IMG/VR virus record: IMGVR_UViG_3300031963_000072
Location: 1-64,000 of that record
Length of the DNA stretch: 64,000 nt
Strand: one strand, 5' to 3'
DNA from: a virus
The translations under genes and the position numbers were made by a program. The notes under the pieces are model-generated. The model saw nothing but the letters and a program-made list of their open reading frames with translations, was not told the origin of the DNA and made no database searches. Shown piece by piece: positions 1-64,000 of the stretch. Numbering within the stretch: the first letter of the stretch is position 1; each line of letters starts with the position of its first letter.

Positions 1-400
1 CCTTATCGGTAACGGAGTTATCCTTAAACACAAGAGTTCCATCACGATAGAAATCCTTCAATTCACACTCCTCAATCACCTGGATTGGAAACATTTCATC
101 TGGTGGAAGATTAGGAAACTTCAAATCACTCATCTGGTTTCGAAACAGATTTAGGATACGAATAACCTCACGATAAGAAGAACCACGTGCAACTACGAGA
201 TGTTGGATGTTCGGATTATTCCTGTAAGATTCCAGAACTTTGAGAACTAAACTTATGGTTCTTCCAGTATTTCGTAACCCACCACACTCCATCAAACCAT
301 CCCGTACATTCTCGTTATACCTACGTGTGGAGTACACATCAGGATCCTCGAGGGGAACGAGGGTATTGTTATTGTAGATTTTTAGATTTTGTTCTTTCAT
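1..400 (-). CDS. hypothetical protein, truncated by the window edge
   Basis: My translation from ATG 400 (MKEQNLKIYNNNTLVPLEDPD...FKDNSVTDK) is open to position 1. Not in the ORF track because it has no stop. Promoter-like sequence directly upstream. Confidence 0.7.
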   Translation of the reverse strand, partial: MKEQNLKIYNNNTLVPLEDPDVYSTRRYNENVRDGLMECGGLRNTGRTISLVLKVLESYRNNPNIQHLVVARGSSYREVIRILNLFRNQMSDLKFPNLPPDEMFPIQVIEECELKDFYRDGTLVFKDNSVTDK

Positions 401-406
401 ACTATC

Positions 407-434
407 ATCCTATCACTCCCATGGGAACTTTACA
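407..434 (-). promoter_or_regulatory. sigma70-like early promoter (TGTAAA ... TAGGAT)
   Basis: Minus strand gtgtaaagttcccatgggagtgaTAGGATgatagtATG; same layout recurs before several other genes. Confidence 0.5.
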
Positions 435-675
435 CACCTCTCGCGAACTGATCACATAACCACCCGATCTCACCCCGAGGGGAGAGAACCCGGTACCACA
501 ATGTACTGTTCAATCCCTCCACACACGTATCCAACACGAGGAGGAGATCCGAGTTCCAAACGTATTCACCCGTTCCCCACAGGGTGTGATCGTTCCTCAC
601 GGTGGGATCCCGAAAATCATGGGGAAACAATCTCACCCCATCAATCGTGGAAGTACACAGATCACCGATCCTCAT
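430..675 (-). CDS. small SH3/KOW-like protein (GDL family)
   Basis: MRIGDLC start, C-terminal YRVLSPRGEIGW; ATGA overlap with upstream gene. Confidence 0.75.
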   Translation of the reverse strand: MRIGDLCTSTIDGVRLFPHDFRDPTVRNDHTLWGTGEYVWNSDLLLVLDTCVEGLNSTLWYRVLSPRGEIGWLCDQFARGV

Positions 676-965
676 TCCACACCTCCGGGTTCAACGTGTT
701 CCGTATACTCATCACTCACCCACACGATCCCGAGGGAGGGAGAAAGAACTTTCAAATTCCACTCACCCCTCTTCCAGTTGGTTCCCTCGTAGGAGAACCC
801 GTACGCATGGAGGAATACGAGGAGATCTCCCACCTCCACCCGTTGTGAGGATCCACCACCCTCGAGGGAATCATTCCACACAAGATGGGATCGAGTTACA
901 CGTATCAGTTCACCAGAGGAATACCTCCAATCGTTCCGGATGGGATACTCGTGTTCGTACCTCAC
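672..965 (-). CDS. small SH3/KOW-like protein (GDL family)
   Basis: SGELIRV, VGDLLVF and KVLSPSLGIVWV motifs; GTGA overlap. Confidence 0.7.
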   Translation of the reverse strand: MRYEHEYPIRNDWRYSSGELIRVTRSHLVWNDSLEGGGSSQRVEVGDLLVFLHAYGFSYEGTNWKRGEWNLKVLSPSLGIVWVSDEYTEHVEPGGVE

Positions 966-1126
966 GAGATCACCACGAAGTTGAACCCCAACCAGGTTTC
1001 CACCCTCCCGAGGGAGGTGAGGATCCGGTATCTTCCGGGAAACTCCTCCACAACCACCTCGAGAATGATACCTGTGAGGTGGTTGTGTTTCACGGTGGTG
1101 AACCGAACCATATCACCGGGTTTCAC
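962..1126 (-). CDS. small SH3/KOW-like protein (GDL family)
   Basis: Start moved to GTG 1126 (MKPGDMV...GIILE...YRILTSLGRVETW), which overlaps the upstream TGA. Confidence 0.75.
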   Translation of the reverse strand: MKPGDMVRFTTVKHNHLTGIILEVVVEEFPGRYRILTSLGRVETWLGFNFVVIS

Positions 1127-1323
1127 GAGAGAATCTCCCAATCTCGTTCCCATCCCGCGTATTCCCAGGTTACCTCATCCACCTTACCATCCTCCCACAG
1201 GATCCGGATCCAAGAAACATTGGGAGAGGATGAGGGGTGGTGTTCGAGGAGAGTTCCAATCCAGGTTCTGTTCTCTGGATTCCATTTGTGTGGATGGTAC
1301 GCGAGGAGGGTTCCGAGTTTCAC
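1123..1323 (-). CDS. small SH3/KOW-like protein (GDL family)
   Basis: Start moved to GTG 1323 (MKLGTLL...IGTLLE...IRILWEDG), coupled to the upstream stop. Confidence 0.7.
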   Translation of the reverse strand: MKLGTLLAYHPHKWNPENRTWIGTLLEHHPSSSPNVSWIRILWEDGKVDEVTWEYAGWERDWEILS

Positions 1324-1556
1324 GAGATCACCTGGAAGTGGTGCACCATCTCCGATTCCGTGAGGAGTAACCGGATCACCCTCCCGCCCTCTGTGGGAAC
1401 GGAGAGGTAGATCTCGTTGTACCACCGCGTGAGTGCGTGATCCTCCCGTGTGAACCCGATCACCATCCCAATGAAACTCTCCGGGAACGCGAGGCACGAT
1501 AAGTACGAGGTGGCGGGAACACCGGGTGCGAGGGTGATGAGATCGCCGAGTTTCAT
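1320..1556 (-). CDS. small SH3/KOW-like protein (GDL family)
   Basis: MKLGDLI, IGMVIG; ATGA overlap. Confidence 0.75.
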   Translation of the reverse strand: MKLGDLITLAPGVPATSYLSCLAFPESFIGMVIGFTREDHALTRWYNEIYLSVPTEGGRVIRLLLTESEMVHHFQVIS

Positions 1557-1732
1557 GAGATCACCTCGAGGAACTCACCCGTGAAAATGAGATCCTCACC
1601 TGTATCGGAACGAAACCCGAAGTAATCGTAACCCCACACGCACTTCTTGCGGGAGAGCACCTGAACCAACCACCTCTTCTTCGGTGATACCCGGCCCCAA
1701 GCGAGGAAACAATCAGGTTCCCAACCTTCCAT
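1553..1732 (-). CDS. hypothetical protein (59 aa, not in ORF track)
   Basis: My translation: MEGWEPDCFLAWGRVSPKKRWLVQVLSRKKCVWGYDYFGFRSDTGEDLIFTGEFLEVIS*. Stop overlaps the next ATG; TAGGAT lies 6 nt upstream of the start. Confidence 0.65.
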   Translation of the reverse strand: MEGWEPDCFLAWGRVSPKKRWLVQVLSRKKCVWGYDYFGFRSDTGEDLIFTGEFLEVIS

Positions 1733-1764
1733 GGTGCCATCCTACTATGGTGGGAGTGAACTTT

Positions 1765-2049
1765 TCACGCGAGTTCGTACCATTTCTCGATGTAATCCGC
1801 GCGATTCCAGTTGAAATCAGGTGCGCGAGCACCACGGGTTCCTCCATCACACCACATGATGTGGAAACACCGGATCCCGAGTGATTCATCCCGCCCCGTT
1901 CGGAGAATATCAGGAGGTAAACGAGGATCACCGTGTAGCATTACCGCCTCATCGAGTATGAACCCAGTGTAGTTGTGTTCATCCGGATCGAGATCGCCCT
2001 CCCAGGTTTCTCGCAGGTACACGATGAGATCACCTGGAGAGAAACTCAT
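1765..2049 (-). CDS. small SH3/KOW-like protein (GDL family)
   Basis: Start moved to ATG 2049 (MSFSPGDLIVY...TGFILDE...FHIMWCDG). Confidence 0.7.
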   Translation of the reverse strand: MSFSPGDLIVYLRETWEGDLDPDEHNYTGFILDEAVMLHGDPRLPPDILRTGRDESLGIRCFHIMWCDGGTRGARAPDFNWNRADYIEKWYELA

Positions 2050-2210
2050 GCGTGAACCAACCATTCGTGGTGGCACTCGTAGATCTCCCCGTGGCAGGTG
2101 AGTAAACGTGCCTGCCTCCCGAACACGGGATCCGCGAACTCCCCCAGGTAGATCGAGAGGATGTTCTCCCGTCCAAACCCACGTGATAACACAAGATCAC
2201 CAGGTTTCAT
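2046..2210 (-). CDS. small SH3/KOW-like protein (54 aa, not in ORF track)
   Basis: My translation: MKPGDLVLSRGFGRENILSIYLGEFADPVFGRQARLLTCHGEIYECHHEWLVHA*; ATGA overlap downstream. Confidence 0.7.
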   Translation of the reverse strand: MKPGDLVLSRGFGRENILSIYLGEFADPVFGRQARLLTCHGEIYECHHEWLVHA

Positions 2211-2415
2211 ACACAATCTCGTAGAACTGATGGATCATACTGATGGGAACGAGATCGATCGTGAGGTGATCGCTCCAGAAGATCTTCGCATCAGGTTCCT
2301 CACCCCTCGGATCTGGAACGATCTCGAGGATGATGCCCACGAAGTTGTAGGTTTGTGGATCCTCCCCGGGTTTCCTCCGAGCTCGAGCGTAGGTGATCAC
2401 ATCACCCGGTTTCAC
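2197..2415 (-). CDS. small SH3/KOW-like protein (GDL family)
   Basis: GTG start, KPGDVI...VGIILE...KIFWSD. Confidence 0.7.
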   Translation of the reverse strand: MKPGDVITYARARRKPGEDPQTYNFVGIILEIVPDPRGEEPDAKIFWSDHLTIDLVPISMIHQFYEIVYETW

Positions 2416-2746
2416 CCTTATCCTCCTCATCCGCTCCGAACATGTTAAGGAGAGGATCGCTCAGGTGTTCCTTCGTGATGGGAAATCCCTTGAAATCTCG
2501 GGATGCCCAATCCATCCACACGATGAACCACCGGGTGATCTCCTCATCAGGCCCGATGATCAACCAGCCTGCGAACCACTCATCGCTTCTCCATCGCCAG
2601 AAATCGATCGCCTGTGCCGTGGTGAAGGCGATTCCAAAAGTATCATGGATCACACGTTTGATGCGTGCAACATCTTCCACCGAGTGGTATTCGCTCTCTC
2701 GATATGCCTCGAATGAGCGGTTCACTTCTTCTTGAGTGTACTTCAT
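2402..2746 (-). CDS. hypothetical phage protein
   Basis: 114 aa with WxWxS..xAGW motif; promoter-like TGTAAA...TATGAT upstream. Confidence 0.7.
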   Translation of the reverse strand: MKYTQEEVNRSFEAYRESEYHSVEDVARIKRVIHDTFGIAFTTAQAIDFWRWRSDEWFAGWLIIGPDEEITRWFIVWMDWASRDFKGFPITKEHLSDPLLNMFGADEEDKGETG

Positions 2747-2756
2747 AGTGATTCCA

Positions 2757-3011
2757 TCATAATACGTGGTGAGAGATTTTTACATCCGGTTGATGTAGGA
2801 ACGCATCCTCAATCCACCCAATGTTTCCGGTGGGTGTGAGGATCCTGCTCCAGCCCACGGATTCATCGAGAACGAGAGAAAGTTCACCCACGTGAATCAC
2901 ACCGGATACGTCGAGGGAGTAGAGACGGGAGTAGAGAGGCAACTCCCTGCGTTCCTCCTCCGCAATAGTATCATAGATCTCACGGAACACAACGAGGGCA
3001 CCGGGTTTCAT
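2757..3011 (-). CDS. small SH3/KOW-like protein (GDL family)
   Basis: MKPGALVV ... WSRILTPTGNIGWI. Confidence 0.75.
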   Translation of the reverse strand: MKPGALVVFREIYDTIAEEERRELPLYSRLYSLDVSGVIHVGELSLVLDESVGWSRILTPTGNIGWIEDAFLHQPDVKISHHVL

Positions 3012-3199
3012 CTTCGCAACCCGATGCGCTTGATCGTTCCAACTCTCGCAGATCTCACTCCCGAGCGGGAGAAGAGAACACGGAACACGCCTTCATTCCA
3101 CGAACCGCCCAATATGATGCCTACATCATTGATGGTGGTGCCACGATCGGAATCATCATAATCATAGGAGTACCACGCAACGAGATCACCCGGGTTCAT
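3008..3199 (-). CDS. small SH3/KOW-like protein (GDL family)
   Basis: MNPGDLVAW, VGIILG, FRVLFSRSG. Confidence 0.75.
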   Translation of the reverse strand: MNPGDLVAWYSYDYDDSDRGTTINDVGIILGGSWNEGVFRVLFSRSGVRSARVGTIKRIGLRR

Positions 3200-3693
3200 C
3201 GAGCAGGAACGAAGGCACCACCATCCCAGTACTTAGCGCAGTTCACGAAACCCGGATAGTTACAGTAGAGGAACCCCGCCTCCTCGGGAGATGGGATACG
3301 GGTGTTCGATTCACGAGCGGGAGTTGCACCTGCACCTGCCGGAGCGGAACTGTAGTACGGGAAGAACCTGCAGAAGGAATCGAGCCTCCTCGAGATATCC
3401 ACACAACACACGTGCTTCGTATCATCACAGGTTTCAACGAGTGAACATGCACGTGAGCAATCGTAGGTGTGAACAACACCGCAACCGAGATCTCGGGTGA
3501 AGGTACCACAAGATTTGGAGCACACCTCGCGTTCGTTGGCATCCCGTGGAGTGCATCCTGCCTGAGGAGCAGGTGTAACTGTGGCATCCGGGCGATCGTG
3601 GGAGGGAAGGGCCTCGCGGGAACGAGCGATGGATGTGCGAGGATCATCGCATGCGGCAAGAAGGATGAAGGATAGGGTGATGAAATTTCTCAT
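3196..3693 (-). CDS. cysteine-rich putative lipoprotein
   Basis: Signal peptide with lipobox LAA|C and a Cys-rich segment; SD-like AGAGGA upstream. Confidence 0.7.
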   Translation of the reverse strand: MRNFITLSFILLAACDDPRTSIARSREALPSHDRPDATVTPAPQAGCTPRDANEREVCSKSCGTFTRDLGCGVVHTYDCSRACSLVETCDDTKHVCCVDISRRLDSFCRFFPYYSSAPAGAGATPARESNTRIPSPEEAGFLYCNYPGFVNCAKYWDGGAFVPAR

Positions 3694-3709
3694 GTTTCCT
3701 CTGTGGTGT

Positions 3710-3949
3710 TCAATCTACACTAGCGGTATCGCACTGTACACGATTATTATATCGAGAAACCGCCCTCAATTCGTATCCCCACAATCTCGTGTAGCCTCGA
3801 ATCATCGGATCCCAACATTCCCACTCCTCATAACCGGGCATAGGAAATCGAACCCGCAATGCGAGGTAAAACCTCCCGCCCTTCTTCGCGGAGAATCCCA
3901 CATATTGTAGGAGATCCCCGGTGGTGAAAGCACCCACCTCCTCTCTCAC
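3710..3949 (-). CDS. small SH3/KOW-like protein
   Basis: FTTGDLLQY motif; coupled to the upstream gene. Confidence 0.6.
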   Translation of the reverse strand: MREEVGAFTTGDLLQYVGFSAKKGGRFYLALRVRFPMPGYEEWECWDPMIRGYTRLWGYELRAVSRYNNRVQCDTASVD

Positions 3950-4215
3950 GTGCGCACCACATCGAGATCATCTGCATTCACCCAGCCGATGAGATCGCCC
4001 ACGGAAACCTTCACCCCCGTTCCGTGGTAGAAGCGAGAGCGGGCCACGGGATCCTTCCCATCGATCACCTCCAGCACGAGTCCAACAGCATCATTTGGGA
4101 ACCGCCCGATCATGTGCGGAAGTTCTCCCTCGTGGGATTCCCAGGATTCGAAGATATCTCCACCAAAGTAGTGCGGGTGTATCACTCGAGCACGGACGAG
4201 ATCACCTGGTTTCAT
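3946..4215 (-). CDS. small SH3/KOW-like protein (GDL family)
   Basis: Start moved to ATG 4215 (MKPGDLV...VGLVLE...LIGWVNADDL). Confidence 0.75.
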   Translation of the reverse strand: MKPGDLVRARVIHPHYFGGDIFESWESHEGELPHMIGRFPNDAVGLVLEVIDGKDPVARSRFYHGTGVKVSVGDLIGWVNADDLDVVRT

Positions 4216-4466
4216 AGGGTCCACCAATATTCCTTCCTTGCCCATCCCGATTTTCCGTTGGGCATGAGCAGCCGAACGAAGTGATCTTGAACCTCAAGCA
4301 CTGTTGAGGTGGTTCCTGGTTGAATCCATAGAAGTGCAGCAACGAACCGCATCCGCTTCGCATCCTCGAGAGTATCGAAGAGACATGTGCGATCGATCTG
4401 CGTGAGAGTTGCGAGCTCCGGTGGCTCATCGCTCCTGCCCAGCTGCACGAGGCAACCTGGGCTCAC
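4212..4466 (-). CDS. small SH3-like protein (GDL family)
   Basis: SPGCLVQL ... VRLLMPNGKSGWA. Confidence 0.7.
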   Translation of the reverse strand: MSPGCLVQLGRSDEPPELATLTQIDRTCLFDTLEDAKRMRFVAALLWIQPGTTSTVLEVQDHFVRLLMPNGKSGWARKEYWWTL

Positions 4467-4470
4467 GGTA

Positions 4471-4824
4471 TTACCTCTCTTCGGGATCCTCGGGAAGCCT
4501 CCCTGCGTAGGTTGCGAGGAATCTTTTGAGTGTTTTCACGATGGAGCTGTAGCCTACAGTGGAGATGGCTCCACTCATAGTACCTGCGAGCATCGATCCC
4601 AACAACTCCTCTCCAAAGGCAGAGGGGGTGGGAACTCCAAACTTGTGGAGCGGTATTCCGAAGAGAGCGCCCGTAAGCATTGCGTGGAGGGGAAATGTGA
4701 TCCAGAAGATCCGTCTCCACCCTGTGGAGGCATCCCCCAGAGGCACGATCAGTTTCTTCGATACCTCTCCGCCCATGCCGATGAGAAAGGGCATCACGAA
4801 AATTGATACGATCCATTCGTTCAT
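4471..4824 (-). CDS. small multi-pass membrane protein (holin-like topology)
   Basis: Three hydrophobic segments and a charged C-terminus. Confidence 0.6.
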   Translation of the reverse strand: MNEWIVSIFVMPFLIGMGGEVSKKLIVPLGDASTGWRRIFWITFPLHAMLTGALFGIPLHKFGVPTPSAFGEELLGSMLAGTMSGAISTVGYSSIVKTLKRFLATYAGRLPEDPEER

Positions 4825-4833
4825 GATCCATAA

Positions 4834-5043
4834 CTATTCCCCAACCTCGCAGCCGTGCAGGAGAAATTGCGCAATCCAACCCCTCCGCCCATCTCCAACG
4901 AGCACCTCCACGTTGCCGCCCGTGGGATCCTCTCCCAACACGATGAGCATCGTGCCCGCAGGCAACTTATCCCACGGAAACATCGGAGAATCCTGGTACA
5001 GGTAGGCGGGAGATGCAAGCGCGAGGAGGGAACCTATCCTCAA
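4834..5043 (-). CDS. small SH3-like protein (GDL family)
   Basis: RIGSLL ... VEVLVGDGRRGWI. Confidence 0.7.
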   Translation of the reverse strand: MRIGSLLALASPAYLYQDSPMFPWDKLPAGTMLIVLGEDPTGGNVEVLVGDGRRGWIAQFLLHGCEVGE

Positions 5044-5255
5044 GGAGTGGCCTCCTCGAAGAGATCGAGAACATCATCGGCATCGTGGGTGGAAACGATG
5101 CCATCCGGGAAGAGCAACCGCATCCCGCCCCGCTCGTGATCCCAGCCCAGGTAGATGGGAGTGCGGGAGTGGGAGAGAACCTGGCCCTCGCGCCCGAGTT
5201 TCGGCACGAGGAGGGCACCGGTGGGAATTCGGGCGGGGAGCTTCCGCGTTCTCAT
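5040..5255 (-). CDS. small SH3/KOW-like protein
   Basis: PTGALLV ... MRLLFPDG; coupled overlaps. Confidence 0.6.
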   Translation of the reverse strand: MRTRKLPARIPTGALLVPKLGREGQVLSHSRTPIYLGWDHERGGMRLLFPDGIVSTHDADDVLDLFEEATP

Positions 5256-5518
5256 CCCATCCCCTTCACGGTGAGGCTGGTGGATGGTGCCACGGTGCCG
5301 ATGCTGATATCACCTCGAGAATCGATGCGAAACCGTTCAAATTTCGGGGTGATCGCCCAGAGAACGGTGAACGCACCCCTACCTGCCAAATTCGCAGAAT
5401 CGATGATGATCCCCGAGGAGTGGGCGGCAGAGGCGAGGTGGCGAACCTGCGAACCGATGGTGAGGGGGCCACCATCGAGGGATTCGAGCTCGTAATCGAG
5501 TGCGCGTGTGGTTCTCAT
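5252..5518 (-). CDS. small SH3/KOW-like protein
   Basis: TIGSQVRH, SGIIID, FTVLW. Confidence 0.6.
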   Translation of the reverse strand: MRTTRALDYELESLDGGPLTIGSQVRHLASAAHSSGIIIDSANLAGRGAFTVLWAITPKFERFRIDSRGDISIGTVAPSTSLTVKGMG

Positions 5519-5736
5519 TCTTCAAGTCCCGGAAAATCCTGAAGGGTGAGAGTTGGCATGTCGAGCGCCTTCATCATCCACATGAGATCCTGACGCAGTT
5601 CACGTGTACTCTCTCCGAAAGGCCTCGATGCATTCATCGTGTACATCTTCGGCTTGCCGTCTTCATCGTAGTACACCTCGTGGATCTCATAAGATTTCCC
5701 ACCATCGAGGCTCATCACTCTATAGTTCCAGGACAT
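5515..5736 (-). CDS. conserved phage hypothetical protein (WNYRV...IHEVYY)
   Basis: Start moved to MSWNYRV; motif recalled from common phage small proteins. Confidence 0.7.
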   Translation of the reverse strand: MSWNYRVMSLDGGKSYEIHEVYYDEDGKPKMYTMNASRPFGESTRELRQDLMWMMKALDMPTLTLQDFPGLEE

Positions 5737-6242
5737 TTTAGTTTCTCCAGCGTTGATTTGGCCCACAAGAGCTCGTGTTTCTTCCTAAACCTAAAAGAAA
5801 ATCCGCCTCTCTTGAAGAGGTCGGAGTCTTGAGGAACGGGTATTAATTCGCTAAGTTCAAACTTCTTGCTAAGAGAGTGTTCAACTTTAGTTATGAGAAC
5901 TGTGGTATCGTGATCAATATAAAAATCCCACCAGTCTTCGAATTTCTTTTCAGACTCTCTCAAGACCCGAAGCGTTCTTACGAATCTATCCAGTCTGTCT
6001 CCAACAACGCCATGAGCTCTTTGTATATTCGTATGACTCCCTCTAGCAGCTTCTTCAAGCGCAGAACGAGAAATGTGAGTCGGGCGCCAAGTATCTTCCA
6101 TTGTAAATCCTCCCACTACTTCCTCGAAAGCTCTTTGGACGCATATGGGAGGAATTATGCCGCCTTCGAGTAGATTTCGACAAGAAAGATAAAAGGTTTG
6201 AAGCGCTTCTTTTTCAGACGCAGAAGGTTCTCTAAGAGACAT
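5715..6242 (-). CDS. hypothetical protein, possible His-Me finger (HNH-like) nuclease
   Basis: RAHG ... VLITKVEH pattern; AT-richer than its neighbours; own promoter TGTAAT-17-TATGAT. Confidence 0.55.
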   Translation of the reverse strand: MSLREPSASEKEALQTFYLSCRNLLEGGIIPPICVQRAFEEVVGGFTMEDTWRPTHISRSALEEAARGSHTNIQRAHGVVGDRLDRFVRTLRVLRESEKKFEDWWDFYIDHDTTVLITKVEHSLSKKFELSELIPVPQDSDLFKRGGFSFRFRKKHELLWAKSTLEKLKCPGTIE

Positions 6243-6272
6243 GAGTATATCATATCATCGACTGCAAGAGGA

Positions 6273-6542
6273 TTACATCACGGGAAGTAAATCCCAATAA
6301 TCAGCCCATCCTACAGCATCGCCTGCGATTATTCTGCAACTCACACCTTCATGCACAGCGAGGATGAGGCCCAGAGTTCCTATTGGAACATATCCTGCAG
6401 GATCTTCTGACTTCAAAGCGAGGACAGGATCGGTCCACAGGTACACTCCCATTAATCTGGGAGAACCCTTCAGACATACTAATTGTCCGATTTTGTAAGA
6501 ATATTCTGTTCTATCATCCAGTCCCACGCTGCACCCATCCAC
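6273..6542 (-). CDS. small SH3-like protein (GDL family)
   Basis: YKIGQLV, GTLGLIL, VGWAD; start uncertain. Confidence 0.65.
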   Translation of the reverse strand: MDGCSVGLDDRTEYSYKIGQLVCLKGSPRLMGVYLWTDPVLALKSEDPAGYVPIGTLGLILAVHEGVSCRIIAGDAVGWADYWDLLPVM

Positions 6543-7177
6543 CTATTATATCCCATCCTCGTGGAGTGGATCCCATCTCCCCCTCGTGGCTTCTCGATCG
6601 CCTCAGATTCGAAGTAGTGAGTAGCATATTTCTTGATGAGTGCACGTTCATCAGCGATGTGTGGGATTCGTTTGGAGGAGATGTCTGGTGGGCCCAACCA
6701 GACGAGCACTGCGCCCGAATCTTCCACGATCTTCACGAACTCTCCGTAGAGAGTCTCGTACTTTTTGGAACGATCGTAGATGATCGCATCGTTGGTGCCG
6801 AGGGACACAACAACAAGCTCCGGTCGATTCCTCTCTAGGTCACTCTTGACCCATTTCATCCACTGGAAGATGGAAGTCCCACTCACCACATGGGACACGG
6901 GCATGTATCCGCCCTTCCGTGCGAGGGAGATGAACTGAGGTTCCATTCCCACCGCGAGTGAATCTCCAATGAGCATCACGGTGGCACCCGGGCTCACCGT
7001 TGGAAAGTACTGAGAACCACAATCGAACTCCCACTGCTCGTGTGGCACCTCTTGAGGTTTCACCTCTTCAGCCGCAGGAAGCGGCCTACTCACGCAAGAA
7101 ATTAACGCGATTGTTGTTAGGAATATTCCTGCTTTTGTCACGAAAGTAATATTATCACATAATTGATGGTTTTTCAA
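6479..7177 (-). CDS. SGNH/GDSL hydrolase, putative lipoprotein
   Basis: GDSL, GTND and DGIH blocks; hydrophobic N-terminus ending LISC. Confidence 0.85.
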   Translation of the reverse strand: MKNHQLCDNITFVTKAGIFLTTIALISCVSRPLPAAEEVKPQEVPHEQWEFDCGSQYFPTVSPGATVMLIGDSLAVGMEPQFISLARKGGYMPVSHVVSGTSIFQWMKWVKSDLERNRPELVVVSLGTNDAIIYDRSKKYETLYGEFVKIVEDSGAVLVWLGPPDISSKRIPHIADERALIKKYATHYFESEAIEKPRGGDGIHSTRMGYNRWMGAAWDWMIEQNILTKSDN

Positions 7178-7192
7178 TCAACTCTCCGCAAT

Positions 7193-7199
7193 ATAGTTA
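7193..7199 (+). promoter_or_regulatory. putative late-promoter motif ATANTTA (ATAGTTA)
   Basis: 10 nt upstream of the yeaH ATG; motif recurs before about 17 genes. Confidence 0.5.
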
Positions 7200-7209
7200 T
7201 GATTAACGC

Positions 7210-8370
7210 ATGAGCATTTTCAAGGAACATCGAACAAACGCGGATAGAGTTGCGAGTGATCGCAGGAGGCACAAGGAGAAGATCGATAAGGCGATACGTG
7301 AGGGCATCCACCACATCGTTGCGGACGAATCGATCATCGGCCAGAACGGCAAGCAGAAGTTTCGTATCCCCGTTCGTGGTATTAAAGAGCACAAGTTCGT
7401 TTATGGAGATAACGGCAAGCAGGTTGGCTCCGCACCTGGGCGAGATGTGAGTAGAGGACAAAAGCTAGGTGGTAAGGATCGTGGTAAGCCTCAGAGACCT
7501 GATAAGCCTGGTAGTGAATCCGGTGAGGAGTACTATGATGTTGAGATGGGCCTTGATGAGCTCGCCGAGTACCTCTTCTCGGATCTTGGGCTCCCCGATC
7601 TCCAGAGAAAACAGCTCACGAACATCTCCTCACACAAGTTGAAGCGAAATGGATACAGGCCACAAGGCATCATTCCCCGCCTCGATCGAAAGAAATCCGC
7701 GATCGCCCGCATCAAGAGGATGAAGGCTGCAGGATTCGATCCTGAGACCGTTGAAGAAGGAGAAACGTTTCCCTTCCATGAAGATGATCTCAAGTACAGG
7801 CACTACAAACTAAAGGATGAACCATGCACCAACGCAGTTGTGTTCTTTGTGATGGATGTTTCCGGCTCAATGGACCAGAAGAAGAAGTTTCTCGCGAGGT
7901 CGTTCTGTTTCCTGATGTACCAGTTCCTCCGAACGAAGTATGAGAACATCGAGGTGGTGTTCATCACCCACGACGTGGAAGCCCATGAGGTGAACGAAGA
8001 GGCCTTCTTCACGAAGGGAACTTATGGCGGCACGATAGCGTCAACGGGTTTGGTGAAGGTGAATGAGATCATCGAGGAGCGTTTCCATCCGTCCGCCTGG
8101 AACCTCTATGCAGTGCACCTATCGGATGGTGATAACTTCGACTCAGATAATGGCAAGTACCTCGAAGCTCACGCGAAGCTGGAATCGATGGTGCAACTCT
8201 TTGGATATGTGGAGCTGGAACCCGAGAAGAGCTATATGGAGGAGAACAAACTCTCCAAGGTGTTGATGCCTCGGATACGAGAGAACTCCCGATGTGTTAC
8301 AATCCAGAGTAAAGATGATGTTTGGCCTGCGTTCAGGGAGATCCTCAACGCATCGAAGGGAGAGCAGTGA
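7210..8370 (+). CDS. yeaH: YeaH/YhbH (DUF444) vWA-domain protein
   Basis: DRRRHKEKI, IPVRGIKE, FHEDDLKYR, MIDAS DVSGS, SDGDN. Confidence 0.93.
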   Translation: MSIFKEHRTNADRVASDRRRHKEKIDKAIREGIHHIVADESIIGQNGKQKFRIPVRGIKEHKFVYGDNGKQVGSAPGRDVSRGQKLGGKDRGKPQRPDKPGSESGEEYYDVEMGLDELAEYLFSDLGLPDLQRKQLTNISSHKLKRNGYRPQGIIPRLDRKKSAIARIKRMKAAGFDPETVEEGETFPFHEDDLKYRHYKLKDEPCTNAVVFFVMDVSGSMDQKKKFLARSFCFLMYQFLRTKYENIEVVFITHDVEAHEVNEEAFFTKGTYGGTIASTGLVKVNEIIEERFHPSAWNLYAVHLSDGDNFDSDNGKYLEAHAKLESMVQLFGYVELEPEKSYMEENKLSKVLMPRIRENSRCVTIQSKDDVWPAFREILNASKGEQ

Positions 8371-9668
8371 TGGATTACAACCTTTCTGACCTACAGGAAT
8401 GGGATGAGAAGATCTGTGCAATCGCACGGAAGCATGGACTTGATTGGTTTGACATAGAATACGAATTTATAGATTATTATTCAATGATTGGTGCCATGGC
8501 CTTTCACGGGTTGCCATCCCACTTCAACCACTGGAGTTTTGGCAAGTCCTTCGAGCGTACCCACCACATGTACAATGCGGGCCAGGAAGGTCTTCCATAT
8601 GAACTTATAATTAACTCAAATCCTTCGCTCGCCTACATGATGCGGGAGAACCCACTTCCTCTGCAGATCCTCATCATGGCCCACTGCGTTGGCCACTCCG
8701 ATTTCTTCAAGAACAACCGCACGTTTAAGGGAACACGTCCGGATACCATCGTTGGCAGGTCACGAGCCGCGAAGAAGCGGTTCCAATCCTATGTGGAAGA
8801 TCCCTCCATCGGAATTGATCTCGTGGAGCAGGTTATCGATTCGTGCCACGCGGTGCAGTTTCAGATCCAACGTCCCGGTGCGATACGCAGAACTCGGCAG
8901 GAGATCATCGACCACCACAAGGAGAAACTGAAGGAGGATCCTGAAGCGGATTGGCTCGACACCACGCACAATCCCCTCGAACCTGATTATGATATTCTCA
9001 GTTTCATTGCAGAAAATGGGCGGATACCCTCCTGGAAGCGAGACATCATTGAGGTGTGCAGAGATGAGGGGCGGTACTTTTGGCCACAGATCCAAACGAA
9101 GATCATGAATGAGGGCTGGGCCAGCTACTGGCACTACACCATCCTCCATGAGCTCGATCTCCCACCTGAGATCCACCTCGCATTCATCAAATCTCACAAC
9201 CAGGTGATCCGCCCCCACATCGGTGGCATCAATCCATACCACCTCGGTTTTCATCTCTTTCAACGCATCAAAGAGAGACACGGTGTGGATGAAATGTTCA
9301 TCGCCCGCGAGGTGCACCACGATGGAGCCTTCCTCCGTCAGTACCTCACCCAGGAGGATTGCGAGGAGTTGAACCTCTTCTCCTACTCGCGGAAGCCCAA
9401 CGAGGATGTATCGGTTGATGATGTTTCCGATGAGGAGGGGTGGGAGGAAGTGAAGCGCAACCTCGTTGCCCAGGTGGGCGGAGGCTCCATCCCTGTTCTC
9501 TTCGTGAACGATGTGCGGAAGGATGGTTCCATGGCTCTCGGTCACGAGCACGATGGTCGAGACCTCGACATGAAGGAACTAAAGGCCACCCTCCAGCACG
9601 TAAAAACATTGTGGGAATACGATGTTAATTTGGACACAATTATTGACGGAAAGTACATGAAGTTCTGA
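8370..9668 (+). CDS. spoVR: SpoVR/YcgB family protein
   Basis: HWSFGK, YELIINSNP, AHCVGHSDFFKNN, TKIMNEGWASYWH, NPYHLG; start moved to ATG 8370, which overlaps the yeaH stop. Confidence 0.93.
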   Translation: MDYNLSDLQEWDEKICAIARKHGLDWFDIEYEFIDYYSMIGAMAFHGLPSHFNHWSFGKSFERTHHMYNAGQEGLPYELIINSNPSLAYMMRENPLPLQILIMAHCVGHSDFFKNNRTFKGTRPDTIVGRSRAAKKRFQSYVEDPSIGIDLVEQVIDSCHAVQFQIQRPGAIRRTRQEIIDHHKEKLKEDPEADWLDTTHNPLEPDYDILSFIAENGRIPSWKRDIIEVCRDEGRYFWPQIQTKIMNEGWASYWHYTILHELDLPPEIHLAFIKSHNQVIRPHIGGINPYHLGFHLFQRIKERHGVDEMFIAREVHHDGAFLRQYLTQEDCEELNLFSYSRKPNEDVSVDDVSDEEGWEEVKRNLVAQVGGGSIPVLFVNDVRKDGSMALGHEHDGRDLDMKELKATLQHVKTLWEYDVNLDTIIDGKYMKF

Positions 9669-9714
9669 TTTTTTGATTACAATAAACACACCTACTGCGA
9701 GGAACACCTGAAAA

Positions 9715-11649
9715 ATGAGCGTAAAGAACACACTCCTGAAGAAGATCACAGAAGCACGAGAGAAATCAGCGAACGAGAAGAAGTTCGAAGGCAACCTTCT
9801 CGATTACATAGAGCTGGTTGAGGCAGATCCATCGATCGTGAAAACAGCACACCAGCGGCTCAACGATGCCCTCACGGAGCATGGATCCTACGTGATGCCG
9901 GACTCAGATCCGAGGAAGCATAAGATCTTCGACGGAGAGAACATCAAGATCCACAAGTACTTCGAGGGTGAGTTCTTCGGAATGGAGAAAGTCCTTGCGA
10001 AGGTGATGAACTTCCTCGATTCTGCCGCCCATCGTGGTGAGGAATCTCGTCAGGTACTCCTCTTCATGGGCCCTGTCGGTGCAGGTAAGTCAGCCCTTAC
10101 GGAGCACATCAAACGTGCCTTGGAAGGTAAGAAGTATTACCACCTGAAGGGAGATCCCCACCGTGGTGAACCACTTCAGCTAATCCCGCGCTCCCTCCGC
10201 GGAGATTTCGAATCCGCCCTTGGAGTGAAGATTGAGGGTGACATCTCACCAGTAGCTCGCCACAAGCTCCTCAATGAGCTCGGCGGTAAGTACGAGAACT
10301 TTGCGGTGGAAGAATCATCCTTCTCCCAGCGTGCTCGAAGGGGTGTGGGTGTGGTTCCTCCCATGGATGCCAACTCACAGGATGTTTCGGTCCTCATCGG
10401 ATCAGTTGACATCTCCAAGTTGGACAAGTATGCAGAGGATGATCCTCGTGCTCTCTCCCTCAACGGTGCATTCAACGTAGGTAACCGTGGCATCGTGGAG
10501 CTCGTCGAGGTGTTCAAGAATGAGATCGAGTTCCTCCACACAATCATCACCGCGACACAGGAGAAGAGAGTTCCCTCGCCTGGTAAGTCGGACATGTTGC
10601 ACTTCGACGGTGTTATCATCGCCCACTGTAACGAGGCCGAGTGGAATCGTTTCCAGAGCGAGCACACCAATGAGGCCATCCTCGATCGCATCGTGAAGGT
10701 CTCTGTTCCCTACTGCCTCGAGTTGAACCAGGAGATGAAGATCTACGAGAAGATGCTCTCCAAGTCGGACTTCAAGCACCACATCGCTCCGCACACCCTC
10801 AAGGTGGCCTCGATGTTCTCCGTCATGTCACGTCTCAAGCCCTCGGCCAAGTGTGATCCACTCACCAAGATGAAGATATACAATGGTGAAGAGGTGCTGG
10901 AGAAGGGGCGTGTCAAGAAGGTGGACATCAAGGACCTCCGCGAGGAGGCGAAGCACGAGGGCATGGACGGAATCTCCACCCGCTTCGTGACGAAATCCAT
11001 CGACCATGCTCTTTCCAACTCTGAGAAGGGCATTGTGACGCCAATCTCCGTGATGGACTCGCTCACGAAGATGGTGAAGGAACAGATCACAGATGAGGCC
11101 TTCAAGAAGACCTGCCTCGAACTCCTCCAGAAGACTGTCCGAGACGAGTACCTCAAGATCCTCGAGACCGAGATCGCTAAGGCCTTCGTCACCGCCTACG
11201 AGGAACAGGCCCAGTCGCTCTTCAACTCCTACCTCGACAACGCTGAGGCCTACGTAACCCGTGCCAAGGTGAAGGACAAGGTCACGAAAGAGGAACGCCT
11301 TCCAGACGAGGAGTTCATGAAGTCGATCGAGGAGAACATTGGAATCGCAGGCTCAGCCAAGGATGGCTTCCGTGGCGATGTTACCGCCTACATGTTCGCG
11401 AAGATGAGGCGAGGCGATAAGGTGGATTACAGGGCCTACGAACCCCTCCGTGAGGCCATCGAGACCTACCTCATCAACTCCGTCAAGTCCTTCGCTCGTA
11501 TCGTGACGAAGTCCAAGTCACGTGACAAGGAACAGCAGGAGAAGTACTCAGAGATGGTCACGACAATGTGCAAGGACTACGGTTACACGCCGGAATCTGC
11601 TGAGGAAATACTTGCGTTTGCCGCGAACAACCTCTGGAGAGATTCTTAG
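9715..11649 (+). CDS. prkA: PrkA/YeaG AAA+ ATPase (annotated Ser kinase family)
   Basis: FFGME, Walker A GPVGAGKS, DDPRALS, GNRGIVE, AHCNE, EGMDGISTRF. Confidence 0.95.
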   Translation: MSVKNTLLKKITEAREKSANEKKFEGNLLDYIELVEADPSIVKTAHQRLNDALTEHGSYVMPDSDPRKHKIFDGENIKIHKYFEGEFFGMEKVLAKVMNFLDSAAHRGEESRQVLLFMGPVGAGKSALTEHIKRALEGKKYYHLKGDPHRGEPLQLIPRSLRGDFESALGVKIEGDISPVARHKLLNELGGKYENFAVEESSFSQRARRGVGVVPPMDANSQDVSVLIGSVDISKLDKYAEDDPRALSLNGAFNVGNRGIVELVEVFKNEIEFLHTIITATQEKRVPSPGKSDMLHFDGVIIAHCNEAEWNRFQSEHTNEAILDRIVKVSVPYCLELNQEMKIYEKMLSKSDFKHHIAPHTLKVASMFSVMSRLKPSAKCDPLTKMKIYNGEEVLEKGRVKKVDIKDLREEAKHEGMDGISTRFVTKSIDHALSNSEKGIVTPISVMDSLTKMVKEQITDEAFKKTCLELLQKTVRDEYLKILETEIAKAFVTAYEEQAQSLFNSYLDNAEAYVTRAKVKDKVTKEERLPDEEFMKSIEENIGIAGSAKDGFRGDVTAYMFAKMRRGDKVDYRAYEPLREAIETYLINSVKSFARIVTKSKSRDKEQQEKYSEMVTTMCKDYGYTPESAEEILAFAANNLWRDS

Positions 11650-11667
11650 TCAATCTCTAAAAGCAAG

Positions 11668-11700
11668 AAAGGCTCAGAGGATTCCTCTGAGCCTTTTTTA
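11668..11700. terminator. bidirectional intrinsic terminator
   Basis: aaaGGCTCAGAGG-att-CCTCTGAGCCttttt between convergent prkA and clpP. Confidence 0.85.
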
Positions 11701-11703
11701 GTA

Positions 11704-12306
11704 TCAGCCGAACGAATATTCTACATCAATCTTTAACTTTAGTTCCGGAACACGCAGGTGGTTGGCCAATCCATGCGATTGAGCCTCCGTGGCATCGAGG
11801 TACCAGTCCGCGTGAGAACGCTCGTGGATCATCTTGAGGAAGTATTCCTCTTCCTTGCCGCAGTTGGTTGCCATCTCCCGGTATAGCCATTGGTTCAATC
11901 GATCGGATTCCTTGGCATCCGCCTTGATCTCCTCCACCTTGCCGTGCGCTCCGGTGGAGACATCGTGGATCATGATGGTTGCGTGCTTATCCATGTAGCG
12001 GTGGCCGAAGGCACCGAAGGAGAAGAGGAGGGCACCACAACTCATCGCTTTGCCCTGAACGATCGTGGCCACCGGGATCTTGGAGGCCTTGATGTTGGCC
12101 ACCATGGAGAGGAGGGAGTAGACTTGCCCCCCATAAGAATCTATAATGACGGGCACGATGGGTTGGCCGGTGTTCTGAGCCTCACTCATCGAGTCAGAGA
12201 ACTTCTTTGCCGATTCTTCATCGAACTTATTCACTCGAATCACCACGGGTTGCTTCCGCAGTTCCACTTCACCGATCAGTTTCGAAATATCTCGTAGTAC
12301 GTTCAT
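11704..12306 (-). CDS. clpP: ClpP-type serine protease
   Basis: IDSYGG, AMSCG (Ser), IMIHD (His), DWYLDATEA (Asp). Confidence 0.88.
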   Translation of the reverse strand: MNVLRDISKLIGEVELRKQPVVIRVNKFDEESAKKFSDSMSEAQNTGQPIVPVIIDSYGGQVYSLLSMVANIKASKIPVATIVQGKAMSCGALLFSFGAFGHRYMDKHATIMIHDVSTGAHGKVEEIKADAKESDRLNQWLYREMATNCGKEEEYFLKMIHERSHADWYLDATEAQSHGLANHLRVPELKLKIDVEYSFG

Positions 12307-12716
12307 GTGTGCTTCTTTCTCCAGTTGTAGTATCTAACCAAGGCGTGATCACGGGGAGGAGCGGGAGGCAGTGTTCCCTTCACGAAGATCTCCCAGGCTG
12401 CAGCAGCATAATCACCGATGCCTGGGAGCTCCTTCGCATGCTGCCAGTTTGACCCCAGATAATATTGCGACATTTTTATTAGGTTACTAGCCCTCCTATT
12501 TCCAAAGCCTAATCTGACAATGACCTGGGCCAACTCTCCGTGGTCTGCCGCGGCCATGGCCTTAGCATCTGGATACTTTGAAAACAATCGTGGCAACACT
12601 TTCTCCATGGCAGCCCGTGTGGTGCAGTTGAGAAGCATGCAGGCGACAAGCAGCTTCCATTCATTGGGCCACAAGTCCTCTTGAATGAGAGAGTAAGGAG
12701 AACGGGGAGGTATCAT
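12303..12716 (-). CDS. HhH-GPD DNA glycosylase, MBD4-like
   Basis: PPRSPYSLIQE, WKLLVACMLLN, HhH LPGIGDY, PRDHAL: closely parallel to the MBD4 glycosylase domain as I recall it. Confidence 0.85.
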   Translation of the reverse strand: MIPPRSPYSLIQEDLWPNEWKLLVACMLLNCTTRAAMEKVLPRLFSKYPDAKAMAAADHGELAQVIVRLGFGNRRASNLIKMSQYYLGSNWQHAKELPGIGDYAAAAWEIFVKGTLPPAPPRDHALVRYYNWRKKHT

Positions 12717-13687
12717 CCTGTGTATCTTCTAGAAGTATGAACAAAGTTGGATTGAAAGTTAGCAGTCAAATCACACAGTGTTCTTTCAAAGAATACGACA
12801 GATTTTTTATCTTGGACTACTTTCCTCCTGTGCCATTTCCACTTAAAGGAGTCAAAATCCAAAGAGCAATTAAAAATTGTAGTCCCTGAATATGCCAAGT
12901 TTAAATCTTCGGAATCCGCAAAAGAAGAAAATCTATGCATCTCAACAAGCTGTTCAAATCCTCCGTGCATACACAGAAGCGGTCTGTCATCTCCGTCTAG
13001 CTTTTCTGTAACTTCACAAGTAACGTTGTTTTTTGACAAGATGTGATGCCCTAGAACAGAAGGCTTAGCACCAAGCAAATTTTCTTTGCTGCACGCAACT
13101 ATATACTCGCCGCCGTGGGACAAAAAATCATTGTATATCTCTGAGTTTTTAATTGAACTTATAAGATCTCCTGATCCGCACGGCCTGAGTACGGGACAAG
13201 ACTCCCTAATCTCGAGCAAATTGTCTGCTCTAAGCAGGAAGGTCTGATAGCTGAAGATTAAAGCTGCTTTACTTCCTACTGATTCACATATCTTTCTCAC
13301 GGCATCTTCGTGGGAAGGATCGACCAAAATCCAGACTTCTTTCACCCACGAAAGACGCATCAAGATCATTCCTAGCTGAGAAATATTAGAAGCTGGCAAC
13401 TCCGAAAGAAGATTTTCATGACAAATAACAGCGTGAGCAGCTTTCCCAGATACGAGTGCTTCTCGTCCCGTCCAAAAAGAATCTAGCTCAATGTGTTCAT
13501 GCTTAATAAGATTGCATTCAGTTGGTGCTTCGGGTGAAACAACAGTGTAGTCTCTTGGCTTTGATACAAGATCTAGAAAGTCAGCTATCTCTAGACCCCC
13601 ATCTCTATTTACTCTTTCGATGCAATCTACGGGTAGATTTTCAAGTTGTTCTTGTAGCTCAGAAAGAAATCCCGGGAATGATTTCAT
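12713..13687 (-). CDS. degenerate UDP-sugar pyrophosphorylase (UGP/UAP)-like protein
   Basis: PCGSGD, GGEYI, ENLL, CEVTEK, FFER resemble PxGHGD, NxDNL, MEVTxK; the N-terminal GGxGT loop is absent. Confidence 0.55.
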   Translation of the reverse strand: MKSFPGFLSELQEQLENLPVDCIERVNRDGGLEIADFLDLVSKPRDYTVVSPEAPTECNLIKHEHIELDSFWTGREALVSGKAAHAVICHENLLSELPASNISQLGMILMRLSWVKEVWILVDPSHEDAVRKICESVGSKAALIFSYQTFLLRADNLLEIRESCPVLRPCGSGDLISSIKNSEIYNDFLSHGGEYIVACSKENLLGAKPSVLGHHILSKNNVTCEVTEKLDGDDRPLLCMHGGFEQLVEMHRFSSFADSEDLNLAYSGTTIFNCSLDFDSFKWKWHRRKVVQDKKSVVFFERTLCDLTANFQSNFVHTSRRYTG

Positions 13688-13717
13688 GAACCTTATTGTA
13701 TTTAATAACTCACAATT

Positions 13718-14566
13718 TTATAATGTCAATTTGTCGCCTTGAATGCACTGCAGGACTTTTCTGAAAGAATCCCCGTACTGGGAGCGTAGCAGAGTCTCCG
13801 GATCTTCCCACTTTGCTATTCCTTCATGAGAGGAAGTTAATTGACCTGAGAACTTAACGGCTCTGAAGAAGTAGATGTTTTTCTCGCCCATCTTTTGCTT
13901 GCACAAATAAACAAGCTTGTCTGCGACGATTCCTGTTTCTTCATACAGCTCTCTTGCGGCAGCATCTTCAGGCGTTTCTCCCACCTCGATGCCACCTCCA
14001 GGCATGTTCATATTTTTTATGTCGCCGCCTCGAGAAACAGCGAGAACTTTATTGCCCGAAGTTACTAAAACTATAGATGCGCCATCTACGGCAGGAACCT
14101 CTTCTGAAGCCAAGTCTTTTTCAAGTGAGGAATTTAGACTTCTTACACTTTGTGCATTCCTGATATTGCCTGGTGCTTCATATCTACGCAGACCAGACAT
14201 TGAAAAATCACTATCCATCTCTAGGAGGGGAGAAGACTTTAGCCTACTGTGAAATTTTTTCTTAAGTGCTCTTGAAAGCAGCTTTCTTGTAACTTTTTGG
14301 TCTCCGCCTGATCTACGAAAAAATTCTTTGTATTTCTCAGAAGCGTAATTCCTAATGTCACTCTCAAGGTCATCTTTAACCTCTACACCGTATATCTCTT
14401 CCGCCATCTCGAGCCAGCCGTCGACGACGTCGTTTATGTTTGTAGTCTTCGTAAAAAAAGATCTCATGAGATCTTTTGCAGAAGCTGATCCTCTTTCTCT
14501 GTCTTTTAGGTAAAAAATTCCCTCTAGAACCTCTTCTACGTACTCTTTTAAAAGTTGATTTTTCAT
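13718..14566 (-). CDS. NUDIX hydrolase with N-terminal extension
   Basis: Nudix box GGIEVGETPEDAAARELYEETG; N-terminal LLKEYVEEVLE peptide. Confidence 0.9.
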   Translation of the reverse strand: MKNQLLKEYVEEVLEGIFYLKDRERGSASAKDLMRSFFTKTTNINDVVDGWLEMAEEIYGVEVKDDLESDIRNYASEKYKEFFRRSGGDQKVTRKLLSRALKKKFHSRLKSSPLLEMDSDFSMSGLRRYEAPGNIRNAQSVRSLNSSLEKDLASEEVPAVDGASIVLVTSGNKVLAVSRGGDIKNMNMPGGGIEVGETPEDAAARELYEETGIVADKLVYLCKQKMGEKNIYFFRAVKFSGQLTSSHEGIAKWEDPETLLRSQYGDSFRKVLQCIQGDKLTL

Positions 14567-15039
14567 GAAGAGCTCTTTTTGCTTTCAACAAACTTTCTTG
14601 TCATTCCTACGACATCAACGATCTGACCTGCAGCCCTTCGTGCATCGATCTCGAAAGGATTGTCATAGTAAGAATCGCTTCCCGTACATCCCAAAGAAAT
14701 ACCTGCTTGAATCCCGTAATAAAAAATAGGCCAAAAGATGCCGAGTCTCATCATCTGGTCAACATGCTTTTGTTCATGTCTAAGAACAATCATCTTGTCA
14801 GCAGGAGGATATTTGAGAACTACCACTTGACCCGTAGCATGCCCGGCCCAACGTGTCCACTGCTTTGCGAGCCACAATGGTATTTTATCGTTATTGATGG
14901 TCCACACAAGGGCATCACCTTCGACGCCATACCAACGATACCAACCAAGAGCCGTATACACTCCAACGTAGCAGAGGCCAAAAAGTGTAAGAGGAGAGGC
15001 CCATGCATAACCTAAGTACTTCTTTAAAGAACTCCACAT
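14563..15039 (-). CDS. membrane-associated HExxH metallopeptidase-like protein
   Basis: Hydrophobic N-terminus, HEQKH, YYDNPFEIDA. Confidence 0.65.
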   Translation of the reverse strand: MWSSLKKYLGYAWASPLTLFGLCYVGVYTALGWYRWYGVEGDALVWTINNDKIPLWLAKQWTRWAGHATGQVVVLKYPPADKMIVLRHEQKHVDQMMRLGIFWPIFYYGIQAGISLGCTGSDSYYDNPFEIDARRAAGQIVDVVGMTRKFVESKKSSS

Positions 15040-15059
15040 GATGCCTGTCTCCCGTTAAA

Positions 15060-16268
15060 CTACTTTCCCCCAACTATTTTTGAGACCGGCTTGGTGCTCC
15101 ACATGCGACACGACCAAAAAGCGGCCTTTGTCCTGTCAGAAGCGCGTTTTGTTCCACATCCGTGACGTGCTCTAAAACTCTTGCGAGCCTTTGGATTGTC
15201 GCGGCGAATCTCCATTCCCTTGGAGCCGAAATTGACCTTCTTGACGTTGCCCGTCTTCTTGTCTTTGACGTACACCTTAAACTTCGCAGTGTCACCCTTC
15301 ATAGGCTTGCCGAGGGGAACTTCACGTCCCTTGTACTCGGCCTCGAGCTGTAGATTTTCGCCCATCAGGTTAGAATGAATGAGTTCTGCGACATGCGACT
15401 TCATGTCAGACTTCGTTAGTCCCAATGCAGGTCCCCACATCTTCCACTCTGGGTTAAGAACGAAGAAGCCTTCTGCTGCGTCCATTGCAGCTCCCTCGGG
15501 ATCATCGAATTTCTCGCCCTCAAAGTCGGCTGCGAACATCTCTATGGCAGTCTGGTACTGATTCTGGACGTTTCCTGTTGGTTCAACGCCCTCATAATCA
15601 GGCTCATCGTCCATGTACCTGCTTGGACGTTTGACGTGCTTGTAATCGGGATGAACATAAGAAGAACCTGCTTTCTGACCTCGAGCGAGGAAGACTTCGC
15701 CTGTGTCCTCATCCACATACTCACCACCAGCAACCTCTTCCGGATCCATCGCCGCGATCAAATCGAGGAGTTCGCGGCGTGGAAGGTACACGTCGTCTCC
15801 GAGACCTTCGAAAAGCGTCTCTTCGTGGATCGCCTCTTCGATTGCATCGTAGTTAAGTTCGAATTCCTCAAGAAGACCTGCAGTCTTGAGCGCTGCACCT
15901 TCTGCAACGATGATCTTAAGCACAGAATCAGGAAGCCCTTGGAGACCTTCGTGTCTCCGCCCCATGCCCATCTTCGAAGGAAAATTGTCGGCAGGATGAT
16001 CCTCTGGTGAATGGACAGGTTCCTGTGCAAGCGCCGGAGATGTGTCTAAGTCATCATCCATGTCTGCCTTGTCATGTGACATGGAACCTTCATAGGAAGA
16101 TTTTGCGAACGTCAACTCCTGCTCGAGCTCAGAGTCAGTAAGGCTTTCGAGTTCTTCCTGTGTAGGTCCGATGAAACTTATGCCCACGTTGTCTGCGTAT
16201 TCCTCATTGTACATGAGGATGCTGTCGATAAGATCTTGACGCCTGGACTCTGATAGTGCTCTTCTCAT
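15060..16268 (-). CDS. acidic protein with basic C-terminal domain (DUF5754-like)
   Basis: KVYVKD..VNFG..RKSFRARHGC..FWSC; ATACTTA upstream. Confidence 0.75.
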   Translation of the reverse strand: MRRALSESRRQDLIDSILMYNEEYADNVGISFIGPTQEELESLTDSELEQELTFAKSSYEGSMSHDKADMDDDLDTSPALAQEPVHSPEDHPADNFPSKMGMGRRHEGLQGLPDSVLKIIVAEGAALKTAGLLEEFELNYDAIEEAIHEETLFEGLGDDVYLPRRELLDLIAAMDPEEVAGGEYVDEDTGEVFLARGQKAGSSYVHPDYKHVKRPSRYMDDEPDYEGVEPTGNVQNQYQTAIEMFAADFEGEKFDDPEGAAMDAAEGFFVLNPEWKMWGPALGLTKSDMKSHVAELIHSNLMGENLQLEAEYKGREVPLGKPMKGDTAKFKVYVKDKKTGNVKKVNFGSKGMEIRRDNPKARKSFRARHGCGTKRASDRTKAAFWSCRMWSTKPVSKIVGGK

Positions 16269-16273
16269 GGCTG

Positions 16274-16299
16274 TAAGTATTACGAAGATTGTATAGTTA
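16274..16299. promoter_or_regulatory. back-to-back ATANTTA motifs (divergent putative late promoters)
   Basis: ATACTTA on minus (16274-16280) and ATAGTTA on plus (16293-16299), each 5 nt from an ATG. Confidence 0.6.
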
Positions 16300-16304
16300 T
16301 GAAC

Positions 16305-16763
16305 ATGAAGATAACGCTTAGAGAATTAAAAAAGATAATAAGAGAATCGGTGAGAGATCAAGTAATCGACGAAGGATTTCTCGACTCCCTCAAACGTGCA
16401 ACAGCAGCTGCCGCTGTTGGAGCAAGCCTCATGTTTCCTTCCTCTGCTGCTGCAAATGTTCCAAGCGGAGGAGAGACATACACGGCAGAAGAGACTCCGG
16501 AAGAGGACAGACCATTTACAATCATGGACGAAGAAGGAAAACCTCACAATTTTTATCTTGTGACATACGTGAGAGTAGATGGAAAGCGTTACGCTGCTAT
16601 GGAATCAGAAGAAGACGAATTGCTCTATCTGTTTCGCGTGATGATCTCCAAGCGAGGAGATGTCACTTTTAAAGCAATTGAAAATGATACAGAATGGGAA
16701 AGAGTAAAGGAAGCGGTTGAGGAGGAACTTGGTCCTGACGAAGAAGAAGAAAACAAGATCTAA
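16305..16763 (+). CDS. DUF1292-like protein with MKITLRELKKIIRE leader
   Basis: IMDEEG..F..VDGKRYA..IENDTEWERV pattern; start moved to ATG 16305. Confidence 0.7.
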   Translation: MKITLRELKKIIRESVRDQVIDEGFLDSLKRATAAAAVGASLMFPSSAAANVPSGGETYTAEETPEEDRPFTIMDEEGKPHNFYLVTYVRVDGKRYAAMESEEDELLYLFRVMISKRGDVTFKAIENDTEWERVKEAVEEELGPDEEEENKI

Positions 16764-16768
16764 ACATG

Positions 16769-16800
16769 AGAAACGGCGGTTTAGTTACCGCCGTTTCTTA
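16769..16800. terminator. bidirectional terminator
   Basis: AGAAACGGCGGT-ttagtt-ACCGCCGTTTCT between convergent genes. Confidence 0.85.
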
Positions 16801-16802
16801 TT

Positions 16803-17045
16803 TCACGTGTGACTCTTTACAATTTCTCTAATTAAAGATCTTAGGGCTCTAAGACTGCGTGTCTCTTCGAGAGAAGATTCTTCTAACGCAAGTTCTTTAA
16901 TAGCATTACGAAGGTCTTCATCAGACCACTTGCTTTGATCTAAGTGCGGGCGTACTCCATTTTTCTCTTTGTAGATATCAGAGAATTGCGACAAGAGTTG
17001 ATCCCTGTCCATCATGTCGACATTTTTAAAGAATTCTTCGTGCAT
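16803..17045 (-). CDS. hypothetical protein
   Basis: SDIYKEKNGVRP motif, C-terminal LRSLIREIV; ATAATTA upstream. Confidence 0.7.
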   Translation of the reverse strand: MHEEFFKNVDMMDRDQLLSQFSDIYKEKNGVRPHLDQSKWSDEDLRNAIKELALEESSLEETRSLRALRSLIREIVKSHT

Positions 17046-17054
17046 AACGTGTAA

Positions 17055-17885
17055 TTATCGACCACTCCAGAGATTGTCAAAGGAGGAGGTGAACTTCTCC
17101 CACGCACCTTCTTTTACCATGGAATTGAAACCGTAACCGGCGAACACTTCCTTGACGGTGTCCCAGTTCTTGGCGGGCACTGAAGAAGTCATCTGTATCA
17201 CCTCCTCTTCCGTCCACTCCTTGAACTTGATTAGGTCGTAGTTGCGATTGAAGATGGGCTCCACCTCCGACTTGGCCACGTATTCCTTGAGGAGGACTGG
17301 GTTGAGGGCGATCTTCTCAGCGGTCTTGTCACCGATGCCTGACACACCCGGGATGTTGTCTGTGGCATCGCCGCGGAGCGCTTTCCAGACCACATAGTCG
17401 TATTCAGGTGCTTCCACGAACTTCTTCTGGACTGGGTTATAGAGCTTGAGATTGGGATGGTCCTGCAGGAGCTGGATGAAATCCGTGTCGGAAGAGACGA
17501 GGACCCAGTCAACAGCGGAGGAAGATCGTTTGATCAGGTTGGCCAGGGTGTCGTCACACTCGCAGGTGGGGTGGCGGACCACGGAGACCGGAAAGTGCTT
17601 CTGAAGGAGGTCCACGATCACGTCCTTTTGCTTGAAGAACTTCTCCAGCTCCTTTGCGCGGGGGTCATCGGGCTCCACCTTACGGTTGGCCTTGTACTCG
17701 CCCATCGCCTCGTAGCGATGGACAGGTCGACCTTCGAGTGCCACGTAGATCCGTGTAGGTTTGAACTGATCGACCAGCGCCTTGAACTGACGGAAGAAGT
17801 TGAATACTACAGGCGCAGGACCCATCTGGAAGCCGCTTCGGGCACGGTGGGCCTGATTCATGAAATCGATTGCGAGAATGGTCAT
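17055..17885 (-). CDS. 5'-3' exonuclease / flap endonuclease (T4 RNase H-like)
   Basis: IDFMN, YKANR, ECDD, SSDTDF, GDATDNIPGVSGIGDKTA. Confidence 0.92.
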   Translation of the reverse strand: MTILAIDFMNQAHRARSGFQMGPAPVVFNFFRQFKALVDQFKPTRIYVALEGRPVHRYEAMGEYKANRKVEPDDPRAKELEKFFKQKDVIVDLLQKHFPVSVVRHPTCECDDTLANLIKRSSSAVDWVLVSSDTDFIQLLQDHPNLKLYNPVQKKFVEAPEYDYVVWKALRGDATDNIPGVSGIGDKTAEKIALNPVLLKEYVAKSEVEPIFNRNYDLIKFKEWTEEEVIQMTSSVPAKNWDTVKEVFAGYGFNSMVKEGAWEKFTSSFDNLWSGR

Positions 17886-17932
17886 GCACCTATCCTAACA
17901 TAGGGTGCTGGCAGTTTGCACTGCGCTGAAGT

Positions 17933-18196
17933 TTACTTGCGTCCGAGAATGTATTCGACTTTGGTCTTTGTGTATGGTCTAAGCGCGGGATCTGCAAGAA
18001 GCGCTGCAGCGCTCTCAGGGTCTAGGCCTCTAAGCTCCGCAGTGACAGCGCTGACTTGCTCTTGACCGCGCTGATAGGCGCGTGCATCATCAGACATCTG
18101 ATAGTCCCAGTCGACTCTGTTGAGTCTGTTGACGAGGTCTGCCATTTCTACTTCTTCCTTGATGATTTGCTTGAGTTCGCTGAGTCTGATCTTCAT
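17933..18196 (-). CDS. hypothetical protein with MKIRLSELKQIIKEE leader
   Basis: Leader peptide, DWDYQMSDD motif; ATAATTA upstream. Confidence 0.75.
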   Translation of the reverse strand: MKIRLSELKQIIKEEVEMADLVNRLNRVDWDYQMSDDARAYQRGQEQVSAVTAELRGLDPESAAALLADPALRPYTKTKVEYILGRK

Positions 18197-18214
18197 GTCT
18201 CTCTCCGCTGCTAA

Positions 18215-18361
18215 TTATTCGAGAGAAATGGAATATGGTACGTTTGGGAAGATTACAGAGACTTTATCCTGTGCCTCCACGTAGTCCTTGGCGTACAACG
18301 TGAACTCCTGAGTACGGCCATTGGTGTAGAAGAGGTGCGCTCGCCACTTGAGCATGGTCAT
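18215..18361 (-). CDS. hypothetical protein (48 aa, not in ORF track)
   Basis: MTMLKWRAHLFYTNGRTQEFTLYAKDYVEAQDKVSVIFPNVPYSISLE*; ATGA-coupled to the upstream gene. Confidence 0.55.
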   Translation of the reverse strand: MTMLKWRAHLFYTNGRTQEFTLYAKDYVEAQDKVSVIFPNVPYSISLE

Positions 18362-18549
18362 TCTGACACCCCCAATTCTTCGTTGTCGAAGTGGAAGTAC
18401 TCATCGATGGCATTGCCGATCTCACGGATTACGTGCTCTCGGATCATCGCCTCCGTGGGATTGTCAGTGTGCTTGTGGGCACGCTGCCAACCCCACTCGA
18501 AGCCCTCTTCGAGGGCACGCTGTAGAACTCTGTAGGATTTCACTCTCAT
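18358..18549 (-). CDS. hypothetical phage protein
   Basis: GWQRAHKHTDNP motif; coupled overlaps. Confidence 0.7.
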   Translation of the reverse strand: MRVKSYRVLQRALEEGFEWGWQRAHKHTDNPTEAMIREHVIREIGNAIDEYFHFDNEELGVSE

Positions 18550-19130
18550 TGTTGCCTCACATACTTCTTGATGACGTTGCGACCAGTGCGTTCGACCGGC
18601 GGGACAAAGTCCATTTCGAGCAGGTCAAAGAAGTCTTGCTCCTCGTAGACCGGGAGTTGAGTACCGTCAGGCATAGTAGGCATAACTTCTGTCATGCGGC
18701 CGCCACCTGACAGCTTCTTCCACCGAGCAAAACATCCAGGAGTGAAGCCGTTGAATGCATTACCGTCAGAACCTGCAGCGCTACCGGTACGCATGAGAAA
18801 GAGACCGCCCCAGTTCTCAGGCTTGGCAATAAAGAGGTCGAGGTTCATTCCTTCATTAAGTCGAACACGAACATACCGTGAGTCAGGCTTTGGAGTCCAC
18901 GGAATGACTCCAGGAACGCTTGGTTTAATCGTTTGACCGACATCGCCTAGCAATTGTAGAAGTTTTTCTCTGTCAGCCACAATAGCAACCAGCTCGATGT
19001 CACCAACGACGGGCTTCTCCCGCCGAATAGAACCTGCAATCTCGATCCTATCCATTGCAGGAGCAATGTGATTGCGAACCTTGTCAGCGATGTTACGTGC
19101 TTCGGATAGTTCGATCTTGCCAATTCCCAT
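18546..19130 (-). CDS. minimal DNA polymerase X-family protein
   Basis: IAGSIRR, GDIELV, DLF, RTGS, E..F..L.M.FVPPVER. Confidence 0.85.
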   Translation of the reverse strand: MGIGKIELSEARNIADKVRNHIAPAMDRIEIAGSIRREKPVVGDIELVAIVADREKLLQLLGDVGQTIKPSVPGVIPWTPKPDSRYVRVRLNEGMNLDLFIAKPENWGGLFLMRTGSAAGSDGNAFNGFTPGCFARWKKLSGGGRMTEVMPTMPDGTQLPVYEEQDFFDLLEMDFVPPVERTGRNVIKKYVRQQ

Positions 19131-19251
19131 GAATCTAGGATATCATAACAAGATCGAACTTTTCACAAGTTCACGCAACATTTTTAACTTTACGTCAAAG
19201 CTGCCACTTCCAGCAGTTTTTCAACATTGTTGATGATGTTGAAATAACAAT

Positions 19252-19722
19252 TTAAAACTTTGGAAGTTTGACTCTTACTACGGATCCGTCAGGCATTGTC
19301 ACTGTGGAATCATCTTCATGATCTTCGACAACATTTTTTCTATTTAACAAGTGAGACTGCTGAAGCATAGAATCGTTTCTTGTAACGAAATCGGGAAGAT
19401 TCTGGATTGTTTGTGGTGTGACGTGTGATTTAGGACCCGCATACCACACGTTTGACTTGTCTAAAGCATTGTCTATCAGCTTGTTGACTTGGGCGGTCGC
19501 TCTTTGTATTAGTGTCTGCCTGAGAATTTCAGGAGATTCAAAAACTTCTCCATCGACTTGATCGAAAGTTAATTTCGTCTCTTTCTCAGGACCAGCCTGA
19601 AGAATGTAACTAACTTCTTCGCCTGCTAGAGTTTTTTTGGTTATGACCTCTACCACTTGCATTGGGTAGACTTGACTTTTCTTGTTGAGAATGAAGAAGA
19701 GAACTTGACCAACAGTGTACAT
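19252..19722 (-). CDS. hypothetical protein (N-terminal KOW-like)
   Basis: YTVGQVLF start; MPDGS C-terminal motif. Confidence 0.7.
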   Translation of the reverse strand: MYTVGQVLFFILNKKSQVYPMQVVEVITKKTLAGEEVSYILQAGPEKETKLTFDQVDGEVFESPEILRQTLIQRATAQVNKLIDNALDKSNVWYAGPKSHVTPQTIQNLPDFVTRNDSMLQQSHLLNRKNVVEDHEDDSTVTMPDGSVVRVKLPKF

Positions 19723-19724
19723 AA

Positions 19725-20063
19725 TCAGCCCTCTTCAAAATTCTCTTCTGCGGACTCTTCTTCTTCAGATCCGTCAGAAGAAAGGTGGAAAACGCTCATG
19801 GGAGGCGGACCAACAGGAGCAACTATGTAATCCGGAGCTTCATCATTAACAGGGACGTTAGCGGCTTCACAAATGGCAGCAATCTTGTCCCAGAGCTTCT
19901 CTTCAAGAAATGCTCTGTCTTCAAGGTCTGCCAAATGCTGGCTGAGAGTCTTATTTACGTCCGGAGGCAAGACGACACTGAACAGATCTCTTAGATGAGC
20001 AATTTCTGTGCGAGTGAGTCGCAAATCATAGGTCTTGCGCTTCTTAATCTTTTCCTTCTTCAT
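19725..20063 (-). CDS. hypothetical protein
   Basis: ORF in a coupled operon. Confidence 0.65.
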   Translation of the reverse strand: MKKEKIKKRKTYDLRLTRTEIAHLRDLFSVVLPPDVNKTLSQHLADLEDRAFLEEKLWDKIAAICEAANVPVNDEAPDYIVAPVGPPPMSVFHLSSDGSEEEESAEENFEEG

Positions 20064-20263
20064 GGAGTCTCCTGATACCTGCTTCCAGGCTGATTTGGTT
20101 CATTAGAATCTGTACACTCAAATTTGTGACTTGTAGCGTGAGGACACCGCTTGTTACCGCACTTGATGCAGACTACCATCCTGTACAATACGGGGTTATC
20201 AATTCCAAGTTCAGGCCTGTTGATGCAATTGTAACAAGCGGTACACCTCTCTTCTTCCATCAC
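20060..20263 (-). CDS. small Cys/His-rich phage protein
   Basis: CxxCGNKRCPHA..H...C..SNEP.QPGS. Confidence 0.7.
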   Translation of the reverse strand: MMEEERCTACYNCINRPELGIDNPVLYRMVVCIKCGNKRCPHATSHKFECTDSNEPNQPGSRYQETP

Positions 20264-20553
20264 GCCTCCGCCGGATCTACGAGAGCTTCCATGAAGAGGT
20301 CGAAAGTATCCTTGTGATCCACAGAAGACTGGATCTTGACGACCTTAAGCGCAGCTTGAAGTGTCTTCATGTCAAGCTTCTCCGAATATTCCTCTATGAC
20401 AGATTTCCTGTCCTCCTTGAGGAGTTCCATCTCGTTGTCAATATTTTCAATACGACCTACAAACTCCTTGACGAGATCGCGAAGTGCATTGATCTCATCA
20501 GGTTGAAGATGTGCTACGTTGTATTGCTCAGGTGATTGCTTCTTCTTGGGCAT
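20260..20553 (-). CDS. GapR/DsbA (DUF2312)-like dsDNA-binding protein
   Basis: LRxxVxRIExxxxE...EDRKxV...DxKTL pattern. Confidence 0.7.
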   Translation of the reverse strand: MPKKKQSPEQYNVAHLQPDEINALRDLVKEFVGRIENIDNEMELLKEDRKSVIEEYSEKLDMKTLQAALKVVKIQSSVDHKDTFDLFMEALVDPAEA

Positions 20554-20585
20554 GCATCTATGATACTACCCCAACTAGAAATTGT

Positions 20586-21626
20586 TCAGAGAGACTTGAT
20601 TTTTTGAATCACTTCCCTAAAGTCTGAAACGTACGGGGACTCTTCTGGAATACCAGCGCTTAAGACACTATCGACCTGTGACTGCAGATTTTTTATGTAG
20701 AAGTCCTTCATTGACTTTCTAGTCGCATTTATTAACATTTTTTCTGCAGCTTCTTTTTCTTCTCCCTGAAGCTGTTTAATCTTTTCTGCTTCGGGAATCT
20801 TCTTTCCAGTTATGCGCTCAAGATCTTCTATCGTTCTGGAGTCTTTTAGTATTTGAACAGCTTGCGCATAGACATTTTTTAGAGAATTTTTGTAAATTTT
20901 GCTAGCAGCATCTTGTATTGCCTGGAAGTCACGAGATCCTGAAAGCGCCTTTCTTAGGAATTTCTTGTTGCTGAGTATCTTTTTTGCAGCTTCTTCCTCA
21001 GACACTTCTCTCAAAATGGATTCACCAACAGACTTCCTTCTAGCTGAATCTCCGAAATTATTACTCATAACCTTGTCAAAAAGAGAATCCGAAGCGCCCC
21101 CTGTTAAAACAGAAAGCACGTCTTTGGCTACTCCGGGCGCCTTATGAAGAGCCAATGCAGAGAGGGCAAGATCAGGCGCAGTCATGAATGCAACGAAAGC
21201 AGCGTCTGTCGAACTGAGCGCCTTGTTAGTGCGTTCATATACGTCCTTGTATTGGCTTCTAATCTTATTGATGTCTTCCTTCTCTTTTCTGAAAATTTCA
21301 GAGTATCTGGCTCCGAGAACGGGTATGAGCGTCGTTAAGATTGTAGCAAATCCAACCGTAAGAAGAGTCCTTCCTTTTCTCGTGATTTCCTTGGACTTGC
21401 CAACGGCAGTCTTAAAAACGTCAGTGAAGGGAGTTATAAAAGTATTCTTTAAATCTTCTTTGCTACCAAATGCCATTCCGTGTGGACCAGCAGCTGCGGA
21501 TATGTCACCGGCAGATATGCCGGCGTCAGAGAGAGTAGAAGCTCCAAAGGAATCTTCTGACAGTAAAGTTCTTACATACTCTTTTAAAAGGTGAGAATCA
21601 GAATCAGCAGCTTTATTTTTTGACAT
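20586..21626 (-). CDS. hypothetical protein (LLKEYVRTLLSE leader)
   Basis: Long ORF; start moved to MSKNK. Confidence 0.75.
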   Translation of the reverse strand: MSKNKAADSDSHLLKEYVRTLLSEDSFGASTLSDAGISAGDISAAAGPHGMAFGSKEDLKNTFITPFTDVFKTAVGKSKEITRKGRTLLTVGFATILTTLIPVLGARYSEIFRKEKEDINKIRSQYKDVYERTNKALSSTDAAFVAFMTAPDLALSALALHKAPGVAKDVLSVLTGGASDSLFDKVMSNNFGDSARRKSVGESILREVSEEEAAKKILSNKKFLRKALSGSRDFQAIQDAASKIYKNSLKNVYAQAVQILKDSRTIEDLERITGKKIPEAEKIKQLQGEEKEAAEKMLINATRKSMKDFYIKNLQSQVDSVLSAGIPEESPYVSDFREVIQKIKSL

Positions 21627-22800
21627 TTGACGTTCGCTTTCTAGAAGCCACCTTCTTTTCTTTGTCCCCGAGATGTGACAAAACCTGAGATTCTGCATCT
21701 GCTGCGAGGCCAATTCTCCCTCCTTGCGTAAAAAATTTCACGCCAAGTGCACTCTTTGGAGAAAAAGTAAAAGCTCCATTGTGATACCAAATTATTCCTT
21801 CAGCTTCACCTACAGCAGCTTCAACTGCCGCAGCGCTTATCAAACGATATAATTCTGTGATCGAAAGAGATCCATAAGTGGAAGGGTAAGAATTGGAAAG
21901 AGCACCGAGTATCTCTGGAAGAAGTTTGGCGAAATCTTTCATTCCCATCTCAGCAAATTTAGAAATGTCAATGACGCCCGTCCTTGCAATTTGCTTTAAA
22001 ATGGGGGTGTTGGTAATTAATTTGTCGGAAGTAGAACCCATCTTGCTTCCAACACTCGGCTTACCTTCTTTTACGTGCCAGGTGGCCGTTCCTATCGTCA
22101 CGTCATACGGGCTGTTAGAGCTTCCTAATTTTGTTTCGGGGAACATTAGCGGTAATGCAAGTTCACCTCTGCCTATTTGAGTACCTGCCGTCACAGAGGT
22201 TCTTAAGTCTGCTATCTCTTGAAGGACTTCAGGGACTTCTACGACGCCAACAGGTTGCCTATTTTCTTTGTCTGATAAAATTGCAGATATTTCAGCTGGA
22301 TAGCTCCTTGAGAAAAATTTCTTCAAAACATTTTGAATTGCTGCATTTTGAGGATAGCTTTCACTCAAGAGTCTTTCAATTTCGATTGCAACTTCAGGAT
22401 GTTGATCATATCCTGATAGAAAAGATTCTGGGTCAAACTTCTTGATTCCAAGCTCTTTGCTTATGAAGTCTTTCAATAGATCTAGCTTGTCATCCGGTAT
22501 GTCGTAGTCCTCGTCGCCAATTTTTACATAGGATTCGCTAAGTTCTTCCCGAAGTCTTGCTGAGTGCCTCTTTGCAGAGGAAAGTTCTGACTTTAGTTTT
22601 GAAATTAGCCTAGAGTAATTTGCTCGAGCCTCTGAACCTCTACGCTGTCTGTCTCTCCAGCGAACTAGATCTACAATTCTCATTTCGAGATCTTCTATGT
22701 GTTCCTGAGAACCCCAGGGTGCCTTACCGTCTGTTACGTCGGCTTCGCGAATTCTTGTCTCAACAAGTAAGCTTACGTAGCTTTTTAAAGCTTCAATCAT
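21613..22800 (-). CDS. hypothetical protein, possible PD-(D/E)xK-like domain
   Basis: GRGE..PYDV..HVK; N-terminal ALKSYVSLLVE. Confidence 0.65.
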   Translation of the reverse strand: MIEALKSYVSLLVETRIREADVTDGKAPWGSQEHIEDLEMRIVDLVRWRDRQRRGSEARANYSRLISKLKSELSSAKRHSARLREELSESYVKIGDEDYDIPDDKLDLLKDFISKELGIKKFDPESFLSGYDQHPEVAIEIERLLSESYPQNAAIQNVLKKFFSRSYPAEISAILSDKENRQPVGVVEVPEVLQEIADLRTSVTAGTQIGRGELALPLMFPETKLGSSNSPYDVTIGTATWHVKEGKPSVGSKMGSTSDKLITNTPILKQIARTGVIDISKFAEMGMKDFAKLLPEILGALSNSYPSTYGSLSITELYRLISAAAVEAAVGEAEGIIWYHNGAFTFSPKSALGVKFFTQGGRIGLAADAESQVLSHLGDKEKKVASRKRTSNVKK

Positions 22801-22984
22801 CTGTGTCTCCGGCTGCATTTTTCATCGCAGCAATCAGGTAATACTTGATGTGAACATCTGTGACGCTTTCGGCGTCTTTTAAGTTGAAAGCTTCTCTAAC
22901 TCTTTCCACAAGCTGAGAAGAAACATCAACAGATGCGACTTGACCGCTCTTCATGGCTAATTCGACGGTTCTTGAGGCTATCAT
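22793..22984 (-). CDS. hypothetical protein
   Basis: Short ORF in operon. Confidence 0.55.
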   Translation of the reverse strand: MIASRTVELAMKSGQVASVDVSSQLVERVREAFNLKDAESVTDVHIKYYLIAAMKNAAGDTDD

Positions 22985-22989
22985 TTTTC

Positions 22990-23571
22990 TTACTTCTTTT
23001 TTGGAGAAATAGGAACGGGTCCTGATGTATCTTCTGCTGAAGGACTCTTCTCGACCTTGTCTTTTTCAGGTGCCTTTATAACATTCGGCTTAATTGTTCT
23101 TTTTTCACCACCAGCTTCTGATTTTTTCATTTCTACGCTAGCGGGAGTGTCGCTGGGATCTGTTGCTTGATCGGGAGATATTTCTCCCGTGACTATTTGA
23201 CTCAAGCCCTTCAAGAAAGCAAGTAGTGCAGTTTTTTCAGCCTGACTAAGGCTGTTGACGTATTCGTCCATCTTTCCTTCTATTGCAGAATCTTTAAAAG
23301 ACTTTCCTGCTCGAATAGTGTTGAGTTTATCCACTATGTCTTTCGTGGTAATCTCACCTTTTTTCAGCTTCTCTTTCTCAGAATCGACAGTCTTTGAAGA
23401 TTGCTGCTGGTCATTTGAAGAAGCTTCCTCGTCTTCTTCTTCAAGCGGAGCTTGACGATTCTTTTCTTCAACAGCGTTTCTATACAGTTTTGACTTGATG
23501 CTCTCTTTGACAATCTCTTCGATTGCCTTAGAGAGAGACTTTTTTGTTTGAACCTTTGAGATTTTTTCCAT
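22990..23571 (-). CDS. hypothetical protein
   Basis: KLNTIRAGKS motif; ATATTTA upstream. Confidence 0.75.
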   Translation of the reverse strand: MEKISKVQTKKSLSKAIEEIVKESIKSKLYRNAVEEKNRQAPLEEEDEEASSNDQQQSSKTVDSEKEKLKKGEITTKDIVDKLNTIRAGKSFKDSAIEGKMDEYVNSLSQAEKTALLAFLKGLSQIVTGEISPDQATDPSDTPASVEMKKSEAGGEKRTIKPNVIKAPEKDKVEKSPSAEDTSGPVPISPKKK

Positions 23572-23597
23572 GAGATTGCACCACAGCTTAAATATGA

Positions 23598-23990
23598 TCA
23601 GCTTTTGATTAGATCAACGCCAAGAACACACATCTTATTTTGTCTGTCAATTTCGAGCATCTTCGTTGAAGTAACATCAAAGGGGCCTTCAATACATAGC
23701 TCATCATTACCAAAGCGCAGGTAGAGCACCCTGCAGGAAAGCTTGCTGTTCGAGACTTCTTTAATGACTTGATATGCTTCATTCAGGCTGGTATATATGT
23801 CTACCTTTAGACACTGACAATTATTTTCTATGGAAATTCCTGACAAATTTCCTAGTATTAGATCGAATTCAAATTCAAGAGCAACGACAAAAGAACTATC
23901 ACTTGGTTTTTCGGTCACTTCTTGGTCGAGGTCTTGTATTCTACCTCGCAAAGAATCACTCATAATAAGTCTATCGTCATCTTGAATCAT
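23598..23990 (-). CDS. hypothetical protein
   Basis: ORF in operon. Confidence 0.65.
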   Translation of the reverse strand: MIQDDDRLIMSDSLRGRIQDLDQEVTEKPSDSSFVVALEFEFDLILGNLSGISIENNCQCLKVDIYTSLNEAYQVIKEVSNSKLSCRVLYLRFGNDELCIEGPFDVTSTKMLEIDRQNKMCVLGVDLIKS

Positions 23991-24357
23991 GGGATAGACT
24001 ATACACTACGTCTTTGTATAGTTCATCTGCATGTCTTGCATACTCGCGATCGAGCTCAGTAATCTGATCTAAATTATGTGTCTGAAGCGTGAGAGTAACT
24101 TCTTCATACTGCACAGTGATCGTGGCGTGATGACCAGCTTTTTCTTCGTGGATTAAAAGCTGTCTTACGAAGTCATTTCTTAATTCATTAGAAATAAACT
24201 TAAATGTCTTAATAAGAGAATTATTTGACTTTTTCCATCTGTCAGTCGCTATGACAGGTACGTCTTTCCCACGAGGAGTAACAGGTAGCTTGCCAAAGTC
24301 CATTGGCCTTCTTGCTCTATCAAGAAACTCTTCGTGAAGACGTCTCAGGTGACTCAT
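23977..24357 (-). CDS. pterin-4a-carbinolamine dehydratase-like protein
   Basis: KTFKF, GHHATI, THNLDQITELD; start moved to MSHLRR (ATGA overlap). Confidence 0.8.
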   Translation of the reverse strand: MSHLRRLHEEFLDRARRPMDFGKLPVTPRGKDVPVIATDRWKKSNNSLIKTFKFISNELRNDFVRQLLIHEEKAGHHATITVQYEEVTLTLQTHNLDQITELDREYARHADELYKDVVYSLSHDSR

Positions 24358-25109
24358 AAAATGACACAGCCTCCAACAACCGCAGCCTCGGTGAAAGAGG
24401 ATCCGTGGGTCCAAACGTTCTTCTTTCTATCGATCACGCAAGAGCCTCCCTTGAACTTGAGATCGCGCTCCTTGCCTACACGGTTAGAGACAACCACATT
24501 AGCGCTTGTCTCCTCGGCGAGTTCGACCCACGTGGAGTCTGGATAACCATAGTCAGATCCCCAGTTTGTGAGAAGTGCGATCGTGTCCACTGAACCCTTC
24601 TTGTAGAAACGCTGTTCGTTCTTGTAGAACTTATACGAGTCTCTGTAATTGTTCATCACGTCGCGACAGATTAGGACACCTGTGCGACCTGCTCGGGTCA
24701 CGATGACTGGGTGGAGCTGTTCAGAAGACTCAGCCCAGAGGTTGTCTGAGCCCCATAGATTGTGCTTCTGGCAATTCCCAACTAATCCGCTTGGTCCAAC
24801 AATGGCTGCAGAATTATAGAATTTTCCTTCACACACCTCAACATATCCGAACACGATGTGTGTATTGAAACGCTGAGCTATAGGAAGGAATGCTTCAGTC
24901 TGGTAGCCGTTCTTGTTCTGCGCGCAGTCCGCGGCTTCTCGCTTGCTGTTGAGAACGTAACCGCTAAGGCACAACTCTGGGAGGACGACCAGAGATGCAC
25001 CTTTAGCGGCAGCCTCGAAAACAAGCTGAGTGGCTGTCTGGAGATTGGCATAAACATCGTGCAATTCGGGCTTGAACTGCACGGCGGCTACGATAGGAGT
25101 TTCCATCAT
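24354..25109 (-). CDS. carbon-nitrogen hydrolase (nitrilase superfamily)
   Basis: Triad Glu (LPEL), Lys (QKHNL), Cys (ICRD); NRVG, GGS. Confidence 0.9.
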   Translation of the reverse strand: MMETPIVAAVQFKPELHDVYANLQTATQLVFEAAAKGASLVVLPELCLSGYVLNSKREAADCAQNKNGYQTEAFLPIAQRFNTHIVFGYVEVCEGKFYNSAAIVGPSGLVGNCQKHNLWGSDNLWAESSEQLHPVIVTRAGRTGVLICRDVMNNYRDSYKFYKNEQRFYKKGSVDTIALLTNWGSDYGYPDSTWVELAEETSANVVVSNRVGKERDLKFKGGSCVIDRKKNVWTHGSSFTEAAVVGGCVIL

Positions 25110-26146
25110 TCCTCTTCAGCACATCTCGTGCAGATTCTTGGATAGCCTTTGCCGCCGTTTGACTCGTATTCCTTCTTGTCGCTGAGCTTCATGTTCTTGC
25201 CGCACTCAGGACATTTTGGACCCGACTCAGTCTTCTTTTCAGTAGCTTCGCTGACCTCGCCGGCGGAGTTCACGTATGGAGCTCCTGGAGCGACGAGGCG
25301 CATCTCACGCTTGACGTACTTGTCAAGGAACTCACGGAAACCGTCAAGCTCAGACACCATGTTCGGATGGTCTTTCATGAGCTGTACGTCAGCAGAAGTG
25401 AGCTCACCCGAGCTGTTGAGAAAATCAATGTAATCACTCATAGCTTTGAGGACAACAATTTGAAGATCGTCTTGATCCATTTTCGAAGCAAACTTGACCT
25501 TTGCCATCGCTTTTTCTGCAGCCTGTTTTGCACCCGACTCAGAAGCGTATCCAAGTTCCTGAGCTATCTGCTTGAAAGATGCACCGCCAATGTCTGTCTG
25601 CATAACATTCTTTCTCTCACGACCAGCCGCAGGTGCGTCGGCTCTAACCATGGGTGCAGCGTCTTCATCATCTCGCCACTTATCCATCACGCCCTTGAGC
25701 TTGGACTTTCTCTTTTCGAGGTTACGCATATATTCTCCGCCATGGACTCCCGCTGGGATCTTTTTGACGGGAGGAAGCTCAGCTTCCTTTAGTATTTTAC
25801 GGATCACGGCCCTAACTGTCTCTTCGACCTTCTTGTCGTTCTTCATTTGTTCGTCCTCTTCTTGTGTTTTTTCGATTGCATCTTTCATAGCGCTAAAGAT
25901 GTCTTCAGCACAGTCATCAGATATGTCGTCAATCATGCCAGACAAAGCAGCACGTAATTCTTTTCTATTTGCAGGTTTGAAGTTGGAATTTTCTGGATTA
26001 GTGACTGCAGCTGACGGATCTACAACAGCAGAGACTGAAACAGGGGAGTCTGAGAGATCAGACGTAGACTCCCAGCCGACCGAAGGATTCATCATGGATT
26101 CGCGTATAAGCTCTCTAATTGCTTTTTCTGTCGTAATGATCTTCAT
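25106..26146 (-). CDS. hypothetical protein with HTH-like segment and C-terminal Zn ribbon
   Basis: Leader MKIITTEKAIRELIRE, SFKQIAQELG, CPECG..CTRC; start moved to 26146. Confidence 0.7.
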   Translation of the reverse strand: MKIITTEKAIRELIRESMMNPSVGWESTSDLSDSPVSVSAVVDPSAAVTNPENSNFKPANRKELRAALSGMIDDISDDCAEDIFSAMKDAIEKTQEEDEQMKNDKKVEETVRAVIRKILKEAELPPVKKIPAGVHGGEYMRNLEKRKSKLKGVMDKWRDDEDAAPMVRADAPAAGRERKNVMQTDIGGASFKQIAQELGYASESGAKQAAEKAMAKVKFASKMDQDDLQIVVLKAMSDYIDFLNSSGELTSADVQLMKDHPNMVSELDGFREFLDKYVKREMRLVAPGAPYVNSAGEVSEATEKKTESGPKCPECGKNMKLSDKKEYESNGGKGYPRICTRCAEEE

Positions 26147-26229
26147 CTCTTGCTCAAATTGAAAGATTGCAGTGAATTGCAGCAATTTGGATTACTACAT
26201 TAACTGCTATGTTAAGTATTATTCATACA

Positions 26230-26721
26230 TCAATTAGAAACTTGTCCTATTGCATATGCAGTTGCAATTGTGAAAATTACAGAGCTTGCAAATCCAATTC
26301 CAAACCATGTCGATCTGCTGGGTATGCTGCTTTTTAATTCAAGAAGTTCTTGCTCTGATCTAGCAAGCTCTTTCTCTAGCAATCGCACTTTGTTCTCACT
26401 TGAAGAAATTCTTGCGTCTTGAATGCTCTTTTCAGTAAGACACTTTGATTCCTGCTCTTTTAAATCAAAAAGTAATTTTGCTCTAGCAATACTGACGGCA
26501 GTGTCGACCTCTAACTTAAGTCGACTTTCAAAGACATTGTGGTCTGTTATTATTTTTATGGCTGCTGGTGGTGATAATAATATTCCGGGAAATGGAGCTG
26601 ACTGACCTTTTGACATGGGAAACAGAAAGGCGGCGTCTTCTTGCACATTGCTTTCAATTTTTTGTGCAAGGGCTCCTGAAGAAGTGAGAGTAACTAGCAA
26701 AAAGAAGATATAGTTTTTCAT
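26230..26721 (-). CDS. secreted coiled-coil protein with C-terminal TM helix
   Basis: Signal peptide, coiled coil, WFGIGF... TM segment. Confidence 0.65.
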   Translation of the reverse strand: MKNYIFFLLVTLTSSGALAQKIESNVQEDAAFLFPMSKGQSAPFPGILLSPPAAIKIITDHNVFESRLKLEVDTAVSIARAKLLFDLKEQESKCLTEKSIQDARISSSENKVRLLEKELARSEQELLELKSSIPSRSTWFGIGFASSVIFTIATAYAIGQVSN

Positions 26722-26723
26722 TT

Positions 26724-27137
26724 CTATCGCTTTGGAGAAGAAAGAACAGGAATCCCCAGTGCTTTGCTCATCTCTAAGCTTAGTCCTGCAGGATCTTCTT
26801 TGTATTTTTGTAGAAGCTTTTTGCTTTCTTCAACTCTAATATTTTCGATTTCTTTAAGTTTTTCTTCATGCTTGAGCAGAGAATTACTCAAATCTTCCTG
26901 CAGCTTTTTTAGATTTTCTTCGTGGCGTTTTCTCTCTTCAGCTTGAGAAGATAGAATCTTTCTCAATTCAGCATCGTGTATGTCCTGCATCTCTCTCAGC
27001 TTCTCAGAAGTCCTGACATTCTCTGATCTCAGATTTTCAGATACGCGATTTAGCAAGAATGCTGCAAGAAGAACTATGCATGCAGGTAAAATTGCAGGCT
27101 TCAAAAAATCATAGAGGCTCTTGAAAAAAGAATTCAT
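26724..27137 (-). CDS. N-anchored coiled-coil membrane protein (i-spanin-like topology)
   Basis: TM helix followed by a long coiled coil; start moved to MNSFF. Confidence 0.6.
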   Translation of the reverse strand: MNSFFKSLYDFLKPAILPACIVLLAAFLLNRVSENLRSENVRTSEKLREMQDIHDAELRKILSSQAEERKRHEENLKKLQEDLSNSLLKHEEKLKEIENIRVEESKKLLQKYKEDPAGLSLEMSKALGIPVLSSPKR

Positions 27138-27138
27138 T

Positions 27139-27453
27139 CTAGTTGGGCTTGTCAGGCTTATTTTTAGATATTGAAGGCAAAGAAGAATCAAGTCCTGTTT
27201 CTGCTTTCGTCTTCTTTAGAAGAAATTCTTGGACAACATATAAGTCGCTTATTGCCTTATTCTGATTATCAAGTGCAACAATAATTGACTCTATCGATCT
27301 CATGACTTGTGAAAGTTGCTGAGTTAACATGCTTACAGCTTTAGAAAGCATGTCAACATCTTGTGGCAAGTCTGCACTTTTCTTCAAGAGAGATGCGAGA
27401 AAATTCAGCACTCCTTCATTTTTTTCATTCGGGGGATCGTTGTTCGTTGTCAT
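27139..27453 (-). CDS. hypothetical coiled-coil protein
   Basis: ORF in operon. Confidence 0.6.
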   Translation of the reverse strand: MTTNNDPPNEKNEGVLNFLASLLKKSADLPQDVDMLSKAVSMLTQQLSQVMRSIESIIVALDNQNKAISDLYVVQEFLLKKTKAETGLDSSLPSISKNKPDKPN

Positions 27454-27733
27454 CGGATTCTTCAAGAAGATTGTACAATATCTCGCTATTGATATTGCTA
27501 ATCTTATGATTTTTATCGATCTTTTCGAGACTGTTAATTAATTTTTTCTTGGCAATTTTTTCAAGGAACTTTTCAGACTTGGTGCTATCCGAAACGGCAA
27601 ATTCTGCTGCTTCTTGAAAAAGATCTTGCATTGTAATGCCATGCCTAAAGAGTTTTTCTCTAAGAAGCGTGTGAGTTTCACGAGATAGTTTAACGTGAAC
27701 ACTCTTCTTGTTAAAAAAGATATCGGTCCTCAA
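27425..27733 (-). CDS. ribbon-helix-helix-like DNA-binding protein
   Basis: KSVHVKL strand followed by two helices (THTLLREKL, ITMQDLFQE). Confidence 0.55.
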   Translation of the reverse strand: MRTDIFFNKKSVHVKLSRETHTLLREKLFRHGITMQDLFQEAAEFAVSDSTKSEKFLEKIAKKKLINSLEKIDKNHKISNINSEILYNLLEESDDNEQRSPE

Positions 27734-28245
27734 GCCCCGCCAGCTCCTCCCATGGGACCTGCGGCACCAGCCTTAGGTGCCTGCACTTCATCGTCTTTCT
27801 CGGACTCAGACTGTCCTATCTCTATGCCATATGACTCTTGCAATTCAGCCTTAAATGCCTGAACGGCATCTCCCTCGTAGTTCTCAGAAAGATAGTTGGC
27901 AGCCCTGCGAAGTATTGTGTTCTTGACCTCGAGCAAAGAATCATAATTCTCAACAAGCCTCATGACATCTGAAACGAATGATCCCATGCTGATGTCTTCC
28001 AGTTTCGCCTTCTGCGGCTCTTCGGATTCCTCTTCTTCAGCTTCAGTTAGTTTACGCCAGTCCCATGTCAACTTGTTATGTGTGACTGATTCAAACTTTG
28101 CCTTGCTTTCTTCTTTTGCCTGAGATTCATACTGTGAGAGGTACTTGTCGATCTGAGAATCGACAGAATCTTCACCCGACTCCTTCTTCGGTTCTTCGTC
28201 AGCCTCTCGGAGAAGCCGCGCAAGTTCTTTCAAAGAATTCATCAC
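27730..28245 (-). CDS. hypothetical acidic protein
   Basis: LARLLRE leader, DSVDSQID, FVSDVMRL. Confidence 0.7.
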   Translation of the reverse strand: MMNSLKELARLLREADEEPKKESGEDSVDSQIDKYLSQYESQAKEESKAKFESVTHNKLTWDWRKLTEAEEEESEEPQKAKLEDISMGSFVSDVMRLVENYDSLLEVKNTILRRAANYLSENYEGDAVQAFKAELQESYGIEIGQSESEKDDEVQAPKAGAAGPMGGAGGA

Positions 28246-28967
28246 TTCACCACCGTTGCGATCGCCTCTGCTCTCTTGAAGCGGTCTTCGATGACCTGCC
28301 AGTTGAACTCACGCATCTGGGCGATGAGGTAGCTCTTCTTGTCGCTGAGGTAATCTTTATAGTATGCGTGCTCCCACATGTCCATGACGATGACTGGATA
28401 GAAACCGATAGGAACATCTCCGCTGTGGTGTGAGACCATGAAGTTAACATACTTCTTCAGGAACATGTGGTAACCGCAAACTGCCCATCCACTGCCTGCT
28501 GAAAGGGCACATGCCATGAAGTCACGTTGCCAGTCATCGAATGTACCAAAGTCTCTCTCAAGCTTGAGGTACGAGAGGGAGTCCATCACAACTTCACTGT
28601 GGGGATCAAAACAGTTTGCGAAGTAAAGCTCATGTAGCCACGTTGCGTTGAGGTTGTATGTCTCGTCGAGCTTGAGAGAACGATAATCAGAATGACGAGA
28701 GTTTACCTCTGATCGATTGGCTGTGTCAAGCTTTGCTGACACCTTGTTCAGAGATTCAATGTAACCCTTATAAAGCTCGCTATGAGAATCTTTGGTCTTC
28801 TGAGACACAAACTCTGAAACTTGCTTGAATTTCTTCTCTTGAGCGACATAAGACTCATCAAGCTTTTCTAAGGATATCTTCTCTTTCTTAAAGTGATCCT
28901 TTATGCTTTTTTTAACAATTCCGTCGACGTCGACGCCAGCAAGCAAATCCTTCTTATCATATGACAT
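28242..28967 (-). CDS. Fe/Mn superoxide dismutase-family protein
   Basis: H..LYKGY, LHELYF, GSGWAV, DMWEHAYY; start moved to MSYDKK. Confidence 0.9.
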   Translation of the reverse strand: MSYDKKDLLAGVDVDGIVKKSIKDHFKKEKISLEKLDESYVAQEKKFKQVSEFVSQKTKDSHSELYKGYIESLNKVSAKLDTANRSEVNSRHSDYRSLKLDETYNLNATWLHELYFANCFDPHSEVVMDSLSYLKLERDFGTFDDWQRDFMACALSAGSGWAVCGYHMFLKKYVNFMVSHHSGDVPIGFYPVIVMDMWEHAYYKDYLSDKKSYLIAQMREFNWQVIEDRFKRAEAIATVVK

Positions 28968-29229
28968 ATTCGTTCTCCAGTGTGTCTTTGTCAACAATGA
29001 ATAGCTTTCCCTCGGGTGTCTTAAGAATGGCATCTCTCGGTCCCACAGAAACTACCGTATATAAAATACCGTTGCGCTTAATTTTTAAGTCGGGTGAAAG
29101 AAGTGTCTTTTCTTTTCCGTCAACATTACCTTTAAAAGTAGCATCAACTTCTTCTGTAAGTCGAGCGAGTCTTGTTTCCCATTCTTCTCTCATAATTCTT
29201 ATGATATCTGCGTCTTCAAGCTTCTTCAT
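28957..29229 (-). CDS. hypothetical protein
   Basis: IIRIMREE leader; ATATTTA upstream. Confidence 0.7.
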   Translation of the reverse strand: MKKLEDADIIRIMREEWETRLARLTEEVDATFKGNVDGKEKTLLSPDLKIKRNGILYTVVSVGPRDAILKTPEGKLFIVDKDTLENEYVI

Positions 29230-29659
29230 GACTACTAAATATAACGTCAGAAAATCTATTTACGACAATGCCGCACGTTCGCAATATAGTCAATCCTGAC
29301 ACGTCTCTATATTCTTGATCATAAACTACTTCAGATATGTTGGCGTTCACTATTAACTTGGCACATTGCTGACACGGAGAGTGGGTCAAGTACATGATCT
29401 TGTTGCGATTGAAATTGTAATCACATTTGACCAAGGCATTGACTTCAGCGTGAATAAATCCACTGTGTCCTGGATCATTTGAGTCTGGTTGATGTGGACC
29501 ACCTCTGTAATTTCCATTGTATCCAAGAGCAAGCAGCCTTGTGTTATCATCGGATACAATGATTGTGCCTACCTTTAGCCTTGGGTCATAAGACCTTTCA
29601 GCTACAGTCTTGGCTATGGTCATCCACGTCTGATGCCACGTAGGTCTATTGACTTCCAT
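29216..29659 (-). CDS. dCMP deaminase
   Basis: RPTW, GYNG, HAE, SPCQQC. Confidence 0.92.
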   Translation of the reverse strand: MEVNRPTWHQTWMTIAKTVAERSYDPRLKVGTIIVSDDNTRLLALGYNGNYRGGPHQPDSNDPGHSGFIHAEVNALVKCDYNFNRNKIMYLTHSPCQQCAKLIVNANISEVVYDQEYRDVSGLTILRTCGIVVNRFSDVIFSSHEEA

Positions 29660-30227
29660 GTATTTTCTGTCTCTGGTCTATGGAGAGGTGGTGTGAATAG
29701 CATCTCGGCTCATACAGTTCTGAACCGCCAACTTCTATTTCTTCTCCTCCTGTCTGTTTCTTGTGCGTATAGTGTGCATCTCTACCACACACAGTACAGA
29801 CTGCAGTGCATTTCTCGACCTGGGTTGCCCAAACTAGCATTTTTTCTATTTCGCTAAATGGTTTTCCTGCAGCTGACATTTCAAGAGAAGAAACAACTAT
29901 TGTGAATCCATAAGTAAAAAGCCACGTCAAAGCATCTGCTGAACCTGGTATCATAAAAGCTTCATCGACTGCAACAACGTGCGGTTCTTCATCGAGGCTT
30001 GTCAGATATTCAAGTATTTCAGCCCCTGTTTTTACACATACGGCCGGGACCTTCCAACCGCTATGAGTGGCAACTTCACTATAGCTGTATCTATCGTCTA
30101 TATTTGGCTTAAAGATTACAATCTTTTTATGCTGATATTTGTATTTTTCAAGAGTTGAAAGAAGGCGACTTGTTTTTGAAGAAAACATTGGCCCGCAGTA
30201 AACAATAAACTCTGGGTTATTTAGCAT
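29646..30227 (-). CDS. tdk: thymidine kinase
   Basis: GPMFSSKT, DEA, CTVCG, YEPRC; start moved to MLNNPEF. Confidence 0.92.
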   Translation of the reverse strand: MLNNPEFIVYCGPMFSSKTSRLLSTLEKYKYQHKKIVIFKPNIDDRYSYSEVATHSGWKVPAVCVKTGAEILEYLTSLDEEPHVVAVDEAFMIPGSADALTWLFTYGFTIVVSSLEMSAAGKPFSEIEKMLVWATQVEKCTAVCTVCGRDAHYTHKKQTGGEEIEVGGSELYEPRCYSHHLSIDQRQKIHGSQ

Positions 30228-31189
30228 TTCTTTACCTCGTACCCTTTTACGATATCCCAGTTCTCTTCGTACCAAGCTATTGTTCTATCAAGACCTTCCC
30301 AAAATTGAACTTCAGGAACATATCCAATTTCTGACTTAATCAAAGACAAGTTTGCGTGCGTGTGCATCACATCACCAGGTCGCCAAGGAGCTGTAACATA
30401 CTTTGCATCTGGATACTTTTTAATTAAAAAATTAAGAATTTCTATGTTTTTCGTTTTGCTTCCACACGCGACGTTAAAATAATCTCCGTGAAATTCTTTT
30501 TCAGAAATGGCTGCCTTGTAGAAGGCCTGCGTTGCGTTGTCTACGTAACATAAGTCTCTTGATTGTGATCCGTCTCCGTCAGATCTCATGGGTTTTCCGC
30601 TTTTTATCGCAGTTAACCAGGCAGAAACAGCAGTTGAGTAAGGAGATCCGCCAAGCTGTCTAGGACCGAATACATTGAATAATCGCAAGCTTGCAGATTC
30701 AAGCTTATAATGCATCCAATATTGAATCAAATAGTCTTCTACGATAGACTTTTGCAAAGCATAGGGTGACTTAGGATTCTTCTGATATTCTTCTGAAGTA
30801 GGTAAAGTATCAGCGCCTCCGTAAACAGAAGAGGAGGAGGCAAATATAAATCTCTTTATATTCTTATTTGTGCAAGCATTGACTAAAGAAAGAGTCTTGG
30901 TCACGTTTGTTTCATGTGACTCAAGTGGGTGGTCGACAGAAAAAGAAACTCTTGGAATTGCCGCCAAATGAAAAACGTAGTCGTATGTTTTATCCTCAAT
31001 CTTCCGCAAAACTTCTCTGGAAGAAAAATCGTCGCAAAGAAATTCTTTGACAGACGGATTGACGTATTCCTTGTAACCGCTAGCCAGATTATCTACTACG
31101 GTGACTTCCCAACCATTAGAAATTAATCTGTCGGTCAAATGACTTCCAATGAATCCTGCACCGCCTGTTACTAATGCTCTTTTTTTCAT
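30221..31189 (-). CDS. NAD-dependent NDP-sugar epimerase/dehydratase
   Basis: TGGAGFIG, SSSSVYG, YALQK, NVFGPRQ, RPGDV. Confidence 0.92.
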   Translation of the reverse strand: MKKRALVTGGAGFIGSHLTDRLISNGWEVTVVDNLASGYKEYVNPSVKEFLCDDFSSREVLRKIEDKTYDYVFHLAAIPRVSFSVDHPLESHETNVTKTLSLVNACTNKNIKRFIFASSSSVYGGADTLPTSEEYQKNPKSPYALQKSIVEDYLIQYWMHYKLESASLRLFNVFGPRQLGGSPYSTAVSAWLTAIKSGKPMRSDGDGSQSRDLCYVDNATQAFYKAAISEKEFHGDYFNVACGSKTKNIEILNFLIKKYPDAKYVTAPWRPGDVMHTHANLSLIKSEIGYVPEVQFWEGLDRTIAWYEENWDIVKGYEVKKC

Positions 31190-31203
31190 AGGGTTAATTT
31201 AAG

Positions 31204-31521
31204 CTATTTTAGAATTCTTTTTATAATTTGAGTCTTGAATTTTTCTGGGAATTCAAATTGATCAGCATAATAAACGATAGACTCGTTCCACTCTTTCACC
31301 AGATGAGATTCTTCAACACCTGCCATGTCTTGTTCAATCTCAGTCCAGATTCTATGCAACAATTTCTTGTCGTTGATTACGTTGAAGTCTTCAGAAGCTG
31401 CCTCTACAAGATAGACAAAATTTTCAAAATTCTTAGGAGGTAATCTCCTCTCAATTACGATCTTTTTTATCTGATCCTGAAGAGAATCCCTGATAATTTT
31501 CTTTATTTGATAAATGTCCAT
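31204..31521 (-). CDS. hypothetical protein
   Basis: IKKIIRD leader; ATAATTA upstream. Confidence 0.65.
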   Translation of the reverse strand: MDIYQIKKIIRDSLQDQIKKIVIERRLPPKNFENFVYLVEAASEDFNVINDKKLLHRIWTEIEQDMAGVEESHLVKEWNESIVYYADQFEFPEKFKTQIIKRILK

Positions 31522-31531
31522 AAAGTAATTA

Positions 31532-32527
31532 TCAAGTTTTCCAGAAGCTGTAGAGATTCTTCTCTACTTCATAAGGCATTAACTTGACAGGACGCTGAGG
31601 CTGTGATGCAGCCCAGACAAACATTTTCTCTATTAGATCTTCGAAGTTTGTGTCATCTTTAAAGTTGAGATGTTCAATGGCTTTAGAATGATCACAATAG
31701 GCAATCTGAACTTCATCTCTTGCCTCAAGATGAACTACGCTTGTAGTATAGCCAAGTTTTTGAGCAACAGAGCAGAACATCTTTGAAGCCTCTAGAATCG
31801 ATATCTTAGAATCCGCGCCAATATTGTAGATCTCTCTATCACCTAGTGTCATCAAAGATTCAAAAGGCTCCATGTAATACTTGATGTCAGAAAAAGACCT
31901 GATCTGGGAACCGTCACCGTAGATGGTAATGGGCTGACCAGACAATGTTTGTCTAATCCAGATTCCAAGTACATTCCTGTATTTATCCCAGATATTCTGG
32001 TATATGCCGAACACGTTGTGAGGTCTTACTACCGAGTAGTTGAGATCAAATAAGCGAGAAGCGTGCTTCAGATCGAGCTCAACAGCGTATTTTGCAATTC
32101 CATACGGATCTTCAGGAGAGGGAACCATATCCTCTGTGTAAGGTGAGCTACATTCACTCCCGTAGACATCCATCGAAGAAGAAAATATTATTTTCTTTAC
32201 ACCGCCATTAATGCAACTGTTGATAACATTTGCAGAAGCAACCACATTGTTGGTGTAATTGAAGCTTCTAATAAAAGGACTCAATCCCACGGCAGCATAT
32301 GCAGCAAAATGATAGACATAGTCTGGTTTTGTGTCTTTGAAAATCTGTCCCACATTTTTTTGATCCGCTAAATTTACCTGGTGGAAAACCAGGCGTGAAT
32401 CAACGTTTTCAACATAACCTCCGCTAAGATCATCAATTCCAAAAACTTCGTGACCCTTGTCCAGCAGATGACGAGTTAGGTGAGATCCCAATAGACCAGC
32501 GCAACCTGTTACAATTATTCTAGACAT
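31532..32527 (-). CDS. NAD-dependent NDP-sugar epimerase/dehydratase
   Basis: TGCAGLLG, SSMDVYG, YGIAK, GDGSQIRSF. Confidence 0.92.
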   Translation of the reverse strand: MSRIIVTGCAGLLGSHLTRHLLDKGHEVFGIDDLSGGYVENVDSRLVFHQVNLADQKNVGQIFKDTKPDYVYHFAAYAAVGLSPFIRSFNYTNNVVASANVINSCINGGVKKIIFSSSMDVYGSECSSPYTEDMVPSPEDPYGIAKYAVELDLKHASRLFDLNYSVVRPHNVFGIYQNIWDKYRNVLGIWIRQTLSGQPITIYGDGSQIRSFSDIKYYMEPFESLMTLGDREIYNIGADSKISILEASKMFCSVAQKLGYTTSVVHLEARDEVQIAYCDHSKAIEHLNFKDDTNFEDLIEKMFVWAASQPQRPVKLMPYEVEKNLYSFWKT

Positions 32528-32535
32528 GAAATGAA

Positions 32536-33447
32536 TTATATCTTGTCGTTACGAACGTGGAGACTATTATAGCTTACGTCTAGAAGAATTTTACTAGGTT
32601 TCCAACTAAAAAATCTTGCAATTTCTGTAGAAAGATGAGACAAAAATCTCAAATCGGGAGAACCATTTCCCACAGAATCTGTGCTTCTTAATTGACAAAT
32701 GACTTTTAGATTGCCTTGTCTGTTAAGAAAATGTATTGAAGATATACACGTATCGCTAGAATAATAAAAGCGACGCGTGTCAAGATTCTGAGGAGTTTTA
32801 TAAGGATTGTCTCCGGCAGTCTCTCTAGAGATGATTTCTTTACACTTGCTCAATATCTCCTTAAAGTATTGAGCTTCATGCTCAATTTCTAGACAGTCTA
32901 CGTCGCTGTACTCTGGGGGTAGATTAAACCTTGCTCTAAACTGAACTTCTGCTTTCTCGTCCAATTTAGTCCACATTCTACTGAGAGAGCCAAAGACGGA
33001 AGGCGTAAGTTGCTCGTACTGATTTAGTGACTTCAAAGCCCTAGAAGTTAGAGATTCTCTATCGAGTTCTTCCCTGATGACAAGAACGTTGGGCAAAAAA
33101 GAAATCTTCTTGACTTCATCTTCAAAAATGTCGTGGAGGCGAACAAGGGAATCCTTGTCTTGAAAATCATCTCCTCTAACGCTAAGACGATCTATTAAAA
33201 CATCTTTTGCAGGTAATAGAACGATAAAGAAATTGTTTCCATCACACAGCTCTTCTCTAAGCGAATTTCTCAGATCTTCAGCAGCTGGCCTGTCGTACAG
33301 TCTAGCATAGCATAGCGTAGACAGATACGACCTGTCTCTAATATTCCTTATGTATGAAGTTGCCTTATTGAGGTTGGAATATAGAGAAGTTTTTCCGCTA
33401 CAATCAGGGCCTTCTATAACAACGTAATTGACCGGTAAGAATGTCAT
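32536..33447 (-). CDS. NMP kinase fused to a minimal thymidylate-synthase-like domain
   Basis: N-terminal EGPDCSGKT and DRSYLS; C-terminal RR, C, RSTD, D, SLH; start moved to MTFLPVN (ATGA overlap with dnaE). Confidence 0.75.
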   Translation of the reverse strand: MTFLPVNYVVIEGPDCSGKTSLYSNLNKATSYIRNIRDRSYLSTLCYARLYDRPAAEDLRNSLREELCDGNNFFIVLLPAKDVLIDRLSVRGDDFQDKDSLVRLHDIFEDEVKKISFLPNVLVIREELDRESLTSRALKSLNQYEQLTPSVFGSLSRMWTKLDEKAEVQFRARFNLPPEYSDVDCLEIEHEAQYFKEILSKCKEIISRETAGDNPYKTPQNLDTRRFYYSSDTCISSIHFLNRQGNLKVICQLRSTDSVGNGSPDLRFLSHLSTEIARFFSWKPSKILLDVSYNSLHVRNDKI

Positions 33448-36400
33448 GCCATTTGCCTCATCTTGAAAATAGATGTAGAAAATCCCCACTGTGCGTCGTG
33501 CTGAGCCTTGCAAACCCACAAAGTATAGGGAAGAATATCATCTTGTGGGGTACCCCATACTCTAAGCCTTGCAGTTCTGAATGTATTGTCAAGTGTCTTG
33601 ATTGCATAAAAGACTTTTCCGTTCTTTGTCTTCTTCTTCTCGACAGAAGAAGCGCAGAACCAGCCTATGCCCTCAGATCCTGCAGGAATATCGTGAATAC
33701 TGTAGACCTCTTTTTCCTCCACTTTCCGCATAACGTCCGGTGGAAACATTAAATCGCCGTCGACAGTTGAAGTCAGTTCGTATCTCACGCTTATCTTTTC
33801 AAATCTCTCCCAGTCTTCAACAGTCGAAAGTTCTTCTAGTAGAAAATCGAGTATAGGCATCACAGGCTCACCAAGCTTCTCCTTCTTCTTTAGCTGAGAA
33901 GCAGTGAGACCGTAATAGCCCTTTCTAAGGGTCTCATAGTTATCGCCCTCTGTCAGGGCCATCAAGACCTGCCTATGGTTTGAAACCCTCCCGTACTGAA
34001 AGTCTTCAAGGGATTCAAGCCCTTCGATCTTACAAAGAGATGTTAGAACCGTCTTGTTAATCTTACTCGGCTTCCATTCTCCGTTATCGTTGAACAGAAT
34101 GTCGCTAAGATTCTTGTAGGGTCTTGAGTAAATGATTTCGTCGACTGCGGCCGCACCGATACCTTTCACCGATGTAAGCGGCGGAACAAATGCTTGGGCT
34201 TCGTCAGAATATTGCCACTCTTTGCCAGAATAGTTGATATCGATCTTAGAGAAGGCGTACCCAATCGTCTTAATCTCAGAGATTGCCTTGGCTAGTGCGT
34301 CGGGATTACTGTTTTCCGACTGTAGAATTGTAGCGAGCCATTCTTTCTCGTAATGGGTGTGTAGCCATGCTGCATAGTAGGAGTCAAGTGCATAGGCAAC
34401 CGAGTGAGACTTGTTAAAGCCGTACAGAGAGAAGAACTCGATCTTATCGAACAGCTCGTGCATCATCTTTTCGGGAAGATTATGAAGGCGTTTCGCACCT
34501 TCAACAAACTTCTCACGGAGTGCTGCACGTTCGCCACCCTTCTTGTCTGCCGTGTCGAGAGACTTCTTGACAAGAGTTTTTCTCATTTGGTCGGCTTCAC
34601 CCTCAGTGAATCCTGAAAGTTCCATTGCAAGAAGCATGAATTGCTCCTGGAATGTGATGAATCCTCTCGTTGCGCCGAGAACCTTCTCGATGAGAGGGTG
34701 ATCGTACTTGATCTTCGATAGATCCTTACCAGCATCGACGTACATGTTGTGCACGTTCGCCTTGAGAGGACCAGGTCGATAGATTGCTGTTACCGCAGCA
34801 AGTTCGTCGATGTTATTAGGCTTCGCCTGCATGCAGAATTTGCGTGCGCCGCTGGCGGTAAATTGGAAAACTCCAACGAAGTTTCCTTTATGGTAAACAT
34901 GCTCCCAGACCTTGGGGTCGTCCTGCTTCACGTATCGGCAGTTGAGATGCTTGTCAAAGAATGCTTTGGTGTCTGTAAATGAAGGATTAGGATTACCCTC
35001 TTTGACAAGGATGCGTCTAATGCAGTTCTCTACGTCCTTGAGAAGCGTGAGACCCAAGAAGTCGAACTTAAGGAATCCGTTCTCCTCGAGGTTTCTGAAG
35101 TTCATGCCTTCAGACCAGGGAGTTTGTAGTTCACCACGGACACCAATGATTGGCATCGTAGCAGCCAAGTCATCAGGATCTGCAACGAGAACGCCACCTG
35201 CATGTCGACCTACAGATCGATTCTGCATGAAGAGCGTCTCAACGTGAGCAGCGACGTCGGGATACTTCTCCATGAACGCACGGTATTTCGGAGAATGCTT
35301 CATGCAGTCCTCATGCTTCAGGACGAAAACAGACTTTTCAGTATCGTCATCTCGGGCAAGGTTCATCACCTCATCCTGAAGCGGACCTGTCATCTCGTTA
35401 ACTTCCTCGAAAGGAACACTGTAGATCTTAGCGATGTCCTTGACAAGCGACTTAAGCTTCAAGGTATTGAAGTTGGAGACGGGTATGACGGCATCGTCGC
35501 CGAACAATTCTCGAGCTGCGTCGATCAGAGCATCTCGGTCACCAGCATCGGAGTCAATGTCAGGCCAAGCTACTTTCTGTCGATTGAGAAAGCGTCCCCA
35601 AAGCAAATTGTAGGGGATGGGATCGATCTGCGTAATACCAAGAAGAAAATTGACAAGAGATCCTGCGCCGCTGCCTCTTCCTGGGCCGAGGAGTGTCTTT
35701 GCCTCGGCCTTGTGGAAGATCTTATACATCGTCACGAAGTAAGAAGCGTGCCCAAGGAACTTGATGTCAGACAACTCCATCTTCGCACGTTCAACGTACT
35801 CAGGCTTGTCAGCGAGACCTTCGCGGACGAGTCCTTCCTTGACAAGTTCTGTGAGCTGCTGGAATGTAGACTTCTCTGGTGTATCTAAGTGAGGTAGTTT
35901 CGCCTTCGTAGGAATCCAGGTGTCTTCGCACTCCTGCCAGGCGAGGTCGTGAGTACGCTCGATGGAATCTCTAACTAATTCTTCTGTCCCTCTGTAGAAG
36001 TCGTACTGTTCGTAGGACGCCTTGTACTCGTCCCACATCTGCGAGGCATTTTTGGGGTACAGCTCACACTTGAGATCTTCAAATTTAGGAAGAGCAGACT
36101 GTTCTAGCTTGGCACCCATCCACCCAAGCTTCTTGTACAGCTCGCGAGCCTGCCATTTAGAAGGATCCGGGTAGTGAGAATCGCAGGTTGAAACGAGCGG
36201 GATACCTGTCTTCCTGTGAAGTTCTATGAGATACTTGTTAACAGTGTGCTGTTTTTCAAGCTTATTGAATTGCAGCTCGAGGAAAAAGTTGTTACGCCCG
36301 ACAGACTCTACAAATCTGTCTGCTACATTCTCAATGTCATTGAGAATCTCGATCTCAGACTTACCGTGAGCCTCACCGAGCAGAATTTTGGAAGAAAAAT

Positions 36401-37040
36401 AGCCGCCGAGGCAGGCGGTCGACCAGATGATGTCGCTTCCATACTTCGACAAGAGATCAAAGTCAATTCTTGGGTATCGATAGAATCCATCCTTGTATGA
36501 CAGTTTCACAAGTCTGTAGAGGTTTGCGAGACCGTTCTTGTTTTTTGCGACTGCCACCAGGTGGTAACGTCGTTGCCAATCTTTCGATTTAACGTCGACC
36601 GTCTTGGTCTCATTCTCGTCCTCTACGACAAGACCTCCCTGTTCTTCTTCGTCTGCATCGACGTCTGTAGGAGTCTTTGCTCTCTTCTCTGCCTCAGCAG
36701 CGGTCTTGGCGTCTTTGATGGACTGTTTATGAGCTTCGTAGTCGATCGACCACTGAGACAGAGATGGAACGAAGTAGAACTCAACACCGTAAAGCTGCCT
36801 ATACTTAATGCCCTTCTTGACAACCTTGGCAGCAGCGTTTTTAGCGTGGGCGTGTCCGTTGCCGTTGCCGTGATCTGTCAAAGCCCAAGCATCCATGCCT
36901 TGAGACTCTGAGGTGACAAATGAGATATGGGATTCAGGATAGCCGAGTCCGTCGAAAGTGCTAAATCCTGAGTGGGAGTGTAAACCAACAAATCGTGTCG
37001 GCGGCCTGATTTCATCCAGCGTCTTGATGAGACTTGACAT
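33444..37040 (-). CDS. dnaE: DNA polymerase III alpha subunit (family C)
   Basis: PHP domain (HSH, TDHG, DSHY), GRGSGAGS, PDIDSD, KFDFLGL, FNKSH; start moved to MSSLIK; no intein seen. Confidence 0.96.
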   Translation of the reverse strand: MSSLIKTLDEIRPPTRFVGLHSHSGFSTFDGLGYPESHISFVTSESQGMDAWALTDHGNGNGHAHAKNAAAKVVKKGIKYRQLYGVEFYFVPSLSQWSIDYEAHKQSIKDAKTAAEAEKRAKTPTDVDADEEEQGGLVVEDENETKTVDVKSKDWQRRYHLVAVAKNKNGLANLYRLVKLSYKDGFYRYPRIDFDLLSKYGSDIIWSTACLGGYFSSKILLGEAHGKSEIEILNDIENVADRFVESVGRNNFFLELQFNKLEKQHTVNKYLIELHRKTGIPLVSTCDSHYPDPSKWQARELYKKLGWMGAKLEQSALPKFEDLKCELYPKNASQMWDEYKASYEQYDFYRGTEELVRDSIERTHDLAWQECEDTWIPTKAKLPHLDTPEKSTFQQLTELVKEGLVREGLADKPEYVERAKMELSDIKFLGHASYFVTMYKIFHKAEAKTLLGPGRGSGAGSLVNFLLGITQIDPIPYNLLWGRFLNRQKVAWPDIDSDAGDRDALIDAARELFGDDAVIPVSNFNTLKLKSLVKDIAKIYSVPFEEVNEMTGPLQDEVMNLARDDDTEKSVFVLKHEDCMKHSPKYRAFMEKYPDVAAHVETLFMQNRSVGRHAGGVLVADPDDLAATMPIIGVRGELQTPWSEGMNFRNLEENGFLKFDFLGLTLLKDVENCIRRILVKEGNPNPSFTDTKAFFDKHLNCRYVKQDDPKVWEHVYHKGNFVGVFQFTASGARKFCMQAKPNNIDELAAVTAIYRPGPLKANVHNMYVDAGKDLSKIKYDHPLIEKVLGATRGFITFQEQFMLLAMELSGFTEGEADQMRKTLVKKSLDTADKKGGERAALREKFVEGAKRLHNLPEKMMHELFDKIEFFSLYGFNKSHSVAYALDSYYAAWLHTHYEKEWLATILQSENSNPDALAKAISEIKTIGYAFSKIDINYSGKEWQYSDEAQAFVPPLTSVKGIGAAAVDEIIYSRPYKNLSDILFNDNGEWKPSKINKTVLTSLCKIEGLESLEDFQYGRVSNHRQVLMALTEGDNYETLRKGYYGLTASQLKKKEKLGEPVMPILDFLLEELSTVEDWERFEKISVRYELTSTVDGDLMFPPDVMRKVEEKEVYSIHDIPAGSEGIGWFCASSVEKKKTKNGKVFYAIKTLDNTFRTARLRVWGTPQDDILPYTLWVCKAQHDAQWGFSTSIFKMRQMA

Positions 37041-37046
37041 GGTGTT

Positions 37047-37075
37047 ATTGTAATGCAATCGTATTTTACTTTACA
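37047..37075 (-). promoter_or_regulatory. sigma70-like promoter of dnaE
   Basis: TGTAAA-17 nt-TACAAT, 6 nt upstream of the ATG. Confidence 0.6.
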
Positions 37076-37078
37076 CTA

Positions 37079-37105
37079 AAAGAGCGGCCCGAATGGACCG
37101 CTCTT
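37079..37105 (-). terminator. intrinsic terminator
   Basis: AAGAGCGG...CCGCTCTT hairpin with a T-run on the minus strand. Confidence 0.65.
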
Positions 37106-37125
37106 GAAACTATGATCTGATTAGA

Positions 37126-37587
37126 TCACTCAATTTCCTTGTCGTAAGGCTCGTAGAGCATCTTACCTGCATCACTGCAACGATTGAGGTAATCCTCGAG
37201 CTGCTCGAAGGTAGTACACACCTTGATGCCAGATCGACTGAGCATCAAGTTGAACTTAGCACCTTGCGGGAGATTCTCGCAGAAGTAGATGATCTTGCGA
37301 TCTAGAGCGAATGCTGCGCCGGCCTCCCAGATCGTGCCAATGTCTCTGTACGTGGTGTTGACGAGGGTGAAGTCACACTCACGGATGTGCTTCATGTTGC
37401 CCTTAAACACGTTGTCCTGAACCTCTAGAGAGGCGTCTGGTGGGCATACGAAGATCCGGCGAGGCGAGGCGAGCTCGATCCAGTCAGAACGACTGTCGAA
37501 CACTGCCTCGAGCTTCGTGAGCTGCTTGTCTTGGTCTGGCGAAAACCAACCGCTTGCGAGGTAAACAGCTTGCTTACGATCAAACAT
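37126..37587 (-). CDS. nucleoside 2'-deoxyribosyltransferase / dNMP N-glycosidase family
   Basis: VYLASGWF, DIGTIWEAG, NLML. Confidence 0.85.
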   Translation of the reverse strand: MFDRKQAVYLASGWFSPDQDKQLTKLEAVFDSRSDWIELASPRRIFVCPPDASLEVQDNVFKGNMKHIRECDFTLVNTTYRDIGTIWEAGAAFALDRKIIYFCENLPQGAKFNLMLSRSGIKVCTTFEQLEDYLNRCSDAGKMLYEPYDKEIE

Positions 37588-37769
37588 TATTGACTCCTCT
37601 TCTTAAATTCGTTTCTGCGTGCTTCCATCTCTACCCAAACATCATCGTGCGTGAGGACGATGCTGAGACACTGTGTCACTGCATCTGTGATCTGATCGTT
37701 GATGCCCTTTGGCATGCTCATGTTCTGCATAACGTGCGTAATGAGTTCGAGATCGTCCATCTTCTTCAT
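37587..37769 (-). CDS. hypothetical protein
   Basis: Short coupled ORF (MKKMDD...). Confidence 0.55.
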   Translation of the reverse strand: MKKMDDLELITHVMQNMSMPKGINDQITDAVTQCLSIVLTHDDVWVEMEARRNEFKKRSQ

Positions 37770-37770
37770 G

Positions 37771-38754
37771 TTACTTGTTACCCTTCCAGGCATCGTGTTG
37801 TGCCTTAAGTCCATCCCAGTCTTTCATATCTGCGTTCCACAGTTCGGTGAACCTCTTCTGTGGACCATCTCCGTGCGTACCGTTGATTTCCTCCCTCGTG
37901 CACTGGTAGATCGTGTCGTTTGGGTGGAACTCAAACTTGTCGTTCTTCGGAATTGGCCAGTATAGGTTAGTGCCACGAGACACGAACTTGTCACCTTCCT
38001 TCACTCGGAAGGTCTTGATGTAGTGCATATCGGGCTTGTTGAAGTCAATCACCGAGGTAAATTCAGGAATTACCTTGGCAACTTCCACCGCCATTCTCGA
38101 TGCCAGGAGGTTATCGGCAGCAGGCTGGATCTGTGTGTCCATGCGCTGGTAGATGAAACCGATGAGGTCCTTGAGGGAGAGGCGCATGTAGTAGAACGAG
38201 GTCATGCACTTCGGAAGAACAAGACGTGCATCCATCATAGAGACTACCTTGGAGTCGACCATCTCAGCATACAGTTCCTTGGAGTCATTCACGATCTTCT
38301 CCCATCGGCGAAGGAAGTCAGGGGAATTCTGCACAGGCTCTGGGATCACGACGTCATCATCACGAAGGTCACGGTCACCAGTACACTGGGCGGCGAAGGT
38401 GCCGGCTCGGTGACGGATGATATGGGTCACCTCCTGGAAGGACAGGCCACTGAGTCGGAAGGTGAATCCGAGGCATTCCATTGGGGCAGGAAGAGTGCGA
38501 CCACCGAACACGTCCTCGAGGTTCTTGGATAGTTCTTGCTGAGACACACCTTCTGTCGGGTCGATGTCAGGACGGTCTGCCCACGTGGCCTTGACGTAGT
38601 GCCATGCCACGTTCCACGCCTGTTGGCGGGTCGGATGATCGACAAGTTCCACTTTGAGGGCGTCGAGGTTATTGAGGAAAGTGGTCTTCGGTTCTTGACC
38701 GAACTTGAGGACCATTGGGAGTTCGATTGGTTCTAGGTCTTTGTTGATGGGCAT
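37771..38754 (-). CDS. non-canonical ThyX-family flavoprotein
   Basis: PMECLGFTF, HIIRHR..TF, DARLVLP, FIYQR; the ThyX SxR motif is replaced by CTG. Confidence 0.75.
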   Translation of the reverse strand: MPINKDLEPIELPMVLKFGQEPKTTFLNNLDALKVELVDHPTRQQAWNVAWHYVKATWADRPDIDPTEGVSQQELSKNLEDVFGGRTLPAPMECLGFTFRLSGLSFQEVTHIIRHRAGTFAAQCTGDRDLRDDDVVIPEPVQNSPDFLRRWEKIVNDSKELYAEMVDSKVVSMMDARLVLPKCMTSFYYMRLSLKDLIGFIYQRMDTQIQPAADNLLASRMAVEVAKVIPEFTSVIDFNKPDMHYIKTFRVKEGDKFVSRGTNLYWPIPKNDKFEFHPNDTIYQCTREEINGTHGDGPQKRFTELWNADMKDWDGLKAQHDAWKGNK

Positions 38755-38811
38755 GGTTTCTCCGAAAAGAGGTGCGTCAATGGCATCATTATAGACACCA
38801 AGGAAGAGATA

Positions 38812-39369
38812 TTACAATAGCTGGTTAAGTGCGTCAAGGAAAGATTTTTGTAGAAAATCTGGTATTGCTCTGCGATAGTCTACTGGGCGGAAGGCATGTC
38901 GATCAACAGCAACGTTGAAGTGATTGTCATGATCTGGTGTGTCTGCACGGTGCGTGTGACCGTGAACGACATGCTCGACCATACCCAGAGTAGAAATGTC
39001 TAGCCCACGAGAAATTGCGTCTTCGAGAGGATAATGTACGAGCAGAACTCCCCCAAGATTAACGTGTGTGAGAACTCTCTCGAATCCGGCGTTCAGATAC
39101 CATCCGTCAGGAAGGTGATCATGATTGCCTCTAATCAGAATCTTTCTACACCTGAGCGACTGTATGATCGATAGTAATTCTTCGTGTCTACCCTTGAGAC
39201 TTGCTGTAAGATCTCCCACGAAGATCATTAAATCTTGAGAATTTGCAACTGCATTTAGCGAAGCAAGCATCTCACGATTCATGTGATCGACGTCAGAAAA
39301 GGGTCGACCACAATACTTGATTATGTTCTCGTGAAAGAAGTGGTGATCTGAAGAAAAGAATACATTCAT
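38812..39369 (-). CDS. calcineurin-like metallophosphoesterase
   Basis: SDHHFFH, GD, GNHD, HYP, HGHTH. Confidence 0.9.
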   Translation of the reverse strand: MNVFFSSDHHFFHENIIKYCGRPFSDVDHMNREMLASLNAVANSQDLMIFVGDLTASLKGRHEELLSIIQSLRCRKILIRGNHDHLPDGWYLNAGFERVLTHVNLGGVLLVHYPLEDAISRGLDISTLGMVEHVVHGHTHRADTPDHDNHFNVAVDRHAFRPVDYRRAIPDFLQKSFLDALNQLL

Positions 39370-41036
39370 GCCTTGATTACAGATCTTACATAAGATCTGA
39401 TCAAGTTTTCATTCTTAGATTTAGAGGAAGAGATACTCGACATCGCACGCCAGACTCCGAGCTTCTCTTTCTTTCCGAGCCAGTCCGGTAGATTTTGAAT
39501 GAAACTCTGTGAGTCACCAGAACTGAGATAACCTCTCATTGCAGTTCCGCTGATGCCTCCCGTAGTAGATCTAGATACTGCAATTGGAACTATTCTGCCC
39601 TTCATCTCTGGGTTCTTGGCAAGAATGGCATCTACCCTCTGTTGTGCATCGTTCTCGCCTGCTGAGTCAACTCCGCCGTAGAGACGAACTACAGTCTTCT
39701 TGCCCCTGCTGACAAGGTCCTTCGCAATCAGAAGCGCCTCTCTCATAGGGGCATCCGAGAATCTAATAATAACTTTATCTCCGTACTGAGATGAGATTCC
39801 CGGGATATAGAAGTCACGCCACAACGGAATCATGTCCTCAGCGGTAACTTCTTCTCTTCCTCCCGTAGAAACAAACACTATGACAGAATCATTTCCGTCA
39901 GAGACTGCCTGTCGTATAAGAGAGTCGTGGCCTGCATGGAAAGGTTTAGCAGCCATCGGTATAACAGCAACTTTGTTGGCCCTGTGTGAGCCCGTGCCAA
40001 GAAGTCTTAACTTTGCAGTCAAAAACACGTCTTCCTGCACATTTATGACAGACTTGACCGGATGCGTTGGAAGATCATCGCTCAGGCCATAGACCTCTGA
40101 CGAGAGACGCTGAAGCATCTCAGAAGGATCGCCGGGAGGTAGACGGTCTAGAATGTCATCGACGAGTTCATTAACGAGACGCCAGTATGCTGTCTCCTCA
40201 TCCTCAGTGCCTTTGTAGCGGGATTGTTTTGCGCCGCGAGCATCTTTGCTATGTTGGTCTGCCGCTAGAACCTTGAGTAGTTGCTTCTCAGACATATCGT
40301 CATCTCCGACTTGAAGAACAACTCCTTCCGCAGGGCCGCCGAGTGATGACTCAAGCTGAGAGAAGACGTCTGCAGCCAATTTGACTATAGACATAGGGTC
40401 AGAAAAATCTGTTTCTTTAAATCCTTTAGAGAACAACTCGCGGAGTGAGGGATCGATGCATCCTTTAATGATTGACTCACGAGAGGAAAGATTTCCGTCA
40501 AAAACTACAGGGAATGCGCCTAGCTGCAAGATCTCTCTATGTCTGTTGAGCTCTTCGGAAGAATCTATGAAGTTTGATGAAGAAAAGAGCTGACCTCTAG
40601 AGACTGCGTACTTAGTAGGACCGAAACCGACGAGATACATGCCGTGTTTTCGAGCATAATCTCTCGTAATGGTAGGCTTGTTCTGCACAAACTCCACAAA
40701 AAATTCTGTGTTTGTGGGAATCGCCGCTGTACCTGGATGCACTTTTCTTAGGTGGTCGTGAACAAATTTATACTGAGAAGTACCGAGTGCTGCTGACTTG
40801 ATGTCTTTGTCGCGCTTTTCAAGACCTTGAAATTCCGTGGGATACAAGACATTACCCTTGTAGGCGACTATCCAATTCTTTGTGTAATCTTGATTAAACT
40901 TCTGGTCGTTTCGAATGAGAGTCAGCTTAGTACCGTCGACCTTTTCGACAGCAACAATGTGTTTCCTAACGAAGTCTGCCGCCTTCTTCGGATTTGTAAT
41001 TGCTTTCGATAGAGCCTTGATCGAAATGTCAAGCAT
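39366..41036 (-). CDS. ligase-like (EKxDG) domain fused to a HIGH-type nucleotidyltransferase
   Basis: EKVDG and AEGVV in the N-terminal part; KPFHAGH and ISGTAMR in the C-terminal part. Confidence 0.75.
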   Translation of the reverse strand: MLDISIKALSKAITNPKKAADFVRKHIVAVEKVDGTKLTLIRNDQKFNQDYTKNWIVAYKGNVLYPTEFQGLEKRDKDIKSAALGTSQYKFVHDHLRKVHPGTAAIPTNTEFFVEFVQNKPTITRDYARKHGMYLVGFGPTKYAVSRGQLFSSSNFIDSSEELNRHREILQLGAFPVVFDGNLSSRESIIKGCIDPSLRELFSKGFKETDFSDPMSIVKLAADVFSQLESSLGGPAEGVVLQVGDDDMSEKQLLKVLAADQHSKDARGAKQSRYKGTEDEETAYWRLVNELVDDILDRLPPGDPSEMLQRLSSEVYGLSDDLPTHPVKSVINVQEDVFLTAKLRLLGTGSHRANKVAVIPMAAKPFHAGHDSLIRQAVSDGNDSVIVFVSTGGREEVTAEDMIPLWRDFYIPGISSQYGDKVIIRFSDAPMREALLIAKDLVSRGKKTVVRLYGGVDSAGENDAQQRVDAILAKNPEMKGRIVPIAVSRSTTGGISGTAMRGYLSSGDSQSFIQNLPDWLGKKEKLGVWRAMSSISSSKSKNENLIRSYVRSVIKA

Positions 41037-42243
41037 TGATCTTTATGCCTCTTCGTCTAAATGTTTCTGCTACTCTTACTTTATATTTCTTGTAGTAGTC
41101 GCTTTGCAACTTCTCAAGTAGGTCTTGATGACTTTGAAGGAATGGAAACTTCTGCATGAACAACGAGACAGCACCCATTTTTGCAGATCTGTCAACTTCT
41201 GGATTGTATGCGTCGAGAGCTTGCCCTTGCCCAAAAAGTTTGTCATTTACGAAATCTAAAAATACTGAGTCTATCTGCGAGTCATCAAGGTGATCCGACA
41301 TTAGCTGAAGTATGCCAACGAAGGAATCGAGGAGTTGCAATTCATTACCTACTGGTTCCTCGCCGAATATTAGCGAGAATATTTCTTTCTTGGTCCTGGC
41401 ATAAGTAGAAGAACTGGTTGGGATCTCTTTGAATGCTCTCATTCCGTTCACAATGACGGGAGAACCATCGGGCAAAAACTGTTGCTCAGCATTCGCTCTG
41501 AGCCCTCTGTCGACTGAAAAAGACAGTAGAGAAAGAGGTGAAGTCCTCTTTGCCACTTTTATTGCCTCTGGGGGCTCAAGTGGACTTTTAGGAGTTAGAA
41601 CTACAGCATCAATCTGCGTGGAAGCCGCTTTTGCAAGACCCCTGAGAATGTACTTATGAAAAACTCCCTTGATACCAGACTTGATGTCTTCCCAAGAAGA
41701 AGAATGACCGAACTTAGAAAATTCATCGGGACCTCCTGTTTTTCCATATTCGACTCCTTCGAAATCGATTTGTACATTAATAGGAGAATCTAGGTTCTTT
41801 GATTTGTAAGAAAAAAGAGAATTAATTTGGTGACCTTCCCCTTGATCTTCTTTATTTTGTCCTATGTAAGTCACGTTGGGAGTTATTGACCTTCCCTGTA
41901 CTTTGGCAAGAAGATCAAATATTGTCTTTAGCTTTTCGTGAGGAACAGTTAAGTCTATGTCGCCAACAGTAGGTTTGTACTCTACGAACTCTTCATCAGA
42001 CATCTGCTTGTTAAAAAGGTGCTCTGAAGATCCGTTAAACGCCTGACCTGAAGAGAGAAGAGAATCTCTTGTCTTCGAAGGCCAGATCGGCTCTCCAAAC
42101 ACCTTGTTGTGCATGTCGTCAAGCTTCTTAAGAGCATCCAGAAAATGTCTAGTGAACTCAGCTCTGCTTATGCTTCTGAAGTCTGGTTTTCCTGCCTTCT
42201 GGTATTTTCCTTCTACGTCTTTTACTAGAACATTACCGCCCAT
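41029..42243 (-). CDS. Pol-beta-superfamily nucleotidyltransferase
   Basis: NGSS, GDIDL, QIDF, KGVFHK; ATAGTTA upstream. Confidence 0.7.
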   Translation of the reverse strand: MGGNVLVKDVEGKYQKAGKPDFRSISRAEFTRHFLDALKKLDDMHNKVFGEPIWPSKTRDSLLSSGQAFNGSSEHLFNKQMSDEEFVEYKPTVGDIDLTVPHEKLKTIFDLLAKVQGRSITPNVTYIGQNKEDQGEGHQINSLFSYKSKNLDSPINVQIDFEGVEYGKTGGPDEFSKFGHSSSWEDIKSGIKGVFHKYILRGLAKAASTQIDAVVLTPKSPLEPPEAIKVAKRTSPLSLLSFSVDRGLRANAEQQFLPDGSPVIVNGMRAFKEIPTSSSTYARTKKEIFSLIFGEEPVGNELQLLDSFVGILQLMSDHLDDSQIDSVFLDFVNDKLFGQGQALDAYNPEVDRSAKMGAVSLFMQKFPFLQSHQDLLEKLQSDYYKKYKVRVAETFRRRGIKINA

Positions 42244-42279
42244 TCTTGTATCCTTCGTCTGATAACTATGAAGGTAATG

Positions 42280-43218
42280 TCAGAGGGTAGGAATAAATTC
42301 AACTGGATTTCTTTCCCGAGGAACATATACGACGTTATTGATTCCTCTGACCTCTTGATTATAAGACTTCTCAGGAACAAGAACCTTCACGCCATGTTTA
42401 GCATATTCTGCAGCATGCTTTGCAGAATCGTCTATCGCGAAATATTTACCCGTACTATAGAAGACTTGTTTAGAAAGCCAAATAAACTTTTCTGGAGCAA
42501 AAGCAACCCCATCTGCATCGATATCGTTTCTCTTGAGCCAGGTATAAGTGTCATAGAAGCACGCAAGCTCATTTGACGGTCTCGACGTAAGGATCTGAAT
42601 CCAGAAACCCTTGTCTTTGAGATAGTTTAGTAGATCGATATAGACCTCGTCACGCTCGAGCATCGCAAGACCATGACAGTCCATAAACTCTTTGAAATAT
42701 CCTTCGCTATTAACGCCGAGGCGTTTGAATTCTCGAACGTTATAGTACTCATCACTCTCAGGATCTATGAAATGGCCGCACTTTTTAGAAGACCACTCGC
42801 AGAACGACTTTCTGAAGTTTGCAAGAACATCATCCATGTCAAAAATAGCAACTGGCTGACCTTGCCACCGCCTGCCAGACAGCCTATGCCTGTAGTGGAG
42901 GAAGTCATCCTTTTGACTCAGAGCAGCTGCAAAATTATTCCCATCAATTTCCCAGAGGTTTAGGATGGCAAGAATATAACGATATGCATCAACAGTCTTA
43001 TAAAGAATCTTAGCCTTATCAACAGGCTCAGAAGCACAACGGTGATCTTTGTAATTAACAGACTCAACGATACCTGTCGCCTCTGAATGAAGAGCAAGCA
43101 CAAGAGTCTTTAATTGTTCTTCTCTTTGCTCATTAGTAAGGCTGGTGGCCTCGAAGAAAAGGTCCGAGAATGCTTTTTGAGCCTCTAAAGATTCGCTTAG
43201 ATTTGACCAATTCATCAA
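42280..43218 (-). CDS. degenerate all-alpha NTP-PPase domain fused to a HAD 5'-nucleotidase
   Basis: HAD motifs DMDDV, TSR, K, IDD; N-terminus resembles the neighbouring NTP-PPase. Confidence 0.75.
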   Translation of the reverse strand: MMNWSNLSESLEAQKAFSDLFFEATSLTNEQREEQLKTLVLALHSEATGIVESVNYKDHRCASEPVDKAKILYKTVDAYRYILAILNLWEIDGNNFAAALSQKDDFLHYRHRLSGRRWQGQPVAIFDMDDVLANFRKSFCEWSSKKCGHFIDPESDEYYNVREFKRLGVNSEGYFKEFMDCHGLAMLERDEVYIDLLNYLKDKGFWIQILTSRPSNELACFYDTYTWLKRNDIDADGVAFAPEKFIWLSKQVFYSTGKYFAIDDSAKHAAEYAKHGVKVLVPEKSYNQEVRGINNVVYVPRERNPVEFIPTL

Positions 43219-43592
43219 TAATCTTTCTTTAGTCTGTCGTGGATTATTCCATCTTTTCTAACGTAAGCATGAAACAACTCATCAGCATCAATTCCAAGCA
43301 TCACAAGAACTGACAGGAAGTAGTTAAAAGCGTCAACATACTCCTCAAGGAAAGCCTCGTGGTCGAAGTCTGCAACTTCTGTGGTCCTGTGAGGCTTCCA
43401 GTTCTTGAGGTGAGCAAGTGACTCAAACATTTCCTCTACACCCTTTAGAACGGTATCTCTCACGACTTGCTGAGATTCTTTCTTGGAGATGTCGACAGGC
43501 CAGTCTTGCAACACAGCAGGCCTCTTCTCTGCCAAATCTTTCATAAACTTCTCTCGAAGCTGAAGCATTTTTGTTAACTTACAACTATCCAT
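43215..43592 (-). CDS. all-alpha dNTP pyrophosphatase (dimeric dUTPase/dCTPase, MazG-like)
   Basis: EEMFE, WKPH, EEYVD, YVRK..R..DY. Confidence 0.82.
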   Translation of the reverse strand: MDSCKLTKMLQLREKFMKDLAEKRPAVLQDWPVDISKKESQQVVRDTVLKGVEEMFESLAHLKNWKPHRTTEVADFDHEAFLEEYVDAFNYFLSVLVMLGIDADELFHAYVRKDGIIHDRLKKDY

Positions 43593-43645
43593 GTCTCAAA
43601 CATCATATAAAAGAGAACTGTTATAGTACAATGATATTTATTGAC

Positions 43646-43984
43646 ATGAAACTTAGCATCAGACAAATTCTACAAGAGCGCTTTGGAGATCCAATAGGAA
43701 GTTATGCGGGAGATGCACCTGCAGGTGTAAGGAGCATAGAAGAAGAGCACTGCCCTCAATGCGGCATGGAAGACTGTGAGTGTGATCACACAAACGAGGC
43801 AGATTCATGCAATCAGTGCGGCTACATGGAAGTTGAAGGATCGTGTGGATGCACGCACGAAATCTCAGAAGCAAAGAAGAAGCGTGGACTTTGGGCAAAC
43901 ATTCATGCAAGAAGGAAAGCCGGTAAGCGTCCGAAACGCCCGGGTGAAAAGGGATATCCAAAGACGCTTGACGTTGACAAATGA
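43646..43984 (+). CDS. Cys-rich protein with basic C-terminal GLWANIH domain
   Basis: Start moved to MKLSIRQILQE, 5 nt after ATATTTA. Confidence 0.7.
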   Translation: MKLSIRQILQERFGDPIGSYAGDAPAGVRSIEEEHCPQCGMEDCECDHTNEADSCNQCGYMEVEGSCGCTHEISEAKKKRGLWANIHARRKAGKRPKRPGEKGYPKTLDVDK

Positions 43985-44010
43985 GAAACGGCCTCGAAAG
44001 AGGCCGTTTC
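43985..44010. terminator. bidirectional terminator
   Basis: GAAACGGCCTC-gaaa-GAGGCCGTTTC between convergent genes. Confidence 0.85.
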
Positions 44011-44022
44011 AGTTTTTGCTTC

Positions 44023-44592
44023 TTACTTTTTCTTTTTCTTTGCTTTTGACTTCTTTACAACAGCCCATGACTTAGAAGGATTGGCCGAGTTGACTCGTGC
44101 CATCGCCCATTGATGTTGAGACATTCCTTTGCGTGAACCGCTGGTCGCCCACGCAGCAAGGCCCTTCTTGTATTCAGCCTCTACGGATCCTGGTGTGAGA
44201 CCACGTTTCTCAGCCTTCTTACGAAGTGTCTCTTTTGTCTTTGCTGAAAGAGCCTCGTTAATCAGTTCGGATACAAGATCCTGCAAAAGTTCAAATCCTT
44301 CATTTACAGATTCAGAGTCTGAACGTGGCTTGTTTTTAAATCCTGGCTTCTCACGCTCTTTTTCTTCCATGTCGGCACGTAGCTCGTATGCACGCTTCCT
44401 GTCTGCAGGATTATCACTCTTTGCGAGCTCTTTAGCCTTATCGAGTTCTTGATCACGCTTAGTACCTTGCTTTGCGCCGTACTGCCTTGGATGAGGCCTG
44501 TCTTCAGGATCAACTCTCTTGCTAGCTTGTTCAAAGACATCTCTAATGAGATCTCTTAGATCTTCTTCTGTCAGAGTTAATTCTTGGTCCAT
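44023..44592 (-). CDS. DUF5824-like protein
   Basis: YKKGLAAW..GSRKG..QWAMARVNS. Confidence 0.7.
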   Translation of the reverse strand: MDQELTLTEEDLRDLIRDVFEQASKRVDPEDRPHPRQYGAKQGTKRDQELDKAKELAKSDNPADRKRAYELRADMEEKEREKPGFKNKPRSDSESVNEGFELLQDLVSELINEALSAKTKETLRKKAEKRGLTPGSVEAEYKKGLAAWATSGSRKGMSQHQWAMARVNSANPSKSWAVVKKSKAKKKKK

Positions 44593-44598
44593 GATAAA

Positions 44599-45201
44599 TC
44601 ACTTCTCGCTGGGCCACTTGCCCGTGGCCTTGTGCATCATCCACGCTGCAGCTGCCTCGGGATCGTCTGCCCATTTCTCAACCTTCTTCACCTTATCCTT
44701 AAAGGTCTTGGTTCCCTTGAGGATCTTCTGCGCAGTCTTCTTTGAAGGTCCCTTCTTCTTGGCTTCAGCGTGCATGCCGTGCTCTTCTTCGTAGGCTTGC
44801 ATCTTAGCATCACCCGTGAGGTATCCGTGAACCTGCTGGAGGTTCTCGTGCGCAACTGCAAGGTGGTTCTGAACCCAACCAGGAAGCTGATCATCACCGT
44901 CGAGAAGCTCACACACCTCATATGCCATCTCCTTCATGGATGCGAGCTGAGACTTAGCCATGTAGCCTTCGTCGTCGTGGGCCTCACCGTGCTCTGAACC
45001 GTGGAGGAAGCGGTCGTCATCATCGAAGTCGACAGCAGGCTCATGTTCGTCGCCAGCAACATAACCCCAGTTACCGCTCTTCCACGCGGCCATCTCGTCC
45101 TCAGTGATGCGATTCATCGCCTCTGAGAGTTGTTTCTTCGGCTGTGATTTGCTTACTTCCTCTGCGATGAGTTTACGGAGCATCGTTGCTGTGAGTTTCA
45201 T
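44599..45201 (-). CDS. hypothetical protein with MKLTATMLRKLIAEE leader
   Basis: EGYMAKSQL..LPGWVQ motif. Confidence 0.75.
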   Translation of the reverse strand: MKLTATMLRKLIAEEVSKSQPKKQLSEAMNRITEDEMAAWKSGNWGYVAGDEHEPAVDFDDDDRFLHGSEHGEAHDDEGYMAKSQLASMKEMAYEVCELLDGDDQLPGWVQNHLAVAHENLQQVHGYLTGDAKMQAYEEEHGMHAEAKKKGPSKKTAQKILKGTKTFKDKVKKVEKWADDPEAAAAWMMHKATGKWPSEK

Positions 45202-45749
45202 TGTGGCATTATCCTTTGCTTGAGAAGGTAGATGTGTCCTTCGTGCTTGTCCTCGATTCCGGCGAGGAGATTGTCGAGACCACGTGTGAGAGTTCCGCAG
45301 GCCTTCATGTGCTCAACGAGGTGAGCAACAACTTTCAGGAAATTCATCTCTGCGAGATAGGAACGCTTGGCCAGCTCGGTGGGTTGCGGAATTGTGGATG
45401 TCATGCCGTATCCCTGAATGAGCTTGCAGAGTTGATTGTGGAGAAGCGCGATGTCGACGTTTGCCGTGGATCCAAGTCCGATTGCCTTCTCAGCGATGGA
45501 ATCGATCTCTCCTGTGACACCCTCGTAAAGGCGGGAGAAGAGTAAGTGGTCGCCATAGAAGGGATCGCCTTTTGTCGTCCAGTGGTGGTTCTGGTGCACA
45601 GATGCGAGGAACTTGAGGTTTGCGAGGAGCACAGAGAGTTCTGGGTAGGGAACTCCTCCCCATTCAGCAACCATGTTGTCGGTAACAATTCCAAGATTGG
45701 GCTCCACTACGAGAGCCATTTCAAGAGTTTCTACGAGTCTTCTCTTCAT
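45198..45749 (-). CDS. dps: Dps/ferritin-like protein
   Basis: HW..KG..F..H..F..LY..D..AE ferroxidase pattern. Confidence 0.82.
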   Translation of the reverse strand: MKRRLVETLEMALVVEPNLGIVTDNMVAEWGGVPYPELSVLLANLKFLASVHQNHHWTTKGDPFYGDHLLFSRLYEGVTGEIDSIAEKAIGLGSTANVDIALLHNQLCKLIQGYGMTSTIPQPTELAKRSYLAEMNFLKVVAHLVEHMKACGTLTRGLDNLLAGIEDKHEGHIYLLKQRIMPQ

Positions 45750-45756
45750 TACATTC

Positions 45757-46902
45757 TCACTTCAAAGTAAGGTTAAAGCTGACTGAATCGAGGGCAGCTC
45801 CTGGTCCCCACGAGAGACGGTAGGGCTCTCCCTCGAGTGCCTGACGCTTGTTCCAAGAGTCTACGTAACGATCGAGAGCGTTCTCAGCCGTGACAGTCAT
45901 CTTACCACCAGGGACTTTCGCATTTACAGGAATGAGCGTCTCCTTGTGGTTGCCCTCACCGAGGCGATACTTCTTGATGCCAGCTGGAACAGAGGCCTTA
46001 CGAATGCTGAAGACCTTCTCAGCTTCTTCGATGTACTGAGAATTGGAAAGACTGGATTCTACCAGGTCGGCCGCAGGATCATTTCTGTCTTCAATGACAG
46101 GCAAGACTGCATCGTCGAGGTGAGATTCACGAAGCAAGCGGGCTGCTATAGCCTTGAGCGACCCCTCTCCGAGAACTTCCTCTTCACGAGCTTTTATGCA
46201 GTCATAAATGCATTTGAGAAGTTTCTCCCTGTCCAACTTAACTCCTGTAGTAGAGTAATGGCTGGCAACTACTCGTGTCGCGACCGTCTCTTCCCAATTT
46301 CCTTCGATATTACCGCCGTATTCTTTACAAAGCTTGCTTGCAAGTCTTTCGTACCAGCTATCTGGTAAGTCTTTACCTGTGCTGCGGGTCTTGACTGCAT
46401 CTCCAAGTGGCTCTTCTCCATACATGTCAAATGGTTCTTCAACAGGTTTGACGTTTGGGAGACCTGATTCTTGTAGCCTCTTTTGTTTCACTATTGTCAA
46501 TAGCTGATCATCATTAGGGAACTTCCTGATAGACTCTTTTAAAGATCCGTAAGGAAGGCGTTTTGCTACTGCACATCTTACTGAAGAAGAAGGATCACTG
46601 AGAAGTCTCTCAGCAAGTCTTATTGGAAGCAATCTAGCTGCAAGCTTTCTTACTTCTGAGTGCTTGCTCATTAAAGCTTCCACCAAGATAGACGTTTTTG
46701 CAGACTTGTAGTCCGTCTGACCCGTTGATTCAAAAAAATCCAGCTGTTCATTTGCAGCTTCCGCGACTCTCTCGCAACTTTTGGAGACCATGACGGGAGG
46801 GCCAAAAACGCGAAAGAGCTCGTCGCGAATTGCTGAATTCTTCTGTTCTTCTTTTATCGTTATCTTTGCTACTCGCTGCAGCTCTTCAAGCTTCAGATCC
46901 AT
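45757..46902 (-). CDS. hypothetical protein with HEAT/LRV-like repeats
   Basis: SEVRKLAARLL and SSVRCAVAKRL repeats; ATACTTA upstream. Confidence 0.7.
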   Translation of the reverse strand: MDLKLEELQRVAKITIKEEQKNSAIRDELFRVFGPPVMVSKSCERVAEAANEQLDFFESTGQTDYKSAKTSILVEALMSKHSEVRKLAARLLPIRLAERLLSDPSSSVRCAVAKRLPYGSLKESIRKFPNDDQLLTIVKQKRLQESGLPNVKPVEEPFDMYGEEPLGDAVKTRSTGKDLPDSWYERLASKLCKEYGGNIEGNWEETVATRVVASHYSTTGVKLDREKLLKCIYDCIKAREEEVLGEGSLKAIAARLLRESHLDDAVLPVIEDRNDPAADLVESSLSNSQYIEEAEKVFSIRKASVPAGIKKYRLGEGNHKETLIPVNAKVPGGKMTVTAENALDRYVDSWNKRQALEGEPYRLSWGPGAALDSVSFNLTLK

Positions 46903-46952
46903 ATTGAAAAGACTCCTAGTTTCTAAGTATTAAGCGCAAATGAAATCATACG

Positions 46953-47141
46953 CTATTTAGTGGACAACTTCATGTCTTTGGCCCACGAAGCTATCTTTTT
47001 CTTGGCGTCGTCTCTCACAAGAACGCTCTTTTTCTTAAATGCAGGATCGTCTAGAAGTTCTTCCGTATAGGATTCTTCAGGCTGTGAACCACTAATAGCC
47101 TTTCTAACAATCTCTCGCAGCTGTCCTAGAGTAATCTTCAT
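46953..47141 (-). CDS. small protein with MKITLGQLREIV leader
   Basis: ATAGTTA 6 nt upstream. Confidence 0.7.
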   Translation of the reverse strand: MKITLGQLREIVRKAISGSQPEESYTEELLDDPAFKKKSVLVRDDAKKKIASWAKDMKLSTK

Positions 47142-47677
47142 GAATAGTAACTATTAAACTGAAAGAAAGAAGACCAGTCAGGGTGCCAAGTTCCAGTAGG
47201 ACTCACATCCCAGAAATGAGTCATTAACGGGATAGAAGGCGGCTTCCTCAAATGCATCCCAGACTCAGAAAGAAGTCTCGATCCTTTTCTAATATTGCAC
47301 TTTTTACAAGCAGAAACACAGTTCTTCCAGTCTGTAGTTCCGCCTTTAGAACGCGGAAGCACGTGGTCGATCGTGATGGTCTTGTAGTCCAGATTTATTC
47401 CGCAATATTGACATTGCCAGTTATCACGGTTAAATAAGACTCTTTTTCTAAAACGTGGAGTAGAGTACTTGCGTGTCACCCGTTCGAAGAGCCGAACGGT
47501 AGCAGGAACCCTATAGGCACTACCGGGAGTCGTGTAGACATCATCCCACGCGCTAGGAGATTCTCCCACCGTAATTACCTCAGCCCTGCATTTAAACAGC
47601 AGATTGAGAGCACGAATAGACGATACGAAGTTAAGTGGTGTCCAATCAGCATTGAGTAGGAGAACGTTTCTTTTCAT
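47138..47677 (-). CDS. HNH endonuclease
   Basis: VLLLNA, RD..CQYCG, TIDHVLPRSKGG, N..ACKKCN..KG; start moved to MKRNV. Confidence 0.9.
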   Translation of the reverse strand: MKRNVLLLNADWTPLNFVSSIRALNLLFKCRAEVITVGESPSAWDDVYTTPGSAYRVPATVRLFERVTRKYSTPRFRKRVLFNRDNWQCQYCGINLDYKTITIDHVLPRSKGGTTDWKNCVSACKKCNIRKGSRLLSESGMHLRKPPSIPLMTHFWDVSPTGTWHPDWSSFFQFNSYYS

Positions 47678-47739
47678 TTCAGCTCCTAAGATCGGCGGCT
47701 TTGATGTAAATATCTTTCCGCTGATCGGCATCGAGGCCC

Positions 47740-48525
47740 TCATCGCTTTCTTTTCACGGTCCTCAAGTTTTCTACTGCATCATCAAAAATCTTTTCATCT
47801 TTCTCTATGCATATCCAGTTACGCTTCAGGCCTTGAGCTGCATAAGCAGCTGTCATGGATCCACCAAAGGGATCCATGATCCAGTCACCCTCATTGGTGT
47901 TTGCGAGGATAGGGATCTCAAAAACCTGGAGTGGTTTCTGAGTGGGATGCACCTTTCCTGAAAAGATCTCAGTGATATCTGTCCAGACGTTTGTGCGCCT
48001 GTAGAACTCGCTCTTAGCGGGATACTTGGCGTTGTAACCAGCATATCCTCGCTTCGTGTCGAGGTAGGGAACATTGAAGGTAGCAGGCTTCTTGATGTTA
48101 CCCTTCACCATGTACAGAACTTCCTCACGGGTGGAGAGATAGTTGTGTTGTACTCCGTAGGCCCGCTTCTTGTGCCAAGTGATGAGGTTGGAGATTCGCA
48201 TGGGCGTTTCGTACTCAACGCGGTGTGCATACTCAAAGAAAGGGCGGAAACCCGGAATACCGTATCCACCCCACACGTACATGGCACCACCGTCCATGAT
48301 TAAATCGGAGAATGTGTTGGTCCATTCCACCATCCAATTTACGAACTTTTTCTGTCCGTCGTGCCACTTGTCCCACTCCTCATCGATGATGTTGCCGTAA
48401 GGAGGATCCGTGACGACTGCCTTCAGTTTGGAATCGCCGAGAACGTTCTTGATCTCATCGATCACCTCTTGTGAGGTGCAGTCGCCACAGATCGCCAGGC
48501 CGTCTTCGAATTTCTCAATCTTCAT
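47740..48525 (-). CDS. N6-adenine/N4-cytosine DNA methyltransferase (beta class)
   Basis: DPPY precedes HPTQKP and DPFGGS. Confidence 0.9.
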   Translation of the reverse strand: MKIEKFEDGLAICGDCTSQEVIDEIKNVLGDSKLKAVVTDPPYGNIIDEEWDKWHDGQKKFVNWMVEWTNTFSDLIMDGGAMYVWGGYGIPGFRPFFEYAHRVEYETPMRISNLITWHKKRAYGVQHNYLSTREEVLYMVKGNIKKPATFNVPYLDTKRGYAGYNAKYPAKSEFYRRTNVWTDITEIFSGKVHPTQKPLQVFEIPILANTNEGDWIMDPFGGSMTAAYAAQGLKRNWICIEKDEKIFDDAVENLRTVKRKR

Positions 48526-48950
48526 GTTGCTCTAATCTTATCAATTAGCTCGTCAGTGTTCAACTTGCGAGTGAGTCTCTTCTCCTGGCAAGGATCACAG
48601 AGGGTGCGGATCCACCCACCTGGTTGCTTATGACCGGGCACTCCACAGTCCTCACAGATCTTGTGAGACATTGCCTCGGCCATTCGGATGGCACCCCACA
48701 TCTCTTCGTTGCCACCATAGATGTAGAAGCGAAGGCCACCGAACTTCTCCTTCACCTGAGCGGCGAGAGGCTGTGCGGCCTCTTTCTCTTCCTCAGGGAG
48801 CCTGTAAATGACGTTATACGCCTCGTTCTGAAGGACTGCGCAGAGAGAGTCGATGATGTCGTACCAGCCATCACCGCACTCTGTGTACTTTAGATTGATA
48901 AAAATCTTTGGGTATTTCTGAAAAAGCTGCTTCTCTTTATCGGGACTCAT
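48522..48950 (-). CDS. conserved phage protein with Zn finger
   Basis: CGDGW, QVKEKFGGLRFY, CEDCG, GWIRTLC. Confidence 0.8.
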   Translation of the reverse strand: MSPDKEKQLFQKYPKIFINLKYTECGDGWYDIIDSLCAVLQNEAYNVIYRLPEEEKEAAQPLAAQVKEKFGGLRFYIYGGNEEMWGAIRMAEAMSHKICEDCGVPGHKQPGGWIRTLCDPCQEKRLTRKLNTDELIDKIRAT

Positions 48951-48977
48951 GATTCATGAGTATAGTACTAATTTCAG

Positions 48978-50708
48978 CTATATTACATTCTTAGTATGCT
49001 TTTTCGATTCTAGCTTGAGGTAGTCTGGGAGGGCGTCCAGAATGGCCTCGATAGACTTTGTGTCAATCCCTTCGAGATCGTCTTGAATTGTCTTGATTAG
49101 ATTGGCGTGCTTGCCGCCGCTGTCTTTGGAAGTGTTAATAAGCAGGTCTCTTGCTTTTAGCTTAACAAAATCAATCTCAGCGGGTATTCTCTTCAGGCCT
49201 CTAATCGCATCTTTCTTGTCTTTGGAGGACTTCGAAGAAGTAAAATTGCTTTCTGCTTGATTCAAGATTTTTATGATGAGATCAACTGATGTGTCCCCTA
49301 TCATTTTCTTGCCGTCAGGATCCATTTCGTCTAGTATGTCGACAATGTCCTCTATTGACTTGCTGTCATCGACCTTCTTTTTAAATTCCGACTTCTTCTT
49401 ATTTTCTTCACCAGACTTCTTAACTTTGTCTACAATAGCGTCTATTTCCTTGTTAAGGTTCTCAGGCTCTTTTGAAAGCTTTAGATTCTTAACGATGTTT
49501 TTTAGTGCTATGACTTCACCCTCAGCAGGAGATTCATCCTTCTCTATCTTTTGAATGAATTCTTTGCCATCCTTGTTGTTTTGTAGCGCATTCTTGACTT
49601 CTTCTGGTACTTCCATCTCTAAGAGATTTTTTACCCATTGACGTGTCGATCCTTTCGAATGAATGAGCGCCATCTGTGCATCAATCACGTCTTTCATTGT
49701 TAGCGTATAAATGTTTGATTTTCTTTGGGTAGATTCAGCAACAGAAAATGAAGATCTTAGCTTGCCCTTCTTTAAAAGAGCAGAAAGAACTCTTGAAACA
49801 GTCTTTTCATCTTGCTGCGACTTATCCTGAACATACTTCACAAAGTCTTTCACCAAAGCTTTTGGATTTTCTTTTGCCTTCTCAGCTGCTGCGCTGGGAT
49901 CGACTCCTTTTTCTTCGGATCTGCCGGCAGCAACAGCAGATGCTAACGCATCAAGCGATGTAACTGGTTTGGCACTTGTGTCAGCTGTCGAAGATGTCTT
50001 GGCAGCAGAGCCCATCATGTCTTTGACTGAGTCCTGTATTTCGCTTGAAACAGGATTTGATGTGACTGTCCTTATCAATTGAACAAGCTTCGGTGCTGGC
50101 ATCATCATGATGTCGTCAACAAGCGTTTCTATGCTGTTGACGTAAGGCATTCCTCCGCTGGAAGCACCAAAGAAAGATTTTAGATTTGCAAAGACTCCTT
50201 CTGGAACGAAAGCCTTTTTTAAGTTCTTTTGAACATTCTTGATACCATTGTCATCAAGCTGCTTCATGAGAGGCTGATCAGACTTTTCATCGAAGTTAGG
50301 GGCATTGTTTTTAATAACGCTTGCAGCATCTTTGAGACCTGTCTCGAGCGCGTTTAGCAGCATGGTAGCCTTTAGAATAGGGTTTTTTCCTGCCTTTGCT
50401 CCAAATTTTTGTGCAATCGCCGTGGCTCCTTTTTTTAACAAAGAACCCATGCCGCCACCAGTAAAATCATTGACATCGTTGCGCGCGTCGGTGATTGCTG
50501 CTCCGAGTGAATCTTTAAGATTTGGATCAGACAAAGCTATCTTTTCTATAGATGCTAGCCTATCGAGAACACGCGTAGCTTTTTTTAAATCTTCTGCATC
50601 TAAAACTTCCATTATCAGTAATGCAGTAGATTCAGCTAGAATTCTCTCTTGAATTTTTTGTTCTATCACAAGCTTGTTAAGATCTGAGTGCACGGGTTTT
50701 TTTGACAT
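48978..50708 (-). CDS. large helical hypothetical protein
   Basis: 576 aa with repeated L/I-x-E motifs; ATAATTA upstream. Confidence 0.75.
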   Translation of the reverse strand: MSKKPVHSDLNKLVIEQKIQERILAESTALLIMEVLDAEDLKKATRVLDRLASIEKIALSDPNLKDSLGAAITDARNDVNDFTGGGMGSLLKKGATAIAQKFGAKAGKNPILKATMLLNALETGLKDAASVIKNNAPNFDEKSDQPLMKQLDDNGIKNVQKNLKKAFVPEGVFANLKSFFGASSGGMPYVNSIETLVDDIMMMPAPKLVQLIRTVTSNPVSSEIQDSVKDMMGSAAKTSSTADTSAKPVTSLDALASAVAAGRSEEKGVDPSAAAEKAKENPKALVKDFVKYVQDKSQQDEKTVSRVLSALLKKGKLRSSFSVAESTQRKSNIYTLTMKDVIDAQMALIHSKGSTRQWVKNLLEMEVPEEVKNALQNNKDGKEFIQKIEKDESPAEGEVIALKNIVKNLKLSKEPENLNKEIDAIVDKVKKSGEENKKKSEFKKKVDDSKSIEDIVDILDEMDPDGKKMIGDTSVDLIIKILNQAESNFTSSKSSKDKKDAIRGLKRIPAEIDFVKLKARDLLINTSKDSGGKHANLIKTIQDDLEGIDTKSIEAILDALPDYLKLESKKHTKNVI

Positions 50709-50736
50709 GACGCTTTCATTAATTATAACACAAAAG

Positions 50737-50766
50737 AAAAACGGCAGAAATTTTCATTTCTGCCGT
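50737..50766 (-). terminator. intrinsic terminator
   Basis: ACGGCAGAAA...TTTCTGCCGT hairpin with a minus-strand T-run, downstream of hsp20. Confidence 0.75.
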
Positions 50767-50794
50767 AAGGAAGTGATTAATCTGCTCTGTCTAT

Positions 50795-51187
50795 TTATCT
50801 CGTCTTAATTTCTATTGTTCTTGTCTTTGCAACAGTAGTTTTACCAAAAGTTAATGTCAAAACACCGTCTTCGTGTGTCGCTGTGACAGTTTCTGGATCG
50901 TAGTCCCTTGAAAGGACATATGAGTACTTAAATTCTTCGCCCCGAAGTTTTCCTGTCACTTTAATGTCTCTCCCCGTTGCCTGAACGGAAAGATCTTTTG
51001 ACTTGACTCCTGGTAAATCAACGGAGAGATGAAGTTCATTGTCCTTCTCTTCAGTCCTGTACACAGAGGAGCTTGTATGTACTCTCGTTCGTGTCGTGTA
51101 GGGGGTCGAGTAAAGGTCCTCTAGTGTACGAAGGGTGTCGAAGAGAGTCGGGGTCTTCAGCATCGAATCGTAGTACTTGTTCAACAT
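50795..51187 (-). CDS. small heat-shock protein (Hsp20)
   Basis: DLPGV, ATHEDGVLTL, IEI. Confidence 0.88.
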   Translation of the reverse strand: MLNKYYDSMLKTPTLFDTLRTLEDLYSTPYTTRTRVHTSSSVYRTEEKDNELHLSVDLPGVKSKDLSVQATGRDIKVTGKLRGEEFKYSYVLSRDYDPETVTATHEDGVLTLTFGKTTVAKTRTIEIKTR

Positions 51188-51277
51188 CTATTGTTCTCCT
51201 GTGGTCTTGAGGCTCATTGCCTCGTGATCCTACGATAATCATCCCCTCGAAGAAGGTAACCCCTTGAGTAACTTTTT

Positions 51278-51526
51278 TTAGATCAAGAGATCTCTAGTGA
51301 TCTCTGCCTCTGCCTGCTTCTTTGCAGCTTCGGCAAGTGACTTCTCGTGCATCTCTGCGACCAGCTTGACGTACTCGGAATCGAGAGTGAGAGTTCCCTC
51401 TTCCTTTGGATCCTCCACGAGACGGACCTGTCGGAGTAGGTCAGCACCGTCGATACCGAAGATGACGGCTTCCTGAAAGATCTGGATCATTCTCATTGCA
51501 ACGCTGTCTGAAATCTTGTAACTCAT
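51278..51526 (-). CDS. hypothetical phage protein
   Basis: SD AAGGAG; ORF in operon. Confidence 0.7.
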   Translation of the reverse strand: MSYKISDSVAMRMIQIFQEAVIFGIDGADLLRQVRLVEDPKEEGTLTLDSEYVKLVAEMHEKSLAEAAKKQAEAEITRDLLI

Positions 51527-51537
51527 TTAATTCTCCT

Positions 51538-52128
51538 TTATGCCGGAATGTTTCTTGTAGTCTTTAATACCACGATTATTTCTGTAAACACAGATTCTTT
51601 TGGACGGTCTGACGCAACCACATGCGCCTCCTTAGGATGTTTGTTTACCCAGTCAGCGTATAGCTTTCTGACATTCTCCTGAAGCTTTGCGTCTTTCTCG
51701 TAAACATCTTCAGGTTCATGTTTGTGAGGCTCACCAAGAAGCACGAGAGTGAAGTCAGGTTTTCTCAACTTTTTATAAAAGTAATTCACGAATCCGTCAT
51801 CAACTCCAGCGGCTTTGCCGTAGACAGTAGTTGACAGACTCCACCTGTCGAAGATGAGATAGTCATACACATGATCAAGATCAGAGAGTTCTTTCGTCTG
51901 GAACAACCATCTATTTAGAAACTGGGTCAACTGGAATACTCTAGGAAACTTCTTGGCATGTCCTTTCTCAAGCATCCAATAAATGGCCTTGTAGGTCATC
52001 TCATCGTGAATGGGAACTTCGACAACCTTTGCCTTCTTGCCGCACTGCCAAAGATACTCGCACAGGAGCGCGCTCTGTGTAGCTTTACCAACCCTATCAG
52101 GTCCCTCAATCACAATGATCTTACTCAT
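51538..52128 (-). CDS. tmk: thymidylate (dTMP) kinase
   Basis: IEGPDRVGKATQ, DRWSLS, KPD. Confidence 0.88.
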   Translation of the reverse strand: MSKIIVIEGPDRVGKATQSALLCEYLWQCGKKAKVVEVPIHDEMTYKAIYWMLEKGHAKKFPRVFQLTQFLNRWLFQTKELSDLDHVYDYLIFDRWSLSTTVYGKAAGVDDGFVNYFYKKLRKPDFTLVLLGEPHKHEPEDVYEKDAKLQENVRKLYADWVNKHPKEAHVVASDRPKESVFTEIIVVLKTTRNIPA

Positions 52129-52784
52129 TCGAACGGTCCCCTCAGTTGTCCATCCTTTAACAGACCGAACGCCTCAAGTGTGGCATCAAACTGTCCTGTC
52201 TCCTTCACGAGACGGAGCATGTCACCTGCAAGGTCACGAACCTCAAGCTGTGCATGCGTGGAGTAACGTAACCGAAGGAAATGAACGAAGGATCGAAAGT
52301 TGAACATCACGTCGGCGGTGAGCTGGTTTCCATACGGAACGTACATTCGAGCAGACTCCTTGGCACGCTTCCGAGGAACTCCCTTCTTCTCCAGACGAGT
52401 TAACACCTCATGGTACTTGGAGAGAGATGCCTCCATGTGTTCCACATACTTTGTCTTCTCCTCCGCATCCCAATCGGTGGGAACGTAGTACTTATCGTCC
52501 TTCAGTTCCTTATAACGGGCAGATTCGCCATTGACAGAGACTCCAATTCGGTGCTTGATGAGATGGATGTGTGTGGCTATCTCGGTGGTGCAGAGGAAGT
52601 GGAGTGACGACTTCTCGAAGGGTGTCTCATGTCCGTTTTCAGCGAGCATCTTCAAGAGCTTGGGAATTCTCTCACGTTTCTCGTCTGTTAAATCACGAGA
52701 GGTGGAGGTCCATGCTGACAATGCGTGCGACTCATCTCCACCGTAGAAACCAATAAGTTCTACTCTGTTGGGTTGTTGTGGCAT
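52125..52784 (-). CDS. thyX: flavin-dependent thymidylate synthase
   Basis: HETPFE, KHR..SVNGESARY, ESAR, HAQLEVR. Confidence 0.92.
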   Translation of the reverse strand: MPQQPNRVELIGFYGGDESHALSAWTSTSRDLTDEKRERIPKLLKMLAENGHETPFEKSSLHFLCTTEIATHIHLIKHRIGVSVNGESARYKELKDDKYYVPTDWDAEEKTKYVEHMEASLSKYHEVLTRLEKKGVPRKRAKESARMYVPYGNQLTADVMFNFRSFVHFLRLRYSTHAQLEVRDLAGDMLRLVKETGQFDATLEAFGLLKDGQLRGPFE

Positions 52785-52796
52785 AACGCCATATTA

Positions 52797-53081
52797 CTAT
52801 ACGCTGCGTACGAATTTCAATAACTTCTCTTCGAGAAGTTCCTTCATTTCCTTCTCAAGCTCTTGAAGGACAGAATTTGCAGATGCAAGCATCTGTCGTT
52901 GCTTGGCAGGATCTTTTGACATCTGGCTGATGTGTCTACGAAGATGACGCTTGAGACCTTCAGTTGCATCAGATGCAACCTGAGAGAGTGCGAAATCAGG
53001 AATGCCTCGGGCATAGTCCTCTTTGAGGATAGACTTCACTTCCGAGGCAATCACCTGCTTAAGTGCTTGCTGCTTCTTCAT
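52797..53081 (-). CDS. hypothetical protein
   Basis: LKQVIASEVKSILKE leader. Confidence 0.7.
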   Translation of the reverse strand: MKKQQALKQVIASEVKSILKEDYARGIPDFALSQVASDATEGLKRHLRRHISQMSKDPAKQRQMLASANSVLQELEKEMKELLEEKLLKFVRSV

Positions 53082-53524
53082 TCCATTCCCTCAGGAGAAT
53101 TAACTCCTGATTCTTCAACGGCAAGTTTGCCAAGAGCGAGAACGTATCTGTCGATAGCCATCTTAATATCTGTCACAAGCTCCATCTCAAGTTCATAGGA
53201 GTTAAACTCCTCAAGATTGTCTCTCAGTATATCAGCTTTGACGGTCTTTCCAGTCAAGTCGTAATACATGTTTGAAAGTTCAGCGTAGACCTTCTTGTTA
53301 ATGGGTGTAAGAACTTGCTGTGAATAATTTGTCATCTCGTCATCGAGCGCTGCAACGAGCTGACCAGGCATGTCACTTGGATCTGCATTCTCAAAGAGAA
53401 AACTTTCCTGCGCGACAGACTTCTTCCTGTTCTCGTACATGCTCTCATGGAGGTTCTTTCTAACTTCTGCCTCCTCGTTGATGAGGCCTGTGATCTTCTC
53501 AAGTTGTCTCTGGGTAAGTTTCAT
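53078..53524 (-). CDS. hypothetical protein with MKLTQRQLEKI leader
   Basis: ATAGTTA upstream. Confidence 0.7.
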   Translation of the reverse strand: MKLTQRQLEKITGLINEEAEVRKNLHESMYENRKKSVAQESFLFENADPSDMPGQLVAALDDEMTNYSQQVLTPINKKVYAELSNMYYDLTGKTVKADILRDNLEEFNSYELEMELVTDIKMAIDRYVLALGKLAVEESGVNSPEGME

Positions 53525-53546
53525 TTTCGACTCCGAACTTAACTAT

Positions 53547-56060
53547 TCACCCACACTTGGAATTTCCGCAGGATTTGCACGTTAAGCAACCTTCCTGATA
53601 GACGAGACCGTCTGTAGCTCCGCAAGACGAGCACTTCTTGTCGGAAGTAGACTTCGTTCCATCTGGGATATAGCTCTTAAGAACTCGAGCGATGACTCTT
53701 GAGAAGCTCTGCATGTCGCTGTGCTTGTCCTTCTGAAGCTGCTCAGTGACATACTGGACGGGAATACCGTGGCGGAGGGCCAGCGAAAGTGAACGCGTGA
53801 ATGCTCCGTGGAGTGGATTGGCGAAGAGCTCGACCACATCCTTGAAGACAACAACGTCATCATCACCGACAGGAATGGAGAGGTTGTATGTCGCCACACC
53901 ATCCTTCTTGCCGTTCTTGATGAGTGTTCCGTGCTTCGCCTTCTTCGGTACTTCAACGTGCGAGGAGAGGCCACAGAAGACTTCATAAGGCTTGTCATCC
54001 ATCATGCCGACGAGGACGAGATAACTTTCAGAACCTGACGTACCCTTCACGTTAATTCTGTGAATATCACACTGTAATTCCTTAGGCCTCTTTGGTGCGT
54101 GGTTTTCTGTGATGCCCGTGGGTTGTCCGTCAGCCTTCTTTTCTTCTGCCTTTGGAGCATCGGAAACAAGGACACCGGTGCGGCAACCGTCACGATACAC
54201 CGTGAAGCCCTTGCAACCTGATTCCCAAGCTGCCATGTAAACTTGGGCAACAGTCTCCTTGGTTGTGTCATTTGGAAGGTTGCAGGTCTTCGAGAGAGAG
54301 TGGCACACCCACTTCTGAGCAGCGGCCTGAAGCTTCACTGACATCTCCCAGTCGACATCGTTGGATGTAGCCTTCCAGTATGGAGACTCCTCGATCACAT
54401 CGCCCTTGCCTGTGACTTCCATCCACTTCTTATAGCCGTGGTGGTAGACCTTGTACTCCTGCCACTTGTCACCCAACTGGTCCACGAAGTCGACACGAGA
54501 ATCAACATCATTTGGATTGACCTTCTTCCTGCGTGTGTAGGAAACGAGGAATGCCGGTTCAATACCGCTGGTTGTCTGCGTGAGACACGAGACCGAACCT
54601 GCCGGGGCCGTTGTAGTGAGGGCGATGTTTCTGCGGCCGTGCTTCAGGTAATCTGAACGAAGCTCTGGATCTGCCGAGATCACCTTCTGAATGAACTCGT
54701 GCTCCGCCTCGAGCTTGTGGGAGAAGATAGGGAAGGCGCCACGTTCGGCGGCCATTCGAACGGAAGAGCGATAGGCATTCACCTCGAGAACCTTGTAGAT
54801 CTCCTCGGTCTTGTCCACCGATTCCTGAGAACCGTAGCGGATGTTGAGTGCTGCAAGAGCATCGCCCATGGCAGTAATGCCGAGGCCTGTACGGCGACCC
54901 TTCGAAGCTGCATCCTTGATCTTGCGCCACAGGGCGAGTTCTGCGTGCTTCACAGCTTCAGACTCCGGATCCGACTCAATCTTGGAGATAATGGTGTCCA
55001 CTGCCTCGAGTTCGAGGTCTACGAGGTCATCCATCAGCCTCTGAGCAACCTTTGCGGCCCGACCGAATGCCACGTAATCAAAAGTGGCACCTGCATCATA
55101 TGGGTTCTTCACGAACTTGGCGAGGTTGAGGAGGAGGAGACGGCAGGAATCGTAAGGTGAGAGAACGATCTCACCGCATGGGTTGGTGGAGACAGAGCCG
55201 TAACCGAGAGAAGCATATGCCTCTGTAGGTGTAGCCTTCTTGACCGTGTCCCAGAAGAGGAGACCTGGTTCAGCTGAGGTCCAGGCTGCATCGATGATCT
55301 GGTCCCAGACTTCCTTGGCCTTGACCACCTTAGTAACCCTGGCATCAGAAGGCGATGCATCGACTGGCCACCGAAGGGTGTATTCGGAATCGTCCTTGAC
55401 GGCCTGCATGAAGTCGTCTGTAAGGCGAATGGAGATGTTTGCACCGGTAACCTTCTTAAGGTCACGCTTGATGTTGATGAATGTCTCGATCTCGGGATGA
55501 TTAACGGAGACGGTCAACATGAGAGCGCCTCTGCGGCCGCCTTGAGCGACTTCACGGCAGGTATTGGAGAAACGCTCCATGAAGACACCGATGCCGTCTG
55601 TCGTACCAGCTGCGTTCGCAGTGTGCATGCCTCGCGGACGAATGGTGGAGATGTCAAAGCCAACGCCGCCGCGGCGCTTCATGATCTGAGCCTGCTCCTG
55701 ATCGGCAAAGAGAATGCCACCATACGAATCCTCAGGGGCTGCGATGACGAAGCAGTTGGAGAGAGACTGGATCTTGTAGGGATTGCCCATCGCGGACATG
55801 GGAGAACCCTGTGGAACGATCTCCCACTTCGACAGGTACTCGAAGATTTCTTCCTCGCTGAGCGGGTTTGGGTACTTCGCCTCGATGCGAGCGAACTCCT
55901 TGGCGAGACGCCTGTGCATGTCCGCCGGTGCCTTCTCGAGGAGAGAACCAGTTGAATCTCGCAGAGCATACTTGGAGAGAAACACAGAGGCAGCCAACTC
56001 GTCGCCTCCGAAATACTCCAACGAACTTGCGTAAGCTTCTTCCTGTGTGTACTTAATCAT
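53547..56060 (-). CDS. nrdJ: class II (B12-dependent) ribonucleotide reductase
   Basis: SNCF, GGVG, TNPCGE, APAGS, YRDG, C-terminal Cys motifs; no beta subunit seen. Confidence 0.92.
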   Translation of the reverse strand: MIKYTQEEAYASSLEYFGGDELAASVFLSKYALRDSTGSLLEKAPADMHRRLAKEFARIEAKYPNPLSEEEIFEYLSKWEIVPQGSPMSAMGNPYKIQSLSNCFVIAAPEDSYGGILFADQEQAQIMKRRGGVGFDISTIRPRGMHTANAAGTTDGIGVFMERFSNTCREVAQGGRRGALMLTVSVNHPEIETFINIKRDLKKVTGANISIRLTDDFMQAVKDDSEYTLRWPVDASPSDARVTKVVKAKEVWDQIIDAAWTSAEPGLLFWDTVKKATPTEAYASLGYGSVSTNPCGEIVLSPYDSCRLLLLNLAKFVKNPYDAGATFDYVAFGRAAKVAQRLMDDLVDLELEAVDTIISKIESDPESEAVKHAELALWRKIKDAASKGRRTGLGITAMGDALAALNIRYGSQESVDKTEEIYKVLEVNAYRSSVRMAAERGAFPIFSHKLEAEHEFIQKVISADPELRSDYLKHGRRNIALTTTAPAGSVSCLTQTTSGIEPAFLVSYTRRKKVNPNDVDSRVDFVDQLGDKWQEYKVYHHGYKKWMEVTGKGDVIEESPYWKATSNDVDWEMSVKLQAAAQKWVCHSLSKTCNLPNDTTKETVAQVYMAAWESGCKGFTVYRDGCRTGVLVSDAPKAEEKKADGQPTGITENHAPKRPKELQCDIHRINVKGTSGSESYLVLVGMMDDKPYEVFCGLSSHVEVPKKAKHGTLIKNGKKDGVATYNLSIPVGDDDVVVFKDVVELFANPLHGAFTRSLSLALRHGIPVQYVTEQLQKDKHSDMQSFSRVIARVLKSYIPDGTKSTSDKKCSSCGATDGLVYQEGCLTCKSCGNSKCG

Positions 56061-56142
56061 GTTTAAAAATGTCTCCAAATGACGGGTTTATAACTATTTC
56101 GTCGAGTCGATAATTGCACTCAAGTTTCAGAACTCAATTATA

Positions 56143-57555
56143 TCACACTTCGGACGCAGGTTTTCCAAAATCCTTCTTAAGTTCTTTCCACTTGGAAAGA
56201 ATTGCCTTCTTTTGTTCATCTTCCACTGCGATGCTGTTAACTTCGGGAGAATCAGACTCTCCTGTAATGTCAAATTTACTTCTTGCTGTATTGATCTTTA
56301 TAGGATAGACTAGACCATCTCTACCAGCTCTGTTCTTTGCAATGTATAGACGGCCCCACCCACCTGCCTTTTCGTGGGGGCGACGTGAAACAGATACGAT
56401 TACATCGCAGATCATTGCCTTGCCGTAAGCCTCAGACATGTTCGTCATGTCGATGACTTCACTGTTTGCACCGTCCTTGTTGGACTGAGATGCCGTCCAG
56501 ATGGGAACGCCGATTTCCATTGCCATACCACGCAATTCCTCATAGACGAGCTTGAGTTCATGACGAAGAGAGTCGAACTGTCGAGAAGACCTCATGATGT
56601 CTGCATAGTCAATGATGACGATGTCAGGCTTAAACCCTTTCAAATCCAATCGCTCGATGTGTGACTTCAAAGTATAAACTGAAGCAGTATTTGTTGGATA
56701 TTCCTTGATGAATAGTCTTCCAAGACGAGTCTCATCGTAATACTTTGCAACCTCGTCTTTTCTATCCATGACTTCGTTTGAATCGATGTCGCAGAGATTG
56801 GAGTCATAACGAATACCCACAGCTGTTTCAGATAGCTCGAACGTGTAGTGGAGAACGTTCTTTCCTTCACGGAGAGCATTGGCTCCAATCATCGTGAGCC
56901 AGTGTGACTTACCGGAACCGGAGGCGCCGACGACACAGAGAAGTTCACCCTTGCCACTGCCACCGTTGAGGATCTCCTTCTTGTCGAGTTCTGGTAGACG
57001 AGTTGGGATTGTGTCGCGCTTTAGCTTAGTGAAACGGGCATCCATCTCGTTGAAGAAGTCGTGACCGACAGAAGGAGCTGTACCAACCTGAACTGCCTTC
57101 TTAATCGTCTCGACGATGGACTCGTACTTGTTTGCCTGCATCTGGTCGACGGCAGATTCAAGAGCCTTCTTCAAGGCTTGTTTACGACAGAACTCAAGAG
57201 ACTTCTCCTTGACGTATTGGAGGTCTCCTGGATCTGGGTTTGCCTTCATGCGTTGAAGATAATCGATGATCTGATCTCTGAGAATGACATCGGTTCCCGA
57301 CTTCAAGTCGTCCTTGATGATAGTCACAAGGAGCTGAAGGGATGGGTAAACCTTGTATTTACGAGAATATGCGAAGTACCTGTCGGCCAGGAACTTGAGG
57401 TAATTAACCTCAAAGTAGGAGATGTCAACAACCTCCATCATCTGCTCAGAGAACTTGTTGTCAACAAGAAGTGCCTGACAAAGCTTTTCTTGAAAGGATT
57501 TTCCAAACTGACCAAAGGAAACTCCGTTAATCTTATTTTCGTTTTCTTGCATCAT
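56143..57555 (-). CDS. dnaB: replicative DNA helicase (DnaB/gp41 family)
   Basis: GASGSGKS, IDYAD, TASQ, KNRAG. Confidence 0.9.
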   Translation of the reverse strand: MMQENENKINGVSFGQFGKSFQEKLCQALLVDNKFSEQMMEVVDISYFEVNYLKFLADRYFAYSRKYKVYPSLQLLVTIIKDDLKSGTDVILRDQIIDYLQRMKANPDPGDLQYVKEKSLEFCRKQALKKALESAVDQMQANKYESIVETIKKAVQVGTAPSVGHDFFNEMDARFTKLKRDTIPTRLPELDKKEILNGGSGKGELLCVVGASGSGKSHWLTMIGANALREGKNVLHYTFELSETAVGIRYDSNLCDIDSNEVMDRKDEVAKYYDETRLGRLFIKEYPTNTASVYTLKSHIERLDLKGFKPDIVIIDYADIMRSSRQFDSLRHELKLVYEELRGMAMEIGVPIWTASQSNKDGANSEVIDMTNMSEAYGKAMICDVIVSVSRRPHEKAGGWGRLYIAKNRAGRDGLVYPIKINTARSKFDITGESDSPEVNSIAVEDEQKKAILSKWKELKKDFGKPASEV

Positions 57556-58520
57556 TTATTCTCCGAAGTGAACTTTAGACCGTCGACGCATGAGAGATCG
57601 TAAAAGAATCCCTCGTAGTCAAAATCGCTAATGCCTTCCTTCAGCAGGAGTTTGATGAGACCCATCTTATTTACTGTGGGCTTAAATGTATCCACAGCAT
57701 GTTCTACACGTTTCATCTGATCGCCTGACAACATACTTCCGTCCAGGTGGACTAGTTGCCAATTTCTAGTGACAACACTGGATTCTTCTATGACTCGCTT
57801 GTAAAGAATTCCCTTTTGAGTATGTGCGTAACTGATAAGATCTTGCAAAATAATGGTGTCTTCGCTGCCTAACATTGGAAATTTCTTTGCTACGCTCTTA
57901 AATCCAAGACCTTGAATGCCAGGTATGTTATCTGAGTCGTCACCACACAAACACTTCGCAAGTGCGAAGTTGTGTGCTCTGATTCGAAATTCTTCGAAAA
58001 GGTCTTCATCAGTGATGAACTTTTTTCTGTATAGTGAATAGATCTTCACTTTCGATCCCAACAGCTGATACATGTCTTTGTCTGCAGATATGACAACCAC
58101 GTTCTTTTCTCTAAAAGGACCACGAACGAGAAATGCAACTATGTCATCGCCCTCACAGTCAGAGACGTATACCTGACATACAGGCACGTTCTTGAGCATG
58201 CTGAGAAGACTTATGAGTTGATGCTGCTTGTTCTCCTCAGTATCGGGAATATCGTCGGCATAAAATCGATTAAGCTTACCTGGTTTTCTATTCGCTTTAT
58301 ATTCTGGGTATATCTTGCGACGTCTTTGAGATCCTCCGCCTTCCCAGGTGATGTACACGCTTCTTGGCTGATACTCTCTGCAAAGGCGCTGCAGAGACTT
58401 GAGGAATCCTACACAGCCTCCCATTTGATATCCGTGTGAAGACATTTGTGGGAAAGCTGAGTAGGATCGCAAAAACATGTTCATGCCGTCCACAATGAAA
58501 ATTGGTCTCTCGTCAGGCAT
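57552..58520 (-). CDS. 5'-3' exonuclease (second copy)
   Basis: VDGMN, YKANR, EGDD, SADKD, GDDSDNIPGIQGLG. Confidence 0.92.
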   Translation of the reverse strand: MPDERPIFIVDGMNMFLRSYSAFPQMSSHGYQMGGCVGFLKSLQRLCREYQPRSVYITWEGGGSQRRRKIYPEYKANRKPGKLNRFYADDIPDTEENKQHQLISLLSMLKNVPVCQVYVSDCEGDDIVAFLVRGPFREKNVVVISADKDMYQLLGSKVKIYSLYRKKFITDEDLFEEFRIRAHNFALAKCLCGDDSDNIPGIQGLGFKSVAKKFPMLGSEDTIILQDLISYAHTQKGILYKRVIEESSVVTRNWQLVHLDGSMLSGDQMKRVEHAVDTFKPTVNKMGLIKLLLKEGISDFDYEGFFYDLSCVDGLKFTSENK

Positions 58521-58552
58521 GACTCGATTCTACTTTCTCATTCACATGTTTT

Positions 58553-58912
58553 TCAAGCAATCGTGATATTGCCGTACCAGTGCTTTCCTACACCTTCGCC
58601 AATATCAAACAGCGCTTCAAGACGAATATTTCCATCTCCAAACATCTTTGTTCTATAAAGTCGAAACTGCTCAAAATTGGCGACTGCTTTGTGACAGCAA
58701 GAGTTAAACTCCTTGCTCTTGACAGGAGTTTGCTTATCACTGAGAAGTAGTAGTTCACATACTTTATGAGGAGCACAGACCTTGTATTCCAAGATCTTTG
58801 CAGATCCAAACTTAGCAAAGCAATGCTTCGTAAGTTCCCGTTTGCAAGTAAGAATGGCCTCGAGAAGACCGTTAAAGTCTTCCGAGACCTTCCACGTTAC
58901 TTCAGTGTCCAT
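58553..58912 (-). CDS. hypothetical protein
   Basis: ORF coupled to the actin-like gene. Confidence 0.6.
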   Translation of the reverse strand: MDTEVTWKVSEDFNGLLEAILTCKRELTKHCFAKFGSAKILEYKVCAPHKVCELLLLSDKQTPVKSKEFNSCCHKAVANFEQFRLYRTKMFGDGNIRLEALFDIGEGVGKHWYGNITIA

Positions 58913-59988
58913 CAGAGAATCTGCGATGCAATGAGGCAGCCACGTGCCACGGCATGAAGAGGATCGGACGCATGACGAACTTCCTTAACAGGCAGTGGGA
59001 AATTGTTCTCTCTCAACTTCTTCTCAAAGTGAGAAACGAACCCCTTGGCCTTCGTGGTGCCGCCTGCAACGACTACTGGTAGTGGGTCCTTAAACTTAGG
59101 AAGAGCCTTGTGACCGTCCATGGCAGCAGTTAGCTGCTTCGTGGTGTAGTCGATGAGGCGATCATAATAAGAAGACACTGCAGCAAGGACCTGATTGTCG
59201 CTTGGCTTTCCAATCGTGAAGTCGCCCTGTTCCTTCTCTGCCTGAACAACAGAATCAGTCTCACCGGTAGCAACAGCAGCCATGCGATCGACCCAGTCCC
59301 CAGACTTAGTTGTGGAGAACTTAACGATAGGCTCTCCGTTTAGAATGACACAAACGTTAACCATACCCGCGCCCCAAGACAAGGCAACACCGGTATAGTC
59401 ATCGTCCGCAAGCTCCGAGTAACATAACGCCTCTGCTTCATTGATCGCCCGAGCTTCATAACCACATTCTTCGAGGACCTTCTTGACAACGTCCTCATGG
59501 TAGCCAACATCAAAATCATCATCTTCCTGATCTACTGGTTGTGCTGGTACACAGAAGACGAGTTTCTCACCTTTCTTTGTGGCCTTCCCAGCAACTTCCT
59601 TAAGTATATACGAGAGAACACGACGTGCGTCTTTTTCCTTGGAAGAGACAACGCCTCTGTACATGGGACGCTTAGCAGAGTCATTACGCTCCACTGCTTT
59701 CTCAATTGCGTCTTTACCTAGGATGATGTAGGAGCCATCTGCATCTTTTACGAAAACTTTTCCAGCAAGGCCCTTTTCGATCATCTTAGAAGCGATCGGC
59801 GTAGTGGGCTTAATCACATAGAAAGCGTCTCTAAAATCTTTGTAATCAACAGTTCCGCCTTCACCTTCTGATGCGAGAACAATAAATGAAGTTCCAACGT
59901 CTAATCCTTTAGCCATGCGCTTTTTTATCCTTTCATCTGTAACAGGTGCCTTTTTAGTTAAAAAACCTGCTCCGAAACCCGTTGCCAT
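58912..59988 (-). CDS. actin-like ATPase (MreB/MamK/FtsA superfamily)
   Basis: Phosphate-1 GLDVGT, connect EAEA, phosphate-2 SWGAG, adenosine AGGT, DPLHAVARG. Confidence 0.85.
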   Translation of the reverse strand: MATGFGAGFLTKKAPVTDERIKKRMAKGLDVGTSFIVLASEGEGGTVDYKDFRDAFYVIKPTTPIASKMIEKGLAGKVFVKDADGSYIILGKDAIEKAVERNDSAKRPMYRGVVSSKEKDARRVLSYILKEVAGKATKKGEKLVFCVPAQPVDQEDDDFDVGYHEDVVKKVLEECGYEARAINEAEALCYSELADDDYTGVALSWGAGMVNVCVILNGEPIVKFSTTKSGDWVDRMAAVATGETDSVVQAEKEQGDFTIGKPSDNQVLAAVSSYYDRLIDYTTKQLTAAMDGHKALPKFKDPLPVVVAGGTTKAKGFVSHFEKKLRENNFPLPVKEVRHASDPLHAVARGCLIASQIL

Positions 59989-59989
59989 T

Positions 59990-60313
59990 TTAACTATCTT
60001 TCATCTTCTTGAGTTGCGCTAGTTTGCTAGCAGCAGAAGATATGTTGTCGCTAGTAGTTGAAACAACACCTAGCTGCTTCCCTTTTGACTCCATTCCATC
60101 TGTGGAAATGTCAGTAACATACTTGGAATCATCTATGGAAATTTTTGATTTTACAGGATTGTTTTGCTTTTGCTCTCTTGCGACCGAAGACACAAAAGAT
60201 GTGGTGCCGCCTAAGACAGGAGAATCATTCCGGGAGAATGATCTCTTAAAGGTGTCTAGCGAACCGGCTATGTACCCCAAAGCAAACGTAAGAATGAATA
60301 AAAAACTTTCCAT
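59990..60313 (-). CDS. small N-anchored membrane protein
   Basis: N-terminal TM helix, soluble tail. Confidence 0.65.
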   Translation of the reverse strand: MESFLFILTFALGYIAGSLDTFKRSFSRNDSPVLGGTTSFVSSVAREQKQNNPVKSKISIDDSKYVTDISTDGMESKGKQLGVVSTTSDNISSAASKLAQLKKMKDS

Positions 60314-60315
60314 TA

Positions 60316-60744
60316 TTACTTCCCTGTGCTACCAAAGCCGCCTTCTCCTCTTTCAGTGCTGCTAAGAGTTTCTACGTGCTTCATGTCTGCATGAACGACA
60401 GGCATAAAAACCAGTTGAGCGATCCTGTCTCCCTTCTTGACAGTATAACGCAGGGAGTTGTGGTTTATAAGAAGAACTTTAATTTCTCCCCTGTAGTCTG
60501 AATCAATAATACCGGGAGAATTAAGGACGGTCAATCCGTACTTAAGCGCAAGGCCCGACCTAGGACAAACCTGTGCTACATATCCTCGAGGTATTTCAAG
60601 GTGAAGTCCCGTTGAGACAGAAGCCCATTTGCCGGGTGGGAATGTGACTTCTTCGCTGGCGACAAGATCGCAACCGGCAGAACCAGGAGTTGCGTAGAGA
60701 GGTGGTACCTGGTTTCTATATCCAACAATAATACTTTCACTCAT
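60316..60744 (-). CDS. dut: trimeric dUTPase
   Basis: AGCDL, RSGLA, GIIDSDYRGE, RIAQ, RGEGGFGSTG. Confidence 0.95.
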   Translation of the reverse strand: MSESIIVGYRNQVPPLYATPGSAGCDLVASEEVTFPPGKWASVSTGLHLEIPRGYVAQVCPRSGLALKYGLTVLNSPGIIDSDYRGEIKVLLINHNSLRYTVKKGDRIAQLVFMPVVHADMKHVETLSSTERGEGGFGSTGK

Positions 60745-61918
60745 CAGACGTTATCTCCTCTTCGATAAGCTGTTCAATTGTACCTGGATTGATAGACAAG
60801 GCAGCATCAATGACAGCATCAACATACTTCTTGTACTTCTCATCCTTCATTACTTCACCGAAGTCTGCCTTATAGAACTTCTTGGTGATGAGGACCTCTC
60901 CCGTCTTCTCAGAAGAAACGATGAGTTCTTTCCATGCACCCTCTCCCGTGATAGAGACCTTGTTGTCTTCAAAGACGACTCCTCCATTTTCCTTGCAGTG
61001 AGTGCGCACTTCGTCGAAGATGTACTCGTGCTCCACGATTCCCTTGCCAAAGATGATGTCAAACTCGCACTTCTTGAAGGGAGGAGCAACCTTGTTCTTC
61101 TTAAGAGTGCAGATGACGTGAATACCGATGATGTTGCCGTCCTTGTCCTTCACGGGCATGCCGCTTGTGAGGGAGATACGAACAGAAGCGTGGAAAGGAA
61201 TCGCCTTGCCGCCTGGTGTGGTGGTGGGATCACCGTACATGACGCCAATCTTGTCGCGGATCTGGTTGATGCAGATGAGCGTCACGTTGTTCTGCCCAAT
61301 GACACCTGTGATCTTGCGCATGCCCTTGGAGATGACGCGCGCCTGAAGACCGATCGTGTTGTCCTCATACTCACCGTCGAGTTCGGCCTTGGGTGAAGTT
61401 GCGGCGACTGAGTCCCAGATGACGACGATGGGAACGTTCTTTTCAACGATCTGCTTCGCTTTTGTGATGGTTGACTCGATAATAGAGAACACCTCTTCTG
61501 TGCAGTGAGTGTCGACGTAGACGAATCTCTTACGTACATCGATGCCCATATCGGACAACTTTTGGACTGGGGTAGCATTCTCCGTGTCCACGTAGACGAC
61601 AAGCCCGCCCATCTTTTGGGCGACAGCCGCAGCATGGTAAGCTAAATGTGACTTACCGCTTGAGGGAGCACCGGAAATCTCAATAATTCTACCTTCAGGA
61701 TAGCCACCATCAGCAGCATTCCTAATGGCATAGTTGAGTTGAATTGAGCCCGTATCAATCCATCGCTTCACGATGGTAGGTGCATCCATCTCAGAGAGAT
61801 TGTAAGCGACGCGAGTTCCAAATTCTTTGTTAATTGACGTGATGAGATCTTTCATCATGTCATCAACTTCTGACTTCTTGGAAAGAGACTGTTCAGTATC
61901 TTTTTCTTTTTTTGCCAT
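60737..61918 (-). CDS. recA: RecA/UvsX recombinase
   Basis: GRIIEISG, SGKS, DSVAA, NQIR, TPGG, KNKVAPP. Confidence 0.93.
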   Translation of the reverse strand: MAKKEKDTEQSLSKKSEVDDMMKDLITSINKEFGTRVAYNLSEMDAPTIVKRWIDTGSIQLNYAIRNAADGGYPEGRIIEISGAPSSGKSHLAYHAAAVAQKMGGLVVYVDTENATPVQKLSDMGIDVRKRFVYVDTHCTEEVFSIIESTITKAKQIVEKNVPIVVIWDSVAATSPKAELDGEYEDNTIGLQARVISKGMRKITGVIGQNNVTLICINQIRDKIGVMYGDPTTTPGGKAIPFHASVRISLTSGMPVKDKDGNIIGIHVICTLKKNKVAPPFKKCEFDIIFGKGIVEHEYIFDEVRTHCKENGGVVFEDNKVSITGEGAWKELIVSSEKTGEVLITKKFYKADFGEVMKDEKYKKYVDAVIDAALSINPGTIEQLIEEEITSDE

Positions 61919-61938
61919 TTTAATACTCTCTAATAATA

Positions 61939-61965
61939 ATGGCGCCCAGTTTTCCTGGGCGCCAT
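61939..61965 (-). terminator. GC-rich hairpin between ssb and recA
   Basis: ATGGCGCCCAG...CTGGGCGCCAT; weak T-tail. Confidence 0.65.
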
Positions 61966-61974
61966 CTTAAGACA

Positions 61975-62814
61975 TCAATCTTCGCCAATTAAGTCTGCAA
62001 ATGCATCATCTAGAGACTGCTTTTTAGATTCAGTCTTCTCAGGCTTCTTTGAAGGAGACTTCTTGTCAGGAGACTGCTTGACTTCAGCTACCAAGCTTTC
62101 AAGCTCATCAACGGGTTCTGCGCCGCGAGTTGAGCCACCATCCTGGGCGGGTTCACTGCCGCCACCGTTGAGCCAGTTATTAAGTACAGCTTCAATCTCT
62201 TGCGTCGACTTAAGTCTGTACATGTCGTCAATATTGGGGATATTATCCAGCCACTTCTGTGCCGTGGATGAGTCACTGTGAAGTGGCGTCGACTTACGTG
62301 CAGGATCGACGGTCGTGTCATTGAACTGCTTGCCTGGTTGCTTCGAGATCGTCACCTTGAGATCGAAGCCTTCGGACGGAGAGAGGATGTCGCCAACCTC
62401 TTCGTCGAGGAAGAATCCAAGCATTCTCTGGTAAACAAGTTTACCAAAGCTCCAAATCTGGACGCCTTTGTCCTCCTCGCCACGAACAATTACAGGGGCA
62501 TAGCAACGCATCTTTGGAGCTAGCTTCTTGGCGAGTACTCGGTCATCCGGCTTTCCGCTGCTATAGAGCTTTCTGATAAGATCATCGATAGGGTCGGGCT
62601 TTCCAAATTGCTTTGGTGTCAAAATACCTGAATTATCACCAATGTAATAAAACCACCTCTCTGCAAAAGGCTGACCATCTGGTGTGTTCTTCCAAGGCAG
62701 ACAACGAACCTTGTGTTCACCGAGTCCTGGCTTCCACATCTGTACCGAAGAAGTCTTCTTGACACCGCTGAGTTCTGCCACACGACGCTTAATTGCTTCC
62801 AAATCGATTGCCAT
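61975..62814 (-). CDS. single-stranded DNA-binding protein (gp32-like)
   Basis: WKP, VRCLP, DPI, GFDL, acidic C-terminal tail; sits next to recA; start moved to MAIDL. Confidence 0.8.
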   Translation of the reverse strand: MAIDLEAIKRRVAELSGVKKTSSVQMWKPGLGEHKVRCLPWKNTPDGQPFAERWFYYIGDNSGILTPKQFGKPDPIDDLIRKLYSSGKPDDRVLAKKLAPKMRCYAPVIVRGEEDKGVQIWSFGKLVYQRMLGFFLDEEVGDILSPSEGFDLKVTISKQPGKQFNDTTVDPARKSTPLHSDSSTAQKWLDNIPNIDDMYRLKSTQEIEAVLNNWLNGGGSEPAQDGGSTRGAEPVDELESLVAEVKQSPDKKSPSKKPEKTESKKQSLDDAFADLIGED

Positions 62815-62949
62815 GATTATTCCTATTCCTTTTCCTCTATTCGCCTGCAGACAATAGCACCACACCACGTGGTGAACCATCGCCGTTATTTGAATCCTCA
62901 AACTAACACAAGGAGGATTGACTGTTCAAAATAGTTGTCACAATAGAGA

Positions 62950-63240
62950 TCACTTCCAACGAGCAAAGTTCTTCTTGCTCTTCTTGAGCTTCTGACCCGG
63001 CTTCGTTGGGTTTGCGCCCACGTCTGCCGAGGAAGCTCCAAGAGGCGCGGTGTAACCTGCGATATTGGCGACAACGTTCATCTCGTCCATCTCTTCCTTC
63101 TCCTCTTCCGAATCCTTATTCGCATCATTTTTTTTGCTATCTTGCTTCTTAGATCCCTTTGGAATCATCTGATTGGGTACGCGATAATCAGTCACCTCTG
63201 CGAGGACTGCTTCTATGTACTGTCTCAGTAAAGCGCTCAT
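62950..63240 (-). CDS. hypothetical protein (LLRQYIEAVLAE leader)
   Basis: IAGYTAPLG motif; ATACTTA upstream. Confidence 0.7.
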   Translation of the reverse strand: MSALLRQYIEAVLAEVTDYRVPNQMIPKGSKKQDSKKNDANKDSEEEKEEMDEMNVVANIAGYTAPLGASSADVGANPTKPGQKLKKSKKNFARWK

Positions 63241-63259
63241 GAGGATAAGTATTCAAGAG

Positions 63260-63847
63260 TCAAAGATTCTTTTCCTGTTTGCAAGAAATATAGTCAGCAA
63301 GATGAACAATGTCCGCAAGGAGAGGCTCCTTCATCTTGTAAGGGGCGTTCTCTTCAGCGTATTGACCATCATTTAACTTGATTGCAAGCCATTCGTCTTG
63401 GGTCAGCTTTAAGCCAAAATGCTGACAAAGCCACACGCCTCTATCGGGAACAGTCATGTAGAGAATCTCTCTGTTATGCTTGTACATCTCACCAAGCTTC
63501 TCTCGATGCCAGTCTGAATCTTGGGGAAGATAATAATCTCTTTCGTGATCTCCTACCTTGCCCAGGTCGTGGAGAAGACAACCAATGATAAGAGAGTCCT
63601 TTGGGACTTCCCAATTAAAAGTCTTGCAAAGCTTGAGAGCATTGCTCAGTAGCCTAAGCGAGTGGTCAACTAAACCTCCGGGAAATGCAGCATGATACTC
63701 CTTCCTAGAAGAAGCAGGACACATAGCAAGTCTTTCACCTAGATGATCGACCAGTGCTAGTGCAGGAGCAGATCTATCTCCGAGCTTCTCCATGAAGCTA
63801 CGAAACTTATCAAAATTTTCTGCAATTTGTTCGGGAGTTAATTCCAT
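63260..63847 (-). CDS. HD-domain phosphohydrolase
   Basis: H..FPGGLVDH, LHDLGK, AD; start moved to MELTPE. Confidence 0.85.
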   Translation of the reverse strand: MELTPEQIAENFDKFRSFMEKLGDRSAPALALVDHLGERLAMCPASSRKEYHAAFPGGLVDHSLRLLSNALKLCKTFNWEVPKDSLIIGCLLHDLGKVGDHERDYYLPQDSDWHREKLGEMYKHNREILYMTVPDRGVWLCQHFGLKLTQDEWLAIKLNDGQYAEENAPYKMKEPLLADIVHLADYISCKQEKNL

Positions 63848-63861
63848 GCACATAATGATAA

Positions 63862-64000
63862 TCAATCTTCTTTGAGATGTTCAAACTTTACTGGAAAGGG
63901 AGACATGTATGTGGGAATGGACACTTCTTTGATGCTCATGACGTCTTCGATTCTGTCGCGACTGACATCTACTATCATTGCGTCGTGCAGCACAAAAAGA
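63862..64000 (-). CDS. C-terminus of a probable family A DNA polymerase-like protein (partial)
   Basis: My translation LFVLHDAMIVDV...FPVKFEHLKED* resembles PolA motif C (HDE, here HDA). Confidence 0.5.
   Translation of the reverse strand, partial: LFVLHDAMIVDVSRDRIEDVMSIKEVSIPTYMSPFPVKFEHLKED

What the first reader, a model, noticed from the sequence alone, without database searches (positions are those of the whole stretch)
32536..33447. NMP kinase fused to a minimal TS-like domain with the dCMP-type Asp
Seen: C-terminal RR..., TC, then R-S-T-D-x7-D and SLH. Counting from RSxD (E. coli ThyA R166-S167-x-D169), Asp occupies the N177 position. Known: Asn here selects dUMP, while Asp selects dCMP, as in T4 dCMP hydroxymethylase. 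The recognisable domain is short (about 100 aa) and appears to lack much of the folate-binding region. Canonical ThyX and Tmk exist elsewhere, so this gene is not needed for dTTP. It is ATGA-coupled to dnaE and followed by epimerases. Inference: it makes and phosphorylates a C5-modified dCMP, possibly by non-folate chemistry.
Basis: partly seen in the sequence, partly recalled or inferred. Interest (0 to 1): 0.78.

Follow-up and report, generated by a model that had tools for sequence, protein, structure and literature searches.

The report
Phage kinase fused to mini thymidylate-synthase
An uncultured freshwater giant phage encodes, directly behind its DNA polymerase gene, one protein that joins a nucleotide kinase to a stripped-down thymidylate-synthase-type domain with the residues that grip and attack cytosine nucleotides, so it probably makes an altered C building block for the phage DNA; the product is not known.

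Summary
ORF 32536-33447 (-) encodes 303 aa and its ATG overlaps the dnaE stop (ATGA). Residues 1-145 are a YorR/Tmk-like P-loop nucleotide kinase. Residues 146-303 fold as a thymidylate synthase (TS) core of 158 aa, not about 100 (AlphaFold pLDDT 94; the only matches with Z 8.3-11.9 are TS-superfamily chains; hhalign to T4 gp42 E 8e-8, best of 42 controls 0.03).

R225/R226, C234, R254/S255/D257 and D265 align with E. coli ThyA R126/R127, C146, R166/S167/D169 and N177. Across 80 relatives, Cys and the cytosine-type Asp are each kept in 79. The D169-equivalent varies (N 37, D 28, E 14). The TS stretch that holds W80, and the C-terminal tail, are missing.

The fusion is a virus-only family (128 IMG/VR relatives). 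It lies behind DnaE in 79 of 80 loci, near thymidine kinase, dCMP deaminase and UDP-sugar 4-epimerases.

Best reading (0.55): it adds a C5 group to dCMP and phosphorylates the product. The recently described flavin-dependent 5-hydroxy-dCMP synthases, whose gene clusters also hold a Tmk/YorR-like kinase gene, are the closest analogue. Neither the product nor any DNA modification is shown.

This scan noted the same kind of fusion before on another genome (e1-5659294). I found no paper describing it.

The parts
33013..33447 (-). N-terminal P-loop nucleotide kinase domain (residues 1-145), YorR/Tmk-like
   Evidence: Profile vs PDB: SPbeta YorR 2axp E 9.4e-13. VIA-align: 2axp Z 14.5, Tmk 4dwj Z 12.9. 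phrog_761 'thymidylate kinase' E 2.8e-12. The P-loop G13/D15/G18/K19, D38-R39, R87 and R91-G92-D93 are invariant in 80 of 80 members. Below the curated cut-offs of PF02223 and TIGR00041.
32539..33012 (-). C-terminal minimal thymidylate-synthase-fold domain (residues 146-303); C234 codon at 32748-32746, D265 codon at 32655-32653
   Evidence: AF2 domain model pLDDT 94.4. VIA-align wide: the 7 best chains are all TS superfamily, Z 8.3-10.8, 133-146 of 158 residues aligned, and the next unrelated chain has Z 6.0. Foldseek top hit 9iqu E 1.2e-6. hhalign to T4 gp42 E 8.2e-8. Residue census.
32536..32538 (-). Stop codon TAA; the next gene starts 8 nt downstream at 32527
33444..37058 (-). DnaE-type DNA polymerase III alpha gene, overlapping the fusion gene's start by ATGA
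   Evidence: DnaE-cluster genes lie upstream within 8 genes in 79 of 80 loci and are immediately upstream in 45. In 27 of those 45 the gap is 12 nt or less.
31532..32527 (-). NAD-dependent NDP-sugar 4-epimerase-like SDR (GalE-like)
   Evidence: PF01370 E 1.3e-47. PDB 4zrm UDP-glucose 4-epimerase E 5.9e-45. The epimerase cluster is within 8 genes in 59 of 80 loci and at +1 in 34.
30221..31189 (-). Second NDP-sugar 4-epimerase-like SDR (WbgU/WbpP/TviC-like)
   Evidence: PF01370 E 5.6e-54. NF011728 TviC E 1.1e-47, below cut-off. PDB 6dnt E 4.7e-57 and WbgU E 1e-44.
29646..30275 (-). Thymidine kinase
   Evidence: PF00265 E 2.3e-38; within 8 genes in 65 of 80 loci
29216..29659 (-). dCMP deaminase
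   Evidence: PF00383 E 2.9e-21; within 8 genes in 59 of 80 loci
43215..43592 (-). MazG-type nucleoside triphosphate pyrophosphohydrolase, a possible dCTPase analogue (inferred)
   Evidence: phrog_12184 E 2e-16. PF08761 E 1.9e-5. An orthologue is present in 5 of 5 related large records, 9.5-20 kb from the fusion gene in the other four.
37771..38754 (-). Divergent second ThyX-like gene of the same conserved region; its role is unknown and it may or may not belong to the pathway
   Evidence: PF02511 E 9.1e-18. TIGR02170 35.6 bits, below the 87.9 cut-off. Within 8 genes in 30 of 80 loci. A long ThyX-like open frame (327-346 aa) is present in 5 of 5 records.

Best explanation
The gene encodes a bifunctional enzyme of pyrimidine deoxynucleotide supply in an uncultured freshwater jumbo phage.

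The C-terminal 158-residue domain is a minimal member of the thymidylate synthase / dCMP hydroxymethylase superfamily.
- It binds a cytosine nucleotide, most likely dCMP. Arg225/Arg226 (probably supplied by the partner subunit of a dimer), Arg254 and Ser255 would hold the phosphate. Asp265 would read the cytosine N3/N4 edge. His297 would lie at the sugar.
- Cys234 adds to C6 of the base. This makes C5 nucleophilic, so that a group is installed there.

The domain lacks the TS stretch that holds W80 (named in PMC13326640 among the residues near C5 of dUMP) and the C-terminal tail. Its D169-equivalent residue drifts between Asn, Asp and Glu. The one-carbon folate reaction is therefore unlikely. 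The most likely product is 5-hydroxy-dCMP, made with a loosely bound reduced flavin and O2 as in phage AfhB / RB69 gp48. 5-hydroxymethyl-dCMP or an undescribed group are the alternatives.

The N-terminal YorR/Tmk-like kinase then phosphorylates the product to the diphosphate. Host kinases may not accept a modified nucleotide. The modified dCTP would then be used by the DnaE replicase encoded just upstream.

The neighbouring UDP-sugar 4-epimerases and a UDPGP-like gene may supply a sugar for later glycosylation of the base in DNA.

Shown here: the fold, the residue equivalences, family-wide conservation, the fusion, the synteny and the virus-only distribution. Inferred: substrate, chemistry, cofactor, order of the two reactions, dimerisation, and any DNA modification.
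For: Fold:
- The full-length AF2 model has pLDDT 94.0 and pTM 0.89. The domain model has pLDDT 94.4.
- Against 48,161 PDB representatives, the 7 best chains are all TS superfamily: 9iqc Z 10.8 with 146 aligned, ThyA 3ix6 Z 10.1, MilA Z 9.1, T4 dCH Z 8.3. The next, unrelated chain has Z 6.0.
- Foldseek's top hit is 9iqu, the HY126 dCMP hydroxylase AfhB, at E 1.2e-6.

Sequence:
- The domain profile hits only TS-superfamily chains in the PDB (5 of 5 hits; T4 dCH E 0.0017, AfhB E 0.043).
- hhalign gives E 8.2e-8 to T4 gp42, 3.4e-5 to RB69 gp48 and 1.4e-4 to E. coli ThyA. The best of 42 controls is 0.032.

Catalytic residues kept in 80 members at 34% mean identity: C234 79, D265 79, E191 79, R225 80, R226 78, R254 78, S255 78, H297 78.

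Kinase residues: P-loop, D38-R39 and R87/R91-G-D are kept in 80 of 80.

D169-equivalent: N 37, D 28, E 14, all with the same synteny. Asn there is the published signature of 5hodCMP synthases, and Asp at N177 is the published dCMP determinant (PMC13326640, sections 24 and 28 read).

Rosetta-stone argument: Table 1 of that paper lists a YorR/Tmk-like 'nucleotide kinase' gene in the same gene cluster as each 5hodCMP synthase gene, one to two locus tags away (DLP3 gp78 and gp80, RB69 gp45 and gp48, RL38J1 gp214 and gp216). Here the two kinds of protein are one polypeptide.

Context:
- DnaE lies upstream in 79 of 80 loci, thymidine kinase near in 65, dCMP deaminase in 59 and an epimerase in 59.
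- A MazG-type NTP pyrophosphatase is present in 5 of 5 large records.
- No PF00303 gene is found in 5 of 5 records, so this domain is their only TS-fold protein.

Distribution: 128 relatives in IMG/VR. Only 1 full-length relative was found among genomes of 185,579 species.

RNA libraries: contigs from 3 metatranscriptome runs lie on the gene, and two of them bridge the dnaE/fusion junction. This is weak evidence, because DNA carry-over is not excluded.
Against: - No chemistry has been seen. There are no virion nucleosides and no assay.
- The window's own protein has Asp, not the diagnostic Asn, at the D169 position.
- The domain is about 60-80 residues shorter than the known 5hodCMP synthases (217-238 aa). 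Whether any flavin or folate pocket survives cannot be judged, because coordinates and ligand contacts were not available.
- Structure comparison does not separate the subfamilies: MilA Z 11.9, TS 11.2 and AfhB 10.9 are ties.
- Pfam does not recognise the domain. Two of 41 members match PF00303 at best E 0.066.
- No glycosyltransferase was found in the 81,920-nt record, nor among the 40 other window ORFs scanned with Pfam. The record is only about 25% of a genome.
- In relatives, GT1 (4 of 5 records) and GT2 (3 of 5) genes lie far from the fusion gene.
- The kinase could equally be a deoxynucleoside kinase or a plain dTMP kinase. Four of 4 large relatives lack a separate Pfam-detectable Tmk.
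- The alignments of E191 and Y216 to T4 E60 and Y96 have low per-column confidence.
Confidence: 0.55

Rival explanations
1. The TS-like domain no longer catalyses anything. It is a nucleotide-binding remnant that captures or senses dCMP (or another pyrimidine dNMP) and regulates, oligomerises or feeds the kinase. The kinase is then the only activity.
For: About 106 residues of a normal ThyA are missing, including the stretch that holds W80 and Y94 in E. coli ThyA and the C-terminal tail (length arithmetic; VIA ranges). Pfam does not recognise the domain. The D169-equivalent is not fixed.
Against: The nucleophilic Cys is kept in 79 of 80 members and the Glu aligned with T4 gp42 E60 in 79 of 80, at 34% mean identity in this domain. 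A pure binding module has no need of the Cys. Known 5hodCMP synthases also end shortly after the conserved His: RB69 gp48 has 238 aa with the His near residue 225.
Confidence: 0.18
2. The order is reversed. The N-terminal domain is a deoxynucleoside (deoxycytidine) kinase that salvages dC to dCMP. The TS-like domain then modifies that dCMP, and later phosphorylation is left to other kinases.
For: Deoxynucleoside kinases match the N-domain about as well as Tmk: 8puu deoxyadenosine kinase Z 12.4, 2jas Z 11.7, 2ocp dGK Z 10.4, against Tmk Z 12-13. The neighbourhood is rich in salvage genes: thymidine kinase, an NDT-like gene, and a DHHA1 phosphoesterase in 45 of 80 loci.
Against: The best sequence matches are YorR and Tmk-type families. 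In the T4 and RB69 paradigms, the step that needs a phage enzyme is phosphorylation of the modified dNMP (PMC13326640, section 24). Nothing here separates the two orders.
Confidence: 0.12
3. The protein belongs to ordinary dTTP/dCTP supply. The kinase is the phage's thymidylate (or general pyrimidine dNMP) kinase. The TS-like domain is a relic of an ancestral ThyA-Tmk pair whose methylation role has passed to ThyX.
For: Four of 4 related large records, one of them 100% complete, have no PF02223 Tmk, while all 5 records searched have ThyX. JGI names several members 'thymidylate kinase'.
Against: This genome has its own Tmk next to its canonical ThyX. Asp, not the uracil-type Asn, is fixed at the N177 position in 79 of 80 members. 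A relic would not keep Cys, Glu, Arg and Ser.
Confidence: 0.1
4. It acts on the ribonucleotide CMP, like MilA, to start a nucleoside-type small molecule rather than a DNA base.
For: MilA (CMP hydroxymethylase) is the single best VIA second-look match, Z 11.9, although this is a tie with TS and AfhB.
Against: The gene is translationally coupled to the replicative polymerase and surrounded by deoxynucleotide enzymes (thymidine kinase, dCMP deaminase, RNR, ThyX). No antibiotic-type biosynthetic genes were seen among the ORFs scanned.
Confidence: 0.03

Closest known systems
Flavin-dependent 5-hydroxy-dCMP synthases of the TS superfamily (HY126 AfhB, PDB 9iqu/9iqc; RB69 gp48; DLP3 gp80) with the Tmk/YorR-like 'nucleotide kinase' genes of the same clusters (PMC13326640)
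   Same: TS fold: top Foldseek hit at E 1.2e-6 and VIA Z 10.8-10.9. Cys nucleophile. Asp at the N177 position. The chain ends a few residues after the conserved Ser-Ala/Leu-His strand. Asn at the D169 position in 37 of 80 family members. A Tmk/YorR-like kinase is genetically linked, and here it is fused. NDP-sugar genes lie nearby.
   Different: The domain has 158 aa against 217-238. It is fused to the kinase rather than being a separate gene. The window's protein has Asp at D169. Flavin binding is unknown. No arabinose-5-phosphate isomerase or DNA glycosyltransferase was found nearby. The replicase is DnaE and the phage is not a Straboviridae-type phage.
T4 gp42 dCMP hydroxymethylase (PDB 1b49/1b5d/6a9a), which works with the separate gp1 dNMP kinase
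   Same: Best sequence-profile match: hmmsearch E 0.0017 and hhalign E 8.2e-8. C148, D179 and the R-S-x-D motif are conserved. The Glu aligns with E60. The logic is the same: modify dCMP, then phosphorylate it. The phage also carries dCMP deaminase, thymidine kinase and an NTP pyrophosphatase, as T4 does.
   Different: T4 gp42 has 246 aa and binds CH2-THF. This domain lacks about 90 of those residues, its D169-equivalent is not fixed across the family, and the kinase is of a different family (YorR/Tmk-like rather than gp1-like) and is fused.
Thymidylate synthase ThyA (PF00303)
   Same: Core fold (Z 10-11). Residue equivalences R126/R127, C146, R166/S167/D169.
   Different: Asp replaces N177. 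The domain is about 106 residues shorter. It lacks most of the stretch between E58 and R126, which holds W80 and Y94 in E. coli ThyA, and it lacks the C-terminal tail. It scores below the Pfam threshold.
Bacillus subtilis SPbeta YorR (PDB 2axp/3kb2), an uncharacterised Tmk-like kinase
   Same: Best match of the N-terminal domain: profile E 9.4e-13 and Z 14.5 with 139 residues aligned. It shares the G-P-D-x-x-x-K-[ST] P-loop and the R-x-R-G-D-E lid motif.
   Different: YorR is a single-domain protein of 173 aa with no TS-like domain. Its substrate is not known to me.

Membership tests
Thymidylate synthase / dCMP hydroxymethylase superfamily (fold level) | TS alpha/beta fold: central sheet with flanking helices, covering the whole domain | tested here: met
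   The 7 best of 48,161 chains are all TS superfamily, Z 8.3-10.8 with 133-146 of 158 residues aligned, and the next chain has Z 6.0. 396 chains have Z >= 8 in the second look. Foldseek probability 1.00.
Thymidylate synthase / dCMP hydroxymethylase superfamily (fold level) | Catalytic Cys (E. coli C146) and the phosphate-binding residues R126/R127 and R166/S167 | tested here: met
   hhalign equivalences. Kept in 78-80 of 80 members.
Thymidylate synthase / dCMP hydroxymethylase superfamily (fold level) | Score above the Pfam PF00303 gathering threshold | tested here: not met
   No PF00303 hit for the protein at E <= 10. Two of 41 domain sequences hit at best E 0.066. The six-frame search also finds none in 5 records.
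Folate-dependent TS / hydroxymethylases (ThyA, T4 gp42, MilA) | Folate-binding elements: the ThyA stretch that holds W80 (and, from recall, W83), the C-terminal tail, and an invariant D169 | tested here: not met
   There are 34 fewer residues between the conserved Glu and the Arg-Arg pair than in E. coli ThyA. The chain ends 6 residues after His297. In L. casei TS (316 aa) the alignment ends at residue 265. The D169-equivalent is N 37, D 28, E 14. The assignment of these elements to folate binding is recalled knowledge; W80 and D169 are named in PMC13326640 section 28 as residues near C5 of dUMP.
Cytosine-specific branch (T4 gp42, MilA, 5hodCMP synthases) | Asp instead of Asn at the E. coli N177 position | tested here: met
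   D265 aligns with N177 and with T4 D179. Kept in 79 of 80 members. The rule is quoted from PMC13326640 section 24.
Flavin-dependent 5-hydroxy-dCMP synthase (AfhB / RB69 gp48 type) | Asn at the D169 position (published diagnostic signature) | tested here: not met
   The window's protein has D257. The family has N in 37 of 80, D in 28 and E in 14. The window's nearest relatives, L001-L007, all have D.
Flavin-dependent 5-hydroxy-dCMP synthase (AfhB / RB69 gp48 type) | Acidic residue instead of the bulky L143, three residues before the Cys | tested here: inconclusive
   The window has S231-D232-T233-C234. In the family, position -3 is D/E in 38 of 80 and position -2 is D/E in 60 of 80; no hydrophobic residue except 2 Ala and 2 Pro at -2. 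The loop is 11 residues shorter than in ThyA, so the register is uncertain.
Flavin-dependent 5-hydroxy-dCMP synthase (AfhB / RB69 gp48 type) | Binds a flavin and uses O2 to hydroxylate C5 | not testable with these tools
   No coordinates or ligand modelling were available. The paper on the AfhB structure is not in the library.
Tmk/YorR-like P-loop (deoxy)nucleotide kinases | P-loop, D-R-x NMP-site motif, Arg-rich lid, and kinase fold | tested here: met
   Invariant G13, D15, G18, K19, D38, R39, R87, R91, G92 and D93 in 80 of 80 members. YorR Z 14.5 and Tmk Z 12-13.
Thymidylate kinase proper (PF02223 / TIGR00041) | Score above the curated cut-off | tested here: not met
   PF02223 15.7 bits against cut-off 27. 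TIGR00041 23.6 bits against 83.25.

The most novel reading that the evidence does not exclude
The 158-residue TS core is a new minimal catalytic form of the TS superfamily. It needs neither a folate pocket nor the flavin pocket of AfhB. Either the fused kinase domain completes its active site, or it uses a different electrophile or oxidant. On this reading, a large clade of aquatic DnaE-type jumbo phages replaces cytosine with a base that has not yet been described, possibly glycosylated afterwards with a UDP-sugar made by the adjacent 4-epimerases.
Probability: 0.2. Interest if true: 0.88.

Novelty: new variant of a known kind. Interest (0 to 1): 0.7.

Why it matters
TS-superfamily enzymes are the entry point of almost every known pyrimidine hypermodification of phage DNA. 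Only in 2025-2026 was it shown that some of them use flavin and O2 instead of folate.

This protein would be the smallest TS-fold enzyme known to me (158 aa). It would also be the first found fused to its partner kinase. That fusion links the Tmk/YorR-like 'nucleotide kinase' genes of the published 5-hydroxycytosine clusters functionally to the base-modifying step.

The family is abundant in aquatic viromes (128 IMG/VR relatives, contigs up to 284 kb). It is absent from the 50,697 phage records searched and is unannotated. If it is active, many environmental jumbo phages carry modified cytosine that current sequencing-based surveys and restriction or CRISPR models ignore.

A minimal enzyme of this size would also be a convenient tool for making modified dCTP.

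Tried and rejected
- Pfam, NCBIfam and PHROGs on the whole protein see only the kinase half. phmmer against the PDB also sees only YorR.
- tblastn against 50,697 phage records found one partial kinase-only hit, Pelagibacter phage HTVC119P, 33% coverage, E 8e-4. No cultured phage with this gene was found.
- A search for stand-alone short forms of the C-domain (30-165 aa) found none. That search depends on shared words, so distant ones may exist. The ESM Atlas lists viral clusters of 144-195 aa as nearest, one of them with PF00303 on 12% of members. These were not followed up and may be fragments.
- P0222, an apparent alternative fusion, has an N-terminal 140 aa unrelated to the kinase. From recall it looks like LpxB, and I take it for an assembly chimera.
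- The VIA second look did not decide between the hydroxylase, hydroxymethylase and methylase subfamilies: Z 10.9-11.9, all ties.
- hhalign of the family against RB69 gp45, the kinase of the RB69 cluster, aligned only the P-loop (24 columns, probability 80%). The two kinases are therefore analogous, and a close relationship is not shown.
- The low-stringency hhalign to E. coli ThyA placed His297 against H212 with zero confidence. I take H297 as the equivalent of T4 gp42 H216. Its equivalence to E. coli H207 is my inference.
- Glycosyltransferases:
  - None of PF00534 or PF00535 in the own 81,920-nt record.
  - PF09198 (T4 glucosyltransferase) hit nothing anywhere, and its control did not ring either, so that search is uninformative.
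  - None among the 40 other window ORFs scanned with Pfam. Not all ORFs were scanned.
- phmmer of the MazG-like protein against the PDB gave nothing meaningful.
- Literature:
  - Searches found no description of a kinase-TS fusion.
  - The paper by He et al. on AfhB, cited in PMC13326640, is not in the library.
I therefore could not see whether any of the nine metaviromic TS homologues tested in PMC13326640 is such a fusion.
  - In PMC8989533 I read only the two passages containing 'fusion'. They concern 5-HMUDK fusions, not this one.
- Sequencing runs: RNA-library contigs cover only parts of the stretch. Uncovered parts mean nothing, and DNA carry-over is not excluded.
- No dimer model, PAE map or ligand docking could be made.
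Full report
**What is there.** On the minus strand an ORF runs from the ATG at 33447 to the TAA at 32536-32538 and encodes 303 aa. The ATG overlaps the TGA of the 1204-aa DnaE-type polymerase gene (33444-37058), giving ATGA. The next gene, an NAD-dependent epimerase, starts 8 nt after the stop.

**N-terminal half.**
- Pfam, NCBIfam and PHROGs see only a weak Tmk-like kinase: AAA_28 and PF02223 below cut-off, TIGR00041 at 23.6 bits, phrog_761 at E 2.8e-12.
- A profile of 32 family members matches the SPbeta protein YorR (2axp/3kb2) at E 9.4e-13.
- In the AlphaFold model, residues 1-147 match YorR at Z 14.5 (139 aligned). They match thymidylate and deoxynucleoside kinases at Z 10-13.
- The P-loop (G13, D15, G18, K19), D38-R39, R87 and R91-G92-D93 are invariant in 80 of 80 members.

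This is an intact kinase of the Tmk/YorR kind. Its substrate cannot be read from sequence.

**C-terminal half: fold.**
- The full-length model is confident (pLDDT 94.0, pTM 0.89), and so is a model of residues 146-303 alone (pLDDT 94.4).
- For the domain model, the seven best of 48,161 PDB representatives are all TS-superfamily members:
  - the riboflavin/FAD-dependent dCMP monooxygenase 9iqc, Z 10.8 with 146 of 158 residues aligned
  - three ThyA chains, Z 9.5-10.1
  - MilA, Z 9.1
  - the plant DHFR-TS, Z 9.0
  - T4 dCMP hydroxymethylase, Z 8.3
- The next, unrelated chain has Z 6.0.
- Foldseek's best hit is 9iqu, 'phage HY126 dCMP hydroxylase AfhB', at E 1.2e-6, and the other rows listed are TS, DHFR-TS, dCMP hydroxymethylase or MilA chains (for the full model).
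- The second look over Foldseek's 1000 best gives 396 chains with Z >= 8. It does not separate subfamilies: MilA 11.9, TS 11.2 and AfhB 10.9 are ties.

The predicted elements are one N-terminal helix, a long strand, a short and then a long helix, four more strands and a long helix before the last strand. From my recollection of TS structures, these are helix A, strand i, helix B, strands ii-v and helix J of TS. The domain is therefore 158 residues, not about 100.

**C-terminal half: sequence.**
- A profile of 41 domain sequences (A2) hits only TS-superfamily chains in the PDB: 5 of 5 hits, with T4 dCMP hydroxymethylase at E 0.0017 and AfhB at E 0.043.
- hhalign of that profile gives E 8.2e-8 (probability 94.5%) to T4 gp42, 3.4e-5 to RB69 gp48 and 1.4e-4 to E. 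coli ThyA. Under the same settings the best of 42 unrelated window proteins gives E 0.032.
- Pfam's own TS model does not reach the domain: no hit for this protein, and 2 of 41 members at best E 0.066.

**Residue equivalences.**
- Against E. coli ThyA: R225/R226 = R126/R127, C234 = C146, R254-S255-T256-D257 = R166-S167-C168-D169, and D265 = N177.
- Against T4 gp42: C234 = C148, D265 = D179 and H297 = H216.
- With low per-column confidence: E191 = E60, Y216 = Y96 and E167 = E35 of T4 gp42.
- That T4 E60, Y96 and H216 correspond to E. coli E58, Y94 and H207 is recalled knowledge, not a result here. The low-stringency ThyA alignment is unreliable in that region.

Counting from these anchors, the domain has the following differences from E. 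coli ThyA:

| Segment | Difference from ThyA |
|---|---|
| Before the conserved Glu | 12 residues fewer |
| Between the Glu and the Arg-Arg pair (holds W80 and Y94 in ThyA) | 34 fewer |
| Between the Arg-Arg pair and the Cys | 11 fewer |
| After His297 | ends 6 residues after it; ThyA continues for 57 after H207 |

In L. casei TS (316 aa) the structural alignment ends at residue 265.

**Conservation.**
- The family is large. There are 218 proteins at E <= 1e-3 in one search, nearly all about 300 aa and full length. There are 209 cluster representatives in the other.
- In 80 members (79 IMG/VR loci plus the window; one locus, L052, gave no ORF in the cluster and was left out), mean pairwise identity is 40% in the kinase half and 34% in the TS half.
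- Despite that, C234 is kept in 79, D265 in 79, E191 in 79, Y194 in 78, R225 in 80, R226 in 78, R254 in 78, S255 in 78 and H297 in 78.
- The one position that drifts is the D169-equivalent: Asn 37, Asp 28, Glu 14. All three states show the same gene neighbourhood. The window and its nearest relatives have Asp.
- Just before the Cys, the family has polar or acidic residues (position -3 D/E in 38 of 80, position -2 D/E in 60 of 80). It has no hydrophobic residue there except 2 Ala and 2 Pro at -2.

**Context and distribution.**
- The alignment-based scan of IMG/VR found 128 relatives, of which 80 loci were kept.
- With my own ORF calling and BLAST clustering, the following lie within eight genes of the fusion gene:
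  - a DnaE-cluster gene upstream in 79 of 80 loci. It is immediately upstream on the same strand in 45. The gap is 12 nt or less in 27 of those 45, and an ATGA overlap occurs in 4.
  - thymidine kinase in 65
  - an epimerase-family gene in 59, at +1 in 34
  - dCMP deaminase in 59
  - a DHHA1 phosphoesterase in 45
  - an SOD-like gene in 43
  - an NDT-like gene in 38
  - a divergent ThyX in 30
- In 185,579 species genomes only one full-length relative turned up, on a 26-kb MAG contig. The 12 other hits are kinase-only.
- No cultured phage has the gene.
- The window's own record is 81,920 nt and is estimated at 25% of a genome. Relatives reach 284 kb.
- In five records (own plus four large relatives) there is exactly one copy of the mini-TS domain in each. 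There is no PF00303 gene. ThyX is present in 5 of 5, in two copies in 4 of them. The MazG-type NTP pyrophosphatase of 43215-43592 is present in 5 of 5. A Pfam-detectable Tmk is found only in the own record.
- The two SDR genes after the fusion gene are UDP-hexose 4-epimerase-like, matching 4zrm, 6dnt, WbgU, WbpP and TviC. A UDPGP-like gene lies at 12713-13687.
- No glycosyltransferase was found in the own record or among the 40 other ORFs scanned. GT1 genes occur in 4 of 5 and GT2 genes in 3 of 5 large relatives, but far from the fusion gene.
- The stretch is present, at half or more of its sampled words, in 17 runs labelled freshwater, aquaculture, 'fungus' or plain metagenome, dated 2017-2024; 11 of these may be the source of this DNA.
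- Contigs from three metatranscriptome libraries lie on the gene. Two of them bridge the dnaE/fusion junction (33332-33619 and 33359-33539). One, from a related strain, bridges the fusion/epimerase junction. This is compatible with co-transcription but does not prove it.

**Comparison with what is known.** PMC13326640 (sections 24, 25, 27, 28 and 29 read) reports the following:
- TS homologues of RB69 (gp48), DLP3 (gp80), RL38J1 and nine other viral sequences make 5-hydroxy-dCMP from dCMP with O2 and a loosely bound flavin.
- Asp at N177 marks dCMP use. An acidic residue at L143 marks non-methyl products. Asn at D169 is their diagnostic signature.
- The product must be phosphorylated by a phage dNMP kinase before incorporation and later glycosylation.
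- Table 1 lists, in the same gene cluster as each synthase gene and one to two locus tags away, a 'nucleotide kinase' whose best structural matches are YorR or Tmk (DLP3 gp78, RB69 gp45, RL38J1 gp214).

The protein studied here is the same pair of folds in one chain. It has the same C-terminal ending just after the conserved His, and Asn at D169 in nearly half of its family. It differs in several ways:
- It is 60-80 residues shorter than those synthases.
- This particular protein has Asp at D169.
- It belongs to DnaE-type jumbo phages.
- It lacks the arabinose genes.

T4 gp42 plus gp1 is the older analogue and the best sequence match. My searches found no paper describing such a fusion. An earlier follow-up of this scan reached a similar reading for a relative in another genome (e1-5659294). 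That is not independent evidence.

**Verdict.** The interpretation that the protein modifies dCMP at C5 and phosphorylates the product is the best-supported reading, and I give it 0.55. Within it, hydroxylation of the AfhB kind is the most likely chemistry. Hydroxymethylation and an undescribed reaction remain open.

The main rivals are:
- a non-catalytic nucleotide-binding remnant (0.18)
- a reversed order with a deoxynucleoside kinase (0.12)
- an ordinary Tmk role (0.10)
- a ribonucleotide (CMP) substrate, as in MilA (0.03)

Nothing shows that the phage DNA is modified.

Noticed in passing
window 37771-38754 (-) and 52125-52784 (-): There are two ThyX genes. A canonical one scores 100.9 bits on TIGR02170, above the cut-off. 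A long divergent one (327 aa) scores 35.6 bits, below it. Four of the 5 records searched carry two ThyX matches, and a long ThyX-like open frame (327-346 aa) is present in all 5. The divergent copy lies within 8 genes of the fusion gene in 30 of 80 loci. It may be a second, different pyrimidine-modifying enzyme.
   Followed up: partly
records G001-G004 (relatives reached through L004, L011, L040, L075): None of the four large relatives, one of them 100% complete at 284 kb, has a Pfam-detectable thymidylate kinase. Only the window's record does. In most of the clade the fused YorR-like kinase may therefore be the only Tmk-like kinase.
   Followed up: partly
window 12303-14566 (-): A small HhH-GPD base-excision glycosylase-like gene (137 aa), a UDPGP-like nucleotidyl-sugar pyrophosphorylase gene (324 aa, PF01704 30.1 bits, over cut-off) and a NUDIX gene lie side by side. 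This sugar-nucleotide metabolism might connect with the two 4-epimerases.
   Followed up: no
window 28242-29033 (-): A 263-aa protein has only the C-terminal Fe/Mn superoxide dismutase domain detected (PF02777, E 1.8e-19). Its gene cluster lies within 8 genes of the fusion gene in 43 of 80 loci. A link to oxygen or flavin chemistry is pure speculation.
   Followed up: no
window 37126-37587 (-): A nucleoside 2-deoxyribosyltransferase-family gene (PF05014 E 6.4e-13; phrog_7995) lies between dnaE and the divergent ThyX. It is within 8 genes in 38 of 80 loci. From recall, members of this family include dNMP N-hydrolases.
   Followed up: no
loci L004 etc., cluster 8 (e.g. L004:12501-13412): A DHHA1-domain phosphoesterase of about 304 aa lies 2-8 genes downstream of the fusion gene in 45 of 80 loci. 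It is absent from this window's neighbourhood.
   Followed up: no
window 58912-59988 (-): An actin-like gene of the Volactin family (PF25216, E 9.7e-68) lies in a phage replication region, next to UvsX-like, DnaB-like and gp32-like genes.
   Followed up: no
protein P0222: A 254-aa database protein joins an unrelated N-terminal 140 aa (LpxB-like from recall) to the last ~110 residues of the mini-TS domain. It is most likely an assembly chimera, not a second architecture.
   Followed up: no
proteins P0237, P0246, P0254: More distant, longer (336-353 aa) kinase + TS-like fusions exist. They keep the Cys, the R-S-S-D motif, the Asp and the His, so the architecture is older and broader than the 80 loci analysed.
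   Followed up: no
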